Made by a program: the position numbers and the translations under genes. Shown one piece after another: positions 1 to 64,000 of a DNA stretch of 64,000 nt. The number at the start of each line of letters is the position of its first letter. The first letter of the stretch is position 1. The notes beneath the pieces were generated by a model that worked only from the letters and a program-made list of their open reading frames with translations, did no database searches and was not told the DNA's origin. The DNA is from Octopus vulgaris (taxonomy: Eukaryota), in assembly GCA_951406725.2 (NCBI GenBank), contig OX597826.1:38998001-39062000 (forward strand). Reading direction: 5' to 3'.

Positions 1-769
1 AGCCAAAAATGTCTTGCTTCTGATGATAGAAGTAGAGTTGGCAGAGGTCAACCCATGGGCGGAGAAAGATCCAGCTCCCTGTCTTTTTAGATCCATAATC
101 AGAACAGGTAACAATTGACGTTTTTGTCCAATGCCAAAAGTTCAATACTTTTACCAGTCTCTCAAATGTTACAGGGTGCAGGTAAAATGTGTAGATTGAT
201 GAAATCTGCCTGATCATGTGCCTTCCAACTTCTACCAAATAGTTTATTACCCACTGTTATCAAAGTCCCTTCTGCTTGTTACACTGGTATACACTGGGTT
301 TTTTGAAAAATGAAGGTTGGTGGAGCATATAAATTCGGTGTTTGGCTTATAGCATTTTGTAACACATTTTAAACAAAAGATTTGAATTTCTAGACCTCAC
401 AAACATATGAAATGACAAAAATAAGCCACCTATCTAATATACCATGAAATTCATCTGTCTAAATTGTGAATTTTGACTACCATTTTGCAAAAGTTTTATT
501 AGTTAGAATAAGCTTATTTTATATCAGTATACTTATTAGTAAATTCAAGTTATAGTTTTTATGTAGTTTCATTCAAAGTCATGCATTATATGTATTAAAA
601 TGTGATTTTTCACCATTTTGATGGGTTATCAACCTACACTCCCTGTACGTCAAGGATGCGTCAAGCTAAGTAAAATCAGTGTCATCCATACATACAGGCT
701 TGTCCTTTATAGGTGTAGGTGTCACATAAATGTACTCAGGCCGATGCTGTGTAAATGCACCCATGCCAG

Positions 770-950
770 TGGCTTGTAAAATGCACCCAGTACACTCTGT
801 GAAGTGGTTGGCATTAGGAAGGGCATCCAACTGTAGAAACCATGCTGAAAGAGACAATTGGAGTCTGGACAGCTCCCTGGCTGGCCAACTCCATGTCAAA
901 CTGTCAAACCCATGCCCTCATGGAAAATGGCCACTAAATGATGATAATAT
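770..950 (+). mobile_element. RTE-type LINE 3' tail fragment ending in (ATG)n
   Basis: gtggttggcattaggaagggcatcca...atggaaaatgg...atgatgat, the same tail that follows the RTE ORF at 5500-6490. Confidence 0.6.
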
Positions 951-1916
951 TATATGTATTATAATATTTGGAATCCATTAAATGGCGGTGCCCCAGCATG
1001 GCCACAGCTCATGAGCTGAAACTAGAATCAATCAATCAGTTTTGATTAGATGGAATGAATCATCCTCATAATACTGTACCCATCTGTTGTAACATTCCCT
1101 TCTAGTCTTGTACTTTATTGCTCATGTAAAAGCTAACATATGTGAAGCAAAGAAGACTGTTAGAGTAGCTTAGCCATCCCTTGTATGTAGATATGATCAG
1201 GTAGATTATACCACACTTTTGTTAATTGTTTTAGGTGCCTATGTAGTTGGGAGCAGACTTAGAAACCCTCTCGAGCCTCTCACCCTTGGCCTAGTGGAAC
1301 TTATTTTTAATTGGAGTAATAAGGATAACTCTAAAATTTAAAAAAAAATCAAAACTGAAACCCAGAAGTCTTGCATCTCTTAACCACTGATCAAAGATTG
1401 TAAAGTTTAAATATTTATTTTAAATTGTCAGAAAAATATTTATTTTAACTGTATTCTTTGAATGTCTATTGGCCTGATATTAGAACTAAACAAGTTGATA
1501 TGTCAGCATACTAGCTGAAGAGACTACACTTTGTTTCCTAAAATTTGTGGTTAAGACATTGATTAGATCATCTCTATTGTAAATAGGCACTTTGAGTAGT
1601 TACAAACCTACCATTGTTAAACTTAGTTATTAAAATAAATGACTTGAAAAAGGTAAAGTATTCCACTGTTGTACTCACTTTATGGCTAGAGCCCTTTTTT
1701 GTTCTAATTAGATATCTGTACCTCAGATTTGGATTATGGTTCTTCTAGAATGTGAGCAGTGGTTTGTATACAGTGATTCAATTTACATTAAACTCATCAT
1801 ATATGAGTAGCTGTCTCTTGGTGGGTGTCCTCAAAATAATCCATTCAAAATGTTTTGAACAAACTCCTTTTTCCTAATTTTATAATATTTCCATTTATAA
1901 ATTTTCTTTATTTCAG

Positions 1917-1985
1917 CTTCATTTTCATGATAAAACATCTTACACAATTATGTTTGGTCCAGACAAATGTGGTTTGGATTATAAG
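1917..1985 (+). CDS. CANX: Calnexin exon: [23 protein letters not shown]
   Basis: tttcag acceptor, gtaggc donor, calreticulin-family IMFGPDKCG motif, phase 0-0. Confidence 0.95.
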
Positions 1986-4900
1986 GTAGGCAGAAATCAG
2001 TTTTTAAACAAAGTAATTGTTATAAATTGAATGCTAAGTACAATGTCGAGTTCTTAATGGATCTGGAACTAAATTATGACAATTCATAAGAACACATGCT
2101 TGTGTGAATGTGTGTGTCTATACACACAGTTCTCTACTCTAGCTGTCATTTTGATGTCATCCAGTCTCTTAATCCTTCAGATAACATGCATGCATACATG
2201 TTTTAAATGTTTTTTTTTTTAATAAAAGATTAGGTACAGGTATAGCTTCATAACCATATAATTTTGAGTTCACTCCCACTATGTAACATCTTGGGCAAGT
2301 GTCATCTATAATTCTTTGTGACTAAATGTGGTAGGCAAAAATTGCAGAAGTCATGTGCATTTGTGTACACATGCCCACTCTTTGAGTTTGTTTCTCACCA
2401 CATGACAAATGGTATTGGCATGTTTACATCTCTGTAACCTAGCAGTCTGGCAAAAAGTGATTGCCAATAGTCCAAAAGTTGAAATGAGAATAATAGAATT
2501 ATTCATAATTGTGTGTTGCTGAACATAGCATCAGGTATCATCATTGTCTTGTCTGCTGTTCTTGCTGGCATGCATTGGACCGGCTGGCTGTTCTCACCTG
2601 GCTTTCTATGGCTGGTTACCATAAAATTATTTTTGTTAGCTCTCTAGTTTTTTTTTTAGGTTCAGACATAACCGTATGATAAGTTTACTTCCCAACCTGA
2701 TGGTTGTAGGTTCAGTCCCACAGTATGACACCTTGGACAAGTGTCTTTAACATAAAGGGTTAATCCCTTCAGCTGGCAACTATGTTAGGAAAACTTAATC
2801 TTATTAAATCATCTTTGTCACTCCCTTGGCTTCTAAATGTTTCATGATATTATTCATACTAAGTTATATGTTTCATGTTTATATTGCAGTTTCAATTGCA
2901 TTGTCTCCACTTAATGTATGCATTAACAGGAAATTCTGGCTGTCATGGCTGGTGTCTGCATTTAAAAAAAAAAAATTGTGTGATTTGAAGTTGATGTATT
3001 TGAATGCATCACTTTTCATTGACTTTATTTAGTTTAAAAGTTATCTTCCTATAGCTAAATTGTTTATATGGTCATTAAACTTTAAATGTTGTACTGCAGT
3101 TAAACTTTAATCAAAAATAATTTTTATTTTTGTACATTATTTTTCAGCTTCATTTCATTTTTAGACACAAAAATCCTAAAACTGGAGAAATTACAGTAAG
3201 TAAATTAAATCATTTATATTTAGTTATATTTTTATATCAGAATCTTAATTTACTGTGTTTGTATATATATATATATGAAAGACTACTGCTTCTATTTATA
3301 TTATACCTAGAATAGGTATTGATGCATAATTGCTGATGTGTCTTCTACTACTACCAATATTGCTACTGATGTTCTTTACCAGATTGTTATGACAATAGAG
3401 CACCTAATAAAATGACTTTCACTATTTAGTTGTGCCTCATATTCTGTGATCAAATCTAAGGTCAACTTTATATTTTCACCTTCCTAGATCAAGGAAGTAA
3501 TAGCTTTAGCCTGGCATTTGATTGAATCAGTTTCACTCTTTTTCCCAAATTTTGTATTTTGGGACTCGGTTTTGATACCTGTTTGATATTATTTTGCTTC
3601 TATTGCATTACTGATTCCAATAAGAAAGACAAAATACAAAATGGTGTCACACTTTGTTTTCCCTTATAAATTTTTAGGCCTTCTGTCTATAGAAGAGACA
3701 TTGTTTCTCTTATTCAGTGTATGACCAACACCAAACACCACTTGCATAATGATGACACTTGCTTACAACTATCATGTGATGGCAAAGAATCACAAACACA
3801 TCCATGCACCTACCTTCACAAATACACACACAGGTGTGCACTTATATGACGGGCTTCTTTCAGTTTGTCTTTCAAATCCAGGCCCCAGGTTTTGGTTGGC
3901 TTGGTGCTATAGTGGAAGTCACTTGCCCAAGATGCCATGCAGTGGGGCTAAACTCAAAACCAGGTGGTTGTGAACAAACTTCTTACCACATGGCCAGGAC
4001 TGCACCTATATGATAGTTGCTATTAATAAGCACATGCAGTTATGCATTAGAATACAGGATTTGATTCACACAGTATTTCAGCTGAGTTTGAGACAAGCTT
4101 CACTAGTGTCACTCTGGAATAATCAAAATGAAAGCTGTCACCTGAAATTAAGTGTGGTGGCCTGACATTGAGTTTAATATTGAAAACTGAACAAATAATA
4201 CCTTTGTCAATGTACCAGGAGTTCACTGGCAAATGCTTCTCTACACAAGTGGTAATGGTTAATGGAATTGCCACATTGGGTTCATGTGGCTGATCCATGT
4301 TGTGCAAATGTCAGTCCACTTTGAATGTGCATCTATAATAGTGAACAGGTATTCACTATCACTGTCTGCATAGTCTACATGAAGTTGATGTTTCAGTTCC
4401 ACTTGTCTTTCCCCACTGAGCATTTTTAGGGGCATTATTTGTTTATCACCAGCATGAAGCATCTCATTTCATCCACAATCAGGAGAATCAAAAGTTTCTC
4501 CATGACATCTGCCCAGTTGCATTCATTTCACAATGATGATGTAGTTTCTTGCCTGGAAAAAGTTTGATCATCTGCTTATAATTTTGATACAAGGCAGGCA
4601 TGCATCTTAGGACTATATTAGGTTGCATCATTGGGTGTTTGAGCTGACATCTTTTCCAGTCTGTAATGTACTGAACTTACTTCCAAACATAGCACCTTCA
4701 GATTCTATTCAATTGCAGGCCCACCGTGTTCATTGAATTTTTAATTAAAAAAAATAAATTTTTTTTCATTCTTTTGTCTTTTTACCTCATGCTTAATTTG
4801 ACCACTTAAACAGACTAACCTCCAGCCACCTTGCAGAGGTCAGAAAGACGAAAATAAAAAAAAAAAATATTAAAGTGCCAGGGTAGCAGAATTCTTAGCA

Positions 4901-7900
4901 TGTCAGACAAAATGCTTAGTAGCATGTCTTCAAGATTGATTTTTGCCTTGCATCCTTTTGAGCTCAATAAAGTACCAGTCAAGTACTGGGGTTAATGTAA
5001 TTGACTTGCTTCCTCCTATCAAAATTGTTGGTCTTGTGCCAAAATTTGAATTATCATTAGTATTATGGTTTTGTAAATACTTACTTTTTATTTCTAGGAA
5101 AAGCATGCCAAAAAACCTACAGGAAGCATTGAAAGTTACTTTACAGATAAAAAGACGCATTTATATCAACTTAGTAAGTTTGATTTAATCTTTCATTTAT
5201 TCATATAGTATTTTGTGTTATAATAAAATAGCTTTGATATCTTGTTTTAGGAATAATAAATAGTGGTAAGTAGCTTTGACAGCTGATAATGTATATTATT
5301 ATTAGAAAATATTAAAGTAGAAGTGAAGACAATACTGTGTGTTTTTAATGTTTACAATGACTTTACTAAAATGCAGTTGTTTTAGTGTCAGTACACAATC
5401 CATATTATCATCATTTAATGTCTTTTTCCATGCTGTCTGGAGTTGGTTGGTTCAACAGGCTCTGACAAAGTGGAGAACATCATGCTCCAGTGTCTGCTTT
5501 GGTATGGTTTGCTACGGCAGTGAAACATGGGCCATGGCTGCTGAGGACATGTGTAGGCTTGAAAGAAATTAAGCTAGTATGATCCGCTGGATGTGTAATG
5601 TCAGTGTGCATACACAACAGAGTGTAAGCACTTTAAGAGAAAAGTTGGCTATAAGAAGCATCAAATGTTGTGTGCAAGAGAGACTACTGCACCAGTATGA
5701 TCATGTGTTACATATGGAAGAAGACAGCTGTGTAAGGAAGTGCTACTCCCTAACTGTGGAAGAGGTAGACCCAGGAAGACATGGGATGAGATGGTGAAGC
5801 ATGACCTTCGAACATTGGGCATCACAGAGCCGATGACAGGAGACCAAGACCTTTGGAGACATCCTTTGATTGAGAAGACCTAGTAACTTAAGTGAGACTG
5901 CAGCCATGCATGTCCGGCCCATTAAGAGTACCCCTGATGCATCGGGTGATGTGATATGTTTGAGTCAAGTAAAATTAGTATCGTAGTTGTGGCCAATGCC
6001 CCCTGACCGGCTCTCATGCCGGTGGCACATAAAAATTACCATCCGAAAGTGGTTGATGCCAGATCCGCCTGACTGGCTCCCATGCCTGTAGCACGTGAAA
6101 AGTACCATCCAAATGTGGCTGATGCCAGTACCCTTGACTGGTCCCTGTGCCAGTGGTACGTAAAAAGCACTATCCAAACATGATCGATGCCAAGCCTGCC
6201 TGACTGGCCGCTGTGCCAGTAGCATGTAAAAAGCACCATCTGAACATGGCCAATGCCAGTGGTACGTAAAAAGCACTATCCAAATGTGATCGATGCCAGG
6301 TCCACCTGACTGGCTCCTGTGCCAGTGACATGTAAAATGCACCCACTACATTCTCGGAGTGGTTGGCATTAGAAAGGGCATCCAGCTGTAGAAACATTGC
6401 TAGATTAGATTGGTGCCTGGTGCAGCAGCTGGCTCACCAAACCTCAGTCAGCTTGGAAAATGGACATTAAACAATGATGATGATGGATGTCCTTCCTAAT
6501 ACCAACCATTTTACAGTGTGTACAGGGTGTTTTTGTGACTCCTATAGCTGAAAGGAAATAGAGAGAAGGTGGTGGTGATGAGAGAAGCAGATTTAGTTGT
6601 GAAAGAGTGGTAGTGAAGAGAGTAACAAAGCAGACACCTACTAAGGAAGGAGTATGAAAGGGACATGTGATAGGGAAAGGATTAGTAAGAAAGGAACAGT
6701 TGTAAGGGTGATAGGTGAGGTTGTGTAAGGAGGTAGCCAGGGCTATCCCACATGATAAAAGTGAATAGGAGTGATAGAGACAGGAATCAAAGAGAAATAG
6801 ATGGTGGGGTAGTGAGAATATAGAGAAAGTCATTAAAGTAAAGGAGGTTTGGGGGCCAGCCAGTGTTGGTGAGATGAGAGGGTGTTGAGGTGATGAAGGA
6901 GCTGTGGGGACATGATGGCAAGAAAAAACAAGGCAGAATGAAGGGGAGCTGTGAGTGAATGTAATGAGAACAGAAGGAAAGAGAGGTTAGGGGCTACTAG
7001 AGAGACGTGGGGTGGGCAGTGTGTGAAAGCTCTCCGAGAAAGTATCCCAGGCGGGAGGCTGTTGGGAGATGACGACGAGAGAAAAAGACAAGGGAAATCA
7101 GTAGATGAATGTTCTCAGAAAAAGAATGGCTAGAGGGCACTCTAGAGAGAGAGAGAGAACAGAAGGTAAATGCAATGAGAGTAGTGAGATAAGAAGTTGG
7201 AAGAATGAGAGCATCATAGAGGGAAGTTGGGAGCGAAGGTCAAAAGCTGTGAAAGTATAGTGAGTAATAAGGTTAAGGAGGGAGGTAGATGGAGTGGGAG
7301 CAGAGTATGAAAGTGAAAGCATATTAGGTAGAGAGACTGAGATGTGCGGAAAGTGAGCTAGGGAAGAATAACTGGGTGAACTGTAGCAAAATCCTCGCAT
7401 TAGTGTTCTTTCTGCTGTGTTTGCCTGAGGGTGCTGGTTTTCTCCAGTACAGCTTGTCACCAGTTGTCATGGTTACTTGTCTTCTCTTTTGTTAAATTCA
7501 ACATCTTTTGATGGGTTTCACCACTTCATTCTCTATCTCTCTAGGTCTTCTACGGACACCATCCACTTTGAGTGTTTGATACTGATGTAGTTGTCATCAT
7601 CCGTATGCATCACATGCACTTACCAATGCAGTCTTCTTTCTTGCAAACTACATTTGATTTCTCTTGTACTCCCTTGTGTCAATCACACTACATTTTTTTT
7701 TGTGTGTTGACCTTAAATATCTAGTGAAGCGTACTTGCCTCATCTTTGCTGATTCCTTGCATTCAAACCCCAAGTCTTGATGCTATGTAGCATTGCATAC
7801 AAGCATCATGCAAATTACCTTTCGCTCTGAGAAAGGTCCTTTGTTGACAGCTCAGGTAGTAACACTCTGAATTTTTTCCCACCTCTTTCTTACCCTTGCA

Positions 7901-10900
7901 ACTATGCTTATAGAGTAACTACTCCATTGCTAATTTGGCTGCCTAAGTAACAAAAATTATCCACCACTTCTGGGGAGCCTTCTGAGCAGTTGAGAATCTG
8001 TTTCTTGGATACATAACTTGCTTGATACTCCTGTACACCTGGCACACACAAAAGCTGCCTTTTCTGTTAATCTATTTGTGATCCCATTCTTTACACTGTA
8101 CATGCTGTATGGAGTTTCTGCCTATTCCTTTTGTGTATACCTGGCTTGGCTAAATTTATTTTAAGGCTCTTCAATTCCAGTTTTTGCTTCCATGTCTGAT
8201 ATTTCTTCTCCAAATATTCCACAGATTCTACTATAAGATCATGATCATCAACATGCAGGAGTTCATGTAGCCAACCAATCTTAAACTCCTGTCATGGCTT
8301 GGAGGTCTGTAATAAACAGTAGAGGGTTGAAGACTGAGCCTTGATGGATCCCTGTGTGCATGTTAAACTCACCTCTAATCATTAACTCCAACCTTGCTGA
8401 TTGTCCCTTTGTACATAGCTTGAATGGTCTCTCTGGCCAGTCATTTACCCCAAACTTCTTTAGTGCCCACCAGATGACTAAGAAAAGAACCCAGTTGAAG
8501 GCTTTCTCCAGTTCTATGAATGCTGCATATAGCGGCTTACTGCTAGTTAATTATTTCTCTTACAGTTGCCATCACTTGGAGGATGGCATCTATGGCACCT
8601 CTTCCTGATACAAAACCAAACTGCATCTCATGTAGGTCCTGTGGAAGTTAACATCTTTATAAATTTTCATTTTAGAAAGATTTCTAGCAAATATTTAATA
8701 TGTAGATATTTCTGGAAGTAAAACTACATCAGATTTCAATATTTAGCCAAGCAACTGTGAAGTATAATGGTAATGTTGAAACAATAGTAGCTTAACAAGC
8801 CAGTGAGAAGATTCCATGCTGTTTTTTGACTTGCTAGAAATAGCAGCCAAAGTCCTTTAAAATTATACCCAATTGTTTTGAAAGTGATATTGCCTTTTGG
8901 AAAACTAATGTTAGATGACTTGAGTACTATCTTTAAGAGAATTGGATGATCAAGACTTATTTCAGTCTAGTGCAGCATTGTGTCCAAATACGATCAAGTA
9001 GATATGTTACATGTCTGCTCAAATTACTAGAGAAAATTAAACTTTCATGATCTTTGATGCTTTCTAAATTGCATGGGCACACAACTAAGAACCTTGTTGC
9101 TTATTGCATGCATTGCTGTACAGTATAATAGCTGTTCTATATTTTGTTAAAATTCCTTATGGATAGAACTCCTTGCTTATGTACAGCACAAAGTTCTCAG
9201 TCCCTATTAATACTAGGTATCAAAATCTCTGATCCCTCGGGACTCGTGTGTATAATCTTGCAAAAACTTTGTATATATGTATCTGGAACTGTGTTTGCCG
9301 TTACACACACAAACTCTAATTCTAGGCAGCTCTTCCACTCATTACTATTCAGCTGCTTTTGAAAAGATCCACTAATATGTTAGAACCACTGGCTTACATG
9401 ACTTTAAGCCATTAAATTTGCTCATCTGATTGAGCTAGCTGCAGCCACCTCTACCCAAACTTATTGTGTGTGCCTATCCCTTTTCTCACTTCCCAGATTG
9501 TACACTAGACATTTTGCACTATCATTCTTACCCAGAATTACCACTCTTTGAATTCTCTCTTTCCTCACATTTTTCTTGCAGACAGCAATCTTCTGAATTT
9601 CAAACTGAACCTCAACTACATCAATTTCACTGGTCAGGGAGATCCTATATAGATCAGGAGTCCTGAACTTCCTCCTTCAATGACTGACTAATGTAACAAA
9701 AGTCTTCTAGATCCATTGTATACAAAGGCATTGTGAATCTTCCACAACACTAGCTATCTCAATAGGAACTGTTTACAATTATGTGTTTTTAAACTTGCAC
9801 AGTTGGGATAGACTCGTTTCATTGACTTGTATAAGGCATTCTACTATGAGTGAGTGTTTGAATGTTTCTGAACATTTAAAATTTGCACAATTGAGATATC
9901 TTGATCTTTACAACTAAACAAGGCTCTTTACTGTAAGTGGTGTGTGTGCATTTTTGTAGACATGTTTGCATTTGTTAACATAATGTTATCTTAGCCGAGA
10001 AAACATTACATTAACAAATACCATTTTCTTTTTCTTTTGTACTTATAAATATGAACTGAAATATATTTTAAAAAGTGACCCAAATTTATTACATGATAAC
10101 TGAAAACTTAATGTATAAAATGTTTCTTTACAGTTGTGAATCCTGATAACACTTTCAAAATATCTGTTGATGGAACCGTTGTGAATGAAGGAAATTTGTT
10201 AGAAGACATGACGTAAGTATCAATAAAATTTTTGTACCTTTAAGTTTGTATGTCATGAAATGCAATTATAGCAAATTAAGTGCATAGAATTTGCCTTATG
10301 GGTTCAAACCCATACCTTCAACTTAAAGAAATTGTTTCGTCTCTAGTATTCTACCACTTTTAGGGTACCAGATTGTCTAAGTATCCTACAACTGGTGCGG
10401 TACTATACATAAGCCTATCAGAGACAATTGAAACTGATGCTTTTTCTCAGCTGGATGATGAATTATTTTGTGTTACAATGTAGCTATCTTGTCTCTGGAG
10501 TACCCATTCTGCTACATCATTTTCCAGCTTCAGCCAACGCGTGCTTCCTCTTATTGCACATTTTTGTTTGAGCATTTGTCTTAATTTTTCCTCATTCTTT
10601 CTCCACTCTTGTATCATCTCAGTAATGCCGAATGTTCTAGCAGTAGCACAGTTGTTTGAACTCTTGGCTACTTCTATAACTTTCAATTTGAAACTAGCCT
10701 CATATTTTCTTGTTGCTGGTGGTTGCATATTGGTATAGGTATAAAATAATTATAACTTTCACTTGACTAGACAGTTCGTGATGTTATATGAAGTATAGGT
10801 AAATGGTTATTAATAATCCAGGTCGACTGTAACAGTCTAGAACATTTCAGTCATATGAATCACCATTATTGTATTATTGTTAGCAGTTGTTATGATAGCA

Positions 10901-13900
10901 ATAAAGTTTTGATAAAGAAGAAGAATCAGGTTCCCTTTTTGGTGACATGTGTATGAAAGAATATGATATAGAAAGGGATTTGCTATTTTGTTTATTTTAA
11001 TTTCTAAGGATATATTAAGTAAAAAAGACATTTCTAATAATATCTTTACATGACCAATATTTCTAAAGATACCTGTTGTTGCAAAAGCTAGTCTGTACAT
11101 AGATGGTTTTGTAATTTAGCTGTTGTCTTATACTACAGATATGAGATAAATTCATGAATTTTTTTTTTACAAATTTTAACCTCGTCTGATCTAAAGGTCG
11201 TTTTATACATGGGAATATACGGTACTTTATCTTATAAACCCCTGAAATGATAACAAACATATTCAACATAAAGAGCCAGAGGAAATACCACAAACCATTT
11301 TGTCTGTTGCACTGAAATTTCTGGTGTTCTACTATCCTAATAAATGTTGTTATTATTCCATTTTGGTGAGCAACGTCTTTGTACAAGGTTGAAATATATC
11401 AAATTCTGAACTGTATCATTGAGTAGAAAGATAGGTAACACAATCTCTCCATTCCTTGTCAGTTTGTTTCTCTCTAAATGCAGTGATAAGTATTAGATGT
11501 GGCATTCAAAGTCTCTTTGCTTTAGTGATATTTGTTTTATTATAGACCTCCAGTTAATCCAGCTAAAGAAATTGAAGATAATAAGGATCAGAAACCTGGT
11601 GACTGGGATGATAGAGAGAAGTAAGTAACTGGACTTTTTTGAAACCCTATTTCTGTTGAAATACACAACCTTTCTTTGAATTAATTTAGAAAATAATCAT
11701 GATGTTTAGAACATAAATTAACATGAAATTAGGAAAGGTTTCACTTTGAATAAAAAGTTTGTATTGTGGAACCAGGGGGCAGTCTCTGATGAGTTGCTAT
11801 CAAAAGGGTTAAAAAAGGAATATTCTGTAATAGATTCCATTTTTGTGTCAATAATTTGTTAATAGTTGGCTCATGGGGCATGCTGCAATAACTATATCTT
11901 GTGTGGCTTGTTTCTTGAATGTTTTCACAACCTGAATCATTACATTCATGTTCAATGAAATATTTACTTTATTTTTCAGAATAGCTGATCCTGATGCAGT
12001 GAAACCTGATGACTGGTAAAATTTTATTACATTTTCTTACAATCTTATCTTGATTTAACAAAATCACTTATGTAAAATTTTTCCTCTTACCTCTAAACTC
12101 ATTTGTTCTTTATCCATATCTACTCAATGTGATCTTTAATGTAATACTGCCCCCACCCATCCCAATATTCTCTACCGAAAAATCAGTTGTGTATTATCTA
12201 TTACTCTGAAGTATGTTAATCAGTAATTTCAATCCTAATGTATTAAATTTTTAGCATTTAAAATGAGTAAATGAAGTAAGTGTGGTGAAATATTTGTTGA
12301 AATGATGACATAGTACCCCACCCTCCCTTGTCTTTTGTTTTGTACATGCTCTCTCTTTGATCAGTCCATGGTCCATTTCATGACCTCATATTGCCCCCCC
12401 CCCCCTATCTGTTCTCTTGTCAGCTCTGCCTATTCTGTGTGATCTCTTCTGATCAATATCGTTATTCACTGTCATGCCACCAGTAACTAAGACGAAGATA
12501 CTTACCTCCTTTCTCCATATTTGAATCGCCTATATCTTGGTATCTCTCCTTCCTTTTTCTTCCTAAATCATGATACTCAAGTAGGCAGGGATTGCACTCT
12601 GGCAACCTTTATCCACCCACTCACCCACCCCCTCGTTCTCCTGTCACCATGTTCTCTTGGATGTTACCTTGAGGACATGCATTAGTCCCTCATCATCATT
12701 TTATCTCTCCTCCATGCACCACTATACTCACCCACCCATATATATTATACAATGACACTACTTCCCCTCATACTGAGTCCTCCCTGCTGGGCTTATCCCT
12801 ATATAGTAGCTAGAGTAAAATCTCAGAGAAAGTTCAGGGAGCTGCTACCACTGCTGACAACAAAGATCTAAGAGCAGATTTTATGATGCTTGTGTTAGAA
12901 CTACAAAGCTGCATGGTAGTGAAACATGGGCCTTGGATGTAGAGCACTTGAGAAGACTACAGAGAAATGAAGTGAGCATACTCTATTGGATGTGCAATGT
13001 GAGTGTGCATGAAATAATTAGTATGAAGGTGCTGAATGAAAAACTGGGTATTGAAGGAATCAGATCTACTGTACAAGAAAGAAGTCATGTGATGCATAAT
13101 GCATATGGATGAGGACAACTGTATAAAAATGTGTTGATCACTAAATGTAGATGGAACTTATGGAAGATGGAGATGCTGGAAGACATGGGATGAAGTGGTG
13201 AAGGCTGACCCCGTTCCCTGAACATAGTGGAGGAGATGACAAAGGACTAGGATCTCTGGTGATTTGAAGTTCTTGAAAAGACCCACCCTCCTCAGTGAAA
13301 CTCCGCTCTATATGTGGTACGTTTTGTGCTCTCCACACATTACTGTGATTCATCCTCACCCTTACATATACTATGCTTGCTTAACATGTCATTTCCCTCT
13401 TTTGTTCTCGCTCTGGCAACTGTGTCACCTTTACTACTCCTGTCGTTTGCATCCACCTTTCAACCCTACCTATTTTGACAGTCTATCTTCCCATCCCCTC
13501 ATTCTCCTTCCTATACAATCTTGCAAATCACCTACTCATTTCTACTCACCTTGTGCCTTGTAGGGCCATTTACACACCTCATTGCCGTTATCTATCCCTA
13601 GCAGCTCCTATTGATCATTTTTTCTTTCTCTGCCCCATCCCTTCCTCAGTAATTCTTTCATCCCTAAGCATGAAGCTCAACCTACCCTCCCACCTCTCAA
13701 GGTTTATAGTCCTCTGAGCTGAATATATGTATAACTGAATACACACACATTCACACATGCATTTGAGAATAAAATTATTTCCTTATCTGTATCAAAGCTT
13801 CGAAAGCAAACTTCGTTTGTTGAATTTCAGCGTAAGTTGAATTTAACATGCGATAGCATCTTATAAAGCTAGATTTATACATCCTGAATTTGCAGAAGAA

Positions 13901-14116
13901 TTTATCGTTGGGGCAGTTTAGGTTACTGGTAAAGCACTTGACGCATAATAACAGGGATGTGAGTTTGAGTCTCATGGCTGGCTGCCAACATTTTTCTTCA
14001 AAATATGGATAGTTTATCCTGTTCATGCTATTTCCTTATCTGTATCTTTCAAGACATCTCAAACACTTCTAAAGCAAACTTTGTTGACACTTTCAACATA
14101 AGTTGAATTTAATATA

Positions 14117-14167
<51 letters not shown>

Positions 14168-17100
14168 GCACACACGCACATATATATATATATACACACA
14201 CACACACACGCACGCACACACATATATATATATATATACACATACATACACACACATACACACAACCATCATCATTTCAACATACCTTTACATGCTTGCA
14301 TAGGTGAGGTGCAATTTGTTTAGGTGGATTGCTGCTTGCCCTTCCTGTCACCAACGTTCATGTGATCCCAATAAGGTAATATTTCCCCATGATTTTACAG
14401 AATATTGTAAGTGGAGTACACTACTTGCATGATGCTGACACTTGTTTGCAACTATTATGTGATATGGCAGGGAGGTAATAACACATACACGTGTGTGTGT
14501 GTATACATACATGTGCATGTATGTTACTACCCCTCTTGCCAAGATAGTGCATATGGTGAGTCTTTCAGTTTCTGCCTACCAGATCTACTCATAAGACTCA
14601 AGGCTGTAGTAAAAGACACTTGCCCAAGGTACCACACAGTGGGATTGAACCCAGAACCATATTGTTGGTGGAGAAAATTTCTTACCACATAACCACACCT
14701 GCACCTAGACACACACACATGTAAAACTTTTTGGCATGAAAATGAATTTGAATAAAAGCTTATATTACAAGTTACACTTGGAAAAAGCATGTGTGAAACC
14801 AAAGATATTAGTAGGAGATGAAGTATTAAAAGTGGTGAAATCCTTATCTTGGAAGAATGTGGTCATGTACCAGTTTGGAGAAAAAGATCTTACACAGAAT
14901 GAAGAAGGCTTTGACAGCTTTTGGAAATCTGGAAAGCAGGCTTTGATCACATGGGAACAGATTAAGCTCAAAGATATCCTCTTATAAAATTAGTGTGCTC
15001 TCAGCTTTATTGTATGTCTGTGAAACTTGAATGATCTACTAACACCAATTTAAGATGATCAAATGGTTTCACCAATGCTGTTTGAGACATATTCAGTTTG
15101 AAGTGGGCCACACATATCCTGGACACCAAAGTTCTAGAGAAGGCTCAAATGACTGGCATTGAAGCCACCATCATTTGGTGTGTTTTAAGGTGGGGTGAAC
15201 ATCTTGTTCAGCAGCGTAATATGAAAATTCCAAAGTAAGAGGAAAGCCTCACAACCCAGACAGCAGTAAAAGACCTTAAGATGAACTTGAGAATTAAGAA
15301 TCTGGAAAAGCAATCATTGGTGGTGTAGCATTATTTGAGAGTAAAAGAATTCAGCATGCATCTTTTGTTGTAGTTTGACTTCTATTTTGTTATCTTCATA
15401 TATATATTCAGTAGTTTGAGGGTGTATCCATCAGATATGATATAATTAAGATGACTAAATATGTTGTGTGTGACATGTATGCCTCTTTCAATTAAACTAG
15501 TTTCTTTTTCTACCTGCTGTTGGTAGAATGACAAGAATAGTCAAATACATTTTTGTGTAGAAAAGATCAATTTCAAAGATAGTTTCAGTTGATTCTTTTT
15601 ATTCTATGGATGTATACAATTACAATTGCATGTAAATACATCAGGTGTAATCTTCCTTTGTCAATGAAAAGAAACTGGAAACATATTGTATAGTAGAATG
15701 TTATTTCTAGTTTTTGTCTAAAAGTTTATCTGTCAAGAAGTGACAATTCTATTGCTGATCTAGTCCATTGAAACTACGCTATAGAAAGAATTAGGTTTAT
15801 GACTTAAGATCATTTTAGAGAAGTATAACATCTCATATCATTAATGCAAGAACGTCAAAATACAACAAGGAATGTATATGAGTTTGGGTGACATAGTTTC
15901 CAGAAGGCATGCTATCCACTAACTAAATTTGGAAAATGCCCTGGATTTTATAACTTCTCATGGATGTTTCTAGGAGTGTTAGAAAATATCATTTAGAATA
16001 ATTCTGGCTAAAACCTAGAATGATTTTGGCTGAAATCTTTTCAACCAGTGAGAGAACTTGTTTTAAATTAGTTTAGTTTATATTTACCTATAAGCCGCCG
16101 AAATAAACAGCTTTTACTACACATCATACAAAACAGCAGTTCAGAAGATGAAGTAAGCAACATGAAGAGCTGTAAGCAAAAGTAGTCAGTATGTGGAAGA
16201 ATCTGTCTTTGTGTTGCTAGTTTCAAGAGCCACGTAAGAGAGCATGATAATATGAAGCAGCTGCAGTCTTCCCAGCAACTTAGTTTTAAATGCAGTATGT
16301 GTAGCAAAGTGATGAACTCAAAAGCTGGCATGAAGAATTATTTATCAAGTCAAGTAAAGAAAGAGGCTCAAGAAGTTCCAAGATATCATATTCAAGGACT
16401 AGTTGACAACTAATATATTCCTAACCCCCCCCCCCCCCATTACCACTCCCAGCTTCTCTCCTAAAATGTGAGCAATCATGTAGCTTCACAGCAAGAAACA
16501 TGCTGTGCTCTAACCCTTTTCTCTCCTGCTTTATCCCCCTTCGCTTCTTATTCTCTTACTATAAAGTTGCTTCCTATTCTTGTAGTTTGAAAGAGATATG
16601 GTGATATGTCCAAGTGAACAGGAAGTTTTGTGTACATGTGTATACACACATACATACACTTGTACATGAGTTATTTGTGTCTCCTTGTCTTGACACTGCA
16701 TGATAGTTGTAAGCAAGTGTTACCATCATAAATTGGTGTCCTTCTTTCCAATCCTTTGTGAAAACATGTCTGGCCATGAGGAAATATTTCCTCATGTAAA
16801 AACAGGTGAGTGTTTGTAATAGAAAGGGCATTTAATTGTAGAAAATTTGCCTCAAAAGATAATTCTGTCCAGCTCAAGCAAACATAATATAAAGTGGACA
16901 CCAGAACAATTTTATATATAATTTGTGTATCTAACTTCAGGGATGAAGAACAGCCAGAAAAAATTACTGATGAGGATGCTGTGAAGCCTTCTGGTTGGCT
17001 TGATGAAGAACCAGAAGATATTCCAGACCCTGATGCTGAAAAACCAGCTGACTGGTATGTTAACTTTGAAATTTAGAAGTATGTATGAGGCGTAACATTT

Positions 17101-20100
17101 GTTGTTGGCAAAGTTTGGGCTTGTTTACATAGACCTGCCGTTACTGGCATTCAGTATAATATGACTTGAACAATAGAAGTGAGGTGGGTGCATAGTAGAT
17201 TGTAAAGGAATGAGACAGGTTGTGGATGATGCGATGTGTACTTGGTTGGAGTGATGTTACAGGCAAGGGTTGAAGAAGAGTGAGAATAATCCAAGTATAT
17301 GAAACAGTGCTGTTCGGACAGCATAAGAAAGAAACTACTTGGTTATTATCTAACTGAAAGTGACATTGTGCAGATGGAAAATTATTACCTTGAAAGCATG
17401 ATGGCTGTCTGTTACATTGTGGTATTTGTCCTTCACTGAATTAAACATGCCATGAACCAATGGCTGGTCCAGTGGAAACCGTTTACAAATGCTATTGTTC
17501 AATTGTTTTTTGAAAACAAATGGTTGCTCATACAGGCACTATTGATATATCCTTTATCATCATCATCATTTAGCATCCGTTTTCCATGCTAGCATGGGTT
17601 GGACGGTTCAACTGGGGTCTGTGAAGCCGGAAGGCTGCATCAGGCCCAGTCAGATCTGGCAGTGTTTATAGTTACAGTAATTTGGTAAAAAAAATTTTTC
17701 ATTTATATTTTAAGGTTTTTTCAAATGACAAGATGTCAAACATATTTTAATAATTTAAAAATTACCTAAAATCAATTAACTGAAGTTTTCTCTCTGAATT
17801 TGCAGATGTTTGTATTTCTACTTTTGTATGAATTTAACTTCTGGCCAGGTTATTTTTACTTGTCTTTCTCTTGATCATATAGGGATGATGATATGGATGG
17901 AGAATGGGAAGCTCCCTTGATCTGTAAGTAATTTCTCATTTCTGTAATTATTTTTACAAGATATTATTTATTTTTTTTGTTTGAAATGTGTTAAATTGTA
18001 GTAATGTTTTAAGAAAATAAATTTCACAACTAAATAACATAATTTTGTTGACCTACACAAAGAACACATTTTTCATAATATATGCTATAACTTTTTTCAT
18101 TTTTATAAATTTAGCTAACCCAAAATGTGCAGATGCACCTGGTTGTGGTGAATGGAAACCAGGTATGATTGATAATCCTAAGTACAAGGGCAAATGGAGG
18201 CCGCCAATGATTGACAACCCAAATTACCAGGTAATTTTTTTTCTTATTGATAAGAAAGGGAAGATGCTGTATCCATGATTTTTTAAAGTATCTTTGAAAA
18301 TTTTGGTATGTGATGGTGGGTGTGAATTATTTAGGAATTTTCTTTGTAGGATTTCTGAAACTTTTGGGAGCTTATGGGTAGAGGAGACAACTCGGGTATT
18401 CACCCTTTTAAGGCTTTTCAGATGATGGGAGTTGGGTAGCGGGCAAAGCAATTCTCTAGTTTCTGTCTGCCCAGAGATTTCTGTGCATACTTGTGATGAT
18501 GGATTCCACTAAAGGCAATTAAGAGCCAAATCTGGGCAAAAACAAAAGAAAATGTAACTGGATGAGTTAGCTATTCTGGTATTAGGGTTAATTTTTGTCT
18601 TCCATACCACTTTGTTGGTCAAATAATTACCTGTTATATACTAGGGTTAAATTCAGTTAACCATCTAAATATTCTCTTCTATAAAAATTGACCTCCAGGT
18701 GAATTAGTAAACAGAAAGTAATATAGCTGATGTAATAGAAACTGATATTAAAATGAATAATAAACTTATACTAATTCTGCCTGTTTTTTTTTTGATGGTC
18801 TGATCTGAGAATGACTTTTGTTCCTAGCAAATCTAAAGAATGTTTTCTATCCTTTATTGTCTCTATTCATTATCAGTAGAGACATTGTCCCCTCTTCTCT
18901 ATGTATCTCTGTTTATTCTTTTCTTTTCTTTCCACTCAACTGAGTGGGTAGAAGTGGTCAGAAAGGGCTATTAGATGATAGAAAGGAGAATGAGGGAGAG
19001 AGATGATAGTATAAAGGTTGTTGGTAAGGAGATTAAATAGGAACATGGCAAAGAGAGTGGTAGGAGAGAGCCAGTGCAAGAGAGTGATAGAAGGGAAATT
19101 AATGGAAAATAGTGATAGACTGCTTCATGATGGATGAGGTAACAATGAGAAGAAAGTGTAAAGAGAAAAAAGAAAATAATGGTATGCAATAGTGACGGGG
19201 GTATTGGAAGCGATATTGAATTGAGACAAATCCAGTATGTTGCAATTGTCATTTCACAAGTGGCAGGATGAGAGAAAGCGATAGTGCTAGGAGCCAATAG
19301 ACAGAAAAAAAACCCCACTTATAAATATATTGAATATCCCAGCCTTCATCACTTGTTATTTTTGATGGTTGTACTGGTGGGCAAGACTTCTCTAGTACAG
19401 CATTTATCTCTTCATGAATTCTGCCTCTTGAGATCAGGTTTTGCTACATATTAGGTTTTCTGCGGGTTTCCTTTCCACAGATTCCATTTACTTTGAACAC
19501 TTGCTCCTTTCTATAGCCTGTGTTCTCCCTACATGTCACATAGCCATATCAGTACTATCTTGATCCCTCTTGTTTCCTATTTTTCTCTCAGTTCATTTGT
19601 GCTCTGCTGTATGTATACTAGCATTACAGATCCACCTTAGCATTCTTACATCATCACTTTCTTGCTTTTCCATATCTTCATTCAAGGCTCACATCTTGTT
19701 ACTATGCAGCATCCCACTTCATACACAAGTATCATATAATTTGCACTTTACTGAGAACAAAAGTAATAGATTTTAATGAATTTTTTTCTACCTTGTTCTG
19801 ATACTGGCTGCTGTGCTTTCTCAACCCTACTTCCCTTTTCACTACTGATTTATTCACACACATAACAAATGTTATCAACTACTTCTAAGTAGTCTTCTAA
19901 GCATTTGAAAGAATCTATTTGACTTGTAGTTTATTACTAACTCTTATACATCTCCCTTATACAAAATCTACCTTTTCTGTCAGCCTGCTTGTGCTTCCCC
20001 TACAGCTCTTGTGTGCACTTAATTTACACTGTGTACACCGTAAAGAATTTCTACTTTATCTCTACATATTGAACATAGTCACTTTTCCAATGGCTGAAGA

Positions 20101-23100
20101 ATCCTGTTTTCATTCCTGCTAATTAAAACTTTTAGTCGTTGGGCAATTAATAGATGTTATCCAAATTTTCCTCTAATCACACTCTACTATCTTATGTATG
20201 CATAAACCAACAAGCAAGATCTTCAGTGGTTAATTCTTCCTCAAATCACATCCTCATGGTTGTAGGGCTGAGCAGCTGTTGTTTGGCGAATGCTGAACGT
20301 TGAACATTTGACTCGAGGAGTTGGCAGTTGTCTTTCATTGTGTGTTATTGCCCGCGTTCAGGGTGGGAGTGGTTTGGTTTTGGGGCTGGACCTGCCGCCC
20401 CCTTTTATTTTAACTGAGATTGTTTTAATTGAGCATCACTGAGTGCCTCTGTTAATATATCATCATCACACATACATAAATGTATATATGTGCATAAATA
20501 TGTTTTATATATATACCTTTCTCTCTCTCTTTAGGGTATATGGAAACCTAGAATGATTCCAAATCCTGATTATTTTGAAGACTTGAATCCTTATCAAATG
20601 ATACCTATTGTAAGTGGAGTATTTAATTTTGTTCAAAAGTAAAAAAATAAACATTAACCCACCCCTTCTTTCTGCATCAGTGGTTCTTAAATTGTATACT
20701 GTAAAACACTGTAAGTATGCCTGGATTTAAAAAAAAATATATAATTTAGGAATTTAGAAAATTCATATTAATGTCTTTGAAAACATAAGATGCTTATATA
20801 GCAGTTGGGAAGTTTGCTTCCTCAGCAACATAGTTTTGGGTCTGTCTTTGCATAACACAATGGAGAAATTTCTTCTACACTAGTTTCTAGCCTAACATTG
20901 TTTTGTGAGTAAATTAGGCAGACAGTGATTTCCATGTGTACGAATGATTACATTCTGCATTCACATATAAATAGTTACGGAGATGTACTCGCATAGCAAG
21001 TAATTTGATCTGAGATCGTGTGCAGCACGGACTTTATCAGTGAACAGGTCGCGGATTTTAGCGACGAAAATATTTTGACAAATTAAACTTAAATGTTGGA
21101 GTGAATCGAACGGCTTTTGTGTGTTTCTTAAATGGCTTATAAACACCTTCCACGCTGCAATTGTTTTCATATAAATAGTGCTGAGCACAAATGGTGAATT
21201 TTGTTGACAGTTCTTTGACATAAGACATAAGAAATTTAAAAAATCCCTTTAATGCCAAGAAGGGGATCTAATTATAAAGCAATACTTTAGTAGTATATAC
21301 TCATCAAACCCATGCAAGCATGGAAAAAAAAGCAAGAGAAATGAACAAATTTGAATGATAGAAAACCACTGCTCTATGTACTCACTGGAAATGCAAAATT
21401 ACTTCAAAAATTGATATCCTCTTATTTGACCCCCCCCCCATCAGATTTGATGGAGATTCATTATGCTTTTACTTAATTTTGAAAATTTCTTTTTCAGGGT
21501 GCTGTTGGATTAGAGTTATGGTCTATGACTGATTCTATCATGTTTGATAACATTCTTATAACAGACAACCTTGCAACAACTACGAAATGGACTGAAGATA
21601 CGTTTGCACTAAAACAAGCTCAGGAAAAATCTTCCATTTCTGGTGTAAGTTGGATAAGTCTTCTTACTGATAAAAATCTGTTTGCATCTACAGCTACTTT
21701 AAATGTTTCTGTTAGTTCATCCAAAACTAAATTTGTGGTAAGGCAGTGGTTGACAGAATTGTTAGTACATTGGGCAAAACTGCCTTCATGTTTTTTCAAA
21801 TCCTACACTGAAATCAGATTTGCCTCTCATTCTTCTGGATTAGATTAAATTACATACCAGACAAGTACTGAGATTGTTTTAATTGACTCTACCTTCCTCT
21901 TTAATATGTATCATTCCAATGTTAGAAGTCTGTAGTTATGAATTTTAAATGCTTTATATTAAGGCAACGTTTTACATCATCATCTTCATTTAGCATCTGC
22001 TTTCCATACTGGCAAGGGTTAGGCAGTTTGACTGAAACTGGTAAGCTGTAGAGCTACATCAGGTTCCCATCTGATTTGGCATGGTTTCTACAGCTGGACG
22101 CCCTTCCCAATGCCAACCACTCCAAGCATGTAATGGGTGCTTTTTATGTGCTGTTGTATTTTCGGGTTCTTATTTTGTTGTCTTCATATATATTCTGTGG
22201 TTGATGATGTAATCCCCCAGATATATATTTAAGTTGACCTAATATGTTGTGAGTGACATATATGTGTCTTTCATTTAAAACTGATTTCTTTTATTACTTC
22301 CTGTTGGTAGAATGACAAGAATCGTCAAATAAATTTTTGTGGAGAAGTGTTAAAAACTCAATTTCAAAGATATTTCCATTTGGTTCTCGTTTATTTTACC
22401 ATGTTTAATTATAATTGAATATAAATACATGCTAGCATAGAAAGCGGACGCTAAACGATGATGATGATGATAATCTCCCTTCGTCAATAAACACGTGAGA
22501 AAACTTCGTATAGCAGGAAGGTCTACATTTTTGTCTAAGAGTTTATCTACCACAAAGACATAACAAGAATTAAATTACCTTTCTATTTCATTGAAACTAA
22601 ATTAAAGAAAGCATTAGATTTATGACTTAAGGTCATTATGGAGGAAAGCAACGTCTTGTATCATTATAGCAGGAACATTAAAATACAAGACATGTATGTG
22701 AGAGTGAGTAACAGCTTCCAGAAGCCACGCTATCCACTAACTAAAATCGGAAAAAATTCAGGCTTTTATAACTTTCCGTGGAAGTTTCTAGAAACATTCT
22801 GAAATATCTTTTAGAATAATTCTGGCTAAAACTTAGAATGATTTCAGCTGAAATTTTTTCAACCAGTGAGAGAACTTGTTTTAGATTAGTTTAAAACAAA
22901 GCTTCCAAAATAAACAGCTTTGACTATGATTTCATTTGTCTTGATGAGTCTTCTCAAGCATGGCATATCGCTAAAGGTGTCAGTCACTTATCATTGCATC
23001 CATGAGGCCCAATGTTCAAAGGGTGCTTTTTATGTGTCACTGGCACTGTTGCCAGTTATGCTACACTAGCATTGGTCATGTATGATTTCACTTGACTTGT

Positions 23101-24894
23101 CATGATAGTTTTTTCTGACTCTTAGTATCACAGTATCAACCAGGCCATCAGATGTTGTTATACTCCACTGGTCACAATGCACTTCCAGATCCCAATTGCT
23201 TTATCAGATCATCTCCCTATTGTTGTGAAGACATTCCAAGTGACCTTTTGTGATCTTTCGGCTATTACTCAACAACTGCCCAAGTCCACCTGTTGTCTGT
23301 GAACCTTGTGACATGTATGGCCCAGCAGAACTAGTGCTTTTGGTACTCTGTGATCACATCATTCACTCACTCCATTTTTGAAGTATCTCATTTCAAATGT
23401 GCTCCCTTAATGATATTCCTAACATGGATCTTTCCATGGCCCTTTGCATTATTGCCAGTTGATGTTCTATTGTCTTCGTTGTGGCCCATGTCTCAATATC
23501 ATATTAGAGCACAAGTAGGACAATGCTTCTGAAGTATCTGGCACATATGGCAGTTGCTAGCTTTGTTTTGAGCCCATCTTTTATTGAGTTAAATACCTGA
23601 AAAAACTAAATGAGTTTGTCTTCAAGGAAAAAGTGAGGCAAAATAGCTCAAAATGAAAGTTTCTTTTGTTTAGCTTAAAAATGGAACCTATTAATCCTGA
23701 GCTCTAAGGATCAGGCATTTTTGTGATTTCATCATCACCATAGTCCCACTGCATGGTACCTTGGGCAAGTGTCTTATACTATAGCCTTGTGTTTGTCCCC
23801 CTACCACCATCGCTTGACAACCAATGTTGGTGTGTTTACATCCCTGTAACTTAGCAGCTCGGCAAAAGAAACCAGTAGAATAAGTACTAGGCTTACAAAG
23901 AATAAGTCCTGGGGGTAATTTGTTCAACATGGCCAAAGCCAAATGACAAACAAATAAAAGAATAGTTTTAACGTCTATTTATCAGCTCTTATCAATATTT
24001 ATGATTATCAGTTATTTATGTTCCTGCAAATAATGACAAGTGATACAAAGCTGTGATATATAAGGGTGCACTGGGTAAATCATCGCCATTTTATATTTTA
24101 AATTTCGTGCATGTGCCTTGTTTTTGGTTTTGTTGACTACACAGTATAGTAGGGTCAGTTGGACACCATCTGTGAGAAAAATAGTACCATGACACAATTC
24201 ATTCTGCCTGAAATTTGGAAATGACATACTGTACTGCTTGGCATTTGTGTCGGAAGGTCCAATACAAACATTTGAAAGTATTTGGGAGTCAATCTGAGGA
24301 GCAAGTGTGATAAAAAATCAAACATCCAGTCAACATCATGGTGTTTGGGGTGGTCTCTGGTGATGGTGACGTTATGCCACCATTCATCTTCCCACACGGC
24401 CTCAGTCTCAACATGGAGACTTACATCAAGTGTCTGGAAGAGGTAGTGCTGCCCTGGGTCAAGAGGGTGGCTGCTGGAAGACCCTCTGTCTGGCAGCAGG
24501 ACTCTGCACCCTGTCACACAAGCAGAACCCAGTCATGGTTTTCAAATAATTTCTGTGACCATATCACCCCTAACATCTGACCACCTAACTCCCCACACTG
24601 CAACTCCCTTGATTATTATGTGTGAGGTGCAGTTTTGTTAAAACTCTTTGTAACACCAAAGGCAGGGATTATGGCAGCATTCACCAACTTACAAAAGAGA
24701 TTGTCCAGAAGAGTTACAAGTGATTCCGAAGTTGTCTGGAGGCCATGATTTGAAGCCAATGGTGATTTTATTGAATAAATTTACTCTTTAGTATTTGAAG
24801 ATATTTTTATGTAACTTTAGTAAATGTATCTGTTAAAATGAGATGTCATTGTTGTTTTTATTTTCATGTAATTTACTTGACAGTTTATTCACTG

Positions 24895-24963
<69 letters not shown>

Positions 24964-27900
24964 AATAGGTGAATGAATTATCCTATGTTTATCGTCAGCA
25001 TGGAAAATTCGTTTAACCGAAACCTGGGTAGCAAATTCACGTCAGAAACACGGTTGAAGCGACCTGTCCATATATATATATATATATTGATACAGTAACA
25101 ATATTCTCAAGGTTTTTTGTGGCTAATCAGTAACTGTAATTACATTTAGCTATAAAATAAGACAAAAAATATTATTTTATTGCTTTTGATTTTAATATTG
25201 CAATTGAATGGCATGTTAGTAGAGCTCTCACCTGCCAGCAGAAGGTTCATCAGCTCATACCCTGACAATGATATTGTGCAGTGTTTATACAATTATAAAA
25301 TGTCAAGACCATTCAATTGTATATAGGTATCATGTGCAGGTTTAATTTACTGCTATAAATCCTGTGGGCTGTGTGTATCAGACGTGTTTGGTTAGCTTGA
25401 AGTATTAAGCTAATATTTTTCCATGGATTTTGAGAAGTTCAAAATAATCAAAATTTCCTTGTGACCTTTTTGTTAAAACCACAACCTTGAATCACTGTCT
25501 AAATAATGAAAAATTATATTCAGTGGTTCCCCAAGAACTCAATGGGTTATGGAGTATTACTTTTTACTTCTCTAATTTATGTCAACTTTCTTCAATTAAA
25601 TGCTTCTCTGTTTCAGAAAAGTGTAGTGCAAGCTGTTATTGATGTGACTAATGAACGGCCTTGGCTATGGGCCGTATTCATTGTTGTTGTTTTGCTTCCT
25701 ATTGTACTTGTTATTGCCTATTGCTGTGTAGGCAGCTCAGCAAAGGTAAGCTTTCCCTTTGAAAATAGCTGGTTTGCATTGCATGCAGCTGCATACCCAG
25801 TTTTTTCTTTATCTTCTAAAATACTAAAGCCTTTGTGTGTACATGAAAAATGTGTGTGGCTCTGTTTAAAGCCCCAGTTTTTCTGTGCAATATAACTTAC
25901 TGCTCTTGGAGAATATGTCTGGATATTAAACCCATTTCTGGACACTGCTTAAATATTTGTGACTAACGCCTCCCTTCCCCAATGGCAAGATATTTCCCTT
26001 TCAGCATTCTACTTATCACTGTCTCACTGATTCATGTTTTGTCACATTTAAAAAAAAAGATTTGGTTTTGTTTTCTGTATACAGGAAAGTAACTATTTCA
26101 TGATGTTGATGAGTAAACTTTCATTTGCTGCTGAAGACAATCCCTGGTTAATTGTTACATATGGAATGATTATTGTCATTCCTATCATACTACTGTCTCT
26201 CTACATTATCTCTAGAGGAGGGAATCAAGAGGTAGTTTATATGTTGTGGCTGCATTGTCCAGTATTTTCTATACTAGTTGCAGTAGTTGCCCAAGTATAG
26301 CCTTCACATTGCTTTTTACTCCTATTTGCCTCTCTCCGATATAATTGTTCATTCAAAACCTGCAGTTTAAGTACCCCACTGTTAGATGTAGTCATTATAT
26401 TGTTTTTGTGCACTGGTTAAGAATTTTGTTAATGTTAAGAATTTTGCAACTGTGATCCAACTTCATGGCAACTTAGGGCAGATGTCTTCTACTATAGCTG
26501 TAGGTTGATTAATATCTTGTCAGTGCTGGGAAACTGTCATTATGTGTATCTTTCTATACTGGTCAGAGAAACTGGTGCTTTACAAATGAAGACCTTTGAA
26601 ATATTTGTTCTACATCAAGTTTATAGATACACCTTTACTACTTATTCTTTCAGAAATAGAGTGAGCAGTGGTTGGCCTGTCAAAAGCTTGTGGCTACCAA
26701 TGCTCCAGTTGTGATATATAAAACAATATGTACAAGTACTGCAAAGTAGTAGTGAACTCTATCTTGGGCTGAGTTTGTGGTGAAACTTAAATTACCAGCT
26801 GACATATAACACCATGTACATGCTATTTTCAGTGCCTATCAAGCTAGTCCTCCTCAGATAAGTTGGAAGGATGTGTCTTGGTTTGTTTACTCCATTATGG
26901 CAAAGTTTCTGTTATTGTATGCCCTTTCTATACAATTCAGAGTATACTTATTATGATACTAATACTACAGAGGTTACTTTGTTCCCTGCAAGACTAAAAA
27001 GTACTCTTGGCTTTACATTCAATGCAAACATGACCAAGAATGTGAATAGGAAAAGTGTGATAATCAAGAGGGTGAAAGAAGCAAGATTATAACTATCATG
27101 GTGCAAACAGGGTGGTAGGGGGAAGTGATAGGGAGACTAACAACTATAGCACTAAATTTTCCCAGTTTTCAAAATAGTTTACACCCTCAAATCTTGTCCT
27201 CTCCCAGCACATTTCATGTACACATCACTGGCACATTGTAATCTGTTCGTGTTTTCCTTTACCAGCAATGATATTGTACATATATATGTGAGTGTTGTGT
27301 GAAAGAGAAATGCTATAACAAAACTTTGCACTAAATATTTACCTAGTATCTACTATTTTGAATGTATATCAGATGTAATGTAAACATTATTAGGGTACTG
27401 TCATAAATTCTGTGAGTTGTAAATGTTTTGTTGAGGATCCTTATAAATAATGAACACAGTCATTTTCATGAATTTTAATGTTAAATGATTTTAGTCTATT
27501 AATAAAAATAACCCAAAATAGTCTGATGAATGAATAAAGAATTTGTTTCCTGAAAGAATTTCTAAACTAATCCCAATTTAAGAGACTATAAAAACAGCTG
27601 CTGTTTTATCATATTTATTAAGTTGGTTTCAGTTTTGTTGTTTAACCCTTTAGTGTTTAAACTGGCCAAATCCGGCCCAATATATTCTACATATTTTATA
27701 TTCAAACTGGCCATATTTAGCCTCTCACACCTAACCTACATTGACATTCTAAAAATAAACAATCACATCATTGAAACCTCAAAGCTATAAGGTAATGCAT
27801 GATTAATTCAAAACAATTTAAATAAAAAAGCATTACATTTAACAAAGTAATCTGAACACTAAAGGGTTAAAGAAGTTATATATTTAAAGATTTTCTTTGA

Positions 27901-28361
27901 TGTTAAATGGAGTTGAAAGAAATATAAATTAGAACAGTTAAAACAGAATGGTGTTTGATATGCATATATATTATTATCTCAAAGAAGAAACTTCTGATCA
28001 GTATTGTTGATAGGTATTGGAAAAAAGAAAACCTGTGTTTGAGTATGAAGGACATAATTGAATATGTATGTGGGCGTGGCTAAGTTGTCACTTGCTTCTC
28101 TTCTGTTTACTACAGGGCATCTCTAGCTTTTGATGTTATATGTTTAACAGTTTATATAGAGAAGTTTGCTTCTAATATTTATTCTCACATTGCTTCAAGG
28201 ATGAAACTGCGGAGAGGAAGAAAACCGATGCGCCATCACCTGATGACAAAGTTAGCGATGATTCTGGCAAGGCGAAAGGTGATTCTGAGGAGGTGAAAGA
28301 AGATTCTGAGAAGAAGAAAGAAGATTCTGATAAACCTGCAGATGAAGGTAATCAAGAAGAA

Positions 28362-28395
<34 letters not shown>

Positions 28396-29867
28396 GGGAT
28401 AATGCTTCAGGTTCTGAAGAAAAAGTGGAGCCGGTTGATGGTAGACCTAAAAAACCTTTGAAGGGGGATCTTGAAGTTGAAAAAGTAAGTTGAAAATGCT
28501 GTTACAGAATTCTCTCAGCACTTATTCAAATAATGTTTTTTCCAGTACACTTCATATCAATATAGCTCTTGCATGATCAGTGAACTCTTATAATACCTAT
28601 TTTTAAGTGATAATTAAGTAAACTTCATGGTTTCTCTTAATGACTTAGCTATTTTCATTTTTTAGATAAGTGAATGATTAGGCCGTTTGGAGAAAGCACT
28701 TGATTTTACATTACTTTAACTGATGTTTTAGAAAGCTCAACTTAAATTCTCAACTGATAGAAATAACATTTTTTGTGTCTCATTAACTTTTTAATGCCTT
28801 AGGAACTGGAGTTCAGCACCATCTCCATAAAAACTTGTGATTTATATATGACAATCCTAATGCTCTCATCTGTATTTTCAAATTTGCTTTTTAAAATTCA
28901 TGACTTCATGGTGTTTTTCACATTTTAGTAACTAGCAAGAACACATGTTGCTATGACAGTATATTTTACACACCTTCACATACAAAAAAACTGTGACCTC
29001 AGTTATAAGTCTAATTGCTGCCAATGTACTAAAACTTGTGTCAGCTCAGTTTGTGTGGATATTATTATTATTTGTAAGTGAATGATTGATCATAGCACCT
29101 TGCTAAGAAATAATTCACTTGTTTGTGTGTTATTTATATCTCCTTGTGATTGTTTCTCTTCAATAACTGTAGTCCTTGATAAGACAAAGAATATTGAAAT
29201 ATCTTTTCACAGAAAACAGATGCTGCTGAAAGTGCAGATGATGATGAAACACCCAGGTAAATGGAAGATTTCTTTAATAACAGTAATTAAGGGATTGAAT
29301 AATTGTAATTAAATGATTGTTGCATTTCTTGTGACTAGAATATATAAGGGGGATGTTAACAACCTCAATCTTGCTGATCTCAAAAGCATTGGACATTGCT
29401 CCTTTATTCAGACCTAACAAAACAAGCAACAAATATTTAATCATACGATGATATACTAAATGTTCCTTATTCATTTTGGATATTACCTAGACAATGATGA
29501 CTTTCAGTGAAGCTACAGTATTGGAAGGAGGTCAGTTAGTCTGCCTTTTTTCAACAATGCTCCACACATAGTAGTCCATGGAATTAAAATTTGTTTCAAC
29601 TCATGAATTCACAAAAAGAATTGTGCTAACCAGATACAAAAATAGTTTTCTATATATTTGGATTATATTAACATTTATTTTTCTAATAGAATACTCTTTA
29701 CTTGTTTGTCATTTGACTGTGGCCATGCTAGACTGGAGCACCACCTTTAGACGAGCAAATTGACCCCAAGGCTTATTCTTTGTAAGCCTAGTACTTATTC
29801 TACCGGTTTCTTTTGCGGAACCGCTAAGTTACTGGGGTGTAAACACACTAGCGTGTGTGTGTGTGTG

Positions 29868-29920
<53 letters not shown>

Positions 29921-31492
29921 TCATATATACAACAGGCTTCTTTCAGTTTCTGTCTACCGAATCCACTCACAAGGCTTTGGTCAGCCCGAAGCTATAGTAG
30001 AAGACACTTTCCCAAGGTGCCACGCAGTGGGACTGAACTTGGAACCATGTGGTTTGTAAGCAAGCTACTTACCACACGGCCACTCCTATAAGAGAGATTT
30101 TTTTTGCCTGTTTTTTTTTTTTTTTTTGGAAGCACTCCGTCAGTTACGACGATGAGGGTTCCGGTTGATCCGAATCAACGGAACAGTCTGCTCGTGAAAT
30201 TAACGTGTAAGTGGCTGAGCACTCCACAGACACGTGCACCCTTAACGTAGTTCTCGGGGATATTCAGCGTGACACAGAGAGTGACAAGGCCGGCCCCTTG
30301 AAATACAGGTACAACAGAAACAGGAAGTAAGAGTGAGAGAAAGTTGTGGTGAAAGAGTACAGCAGGGATTACCACCATCCCCTGCCAGAGCCTCGTGGAG
30401 CTTTTAGGTGTTTTCGCTCAATAAACACTCACAACGCCCGGTCTGGGAATCGAAACCGCGATCCTATGACCGCGAGTCCGCTGCCCTAACCACTGGGCCA
30501 TTGCGCCTCCACTTTTTGCCTGTAAATGTGTATTGAAAAGGAACTGATTCCATGGTCACCACAGGCATGTAGAACATGCATACATATATTATTACATTCA
30601 GCTTTGTTTTATTTCTCAATAGTATTATATACTATTGAGTATCAAAAATAGTGTACATTTACAAGATGCACTAGAATAGTGTCTGTGACCATGGTATAAA
30701 TGTTTGATATTTTTTAGCACTTTACATGTAATTACAAGAGTGTACAAAAGTAAATGAAGCATTTTAAGTTTGCCTTTTCCATGCTAATGTAGATGAGATG
30801 AGTCACCTCTGATGCTGGATGATCTCAAACTACTTGATAGCCTGGGCTGGGTACATTTTATGTCACTAGCACTAGTTAGTAGTAGGTTTAACAAGTCACC
30901 TCTACCTTGTGTTAGTGCTTTCTGTTACAACTTGCCTGTATGTGTCTCTTCCAGTGGGTGGGAGTGCATGGTAGAGCTAGGGAAGTTACATTGGTGGTTT
31001 GAAGTGGTTGATAGTAAAGCTCTCCATTGTGCAAAGCAAAAGAGTTATTTGTTAAAGGAACTTATTATCAACTGGCAGCTGAGCCCAGTTTGTTCAAGTT
31101 CAGTGGTGGGAGGTTGGAGAGATGATATATTGACTAGTTATGGTCGTCATTGATGTTTGAAGCTTTAGAAAATATCAATCATAATGAGATATGGGAGTGT
31201 ATAAATTTTATAAATAATGCTGAAATATATTATAATGATAATTTTTTTATCTAAATGAAGAATCAGTTCTCATTCTGAATGAATGGCTACAATGTGTGTT
31301 TTAATCGCTATCATGACTACTTTTAATAGTTTCTTCTGAAACTTTTTGTTAATGGACATTTAGACTCTATTAACATTCCAGTTTTAATGAAATGAAAATT
31401 TTCTTAACAAAATTTCAATATTCTCCAATTGTTTTTGTTTCTTTTTCTCTTTTATTTTCTTCTGTAGAAGACGGCGTTCAAGAAAAGATTAA
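1917..31492 (+). CDS. CANX: Calnexin gene span (5'-partial). 15 coding exons per isoform in this window, counting one of the two alternative TM exons
   Basis: Spliced translation gives [25 protein letters not shown]-domain repeats (IxDPxAxKPxDWD, GxWxxPxIxNPxY), GLELWSM, PWLW-TM-CC, an acidic tail and C-terminal [10 protein letters not shown]. All introns are GT-AG with matching phases. Confidence 0.97.
3148..3195 (+). CDS. CANX: Calnexin exon: [16 protein letters not shown]
   Basis: tttcag / gtaagt, conserved [10 protein letters not shown], phase 0-0. Confidence 0.95.
4050..4730 (-). mobile_element. Degenerate Ty3/gypsy integrase remnant
   Basis: LHVDYA...[12 protein letters not shown] integrase-core motif in ORF 4259..4462, frameshifted. 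Confidence 0.6.
5098..5173 (+). CDS. CANX: Calnexin exon: [25 protein letters not shown]
   Basis: ttctag / gtaagt, EKHAK and [10 protein letters not shown] motifs, phase 0-1. Confidence 0.95.
5500..6490 (+). mobile_element. RTE-clade LINE 3' fragment: ORF end, tandem-repeat 3' UTR and (ATG)n tail
   Basis: YGSETWA, IRWMCNV and GRPRKTW motifs with stops. Confidence 0.8.
5990..6345 (+). repeat. About 60-bp minisatellite, about 5-6 degenerate units, in the RTE 3' UTR
   Basis: Recurring gatgccag..cctgactggc..ctgtgccagtggcacgtaaaaagcaccatcc. Confidence 0.8.
7480..8635 (-). mobile_element. Degenerate RTE-clade LINE reverse-transcriptase fragment
   Basis: Minus-strand remnants [26 protein letters not shown] and a YADD-like motif. 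Confidence 0.7.
10134..10212 (+). CDS. CANX: Calnexin exon: (I)[25 protein letters not shown]
   Basis: ttacag / gtaagt, NPDNxF and GNLLxDM motifs, phase 1-2. Confidence 0.95.
10400..11224 (-). mobile_element. pogo-type DNA transposon remnant (N-terminal HTH region and left TIR)
   Basis: ORF 10447..10728 ([14 protein letters not shown]...ARTFGI...EWRK...LENDVAEWV). Minus-strand terminus TACCGTATATTCCCATGTATAAAACGAC. Confidence 0.7.
11546..11620 (+). CDS. CANX: Calnexin exon: (T)[24 protein letters not shown]
   Basis: ttatag / gtaagt, first P-domain repeat, phase 2-2. Confidence 0.95.
11980..12015 (+). CDS. CANX: Calnexin 36-nt exon: (K)[11 protein letters not shown](W)
   Basis: tttcag / gtaaaa, type-1 P-repeat, phase 2-2. 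Confidence 0.93.
12880..13290 (+). mobile_element. RTE LINE 3' ORF fragment
   Basis: HGSETWAL and LYWMCNVSV, homologous to 5500-5880. Confidence 0.7.
14112..14265. repeat. Compound (TG)/(TA)/(CA) microsatellite
   Basis: Directly visible. Confidence 0.95.
16941..17054 (+). CDS. CANX: Calnexin exon: [37 protein letters not shown](W)
   Basis: cttcag / gtatgt, P-domain repeats, phase 2-2. Confidence 0.96.
17883..17923 (+). CDS. CANX: Calnexin exon: [13 protein letters not shown]
   Basis: atatag / gtaagt, P-domain tip DMDGEWEAP, phase 2-1. Confidence 0.95.
18115..18230 (+). CDS. CANX: Calnexin exon: (S)[38 protein letters not shown]
   Basis: atttag / gtaatt, CxxAPGCG disulfide loop and type-2 repeats, phase 1-0. 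Confidence 0.96.
19420..20120 (-). mobile_element. Degenerate RTE LINE fragment
   Basis: Similar to 7480-8100 (same strand) and reverse-similar to 5500-5880. Confidence 0.55.
20535..20609 (+). CDS. CANX: Calnexin exon: [25 protein letters not shown]
   Basis: ctttag / gtaagt, GxWKPRxIPNPDxFED, phase 0-0. Confidence 0.96.
21498..21644 (+). CDS. CANX: Calnexin exon: [23 protein letters not shown]...QEKSSISG
   Basis: tttcag / gtaagt, GLELWSM and FDN motifs, phase 0-0. Confidence 0.96.
24063..24900 (+). mobile_element. Tc1/mariner (maT/DD37D-like) transposon, internally deleted
   Basis: [16 protein letters not shown] and [13 protein letters not shown] (D-D spacing 36 in this copy). Imperfect TIRs agggtgcactgggtaaat / tttattcactgcactct. 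Confidence 0.8.
24897..24960. repeat. (CT)n(AT)n microsatellite
   Basis: Directly visible. Confidence 0.95.
25617..25745 (+). CDS. CANX: Calnexin TM exon A (canonical): [43 protein letters not shown]
   Basis: tttcag / gtaagc, 129 nt, phase 0-0, ERPWLW plus hydrophobic helix plus juxtamembrane CC. Confidence 0.95.
26085..26231 (+). CDS. CANX: Calnexin TM exon B (paralogous, putative alternative): [49 protein letters not shown]
   Basis: ttttctgtatacag acceptor, gag|gtagtt donor, 147 nt open, phase 0-0. AAExxPWL, mid-helix Pro and TM helix align with exon A. Confidence 0.8.
27646..27866. mobile_element. piggyBac-type MITE
   Basis: 12-bp TIR CCCTTTAGTGTT / AACACTAAAGGG flanked by TTAA on both sides (27642-27645, 27867-27870). 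Confidence 0.85.
28200..28484 (+). CDS. CANX: Calnexin cytosolic-tail exon: [16 protein letters not shown]...(poly-E)...GDLEVEK
   Basis: ttcaag / gtaagt, KKTDAPxPD motif of calnexins, acidic tract, phase 0-0. Confidence 0.93.
29213..29256 (+). CDS. CANX: Calnexin exon: [14 protein letters not shown](R)
   Basis: tcacag / gtaaat, phase 0-2, joins the tail exon to the terminal exon in frame. Confidence 0.85.
29693..30090 (-). mobile_element. tRNA-derived SINE family A (octopus-type) with internal microsatellite
   Basis: Head aggagtggccgtgtggtaagtagcttgct...gttccaagttcagtccc (A/B box-like), many copies in the window. Confidence 0.85.
30111..30512 (-). mobile_element. Young tRNA-derived SINE family B with poly(A) tail and TSD tttttgcctg
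   Basis: A box tggcccagtgg, B box ggtttcgattcc, TSD 30101-30110 and 30513-30522, near-identical to 60689-61066. Confidence 0.9.
31468..31492 (+). CDS. CANX: Calnexin terminal coding exon: (R)RRRSRKD*
   Basis: Long pyrimidine tract plus ctgtag. The basic C-terminus resembles the vertebrate SPRNRKPRRE ER-retention end. TAA at 31490-31492. Confidence 0.9.
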
Positions 31493-32870
31493 CATGTAGC
31501 AAAAGTATTTTCATTTCCATCCAGCCATCAACTTAAATGGAACTGAAATGGTACTTCAAAAATTGTAGCCACTTTCAGTTAAAAGAGCAATTCATTTGTG
31601 GTGTGAGTTAAAATAAAATTGATTGTATGTGTGCATGCATGTATGTATGTATGTGTGTGTGTGTGCGTGTATATATATATATGTATATGTATATATATAT
31701 AAAATTCAACAAGAACAAGTCTTTTTCTAGATGGTCAACCCAATATTTCAAGTATATAAAAAAATTTTTTAAAAATTGCAAATTACAGTTAATCAACAGA
31801 TTATTGTATGGGAAAACCAGGATGGGTTTTCTGTTGAAGCCTTCTGTTAGGCAGGTTTGGCGGGATTTCGTCATAATAGCAAAAAATTCTAAGTTCTTTA
31901 CTATTTCTACAAGCCATTTAATTTAAAACATATATACCAATGGCTTATATTACATACATACACATATACACACACATGCAAATACATATATGCATACAAA
32001 GACACCCACACATATATGAACACACATGTGTGTGAATCTTTTTCACAAACTTATGAGTTTATTTTGAAAAAAATGTGTTTAGAAAAAAATGAGGCTAATT
32101 GTATAATTTTTTTTTTTTTACTTAGAATTAGTGAAATAAAACTTACTTTCATTGTTTTAGAAACAAGCCAAAACTATTAAGGCTGTCTAGATTTCAATCC
32201 TGGCTGAACTGCAACACTTTTCTGTATTTTCATGTTTTATTTTTATTAATTTTCCTTTTCTTTTTTAATAATGGATGTGTGTTAAATAAAAATTGAGTGA
32301 AAGAGAAGACACTTGTAGACACATTAACATGTATAAATACTCCATTAACCATAAAACCTTGGTGATTTTCAAGTTTTTTCCTCCCATTCCCATCTGCATG
32401 TGTTCATAAATGTTTGAGTACATGTTAATTTAGAAATGTGTGTATGCATTATATATTGTTTGTATTTTTGCCGTACAAAGTGAAGGGTACTCTATATTGT
32501 TGAAATAACTAATAGACACATATTTTTAAGTTCACTGTCATCCATGAATTTTTCAGATGGCATGTTAATGAAGAAAGTGCTCTTCATTGAAATGTCAAGG
32601 AAGTCCTGTTGATACAAAACTTTAAATAATGGCACAATAGATATTCAACTTAAATATATTTTCAAAAATGAATATAACATTGTTTTGCAAGATTTAATGG
32701 AAAAATACAAAATCTTCATTATAGCCATTGAAAAGTTTTTTTTAGAGTCATAGTAAAACCTTCTCTGAATAATAGTTAGCATTATTGAGTTGTGAATATT
32801 TTTAATCTGTTGGCACTAGTTTTGTTACTTGTGATTATTTTCCAAATAAACCAACATAAACTTGACACCA
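31493..32870 (+). other. Probable calnexin 3' UTR with several AATAAA signals (31612, 32135, 32285, 32845)
   Basis: AT-rich, TE-poor stretch after the stop with AATAAA hexamers. The true end is unknown. Confidence 0.5.
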
Positions 32871-33599
32871 ATGTTTGTTTAAAAGATAAAGCCTGTGTGC
32901 ATTCAACTTTTGAAAGACTTTTCGTGCTTGCTCTCCACTTTATTATAAACAGGTTCCATTACACCATACATTCATGGTTGGCAATCATGCAAAGACATCT
33001 AAAAAGGATCTTTAAAAAAAAATCAACTTCAGCAAGAAAACCCAATGCAAACAAGCTGTTTTTCTAATTTTATTATTTATATTTTCTTCATATAATGTAT
33101 GAGAAAATTTAATGGTTATAGTTGTTAATTTGTTATTGATATTGTTGTTATTAATAATAGATGCAGAAAGACTGTCCAGAATTTCATTTTTTGTGTGTGT
33201 ATATACATGTGTATGTGTGCGTGCGTGTGTGTGTGTGTATGTGTGTATATATATATATATATGTATATATTAATATATATATGTATACACACACGTACCC
33301 ACATTCATTCTTTCTATGAAATGTATTAAAATTCTTTCATCTGCTCTAAACAATGTATTTATTGTTTCTGATTTAGGCACGGAGCCAGTAATTTTCAGGG
33401 GAGGTGTTTAATCAATAACATCAACCCTAGTACTCCACCTCTGAGGAATGAAAGACAAAGTTGGCCTTGGTGGCTTCTGAGCTAAGAAAGTAAAGAACCA
33501 GAACAGTGCAAGACATTATTTTCTCAAACCTTCACCGATTCTGCCTCTATGCCACTTTTATAAATTCTGTTTAATAAGCAAACTATATACGACCCGCTA

Positions 33600-34200
33600 C
33601 CACCACCACCACCAGTTTGAACCATCTGGGGTTGATGAAACCTTACTTTGCATCTAATAGTAGCAAACCACTGGTCTGCCCCTTTTATCCAGATGCCTTT
33701 TCTGCAGTTTCAGTGATTGAATTTATAGCTCTTCTCTCCAAGCCCTCTCAGAGCTTTGCAGAATGACCACCTATTATTGCCCACTTCTATTGCCTTGCAA
33801 TATGCTTTCCAGCTCTGCACTACCAGCTCCTGATATTTGGCAAGCTTTATCCTTGTGTTCCTCCCAGAACGCAATTATTCCTGGACAGAGTGTTGGTATG
33901 ATGTGGTCTGGGAGCCATAACTGTTCCACATGATCCACTCTCAGCTGCCAGTCTGGGGCTGTTGAAAGTAAGCATGATGGTTGTTGAAGTTTCAGTGAAT
34001 TGGAATACTTTTTACCTCTGAGCAAAGTGATGGCCTCTTTCTTGGGATGGTATTTACTTGACTGAATGGCTATTGACATCACCTCCAAATCAGCTTTGAA
34101 CACCTGGCCATTTTGTCAGTGGTAATGGCTATCAACTAAGGCTCTGGTGCAAGCTGCTGAAAGGACAGGCTGTTGTTTCACTACTGCCCTATGTATGAAG
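33600..34200 (-). mobile_element. RLE-type (NeSL/Hero-like) non-LTR retrotransposon C-terminal remnant
   Basis: PDHI...FWEE...IEVG-like restriction-like endonuclease remnants, frameshifted. Confidence 0.45.
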
Positions 34201-34213
34201 GTTGTTGGACTTG

Positions 34214-34247
<34 letters not shown>

Positions 34248-34612
34248 TTTTTTTTTTCTAGTTTCAGCTCAGAGCTGCGGCCATGCTGATGCACCGCCGT
34301 TTAATATATAATTTAATAACAGTTTGATTCAGCTGTAGGCAATGTAAAGTTTTATAGGTTCATTCATTGACCCTAACTTGTCGGGCACGGTGGTCTGAAT
34401 GCAGAAGATTCTAGGTGACTTCTGTATGTTGTACTGCTATTGGTCAACATGAGTCATATGGTGTTACTAACGTAGTGTTATTGACATAGATGCAACAATT
34501 AGAAACTGAGTTCCTGGCCTATATGGTCAGACAGAATGTTGGTGGTGATTGCCTGTCTAGGAAGTGGAAGCATCTGCAAATCATTGGTATGAGCATCTGA
34601 CACATGTATGTA

Positions 34613-35877
34613 CGAGGAGGTACCCATAAGTAACTGGAAACATTCTGTGTGGGACAAAGCCCATTATGGTTCAGACTTCTGCCACTAGAAGCCAGATGCA
34701 ACCCTCAGCATCAGTCTGCTGACTGGCATCATTGCTTAGAGTCCAATGTGGTGCATCTTTGTTTTGCAGTATTTCTCCCCTGGTCATCAATTTTTGTTAT
34801 GGCTGAAATGAATAAACAGCATGCTTTCATGAAATTCTGTTTTCTGCTTGGGAAAACGGTGGCTGAAACAGTTGTCATGCCTCAAACAGCTTACAAAGAT
34901 GCTATCATGAGCAAAACGCAAGTTTACGAGTGGTTTTCATGCTTTAGTCGTTCAGAGCGACTGTTGAGCTCCTGAACGAATGAAAGCATCACGATAATTC
35001 ATGAACTGATCTTGGAGGACCATTACTGAACAATTAATGAATTTGTTGATATGACTGGTGTATCCTGGAGCTCTTGCCACTGAATTTTGAGTGAAGAATT
35101 GCAAATCAAAAAAGGTGCAGTGAAATTTGTGCTTTGCTTATTCACAGAAGATCAAAGCAGTCATGACTGACTGTGTGTCATGAACTGAAAGAACAGTTAG
35201 GAGTTGATCCAGACCCACTGGTCATCACTGGTGATGAAAGCTGGTGCTATGGCTACAATCCGGAAACAAAGCGGCAATGAAGTCAATGGAAGCATTCGAT
35301 GTCACCATGTCCCAAAAAAGCACATCAAGTGAAGTCCAATGTCAAGATGATGCTGATTTGTTTCATCGATGTGAAAGGAATTGTCCACACAGAATTTATT
35401 CCTCCTGTTCAAACTGTTAATTAGACATTTTACTTAGCAGTTCTGAAGCATTTGCAAGACATCGTGAGACAAAAACGCCCCGACATGTGGCAAAGTGGAG
35501 AGCGATGGTTTCATCATGACAATGTACCTGTGCACACCACCTTGAGTGTGAGACAGTTTTTGACCAAAAATTGCATGACTCTTCTCCATTCACCTGATCT
35601 TGCTCATTGTGATTTTTTTTTGTTTCCCCAAATGAAAAAAGTCCTTAAAGGAAAATGTTTTGCAGATGTGGAAGAGTTTGAAGAAAAAAAAAAACGACGG
35701 AGGGGTTAAAAACATTACTTCACAAGAGTTCCAGGACTACTTTGAACAATGGGAAACACATCCGGACCAACACATTGCTTCAGATGGAGAATACTTTGAA
35801 GTCAGTAGAAGTGCAAACGTGTAAAACAAAGTGAATAAAATAATGCAAAATTCCGATTTCTGTTGGATACCCTCTTG
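34613..35877 (+). mobile_element. Full-length but decayed mariner element (about 1.27 kb, irritans-like)
   Basis: TA on both sides, imperfect TIRs cgaggaggtacccataagtaactggaa / ttccgatttctgttggataccctcttg, motifs KFCFLLGK, TGDESWCYGY, HHDN, SPDLAHCDFFLFP, many stops. Confidence 0.9.
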
Positions 35878-36016
35878 TATGTATGTGTTTGTGTGTGATA
35901 TTTCTGGAGTGTACACATGAGACTGCATGTACTGATGTGTTATATTTGTTGCCATACATTGGTGAGAGCATTTTGGAGGGCCTAACCAGAATTATGATGG
36001 TGTGTGTGTATGTAGA

Positions 36017-36364
36017 TTCTTTTACTTGTTTCAGTCATTTGACTGTGGCCATGCTGGAGCACCGCCTTTAGTCAAACAAATCAACCCCAGTACTTATTCT
36101 AATGGTCTCTTTTGTCGAACTGTTAAGTTATGGGGATGTAAACACATCAATGTTGGTTGTCAAGTGATAGTGGGTGGAGGACAAATACAGACACATATAC
36201 AACAGGCTTCTTTCAGTTTCCATCTACCAAATCTATTCACAAGGCTTTGGTCAGCCTGAGGCTGTAGTAGAAGACACCTGCCCAAGGAGCCACACCATGG
36301 GGTTGAACCTGGAACCATGTGGTTGGGAAGCAAGCTTCTTATCATGTAGCTACGCCTGTTCCTA
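36017..36364 (-). mobile_element. SINE family A
   Basis: Homology to 29693-30090. Confidence 0.85.
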
Positions 36365-36399
36365 TATATATATATATATATATTTTCGAAAAAGTTTAT

Positions 36400-36435
<36 letters not shown>

Positions 36436-36859
36436 AATAGGATAAAATTTTTCTAAAAAAATTTTATCGATGGCCAGCATATTAAAAAATACCTTTAAAG
36501 GTTAAATTTATAAACAAGGGCAAAAGAAAAAAATTCTAATGCCGAAAATAGACAAATTCGGCATATTTGCCATTAGAATTTTTTTCTTTCACCCTTGTTT
36601 ATAAGTTATATATATATATACACATACAGAGATAGTCCAAATAAAATTGATAAAAAAGAAAAATGACAAATGTGAAGACTTGCATAAGAAGTATATTAGC
36701 TTGGTGAAAGAAGATAATTTAATGTTTCGAGCATAGCTCTTTATCAGAAAGGAGAAAAGGGAAAATCCAAAGGAGAAGAAATTGCCAACAGTTCATTTAG
36801 TTACACTGCAACTGACTGATCTGCTTGGGGAAGCTTGTTTATACAGGTAGGTGAGCTTA

Positions 36860-38290
36860 AGTACCTTACTCCTGTGTATGGTTTATCCAGATTATCAGCT
36901 GCTTGAAGTTTACTTGTATAATGTATATATGGTGGCAACAATATGATAGCTCATTCTTTCTGTTGGTAGAAAATATGCGGTCTTTCATAGAGGCATAGTT
37001 GGCAATTGCAAGTTCTGTGTGAATAGGGCAGGGGCCTATCAGTAATGTTCCATTCAATGTTGAGGTGGTCGTTACAATGGTTGCAGAGTCTCCAGATGAA
37101 GCATAACAGGAAGTTAAGAATTTTCCCTATCCCTATATCTAAGGGAGTGCATATGCTGTGTATACCTTCCCTTGAAGTTGTCTGTCATGCCCGTATCTTG
37201 TGTTACTGTCGGACAATGTGAGTGACTGTAGACCACAGCTCTTGAAGGGCAGGATCCTCCCAGAGGGTAATTATTAGGGTTCTGGTAGTTATAGGTTAGG
37301 GGACTATATGGGTGTGTTTGCATCTTTTGTGCCATGCAATGTTGTCAAAACAGGAGTAGCTAACCTCAACATTGTAAAAGTTGAGGAGCATAGGAAATGT
37401 TTCTTAGTCAACAACAGGAAACTCCGAGCTATGTTGATGGAAATTTCAAAGTTAAAAGCAGGATTTAGCCATGTTTTATTTCTCTCTCTCGTTATCTTTG
37501 GATGCAGGGGTGGGGGAGACTTCTCTGTATTAACTCCTCACTAATTCTTTGTTGTAATTAGGGGTAGCCTTGTTGAAGATCCCACTGTCTGCAGAAAATT
37601 TAGAAATTGTTTTGCTATTTCCAGATAAGTTTCTAATTACAGGGAGAGCTTTTACAGTTTCTTGTATGGGTAGTACTTATCAGTTACCAGGTAAGGGTTA
37701 TGGCCAGGAAGTCAGTCTTTGTCAAGTTGGTAGAAACTGTTATGGATACTCTCTCTTTAACTCTTTAACTTGTTTCAGTCATTTGACTGCGGCCATGCTG
37801 GAGCACCGCCTTTAGTCGAGCAATTATTCTTTGTAAGCCCAGTACTTATTCTATCGGTCTCTTTTGCCGAACCGCTAAGTGACGGGGACGTAAACACCAG
37901 CATCGGTTGTCAAGCGATAGTCGAGGGACAGACACACAAACATATACATACACATACATACATATATACAACAGGCTTCTTTCAGTTTCCGTCTACCAAA
38001 TCCACTCACAAGGCATTGGTCGGCCTGAGGCTATAGCAGAAGACACTTGCCCAAGATGCCACGCAGTGGGACTGAACCCAGAACCATGTGGTTGGTAGGC
38101 AAGCTACTTACCACAAATTCTTTGAAGATTTTTATGAGGTCCTTCCTGAACTTGTCCATAGCATAACTTTTCATATAGTTTGAGATTTCCAGGCTGGTGC
38201 ATGTGCTTCCTTAAGTTATCCAAGATAACTCAATGAGATCAGTGAATTTGGTGCCTTCATAGCTCTCCATAGGTACATTGAACTGGAAGT
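36860..38290 (-). mobile_element. Penelope-like element remnant (RT C-part plus GIY-YIG), interrupted by a SINE
   Basis: KFRKDLIKIFKEF|VSITVSTNLTKTDFL continues across the SINE. PLGGSC..AVVY...GMTDNFKGRY..H..SLR is a GIY-YIG remnant. Confidence 0.7.
37750..38115 (-). mobile_element. SINE family A nested in the Penelope-like element
   Basis: Homology to other family A copies. Confidence 0.85.
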
Positions 38291-39089
38291 CACCTTTTTT
38301 TAACCCTGTAAGAATGGTCATGAATCAAGACACTTTCTAGCATTTGTGATGATTCTGACATCAAGGTCACTGCTGTTGGTGAATTGCCTGCTAATACCTA
38401 AATCCTTCAGAAGAAAGGATTTCAACAATACATGGTAGAAATAGACAATGTCAAACTGAATAAATCTGCTGGCTGCTTTATTCTCGATGCTGTGGAACCA
38501 GTTAAATACTACAGTAGTACAATCCCATTGGATCAGCCCTATGGCCCTTCTAATATTGGAGTTGATAGCATCAGGAATATGCTAACTAACAATACCTGTC
38601 TTACTCTTAGGATAACTTGCACTTGGGATTAGAGAGGCAACTGGGGTTATGATCCTTAAGCTTAAGAGGGTTCCTTATATTTAACAGAATGGTTAGCTCT
38701 TTTGCTTCAGTGTTTGTCAACATTTCTACCAGCTGAAGTGCAGTGATCATTATCGTTAACACAAACTTGAAGGCCTGCATGTGAGTCTCCATAAATGTAT
38801 CATTCAATATAGTCCTCTGTTTCTGACAGTACTGAAGTCTACTTTTTTTCCCCCTCACATGCAGTTTGTCAATATATGCATATGAAAGAGAGAGAAAGAT
38901 AATGTAGACATATATGCACAAACATATGTAAATATTTAATAGCAATATGCATGACACTAACAGAAGCATGTATGACTACTGACATGTAGATGTTGAGATG
39001 ATAGGAGAGAAAGAACTCGTGATGAAGTTGAAGTGTGGAAAATGTAGTCTTGTCACACTCAAACTTGGTTTGTGGCAAACTGATATTAC

Positions 39090-39780
39090 ACATGAAACAG
39101 ATCAGGATGGTAATATGTACTGCATATCACCTATCAGATGCTTCAAATCAAGGGGGCGCATTTGAAGAAAGATGAAATGGGTATTAACCAATCTAGATGA
39201 TGGCCTTCTGAGACTTCAACCTCACTGACACTTTTCTCAGACTGTAACTTAGAACTAACAATGTATGATCTGTAGAAAACTAAGCATGTAGGCTATTGAA
39301 AGCTCTTGACTCCTTTCCAGCCATAAACTTTCATAAAGCTGATTGAAGAGGTTCTTAGTTCCTGGAATAAATCTGATCTACCAGTCTCTCTACACAGTAT
39401 ATTGACATAAAGCTACAGCACTTTATCATAATTATTCAATGACATATGCAGTAAATTTACTCTAGGAAGGATGTCAAACTGACAAACAATTCCCAGGAAT
39501 ATGAAGATCCTAATGAGATGACAAGCAATAATCTATTCCATGTAAACAAGCCACTAAAGGATAATGAAATAACCTATCTGAAAGACTGCTTCAGATTGAA
39601 AATGAGCTCCAACACGCTCATGAAAAACAGAGGGCAGAGAAGGAAGACAGGGCTGTAAAAAATGTAACGACAAACTTGAAAGCCTTCTACAGATTTGCAA
39701 AAGAGTCTGCTTCAGTACGGTAACAAGATAGGTCCACTGTTTGGAGAAAATGGCTCACTGGCTCCAAATACTCAGGATAA
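39090..39780 (+). mobile_element. Degenerate LINE fragment (CR1/L2-like linker region)
   Basis: AVKNVTTNLKAFYRFAK followed by an IGPL-like remnant. Confidence 0.4.
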
Positions 39781-40829
39781 TTGTGTGTATATATATTAAA
39801 ATTTATTGGCAATATTTATCAGCAGTCAATTTTTCATTGCATTGTAAATGCATGTTCTTTTAACAAATACCTGTATTTTACATTTTGCACTGTTGATGTT
39901 CAAGTTTCCTTCATGTTGCATATTTTGCAAGCATTCTTTACACATATGCATGCCACAGTATACTTATGTATATACACTATAGGAATATATGATACAACGA
40001 TATCAAATCAATGTAAAACACATTATCTTAAACATAGCATGCTCACACGAGTATATTTTAATATAATCCTGGGAATAACTTTATAGTCTACTTTCCAAAG
40101 TTTGTCTCCAGAGATTGGCTAGCAAAGGTTATTATATAATAAGACTTCTTTTAGTGGATATACGAGTGGAAATCTGCAAATATCCATAGAGTATAAACAA
40201 ACAAATTTTAATATGAGAAGATGGATTGAACAGACTTTATTACAAATCATTACAATATTTTCAATGCATCATCATTAGCTGTCAATTGCTGAATGTTACA
40301 TATGTTATATGCAATATTACATTAATATGATTCACCAATATCTGTATACATGTGCATCCCCTGGTAACCAGAGTCAAAGCACTGCTGTATGATCTTTAGT
40401 TTCTCCACATTTTATACCCACAGCAAATACTATTTTCAGTATTCCTCTTACAAAGAAGAACAAGGAAATACACAGAGATACAAATGAGAAAATAACAACA
40501 AAAACAAATGAAGAGAAATAAAAAAATAAAGAATAAAGAAACAGCATATTTGATCTTTAACCACAGACTTGTTTGGAATTTTAAGAAAAAAAGAACATTT
40601 AAACATAAGAATAACTTTTCTTAATGACTTGAAAAGCAACAGGTTAAAGACAGTGGTAATGTTACTATACATCTGAAATTAAGTCCATAAGGTAACACAG
40701 TTTTTGGTATCCAGCTGAGTTAAGGAAGTGAACTGATTTACTTTGAAGTGGACTGGTAACAGACATAAAAGGGTAGTTGTTTAAGATTATCCTGTTGTGA
40801 TATTCATATTTTTCTTCTTTTTTATTTTC

Positions 40830-41165
40830 TTGTGTGGTAAGAAATATGCTTTCCACCACATGGTTCCAGGTTCAGTCCCACTGTGTGGCACCTTGGGCAA
40901 GTGTCATCTCCTATAGCTTTGGGATAACCAAAGCCTTGTAAGTGGATTTAATAGACAAAAAACGGAAAGAAGCCCATCATATGTGTGTCTTTGTGTCTGT
41001 TCCCCACTGCCTGACAACTGCTGTGGGTGTGTTTATGCTCCCTGTGACTTGGTGTTCAGCACAAGACACTAGTAGAATAAGTACTGAGGTTGATTCATTT
41101 AACTAAAATTCTTCAAGGAGGTGCCAAAGCATGGCCACAGTCTCATGACTGAAACCAGTAAAGAA
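40830..41165 (+). mobile_element. SINE family A
   Basis: gtgtggtaag...gttccaggttcagtcccactgtgtggcaccttgggcaagtgtc...catggccacagtc. Confidence 0.8.
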
Positions 41166-41448
41166 TCAACATATGTATATACGCACATAGACTCACATAC
41201 ATATATATACATACACATATATGTATATACACATACAAACACACCTGCATCATGAATTTTGTTCATGTTTCAGTATGCGCATATGATTATTTATGGGATT
41301 ACATAGACTTTTGATATCCAAGTTGGTTTATAGAGTTGTATGTACAATGCATATAAATTTGTGTAGTTTAGGGAATCCAATAATTTCATGGGAGTATATC
41401 CAAAAACTTACCCAGATTGGAGGGGTGGCAATGTGTTTGATATTAGAG

Positions 41449-41479
<31 letters not shown>

Positions 41480-41989
41480 TGCCAAAACTAACTTCACTTG
41501 TGCTAGTGTCACATAAAAAGCACTGAGTCCACTCTGTTGAGTGGTTTGTGTTAGATAGGGCATCCAGCTGTAAAATCCCTTCCAAAACAGACACAGTAGC
41601 CTAGGGTAGTTTTTCTATCTGGCCAGCTCCTGCCAACCATCCTACCCATGCATGCATGGAAAATGGATATTAAATGAAGATGATGATGATGATGATATAT
41701 ATATATATATATATACACACGCACACACATGTCCATTCCTTAACCTATTTCCAAGCAAAGTAATAATTCCCCAGTCTATAAAGCAATGAGCATGTTTTCA
41801 TCTGCATGGACAGAGAGGCTTTTGTTCACACTGGGGCTTCACATATGTGAAGACAAAGAGTAATATGAACTCAGTTTGCTGAGACGCGCACACACACACA
41901 TAACTATGAGCTTATTGCCGTTTCTATCTACAGATTTTATATACAAAGTAGTAAGTCAACCTAAGGCTATAGTAGAGGAGAACAGTTGA

Positions 41990-42700
41990 TGCATCCACAT
42001 TATCTTTTTTGAGTAGTGGTGATTTGGCCATTAAAATTAGTAGTTTTTGCTAGGATATGCCATTCTAAACTATAGTTGAATTTTTGTCTTTTAATTCCCA
42101 GATGTATCTACTAAGTCCTGTAGAGTTTGCTTTACATCTATTTCTAAAGGTAGATTTTTTTTTGGGGGGGGGGGTATTGTATCTAAGTATCATTTCATTT
42201 TTCGTTACTCCTATATAAGATTTTGTATGGTTATTTCTGTCTCTGCAGCCACATAAATTATTCAGTTTATCTGTGCTTGCGTTATGTTGAGTGGGGTTTT
42301 TATTTATCAGGTCATAGTCCATAATGTTCGAGGGTGAGTTATTAGGGACAAGATTTATTCCATTTGCCTGTTGGCAGTTGTGTTTTATGTTGGTATTTTT
42401 CCTAGTCTTGTAGAAGGCATCTAGCTTGTTGATTGAGGCTATGATGGTAGCTAGGTTACTACTTAGGCTATGGCCTACTCTAATTTTATTCCTAAAGATT
42501 CCTGAGTATTTGTTATTTAAGTTCACGTGCTTATCAATAAGTCTCATTATGGAGTGAGCTATGTTAGATTTACTAATGAGTTGCTTAAGGAAAGCATTCT
42601 TTGGGGGAATGGATATATCCTCAAGAGATGCGTTTATATTAAATAACCCCATATGCGGTAACTATTTTATTAGCAGGTTATATGGAAACCTTGTTGAAGT
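41990..42700 (-). mobile_element. Penelope-like element remnant (GIY-YIG)
   Basis: ORF 42065..42652 ends YIGVTKNEMILRYN...STFRNRCKANSTGLSRYIWELKD. Confidence 0.75.
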
Positions 42701-43387
42701 ATATATAAATGAATGTGTGTATTTTTGCCTTGTTTACCATTAACAGGGAAAAAATAAATAAACAGTTACCAGGGCAGCAAAAAATCACACAAGTAAAAAA
42801 GAAGGAACACCTTGTTTGTAAAGGTAGAAACTCTGGGTTGATGTGAAATATTTTGTATAATATATATATAAATAAATAAATGGAGTTAAACGCAGGTGTT
42901 ATTCAAATTCTTTTACTTCCAACATATGTTTCGAAGACAACATTGGTATTATTCCTAAAGTTCATATAAGTCATTTCTACCATTCTATATAATTTGAACA
43001 TGGATTTTCTTCTTACATTTCACTTCCACTAGACATATCTATTTCCAAGCCTTCAAGCTTTTATTTTAATTCACATATTGCTCTATATTTCTCCTTTATT
43101 AGTTTTCTGCTTATTCCTCTCTTTTACCCCTTCTCTTTCTATAGGTTACCTTTGACATTATATCTACTAATGGTTTTTTTAAAAAACTTAATAGCGTTCT
43201 GTTCATCATTACACACATTCATCACATTCTGTTAAAATGTTTAATTGATGTGTTTGGTTTCTTTCTTTCCCTGGTGAGAAGATTACATTGTTTTACACCA
43301 TTTCATTCCTTTTGGAATAATATCAATGTTGTCTTCGAAACATATGTCAGTAGTAAAAGAATTTGAATAACACCTGCATTTAACTCC

Positions 43388-43430
<43 letters not shown>

Positions 43431-43785
43431 TACACACTGTCCAATGCATCTAATATAAGAACCAGGCACTGCAATAGCTCTGCCAAAACAATTGAGAAAT
43501 ACAGATGTGGAAATTTTCAAAAAGAAACTGGACACTCTCCTATCCACAATACCAGACGAACCAATGGTTTGACATGAGGCACAGTTGAGAGCAGCAGTGT
43601 CAAATTCCCTCGTACACTAGATGGGCTACTGATAATTTTGATGGGATTGCATTAGTCAGAGGAGAGAAATCATGGAAGGACTGTGGTGAAGGTACAAAAA
43701 TAAAGAGTAAATAAAAATCATGGTGGTGCTCCAGCATGACCACAGCCACCTGGCTGAAGCACATAAAAGAATACACAGACATGTG

Positions 43786-43829
<44 letters not shown>

Positions 43830-44344
43830 CAGTTAAAATTTACAGAAAAACAAATGACAAAGACAGGTGTTTGAGCAACAAGCATGTGTATTAGTTTGAT
43901 GCTCGGGAAAGTAAGAAAGTCTTTTATGTTTTGAGCCTATGCTCTTCAACAGAAAGGAATATGAGGAAATGAACAGAGAGAAAAAAAAATAAACTTGTGG
44001 ATTTAACGATCAATCATGGCGACTGGTTGGGAATAAATAGTTTGGCAGGAGATCTAAGACGAAGGGGAGATAAAGTACTGCAGAACCCAAAACAAAGGTG
44101 TGCATACATGTTTGTAGGTGAGAGTGTGTAAATGTGTGTGTGGATTAGAAGTTAGTGACTTTGACGTGTGGATGTGTGTGTCTGTAATGTGTAGGTGAAT
44201 GGATATACATATATATATATACCAGCTGGTGCTATTAAGTCAGACATGGTCTGAGCCAATACTAGCCAAAACCTATCAAAGTATCAATGTATATATATAT
44301 ATATATATACATACATACACATATATATATATATATATTCCTGT

Positions 44345-44732
44345 ATTCTTTTATTTGTTTCAGTCATTTGACTGTGATCATGATGGGGCACTGCCTTTAG
44401 TCGAACAAATCGACCCCAGGACTTATTCTTTGTAAGCCTAGTACTTATTCTATGGGTCTCTTTTGCTGAACTGCTAAGTTACGGGGACATAAGCACACCA
44501 ACATTGGTTGTCAAGTGATGATAGGGGGACAAACACAGACACAAAGACATATACATATATATATGTATATACGATGGGCTTCTTTCAGTTTCCGTCTACC
44601 AAATCCACTCACAAGGCTTTGGCCGGCCCGAGGCTATAGTAGAAGACACTTGCCCAAGGTGCCACGCAGTGGGACTGAACCCGGAACCATGTGATTGGTA
44701 AGCAAGCTACTTACCACACAGCGACTCCTACG

Positions 44733-44737
<5 letters not shown>
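44345..44737 (-). mobile_element. SINE family A (well preserved)
   Basis: Full head and tail, homology to 49092-49497. Confidence 0.88.
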
Positions 44738-44773
<36 letters not shown>

Positions 44774-45248
44774 GATAGATAGGTAGAAAGATAGATAGGT
44801 AGGTAGAAAGATAGATAGACAGTTGTATTTTGATCATTTTAAACTTTCTATCATTTTAGTATCATTTCCTTTTGTCTTATTCACTCTTTTGTCGATTAAG
44901 TAGTAAAAAAAACAAAAAAAAATTACAGTAATATATTTTTACCCCAGTCAAAAACTAAAAATTCATATTTTTTAAATTTTTGTTTGTTTAAACGTTGCTT
45001 TTACTGTTTTTTAATGTTTCTTTCAAAATGTGCATTGCATTAAAAGTTTTGTATTATGATTTCTGCCACAATACTGTCACAATTTGACAGAAATGAAGAG
45101 AAAATGAAAGAAGGAAAAAAACAGACAAAAACAGTAGAAAACAAAACCAACATCACCGGCAAGAGATATTTTGTGTTGTTCGTGAAGAAGAGAAGTATGT
45201 TTTATAATTCATATTTCTGGTTGCAGCCACATTTTTTAAAAAATTCAT

Positions 45249-45329
45249 TTAAGTTTGGGTGATGAATAGTTCCAATAAATTACTTAAGTTTTCTCGTAGA
45301 GTAGAAAATGAATATCGTTCATCTGGGTT
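45249..45329 (-). CDS. Tec-family kinase terminal coding exon: [26 protein letters not shown]
   Basis: ttgcag acceptor, PDER motif, TAA at 45249-45251. Confidence 0.88.
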   Translation of the reverse strand, partial: NPDERYSFSTLRENLSNLLELFITQT

Positions 45330-48300
45330 CTGCAAGAATAGAATGAGTAAAACATTTACTGAAGGATTTTGCAATGAACAATATAGCATTATGAAGAGAG
45401 TCACTACCAGTGTTCTTATATCTGAATCATTACTAGAACTAGAGAAGAAATTTCAGGTGTTAACCTAGCAAAAATCAAAGTCTTAGTAAGTAGGAAAGCA
45501 GACAAATCACAAATCCCTTTAGGTAGATGGCCCTGCTCAATCTGTGGGAAAGACATAGGTAGAACCTTCATAAGATGTATATGGTGCAAGCTATGGACAC
45601 ATAGGAGGTGCAGCAATATCAAAGGAAGATTAACTGGGGAAGGAAGATGCAGAGGTACCATAAACACTAAAATTGTACAGAAACTAGACTCCATTGACTG
45701 CCAGAGGGATGGATAGGGGTGGGGGTGATGATGAAGTCTAACCTGGTTGCACATGTAGCAATGGCACCAGTTGCACCGTTGCACAAATGTATAGTAGTGT
45801 AATGTGGGTTGAAGCTTAGAAGATTGCTGGCAACTAATCATGGCTGGGTATGATTGTGAAATGGGAAACCTAGTCTAAGAGGTAATGCTGTTATATAAAG
45901 CTGTTTATGGAAAGAAGGAGAGAGTAGGAGAAAGAGGGGGGAATAGAGAGAGAGAGAGAGAGATAAAGGTAAAGAGATGGTGCAAGGAAGATTTCCATTT
46001 TCTGATCCCAAAACAGAAATATAATACTCACTTTCTTCCAGCACATTCTCATTTCTTGATATATATCCTTTGGACAAGTAGTAGGCTTCTCCAGCCGGGC
46101 ACTGCTACTACAGACCAACTCAAGGACCTCAGTGTTGGATTTATCAGCATATGGTTCTTCCCCACAAGTAAAGATTTCCCACATTAGAACTCCTGTAATA
46201 AAAATATGAAAAAAATAAAGGCATAGATACGACTGTGTGGTAAGAAGTTTGCTTCTCAACCACATGGTTTTGGGTTCAGTCCCATTGTGTAGCACCTTGG
46301 GCAGGTGTCTTCTAAAGTCTTCAACTGACCAAAGCCCTGTGAGTAATTTGGTAGATGAAAAATAAAAAAAAGCATGTAGTATACGTGTGTGTGAGTGTGT
46401 GTGTGTGTGTTTGTTCCCCACCACCGCTTGACAACAAATGTTGGTATGTTTATGTCCCAGTAACTTAGCAATTTGACAAAAGACACTGAGAGAATAAGTA
46501 CCAGGCTTTAAAAAAATAAGTACTGAGGTTGATTTGTTTGACCCCAGCACTTATTTTTTTAATAAGATGCTCCAGGATGGCCACAGTCCAATGACTGAAA
46601 CAATTAAAAAGAAATGTATAAAATAAGCAAACACATGGAAGGGTAGATTATACAAATCATGATGGCCACTTTCTTGCACACAAAAGTTCACATGCACATC
46701 TAATTTTACCATCTGACATCCATTCCATAATAAACTTACTGTACAGAACTCAACATTAATCCTGATGCACAAAACAGAAGCTTCAAAGTGAATAGAAATA
46801 CAAACTTTACTGTATTGATATCACAGTCTATATTCTTGTTTATAACCTATATCCAATTGTACTGCCCATAGGTCACACTAATATCTCTATAAACCACACT
46901 GCTCACATCCTACACTAATTTGTCTACCCACACAAATATATTCATAATTGATAATAACGTACATAAGCCACACTGTCTAGCCTCCATAGCAAGATGTCCA
47001 GAAACTATGCTGCCCTGTCCCCACACTAAAATGCCAATGTTGTAATAGATTCTGTCTCCCAATTTAGACACTTTACATTATTCTCATCAGAACCACATTT
47101 TTCCTATTCATGTTGTCCCACTGACTTATAAATCTCACACAATTCAAACTCATAATTTACAACACAAGTTCTCAGCTATCTTAAATTTTTTCCTCTCTCT
47201 CTCTCTTTCTCCTGTATCTCATCAACAAGTGCATGTTATATACCCCCCCACCACCACCACCACCAATGGAGAGAGTTACGAAAATAATTCATTCTGGCTA
47301 TGAAATAGTCTCATTTAATAATGAAAATATTGCTTTATAACTATGAAACACTATCATTTCCATCCATCTTCTCTATTTACTATTACTGGGTAGGTCACAG
47401 CAGTAAAGCCCTCAGACACCTCCTCCACAGGGTCCTGTCAGAAGCAACCCCTTTACAGACTTTCCAGCTGGGTCCCCAAGTATGACCAACTAAGACTATA
47501 CTTTTTTTACTCTTTTACTTGTTTCAGTTATTTGACTGCGGCCATGCTGGAGCACAGCCACTCCTGCGCCTATGGATATCCAACCTACAGGAGACCTCAT
47601 AGGTCTCCTGTAGGTTATCTCAGCTTCAAGAATCCATTTAGTACTGACTTCGATTTTGAAAAGCACAAAAGCTAGGTTTGAATTCAAAGAAAGGAAAGAT
47701 ATGATCAACCGTCTATTTTTTATAGATGACTTAAAGATTTATGGGAAAGATGAATAAAAGCTGAATTCACTGATTCATTGCTTTGCATGGGCACTAGAAT
47801 GGAATTTAGGCTAAAAAAATGTCATTGTTGATTTTAAAAATAGGTAAAGTCCAACAAGTGGATAGCATGATATTGTCATGAAGAGAGTTAATGAAGAGAA
47901 TTGAAATGAAGGATATACATATCTAGGCATATTGGAAGTAGATGAACTGATGAAAAGCCAAATGAAGAAGATATTTTCCCAAGAGCATTACAGAAGGCAG
48001 AGATTGATTTTGAAGACTAAACTGAATGGGAGGGATAAGTTCCATGTAATAGATATATGGGCAATTATTCTCTTGAGATACTGAGCAGGGGGAATATATC
48101 AGTGAAGAAAGGAACTGCTGACAATACACTACATTTCACTCAAGTGATGCTGACAGGCCACATCTGATAAGAAAGAAAGGATAGCTAAGTTGTGAGGATT
48201 GTATTCATCATCATTGTCCTGATTTAATGTCTATTTTCCATGCTGATATGGGTTGGATGGTTTGACACCAGCTGGCAAGTCAGAAGACTGTACCGATCTT

Positions 48301-51300
48301 TACTATCTGCTTTGGTATGATATCTATGGTTGGATGCCCTTCCTAATACCAACCACTTTATAAAGTGTACCAGGTGCTTTTTATATGGCAATAGTGGCAG
48401 TGAGGTCATCAAATAATTTACAAGACAATAACCCACCTCAGCTGATGGCTGAGTAGTATTGAAGGAGGTGGCCAGGTAAAGAGACATTAGAGTATGAATA
48501 GAGGGACAAAAATAGGTGGCTTGAAGGAAAGGTGGTACATGGCTACCTCAGTAAGAGAGAGAAAGAGAGAGAGAGGGGGGGGAGAAAGAGAGATGTGACA
48601 GAAGGGTGCACTCAAGTTACATGGAGGTGTACATAAAGGAATAGAACCAACAATTGTATAGGGTGAGTGGGCAGGTAAGTTTATGATATGCAAAAGGAGA
48701 GTGAGAGATGGAGGGGAGCACTACTTGAGCAAGTATGGAAGGCAGGTTTGCTATATACAAAAAGCAGTCAGTATAAGATGAAATACAAATTAAAAACAGA
48801 AATAAAGAAGGAAAACAACTGGAAGGGCAAGAAGATGCATGCTCAGTTCTTGAGAGAGAGATACCAAGAAACACAGATTCAGAGGCCTTGATATGCATAG
48901 CACAGAGACAAGCATTGAGATCAAATTACATCAAGCACAGAATAGGTCATTCCACAGACACTGAAAAATGCACAATGTGTAGTGAAATTGAAGAAACAGT
49001 GTGGCATATCTTAAGTAAATGCAGCAAATTGGCTTAGAGAGAACTTGAGAGAAGGCACGACAACGTCACCTGAATGGTTCACTGGGGACTATTCTCTTTT
49101 TTACTTGTTTCAGTCATTTGACTGCGGCCATGCTGGAGCACCGCCTTCTAGTTGAGTAAATCGACCCCAGGACTTATTCTTTGTAAGCCTAGTACTTAAT
49201 CTATCAGTCTCTTTTGCTGAACCGCTAGGTTACAGGACGTAAACACACCACCATCGGTTGTCAAGCAATGGTGGGGGGACAAACACAGACACACAAACAT
49301 ATACATACATACATATATATATACATATATACGATGAGTTTCTTCCAGTTTCCGTCTACCAAATCCACTCACAAGGCTTTGGTCAGCCCGAGGCTATAGT
49401 AGAAGACACTTGCCCAAGGTGCCACGCAGTGGGAATGAACCCGGAACCATGTGGTTGGTAAGCAAGCTACTTACCACACAGCCACTCCTGCGCCTATGTA
49501 ACAATTTGAAATGGAAAAGGTGAAAGGAAGTTGTGAACATGAGCCAAAAGATGTAGTAGAAAACAACAGAGCAAAAACAACATTTAGGAGGGAAAACAGG
49601 AAAATTTTACTCACCAAAAGCCCAAACATCAGATTTGCTGCTGAATCTATAAAACTGAAAAACTTCTGGTGATGCCCATTTTACAGGAAGTTTAGCACAA
49701 GAGGAACTGTTGTACAGATCATTGATGACATAACTGTAGACAGAAAGAGGTGAAAGGTAGGATTGAAATAAATGGTATAATGAGCGAGTGGTGGATTAAG
49801 TGAATGAAATAGGGGTAGACTGAGTGAGTGAGCAAGTAGAATAATAGGATATTTGAATAAAACTTTAGTGTAGATATTAAGAGACACAAAGTGGATGTTG
49901 TCTTGTGCATGATTCAAAACTGAGAATGTAAAGGGACAATTTTTTTTCAAAACTCAACCACAAGGGAGATAATCCTCTAGTTGGTAACTGAAGAGTCGCC
50001 CCCCCTGTTTTTATGAGACATTGTAACCTCGTTTTTTTATCGTGTTTTAATCCAAAATGAAGAACGGCAATTGGTTTCCATTGTGTAGGCTGCACGATAA
50101 GCTTTCTCGGTTTTGACATTTTTTCATTCGCATACAAGGTAGTCTTTAATGTAAGACGTGTTATTCACTTAACAATGACCATTTTGCTACTGGTTACCAT
50201 CCAAGACATTTGATAACTAGTAAACCTAATACTGCATATGATTGGATAGTTGTGTTTTCTTCTACTTGTCAGAATTATTGATTTTTTAAAGTGTTAACAG
50301 ATTCACAAGAAACAAGGAGTGTCAACCTGAAATTTCCTGCCTTACAACAGTTAAGCCAACCAAACCAACAACTGCACAATTAAACAAAGAACAACAATAA
50401 TTACCGTGTCAACCCGAAATCTCCCACCTTGACCACATAGTTACTGCCAACCAGGCAGTTTCTGGCTGCTAAGTCTCGGTGGACGAAATTTTTAGACTCC
50501 AAGTACTTCATTCCTTTACAGATATCCATACAAAACCCAATAAGTTTTTCAGTTTGGTACAAAATTAAAGATTTGTTGTTTTTCAGGTGTTGTTTGAGAG
50601 AACCTGAGAATAAAAAAAAAGAAATGAAATGATTCAATGATAAGAATCCCTATTGATTTTCATGTTACAAAGTGAGATGCTTCTGGGAGATATTTTTCAA
50701 AAAGGATTAACAATAATAAAAAAAATGCAAATAACGCTAATCATTTTTATGAATGCAAATAACAATTTCTAAACGTAGACATTTCATAAAAACATTTGAA
50801 GGAAAATATGTTATGTAATAAATAAGAACTGTAATAGAGAACTTTCTTATCACCGAGGGGATAGAATGGGGATTCTGACAATGAACGAAAGCAAAAGGAA
50901 ATGAAATAGAACTCTTTGAAATAAGTGAGCAACAGTTAGCCAACCAGGCAAGAGCAATAAAAGCAAAATGCTGGTTAACAGATATAGAAATTGAAGAGAT
51001 AAAAGTGTAGATGTAAATGCATTCTCAGAAAACGAAGCAGAAGTAATAGGAAGAGCTATAGCACAAGAATACGATGAGGACCAACAAGATATAGTGAGGA
51101 TGCTGAGCTGATATAAGACCAGGAACAATCGCCCTACCTATCTGAGGTACACTGATCAATGCAAACTCAAAGTTGAAACCGAAAAGATAGATTTGGTTCA
51201 TGGGCTATTCCAGACGAGAAATATAACTGAAAGTAACAAGATTATTTGGGCTGCAGCTATGGTTGCTGAAGATAGGGTTGGATACAAAGGAAGAGAACAA

Positions 51301-53364
51301 ACAAACTGTAAAAAACCATTCTGGCAGAGACGAATTTGTGAGAAACAAAGTGAAAAAGACATTTAGGACAAGTTGATAGATTGAGTAGAAGCGTATTGCA
51401 GAACGATAGCCTAAGAATAATGGTGGAAAGAACATACAATAAGAGATAAAGGGTACGATATGATATTGGAAGAATTGAAACAAAGAGTAGTAGCAATCAA
51501 AGCAAAACTGGAAAGATATGACAAAAGAACAAAACAATTCATGCAAAATAGATTGTTTGAAGCAAATCAGAAGAAACTGTTTCATGAACTAGATTGGCAA
51601 TTACACGTAACAATGATACCAGATGCAGTGGAAAGCAGGGCATTCTGGAGAGGGATCAGGGACCAACCTGTAGAGCATAATGATGAAGCGGAATGGCTGC
51701 ATGAAATATAAGATAGGTTAAGAAATATAAAAGGCCAAGAAGACATAAAGATAACTACAGAAACGATAAAAAAGCAGTTTAAAAAATTCCTAAATTGGAA
51801 GAGCTCAGGACCAGATGGCATCCAAGGGTATTGGATAAAGAAGCTGAAAGGGCTCCATGAAAAGATAGTGCAACAGCTAAGTGAGTGCTTGCAGAAAGGT
51901 GCAGTACCCAGCTGGATGACAAAGAGAAAGACGTTGTGTGCCAAGGATCCTGAAAAGAGAAATGTTGCATCGAACTTTAGACCATTGACATGCCTTCTGC
52001 TAATATGGAAACTAATGTCAGGTGTGTGGGCAGGTGAACTGTATAGATACCTGGAAAACAGTGGGCTGCTACCTACTAAACAGAAAAGGCGCCAAAAGAG
52101 GTGCTGGGGAACGAAGGATCAGCTCTTAATTGATAATCTAATTATCAGGAACTGCAAGAGAAGACACACAAACCTGAGCATGGCATGGGTTGACTATGAT
52201 AAAGCATACAATATGAAACTATACTCCTGGATAATAAAAACAATGGAAATGTATGGAGTAGCAGAAAATATGAGAAGCCTTATATGGAATAGCATGAAAT
52301 GCTGGAGAAAATTGACAGCAGGGAATCAAGAATTAGGAAGAGGTGAAAAATTAAGAGAGGTATCTTCCAGAGGGACAGTGTCCCCACTGATCTTCATGCT
52401 GGGAATGACCCCACTATGCTGGGAATGACCTGAGATGAACAGGAAGTCAAGAAAGCACCTAATGATGCATGGAGCCCATAATCCACATGTGGATACTGAT
52501 TGCCTATACATGAAGAGAGCAAACAGAGGAAGTGGACTGAAAAGTGTGGAAGACTGTGTGTGTATCGAACTCAAGAGCTTAATGAGATACCTAACCCAAA
52601 GTAAGGAGACCTTGCTAATGACAGTTAGGAACAAGGGAGTAATGAAAGCAGAGAAAAAGGGAAAAACAAAGAAGTGCAAAAAGGACATGAAGAAGAATTA
52701 CACAAAAAGGGATTACACAATCAATTCCATGCAGCCACAACAGAAGTTGCTCAAAAAAATAGGTGGGATTAACTGATGAAAGGAACACTAAAAAAAGAGA
52801 CCAAGAGCACTATACTGGCAGCACAAGACCATGCTTTGGCCACGAACTGGAGGATCAACTTTAGGAATGAGTAAGTGTCTCTGCTGTGTAGCATCTGCAA
52901 TAGAGTGGATAAAACCATTGCCCATATCATGAACGAATACCCTACACTTGCCCCGAACCACTACAAGTTGTGGCTACGTGATCAGGTAGTGAAAGTGCTA
53001 CATTGGAAACTGTGCTAAAAGTGGGGGCTAGAGAAAGGCAAGATGTGGTATGAGCACAAACTGCAGAGAGTGGCAGAGTTGGAGACTAGCAAAATCCTCA
53101 TGTGTTGAGAGGAATTCTTTGGGGTATGGATAATTTGCATCTGGTGTTTTGTTCAACATCCTTAAAGAACCCTCATTCAGGGACAACTTGAAGAAAATTC
53201 TACCTGGGCCCCACCTGCAAGGTCATATGCTGTTTATCTTGATATGAAATCAGAATGTTTTGTACATATGGTTGTGATGCATGTGCCTGGTGTACCTTTA
53301 TCAGACAAGTAGTCATGAAGGGTATATTGGGTTTCATATGTTTGTACCCCAGTGTCTTTAACTC

Positions 53365-53397
<33 letters not shown>

Positions 53398-53797
53398 AGT
53401 CATTTCTACTGTAAAGTACAAGGCCTAAAATTTTGGGGAAGGATGTTGGTTAATTACATCGACCTCAATGCATGACTGGTACTTATTTCATTGACTCAAA
53501 AAGGAAGGAATTTGAACTGAGAACACATTGACAGATGAAATACAGCAAAGCATTTTGTCCAGCATGCTAAATATTATAATCCTTTCTACTATAGGAACAT
53601 GGAGAGTGGAAAATTTTTGGTATTATTTATTTACTATTAAACATGTTTCATTTGCTAATAGGAGTTATAAAATTGTACTTGAAGTAGAAAACATGTAATA
53701 TATCTTCTATTAGAAATTATTCAGACAGGCAATCAAATAATACAAACATCAACATACAAATTTAGAATATTGAAATAAGCAGATGTGCTTCAAAAGG

Positions 53798-53837
<40 letters not shown>

Positions 53838-56800
53838 CCATCGTTGCTGCTGCTGCCACTGCGACAACCAGCACCATCATCATCATTTAACATTCACCTT
53901 TCATGCTAGCATGGGTTAGATGGTTTGATAGGAGCTGGCCAGGCAGAAGCTTGCACCAGACTTCTTATTTCAAAGATAAATCAAAAGTAGCTAAAAATTT
54001 ATGTAACTCTCGAAAGCCCTTCCATTTTCAAAGTGATACATCAGTAGGGGCTTTAATTTTATATGGTCAAGAGCATTTCCTCCCAGAAGCATCAGACATA
54101 TATTGAAAGCTTCAAATCCTAATGTTAATTTTTCTTTCTGATAAACAAATGTTCTAGCAGGAAATTGCCGTTTCAACAACATTGTGTACATGCTCTGATG
54201 TGTAGCCTTATTCAGCAATTGTTCTCTTCAACTTCCCAGGATAAGTGGTAGCAGCCACTGTGTCAGCACTGCCAGCTTTACTATTATTTTATGCCGTGAA
54301 AATTCCGACACTTCTTAAACTTTTCAAACCAGCGTTTATTAGCCAGAAAAAATCTTTTGCATTAGATATTTCACCTTTCTTTTTCTGGAAATTGTCACAA
54401 ACATTTGGCTCAGTTTTTGAGTTACCATTGTGCAATTGGCACATCACACCAGGCCTGATCTTAGCAGTTAATGGAATAGCCTGACATAATTTTCTCACTG
54501 TTGTCTTGTATTGTTCCCACTGTAAATGTTGCAGGCTTTAATATTTTGGCAATGTGGAAGGAATGCTGCAACAATGTATTGAAATGATGACTTAGAAACA
54601 CTATGTCAAGGATATCCACCTCTGCCACAACCACTGCAATAATGAAGAACAGGTAAAACACTTACCATGCTGCATGTATTCCAAGATAATAGCAAGTGGT
54701 TTAGCTTTGGTTACAACACCATACAATTGCACCAGGTTGGGGTGGTTAAGTTGCCTGTAAAATATTAAAAGAAATTTTTTTATAAGATTTCACAAGAACA
54801 AGGGCTTCACATCAGTTGATAAAGAAAACAAAACAAAACTGAGATGAATAAGAGATGAATTGTTGGTAAATATTTGTTTAGCTCCCTGGTTATCTCTGAC
54901 TGGCCAGGCCTACGATTAAAAACATTCCATTGATTAAAAGCATTCAATTCACTTATTGTTCACAATCTCAAGTCAGAAAAACTAGGTCTGCTGAGGTTTC
55001 ATTCCCTTCAACTATATTCCAGACAACAGCACACATAAAAATATTGCAGAACCTCCAAGTAATTAGGCCTCATGAAGTTAAACACAGAATATTTAATGAT
55101 TTAATAAGGGAGCCTTTGAATGATGTGTTAGAAAAAGCAAGTAAATATCCTTCAAATTACACTCTACCATCCTAAAATGAGAGGAATACATAAGTCTTGT
55201 CAGTCAAAGATGACCAAGTGACTAAACAACAACAACAACAACAACAGCAGCAGCAGCAGAGTAGTTATTTTCCTTTCTTGCTAGAAAACAAATCTACTGT
55301 AAGGGAGTGGTATCAACTGGTGTCCATAGAAGAAATATTTTTCCATTCATCATTAGATAATGGTAATTTATTAACTTTTCTAATGATTGGGATCCATGTC
55401 TATCTCACTGGTAAGAGACTCCATCACACAAGGCAGCTAAAGTACTTGTGCTGCTTGAATTTCTGCAGATCAATCAATCTTTGTTTGGTTTATACAGAAA
55501 ATAGGGTAAAGAGAATTTTTCAGAAGGGTGCAGCTCAGGAGAAGAATTGGGTTGTGTTTAACTGAGAGTTTTGGATGGAAGTTAAAGCAGAGATGAGAAG
55601 GTGAGACAAGTGGTTTGAATGGGTGTTGTTGAGATTTCTATACAATTTGGATATTAGAAGGCCTGATGCTGTAGAGACATAGACTAGACACAGCATGTCA
55701 TTGGGTCAATGGCTGTAGTGGTTATAACTTGATAACTGGACATTCTAAAATAACAGACAGTAAAAAAAAGAATTACTTGGACAGCAGAGAGTAAACAACT
55801 GAAATATTTCAACATTGGGCATGGTAGTAAGATGATGACTATCGTGGTTACTGGATGTTGTATGTAAATGAATTTGTTACAAATTGGACATGGTAAAAAC
55901 ATTTCTTTTGACCACCAGACAAAGGGGGAAAATGTGTGTATAACTTACGTCATTGTTTTAGCCTCTTCAATGAAGTTGTCCTCCGACATAGTATCAAGTT
56001 TCATCACTTTGACAGCCACAATGTTGCTCTTCCATAAAGCCTCGTATACATTCTAAAAGATAGATGAGAGTCCAAATACCAATCATATTATGAAAGTACA
56101 ATGGGATAAGAGTGACTGAAGGATAGAGAGATAATGATGAGAAAGTCAGTTACCTTCCTTTAAAAAAACTGAATTTTTTATGAATCATAAGATTCTAGAA
56201 AGTCAATGCTTAGCTATGGCTTCTGTTGTTAGTGTTAAATAGATAACAGATAATCTTCACTCTACTTGTGAACGAGATGTTAATCTATGGCAAGTAACTT
56301 TTTTTGGTCAAACTTATTTATTTCTCAACTGGCTAACATCACCTTTGCCATGTTTCTATGGTACGGATGTTTTATATGTCAATGAAATCATTTTTTAGTT
56401 TTTAATTTCAATTCTATTGCTATAGTTTAGCTCTTCTTTCTTTCTGTTCAGTTTGGCAACCAAAATCAAACAGAATTAACAACTTTGCTCTGGAACAGAA
56501 CACAGTGAATATAATTGTGGTGATAGTTCAACATCTTAACCTCAAAGCCACTGTGCATTGTAAGAAAAAGAATAGGTGAACAGATCTGGCCAGCTTTTAG
56601 ATAATTTAATACTACCATAGCAGAATAGTTAAGAAGTTTGTTTTGCAATCATGAAATCCCGGGTTTGGTCCCACTGTGTGACATTTGCTAAAGTGTCTTT
56701 ACTTCGGTTTTAGGTTGACCTGATCCTTGTGAGAGAAATTGGGTAGATGGAAAGTCTGTGGAAGTACGTTTGAAAATTGATCAGCTTTGTCACACTGTGT

Positions 56801-59800
56801 CACTCATTCTGGTTGAGAATTATGTTAAAGATACACATGTCTGCAGAATAGTTAACTATTAAACAATGATCCAATGAGCAGGTAGTTCTGTTGATTAAAC
56901 TTACTACTCATGAGCTAGCAGTCTGAAACATTATTTTATCTATGCCAAAAGGTAGAATCAGTCGAGCACCAGACAAAATGCCTTGATGTAGAATCGGTCG
57001 AGCACCAGACAAAAAGCCTTATAACATTCATAGTTCAAACTCCAATAAAACTAAGAACAAGTAAATTTCTGGGGTTACTTTAACACAAAAACAGTTTGCT
57101 CATAAAACTTATTTCATGAGTTGGGTCCTGTGTATTATGTTCTCTTTTCTGAGGATCTGACTGGGATGACAACAGCATATGTTGGTCAGCCAAATGCTAC
57201 ATGGTCACAGTGAATAAGAAAGTGTCTCACAGAGGCAGAGAGAAACTGGGACACTGTTTGGAGGGTTGCCCAGGATTACCTGAGCAAATATGAACAATTG
57301 TGGATGTAGCAATGTGCCACAAAGGTGCATGTCGCCGTACCTGACCCCCCACAAAATGTCTGATCTTATACCTTTATAACAAATCATTTTATTACTCTCA
57401 ATGTTGAAAGCAGATTTAACATGATTTGAATTCATGATGTGGAAGGATGAAGCTAAAGAGTTTAAAGTATTTTATCTGCCTCTCTACTACTATTGAAACC
57501 TCATCACCCATTTTTGGATCTAATATTGAAGTTTTAGAGGAATTAGTTTTTAAGAGGAACTTGCTTGAAATTTTGAATCCAACATAAGAAATTGTCAACA
57601 AATAAAATGGCAGTAGCACAGAAAGAAGAAATGTATTTGAGATTATTCCAAGAATTAGTCTACAATTAAAATGACAATTATAATGTTTATAATTATCTGG
57701 GCAAATTTATTCAAGGATGTCTTCAATCACTCATCTTATGGTCAAGCAGAAATAATTAATACTTATCTTCACAGCAAAGATTTTGATACCATTCTGTGGT
57801 CTGTTTGTGATGTATTAGACCCAGTTTCATTGATATAGTTTAATAATACTGGAGGTGTCACCATATTTGCTACAGATGATTTCACATTACATGACCACTT
57901 TTTGTATGGGAGTTGATTAAATTTACACTAGTATATTACTGGTCATTTGATATCAAGAAAGTTATGAACTTTGTAAGGGATATATCTAAGATCTTAAATA
58001 AACTTCAGCATTTTATAACTGGTCCTTCCTTTATTGACTCCCTTAAAGGGAATGGATAAGGAATGTCAGCTGTTACTTAAGTTTTATCAACTCTAGAGAG
58101 ATTTGAAAAGAATAATTGCAAAGAGATGAACATAAATACTATAAGCCATTTTAGGTAGGCACTCTATAACACTTCTGCACCTTTCATTTATGACATTCTT
58201 AATGAAAATAAGATAATGAGGTAAATTACTTACTCCAAAACAACCAGAACCTACTAATTTGCCTTTGATTAAATTGGATTGGCTGATTTCCCAGCAATCT
58301 GAAGAGATAATGAAAAATGGTAATTAAAAAAAAAATCTTAAAATCTACTATTCATATTTATTAATTTGCTATTGGTATTATTATATTTTAGTAGAGTGAA
58401 GATATATTTCTGCCTCTTCAATCAAAACACAATCTATTCAAGTATTAGCAAATGAAATCTTCATTGAAATACTAATTAAAAGAACTACAATTTCCTAAGG
58501 AATGCTTGCCTTTGATGCCCATAGACAACAATGGTTTGTTTCACAAACTTTTAAAATTTAATTTATACACATTAACATTTTTACTTCCAAATTTCTCCCT
58601 GACAACTCATCTTCTTCACACCCCACCCTCCTGTTTCCCAGTCCTTCCACACTCTCAGAAACTTATCTGCACACAATCTGTTGCTGACGAATCTCTCTCC
58701 CATGCAACTCATCTTCCTAACCCCTTTCTCTCCAATTATGCTCACTCACTGCATTTCCTCTCTCCTCCATCTCTTACTTTTCTTTTGCACTCCCATGAAG
58801 TCACCCATCAATTGTCTGTATTACTTCACATATATACCTCCTTGTAACTTGAAGGTACACCTCAACATATTTTCACCATCTTCTCTCTCTTTTGATGACC
58901 TCACTAGTACTAGTGCCATGTAAAGTGGTTGGTGTTAGGAAAGGCATCCAGCCATAGAAACCATGCCAAAGCAGAGCTTGGTTCAGTCCTCAGGCTTGCT
59001 AGTTATTGTCAAACCGTCCAACCCATGCCAGCATGGAAGGCAAACGTTAAATGATGATGATGATGATGATCTATGGTGAAGGAGCATCAATGTTTCCTAA
59101 CATTGAATATCTCAAAAAAATGCTTACTAGTGTATTTGACTGCACTCAAATACAATCTGAGAACTGGTTAAGTTAACAGGGGCATGAAGTGCTCTAATCC
59201 AATCATTCATGTTTCCTTTTCTTTAATTATATCTTGTTTTAATTAATGGTCCTTTTTTATTTCTATTCAAATTTATGTATGTAAATACATTCATCATCAT
59301 CATCATCATCACCATTTAACGTCTGCTTTTCATGCTAGCATGGGTTAGGCACATGTTTTCTTCCCAACCACATGGTTTTGGGTTCAGTCCCACTGTGTAG
59401 CACCCTGGGAAGTCTGTTCTACTATGGCCCTGACCAAAGCCTTGTGAGTGTATTTGGTTGACAGAACTGAAAGAAGACTGTTGTGTGTGATTCTTTGTTT
59501 TGACATTATGTGACAGTTCTAAAAGACCATTCTATCATACAAGTAGTGTAATTTATTTTCAATCTTTCATGAAAACATGTTCAATTATGGGGTAATATTT
59601 TGTTTGGAAACAAGTGTGGGTTGGTGACATAAGAGCCATCTGGCTGCACAAAATCTGCCTCAATGAACTTTGTCTGACTCATACAAGCATGGAAAAACGA
59701 ACATTAAAACAATGATAAAGATTACACACACACACATATATATTTGTGTGTATACTTCTAAATTTCCACACACATCCTTCCATATGTTGTATAATGTCTC

Positions 59801-62376
59801 TCACTCTCTTTGTATTTGTAAATGTGATTTTATACCCACATTATCTTTTCTTTCTTTCTAACCCTAGGTGAGAGTTATGTACTTTGTTACATTTCTTAAA
59901 GTTTTTGTGGCTAATATCACTTACCGTGTCCAAATCCAGCAGTAGCTGGAACTGTTTTGGCCTCATGAGTTGGAGGATAGCGTAGTCTTGTTTCAAGACC
60001 TATTAATACAACCAAATGAATAATGATGGAAGCAACATTCATACCAAAGTACAATTTTAAAATAAACATACAGACAACATAGATGTGTCATAAACTAAAT
60101 ACTAACACCTCTCAACATATAAATCTAATGGTCATGCAGTGATGTCACATTGGCCTAACCTATAATAAGGAGGCAGCAACACAACAACATTCTGAAGATG
60201 AGACCATGAAAGTCTAGAAACATTTTTGATAGATTTAGGAAGTTTCTTCTTTCAAACAACAACTTACAAAAAAATATGAAAAAACTTCATAAAAAGAAAA
60301 GATAAAATTATAAAACGCTCATGTTTTCAAGATGTGTATTTATCAGCAAAAAAAAAAAAATTGATAAATCGGTGTAATATTTATTTTGTGAGTTATGTCC
60401 CTTTATACTTGTTGCAACTATCGAAGTGAGGTTGGGGTTTGATGTTTCAGACTAAAATCACTGGAGTTCTCCAAAATGGAAAAATCCAAAAATTGAAACC
60501 AGTAACAGAATGCAAACTATTTCAATCCTGCACTTGAAACATTTCTGAAAATTCTAACTCTTATTGTTATAATCATCATCATTTTAACATCCAGTTCTCC
60601 ATCATATTGACGTATTGTTGAAGGATGCATCTTCAGAGAGGCTTATCATCATTTCTTCTCTATACAGTGTCATTTTATATTAGGTTCAGTGGAGGCCCAG
60701 TGGTTAGGGCAGCGGACTTGCGGTCGTAGGATCGCAATTTCGATTCCCAGACCGGGCGTTGTGAATGTTTATTGAGCGAAAACACCTAAAGCTCCACGAG
60801 GCTCCGGCAGGGATGGTGGTGATCCCTGCTGTACTCTTTCACCACAACTTTCTCTCACTCTTACTTCCTGTTTCTGTTGTACCTGTATTTCAAAGGGCCG
60901 GCCTTGTCACTCTCTGTGTCACGCTGAATATCCCCGAGAACTACGTTAAGGGTACACGTGTCTGTGGAGTGCTCAGCCACTTACACGTTAATTTCACGCG
61001 CAGGTTGTTCCGTTGATCGGATCAACCGGAACCCTCATCGTCGTAACCGACGGAGTGCTTCCCTCCATATTAGGTTCAACATCCAGAGCTCTGTCAACCT
61101 TTACTACAACCACCTCTGCTCTTCTAAACTACCTAGCTACACACTATTACTTCTTTATTCAGCACCAAAACAACAGACCTCCTATCTCACTTCTGTCTGA
61201 CACTCAAACTGAGTCCATTAGGGTTAAACACTTCTGGAAATTTCACTTTTACTATGTTTCTCCCCACAAAATTTAAACTGAGCATCAACTACATCAACCT
61301 ATAAAAGTAATGGGTTCTATCCCTCCTCCTTCTACTAACTGAAAAGATGAGCTAATAAGGGAGCACTTTCATGGCCACTCAACCTACAAGGAATAATAAT
61401 CCCAAATCCCTCAGACTACACCCTGCTATTTTAAAAAGGAAAAGATGGGAGGGTCATGGCTAGATGCCTCTGATCATGAATCTGTATTGAGGCAGTGAAA
61501 GAATAATAGTATTAGTAGTAGTGAAGGAGGAGGAGGAGAAAAATCTGTTTTGAGTACTTTGCATTATCAGCACCCAACCCCTTTTTGATCACCAGTTAGT
61601 GATGTCAGTCAACATTAATTCCAATCACCTCTGAGATCAATATTGTATATTGATAGGAGGCAGGTATACCAGATATAATTATCTTTAGTATAACATGTCT
61701 TTATGCTGTTGTGGTTTTACCTTAGGTGAAACCTGACTGAACAGACTTATGCTCAAATGAAAAGCATTTGAACTGTGAGCATCCTGTTCATCTTTTTGTA
61801 TAGCTAACGCAATGTGATCCTTTACTAATTTATTAGAGTGCGAGTAATTTGAGGTAATGTGGCTGCTATTCCTAATATTACAAATTACCATCTGAATGAG
61901 AAAGTGCAAAACTGTTGAATTTCAAATAGACATAAAAGAAATATAAACAAGTCTGGTGGAAGTTTGAGTAAATGTGGCCTCACAGGACATGCCCCTACTT
62001 TACAGCTACATCAGTTACAAATTGTTCACTCAGTGGCCCTGGAGTATGCCCAACAATGATGCAAATTAGTATACTAACAGAGACTCCCTCACTGACTCAC
62101 TACTTGTCTTTATTTTCTTGACTCCATCACCCTCTGAATAGAAGAAATACAAAATTAACACTGATGAAATTTAGAAAGATGAAACAATACTGCAAGGTAT
62201 TTAGTATCATGCTTTACTTTTCGTTTTTTTAAAAAAAATACAATTTGCAAACTCTACTACCTGCAGAGTTATGTTTATGATAATAAATAAGATCAGCCAT
62301 TGTATCAAAAGTATTTTTCTCGTGCAAGTAAAATTTTCCATCTGGCGTTTCCTTTATATGGTAGTGGCGAGACTTC
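45249..62376 (-). CDS. Btk: Tec/Btk-family non-receptor tyrosine kinase gene span (5'-partial: SH2 C-half, linker, kinase domain; 9 exons)
   Basis: Spliced translation contains [94 protein letters not shown]. This is a Tec-family signature; exact orthology is not established. Confidence 0.92.
46032..46192 (-). CDS. Tec-family kinase exon: [15 protein letters not shown]...[22 protein letters not shown]
   Basis: ttacag / gtgagt, subdomains IX-XI, phase 1-0. Confidence 0.95.
46220..46610 (+). mobile_element. SINE family A
   Basis: Head, central and tail homology. Confidence 0.8.
47620..49575 (+). mobile_element. R4/Dong-like non-LTR remnant interrupted by an RTE tail and a SINE
   Basis: [56 protein letters not shown]. 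Confidence 0.7.
49092..49497 (-). mobile_element. SINE family A nested in the R4 remnant
   Basis: Full-length homology to 44345-44737. Confidence 0.88.
49615..49733 (-). CDS. Tec-family kinase exon: [39 protein letters not shown]
   Basis: ctacag / gtgagt, activation loop and SDVW, phase 2-1. Confidence 0.95.
50405..50603 (-). CDS. Tec-family kinase exon: GSLKQHL...[27 protein letters not shown](R)
   Basis: tctcag / gtaatt, HRDLAARN and DFG, phase 1-2. Confidence 0.96.
50950..53100 (+). mobile_element. R4/Dong-clade non-LTR retrotransposon remnant (RT with internal deletion, zinc-knuckle region)
   Basis: [61 protein letters not shown]. Confidence 0.85.
53985..54510 (-). mobile_element. Tigger/pogo transposase remnant
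   Basis: [36 protein letters not shown]. Confidence 0.75.
54666..54754 (-). CDS. Tec-family kinase exon: [29 protein letters not shown]
   Basis: ttacag / gtaagt, [10 protein letters not shown], phase 2-1. Confidence 0.95.
55226..55259. repeat. (CAA)n(CAG)n intronic microsatellite
   Basis: Directly visible. Confidence 0.9.
55949..56052 (-). CDS. Tec-family kinase exon: [34 protein letters not shown]
   Basis: ttttag / gtaagt, VAVK and alphaC, phase 0-2. Confidence 0.95.
58234..58298 (-). CDS. Tec-family kinase exon: [22 protein letters not shown]
   Basis: cttcag / gtaagt, WEI and Gly-rich loop, phase 1-0. Confidence 0.93.
59925..59999 (-). CDS. Tec-family kinase exon: [25 protein letters not shown]
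   Basis: taatag / gtaagt, Tec SH2-kinase linker PxTAG, phase 1-1. Confidence 0.93.
60689..61066 (+). mobile_element. Young SINE family B with 12-bp TSD atattaggttca
   Basis: TSD 60677-60688 and 61067-61078, near-identical to the reverse complement of 30128-30512. Confidence 0.9.
62261..62376 (-). CDS. Tec-family kinase SH2 exon: [38 protein letters not shown]
   Basis: tttcag / gtagta on -, phase 2-1. Confidence 0.93.
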
Positions 62377-64000
62377 CTGAAATTTAAAAAGAAAAAAACA
62401 AAAACTAAATAAATTAATAACAAAATATAATTAAATGTAAAGTAAAACTCCACCCCAACCACCACCAGCCAGAGCAATCTACTTTTGTCATTAATCTCCT
62501 ATCCATGGAAAGGTCAAACCTTTCCATGGATAGGTCAAACAGCTGACCTTTATGTGCCTCACAGTAATGATCAACTATTGACTCCATAGGAAGGAAAATG
62601 TAAACCAATGCAATATAAAATATTTTAGAATACATCCAATCATTTCTTTTCAGTCCTTTCTTCCTAAAATTATTGCAACCTCAAACCATTCCCATAACCC
62701 AATGTTTTCCTTGAATTTGTAACAATTTGAACTAAATATCAACTCCCTTGATCAGTTTAATTCCTTACATACTTTCAGACAAAAAACAAAAAAAAAATTG
62801 TTTTCATATATTCAGATTATGAAGATGATCTTTCCTTAAATTATGTTATGCCAGCCTTGAAATGCTGTTTTTTAAGTTGCTTTTGTTTTCACTTTAGCTC
62901 TTGGACAATTGCTGGTCTTGACCATCCAGACTGTCTTTTTTTTTTTAGTTCTTTCAGATATATATAGCATGTATTTAGGGATACAGTCACCAATATGTCT
63001 TACCATATTTAAGATAGTAGAAGATTTGGCTGCAATTTCTAGTAGCTTAACCAATGTTGTAAAAGTCTTTTTCATAAACCTCTGTTTTAGGATAGGCATC
63101 TTCCATGTTATGGAAGCATTGCACCACTAAAAACCTTGCCATAATGTGGCAGTTTGAAATATAAAACCTATTTAACTATTGACTATTTTATGTTCTGGAA
63201 TATCATGTTACAACATAGTTTTTATTCAATGCAATAACATAGCAGGGGCCTTTGTTATGTATGCTGACGTATGATGTCAGAGTTTCTTTAAGCAACTCCT
63301 TTTGCATCAGTTATAATAGTGCCAGTTACTCCTCAGAAGTAGCTTCTAGCCTGCATTTCCACTCTGTTCATACAACTCACTCATCTCTCCTTTTGTCATC
63401 AATCACCCAAACTGTGTATACTTCCTTACTCCACATTTCATACTAACTATTTCATCCCATCCTTTCCCCTTGAAAGCCATTCCTCTGAAATTTCTTCTCT
63501 GCTCATGTTTGCCCCGTAGCTCTTGAGTTGTAATTACTCATGATCATTTATTCAAGTCAATCTAACTGGTGTTAAAGAGGAGTGATATCCTTTACTCCAC
63601 ACCAAACCATTAAAAACAGCAAATATCAAAACTACATCAAATATATTATGTTTTTATTGAATTCATATCATATTTTGTGGACAAGAGCATCATAAATTTA
63701 CAGGTTTCTAATGAGATAAACAATAATACACAATATTTTTAATGGTGACAATAACAATGGGGTGCCTATGCAACTTGGGCAGAAAAAATATAAGGCATTT
63801 TTTTGTCTTTTGAAAACACCAGCTTATCAATTTGTTTCATTGTGGTTTACATCGTTCATAGATATATGTCAGCAAAAGTTATGCACACACATTATATATA
63901 TATATATATATACACACACATTATATATATATATATATATATATATAGGGAGAATTTACGAAAAAAAACAAAAGAGGAAGACAGGTGGTGTACAAAACAA

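Follow-up and report, generated by a model that had tools for sequence, protein, structure and literature searches.

Tandem alternative membrane-anchor exons in octopus calnexin: an old, apparently undescribed pair with a rare cysteine-free member

Does an octopus choose between two membrane anchors for its calnexin, and could that choice decide whether the protein can be palmitoylated? The usual picture of calnexin is of a protein with one anchor, its location and stability being adjusted by reversible palmitoylation. The window analysed here, a 64,000-nucleotide stretch of the Octopus vulgaris genome (contig OX597826.1, positions 38,998,001 to 39,062,000), carries a calnexin gene in which the first-pass annotation had proposed two tandem, paralogous transmembrane exons, A and B, used as mutually exclusive alternatives. 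Exon B was seen there as an old duplicate that is kept under selection and encodes a Cys-free, non-palmitoylatable calnexin. Positions below are those of the window, and all calnexin features lie on its plus strand.

The gene is identified through P0016, an Octopus sinensis calnexin that matches PF00262 at 547 bits (luminal calreticulin-family lectin plus P domain) and whose exons map onto the window by tblastn. The gene start lies outside the window, upstream. Ten short upstream exons (1893–20609) encode the lectin and P domain; their ends are approximate (1893–1988, 3142–3195, 5098–5172, 10133–10213, 11547–11621, 11978–12016, 16942–17055, 17884–17925, 18111–18239 and 20535–20609). They are followed by the last luminal exon (21498–21644, 147 nt, phase 0-0), which is joined to either A or B. 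The cytosolic tail begins in phase 0 with an acidic exon at 28200–28484, continues through a second tail exon placed by exon mapping (29213–29256) and ends in a last coding exon (31468–31492) with a basic, ER-retention-type end and a stop that agree with the end of P0016. Whether read from A or from B into the tail, the gene specifies a single helix with a mid-helix Pro, an acidic tail and a basic C-terminal motif.

Exons A (25617–25745; 129 nt, 43 residues) and B (26085–26231; 147 nt, 49 residues) are as first described: both have AG/GT ends, are phase 0-0 and are free of stops. They are separated by a 339-nt intron (25746–26084) and flanked by exons that end (21644) and start (28200) in phase 0. 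As adjacent homologous exons of one phase and similar length, they fit a tandem-duplicated pair. Exon A is identical to O. sinensis X1 and ends in Tyr-Cys-Cys. Exon B has a 19-residue hydrophobic core (mean hydropathy 2.5) and, like the cytosolic tail exons, contains no Cys, whereas juxtamembrane Cys is present in A. A gap-free, Pro-anchored alignment places PWL, the mid-helix Pro and the Tyr at +7 of the two exons opposite one another, although identity around the helix is only 7/40; the ungapped BLOSUM score of 53 is reached by none of 2000 shuffles. The proposal that B retains AAE and a Tyr known from vertebrates is also borne out, with AAE and the Tyr at −7 common to B, fish calnexins and the B exons of other molluscs and absent from A. 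On four calnexin transmembrane profiles, exon B outscores every one of 5000 segment-wise shuffles, and it is single-copy genome-wide (one match at 3.8e-25; the sole other match, at E 2.8, contains stops).

Both exons are spliced. Seven of 24 listed runs were examined, and exon B words occur in 20 of the listed runs. Runs X22–X24 are raw RNA reads from a related species (organism C), and four contig runs, whose status as RNA is a guess, were chosen for holding B. All four junctions singled out for checking (21644>25617, 25745>28200, 21644>26085 and 26231>28200) are present. The joint from A to 28200 is carried by 93, 90 and 95 raw reads in X22, X23 and X24, and X22 holds 3 raw reads for 21644>26085 versus 104 for 21644>25617; the final 30 letters of the last luminal exon are found as loose read ends preceding both 25617 and 26085. 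A contig of run X1 joins 21644 to 26085 and then continues past the B donor into intronic sequence, and a contig of run X4 begins exactly at 26085 and likewise reads on through the donor. The only direct 26231>28200 joint is in an X9 contig, in which B is followed by 12 letters of the tail exon, at a depth of 3.7 versus 506. Depth on B in X22 stops in the bin that holds the donor and is 0 further on. In X1 and X4, B read-through is about as deep as retention of the upstream intron (5.5 vs 4.1 and 15.9 vs 18.9, respectively).

As far as these data go, exons A and B are spliced one at a time, B replacing A, with A in most transcripts. A joint from A to B is absent from four runs and from a further listing of joints that is complete but for six, at low B depth, and the inner bins of the A–B intron have zero depth in all seven runs. 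The B share is ~2.8% in X22, 2% in X4, 0.6–1% in X1 and 0.7% in X9, hence ~0.5–3% where it is seen; B was not seen in X23, X24 or X12 (3/7 runs), the last of which has no B contig despite its index listing. The earlier expectation that B is a spliced alternative to A stands on these data, but it had overlooked that B is rare in bulk RNA, that its transcripts often run through the donor and that B is already in RefSeq. The intron after B also contains a repeat element (27640–27870) on which many reads of other transcriptomic origin pile up.

RefSeq records exon B as a last exon extending 22 codons past the donor in XP_036364191.1 (O. sinensis) and XP_052828346.1 (O. bimaculoides), and P0232, a 66-residue protein, is a fourth octopod-like copy with an identical stop position. 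In the window this read-through comprises 22 hydrophobic codons and then TAG (26232–26300), and the resulting form fails the anchor-plus-tail layout of calnexin. Two further O. sinensis models (RefSeq isoforms X2 and X4) read through other donors, which suggests that read-through models may come from intron-retaining RNA. One of them, P0003 (isoform X2), has a Cys-Cys ending that is not conserved in the window, where a stop occurs two codons in (28485–28493). A protein word-index search with exon B alone, weak by design, gave no match. A profile search returned P0232 as a true octopod match, P0244 as a tandem A+B calnexin fragment and 23 other matches, and the four of these that were examined are unrelated repeat proteins.

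Comparison with other animals supports the view of B as an old duplicate, because the A/B pair occurs in bivalves, gastropods and a nemertean, with A preceding B. A-type and B-type anchors are found together in 9/10 lophotrochozoan clusters (oysters, mussel, four gastropod groups and the nemertean Lineus); the Pomacea cluster has B only. In genomic contig L005, A is followed by a 480-nt intron and then B, in phase 0, and tandem gene models likewise give the order A then B in molluscs. RefSeq isoform pairs from Haliotis asinina (XP_067663080/81), Babylonia (XP_076446748/49) and Lineus (XP_064636288/90) have the same order and phase as octopus. In these bivalve, gastropod and Lineus pairs, B ends in Cys-x-Cys-Pro and joins the tail, whereas octopod B is rare and Cys-free, and its only annotation is as a terminal exon formed by read-through. 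B-type calnexin is recorded as full length in P0102 (Pomacea), P0128 (Mytilus californianus) and a contig (L006, including the tail), so B may be a major form in other lophotrochozoans. Two Ostrea edulis RefSeq models (P0048, X2; P0147, X1) contain both anchor exons in frame, which, if real, would place the tail in the ER lumen. A correspondence of B to calmegin was rejected: P0034 and P0051, calmegin-like by our own reading of the sequences, reach 71.7 with the profile of fish calnexins versus 35.3 with that of B.

Position and profile suggest that octopod B is orthologous to mollusc B. On the non-cephalopod B profile, window B reaches 25.6 bits, versus 7.1 on A, 15.0 on fish and 4.7 and −6.8 on two arthropod profiles, and it shares B-diagnostic residues at −17, −7, +5, +11 and +13, with an A-like Tyr at +7. 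A simple tree of 80 rows places octopod B inside B with a bootstrap of 81; in a mixture-model tree (53 of 82 rows) its position is not resolved, with B rows nearest. Its stem branch is 1.5–2.1 changes per site. Mean identity outside cephalopods is similar for B (0.73) and A (0.70), but window A shares 66% identity with non-cephalopod A and window B only 33% with non-cephalopod B.

The suggestion that B was long kept in a Cys-free state is not supported in that form. All 14 distinct non-cephalopod B segments have juxtamembrane Cys (two residues in 13/14, one in 1/14), and Cys retention outside octopods points to Cys loss as a derived octopod trait. The A/B pair would have arisen once, before molluscs and nemerteans split, and octopod B would descend from an ancestral Cys-x-Cys-Pro B that changed rapidly and lost both Cys residues, while its helix length, kink Pro and reading frame appear to have been kept.

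In three other octopod sequences, all of them open, B shows 1, 4 and 2 residue changes relative to the window, most of them conservative; the read-through part differs by 2, 1 and 6. Relative to organism C, about 1/147 nucleotides differ in B (a count based on three reads plus an index share of 10/11 words), compared with 3/129 in A and 12/161 in the upstream intron (B vs intron, Fisher P 0.003). The single B difference is A>G and could reflect editing instead of a genomic change.

We slightly favour the reading that octopod B provides a selected calnexin isoform, minor or restricted to certain cells, that is not acylated; low use in bulk RNA may mask a tissue or cell type in which B is used heavily. 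The rarity of B, read-through of its donor and a B-to-tail joint seen in one contig all count against it, and the distance of octopod B from the conserved B type (0.33 vs 0.73 identity) also fits relaxed selection. A less probable reading, to which we nevertheless give appreciable weight, is that B is fading or unproductive in octopods, included at noise level with the next intron mostly retained, which would lead to a premature stop and RNA decay; Cys loss would then reflect relaxed selection, or the exon would merely trim calnexin output. Low inclusion throughout, the runs without B, read-through in X1 and X4 and the long stem branch agree with this, as do a B donor that matches the U1 consensus at 6/9 positions versus 7/9 for A and the absence of a B form among the 2 + 9 members of two squid-like clusters and the 2 members from Argonauta, which have A only. 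It is harder to reconcile with the intact frame, splice sites, hydrophobic core and Pro register after about two-thirds of the residues changed, with nucleotide conservation of B above that of the intron, and with the existence of B-to-tail splicing.

Alternatively, B could act mainly as an alternative last exon that yields a tail-less calnexin extended beyond the donor by 22 hydrophobic residues, with a possible second membrane helix. This appears improbable, although the one stop shared by XP_036364191.1, XP_052828346.1 and P0232, the hydropathy of the extension (mean 2.2, the highest among the donors tested), the X1 and X4 contigs and AATAAA motifs at 27501 and 27533, in the intron after B, speak for it. 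Passage of O. sinensis isoforms X2 and X4 through other donors, with the X2 ending lost in the window, indicates intron-retaining RNA instead; the P0232 extension changes faster than B (6/22 vs 2/44), B joins the tail in other lophotrochozoans and the contigs of run X4 continue toward 28200. That B is a chance hydrophobic stretch of intron or a dead pseudo-exon has almost no probability left. T-rich introns often encode hydrophobic residues and A/B identity is low, but the acceptor is used exactly in X22, X1 and X4 and the donor exactly in X9, and homologues in position and sequence occur across molluscs and in the nemertean; the junction data refute it.

For the favoured reading of B as a selected isoform, what matters is the protein made when B is joined to the tail. 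Human calnexin and octopus form A share a luminal lectin domain, a kinked helix with a mid-helix Pro and a Cys pair 8–9 residues later, and both species have acidic tails with a basic end. Acylation of human calnexin at Cys502/503 by DHHC6 favours location at ribosome-translocon complexes and mitochondrial contacts, according to the available part of a review (PMC9913998) in which neither 'splic' nor 'isoform' occurs, and acylation raises stability, with an apparent half-life of ~8 h vs 5 h in the available part of PMC4765739. The human palmitoylation switch is enzymatic and reversible, whereas octopus has an alternative anchor exon. Since B-to-tail calnexin has no cytosolic Cys, it could not be acylated there and is likely, judging from its predicted protein, to be a calnexin that cannot be palmitoylated. 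By analogy with human calnexin it would have a shorter life and associate less with translocons and mitochondrial contacts.

How A and B are kept apart is a separate matter. Inclusion of both exons stays in frame, so frame surveillance cannot act as the exclusion mechanism. Steric exclusion is unlikely: the only branch-point-like motif lies 58 nt before B, ~280 nt from the A donor. With A+B in frame and an intron long enough for both sites, something else must separate them. A 28-nt inverted pair (25867–25894 with 26555–26582; −28.4 kcal/mol), found post hoc, brackets B and would loop it out. Its 5' arm is single-copy at E ≤ 1, and its 3' arm falls within a dispersed repeat of low copy number, with four further genome matches to 26558–26615. 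The helix is matched or beaten in 11/1000 and 7/500 shuffles and in 26/178 natural windows. The 3' arm also pairs, less strongly (−20.6), just after the B donor, and pairing just past a donor is the layout of the downstream docking site described in the available part of PMC8042237. L005 has no comparable helix pair (255/500 shuffles reach its best), the octopus arm shows no significant common motif with L005 (74/500), and, folded locally, neither the A–B intron nor the stretch that follows B outperforms shuffled sequence (z −0.11 and 0.27, respectively). Competition from an RNA helix that encloses B and favours A could keep the exons apart, but this is a weak candidate.

The closest known arrangement is the Dscam1 exon 17 cluster of insects, in which each of two alternative exons is the single membrane anchor (PMC8042237, in its available part). 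The calnexin case differs in that the exons belong to an ER chaperone and that exchanging them gains or loses lipidation sites; other Dscam1 clusters have docking-site/selector pairing, whereas calnexin has only the candidate helix.

A comparable arrangement occurs in arthropods. An alternative anchor is present in 6/9 pancrustacean clusters (Nilaparvata, Macrosteles, Ischnura, Oratosquilla, Palaemon and Daphnia) and was not found among the cluster members of Anabrus, Zootermopsis and a barnacle, or in either of two chordate clusters (tunicate, catfish), absence from cluster members being weak evidence. Juxtamembrane Cys is lacking in 8/10 distinct pancrustacean alternative segments and present as one residue in 2/10, and RefSeq pairs (Nilaparvata XP_039295271/74, Daphnia magna, Palaemon, Ischnura) combine a usual Cys-Cys exon with a Cys-poor alternative. 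In tandem models from Timema and Frankliniella (P0038, P0091) the alternative exon precedes the usual one, the reverse of the mollusc order, and the arthropod exon favours no profile, including that of mollusc B. A common origin of the two receives a bootstrap of 77 in the simple tree and is without resolution in the mixture tree, and both are long branches with opposite exon order. Reversed order and the lack of profile preference make a separate arthropod duplication more likely, and the pancrustacean alternative anchor probably arose independently of mollusc B.

The calnexin anchor-exon pair is real, old and, it appears, undescribed. The open literature gave no description of alternative calnexin anchor exons, within a scope that excludes closed journals, bioRxiv supplements and fly exon catalogues, and text-file supplements of PMC7954323 and PMC8373072 gave no match for calnexin or for fly gene identifiers. 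Alternative anchor exons as a kind are already known from Dscam1 exon 17, and calnexin isoforms already exist in automatic annotation. A second anchor exon across molluscs, nemerteans, insects and crustaceans implies that the membrane segment has long been a target of selection. Cys-poor anchors are natural mutants for the role of calnexin acylation in whole animals, and the arthropod version should be easier for genetic testing. Taken by itself, the octopus exon is a minor isoform whose weight is uncertain, and the protostome-wide pattern matters more. A broader scenario is possible, though we hold it to be doubtful: the protostome anchor exon would have been duplicated twice, pancrustaceans and octopods would independently have made a Cys-free copy, and splicing would hard-wire a palmitoylated or non-palmitoylated state in each cell type, thereby deciding between service at translocons and ER–mitochondria contacts and a free, short-lived pool. 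If this is true, splicing in protostomes would fix states that vertebrates set enzymatically.

Elsewhere in the window, exons of an SH2-containing tyrosine kinase gene (PF00017, PF07714) face calnexin from the minus strand (45894–62498). Broken frames on the plus strand at 51112–52773 look by eye like a LINE-type reverse transcriptase (the scanned piece has no Pfam match), and mariner/Tc1 transposase-like fragments are visible by eye at 24314–24577, 34634–34972 and 35425–35821 (two scanned pieces have no Pfam match).
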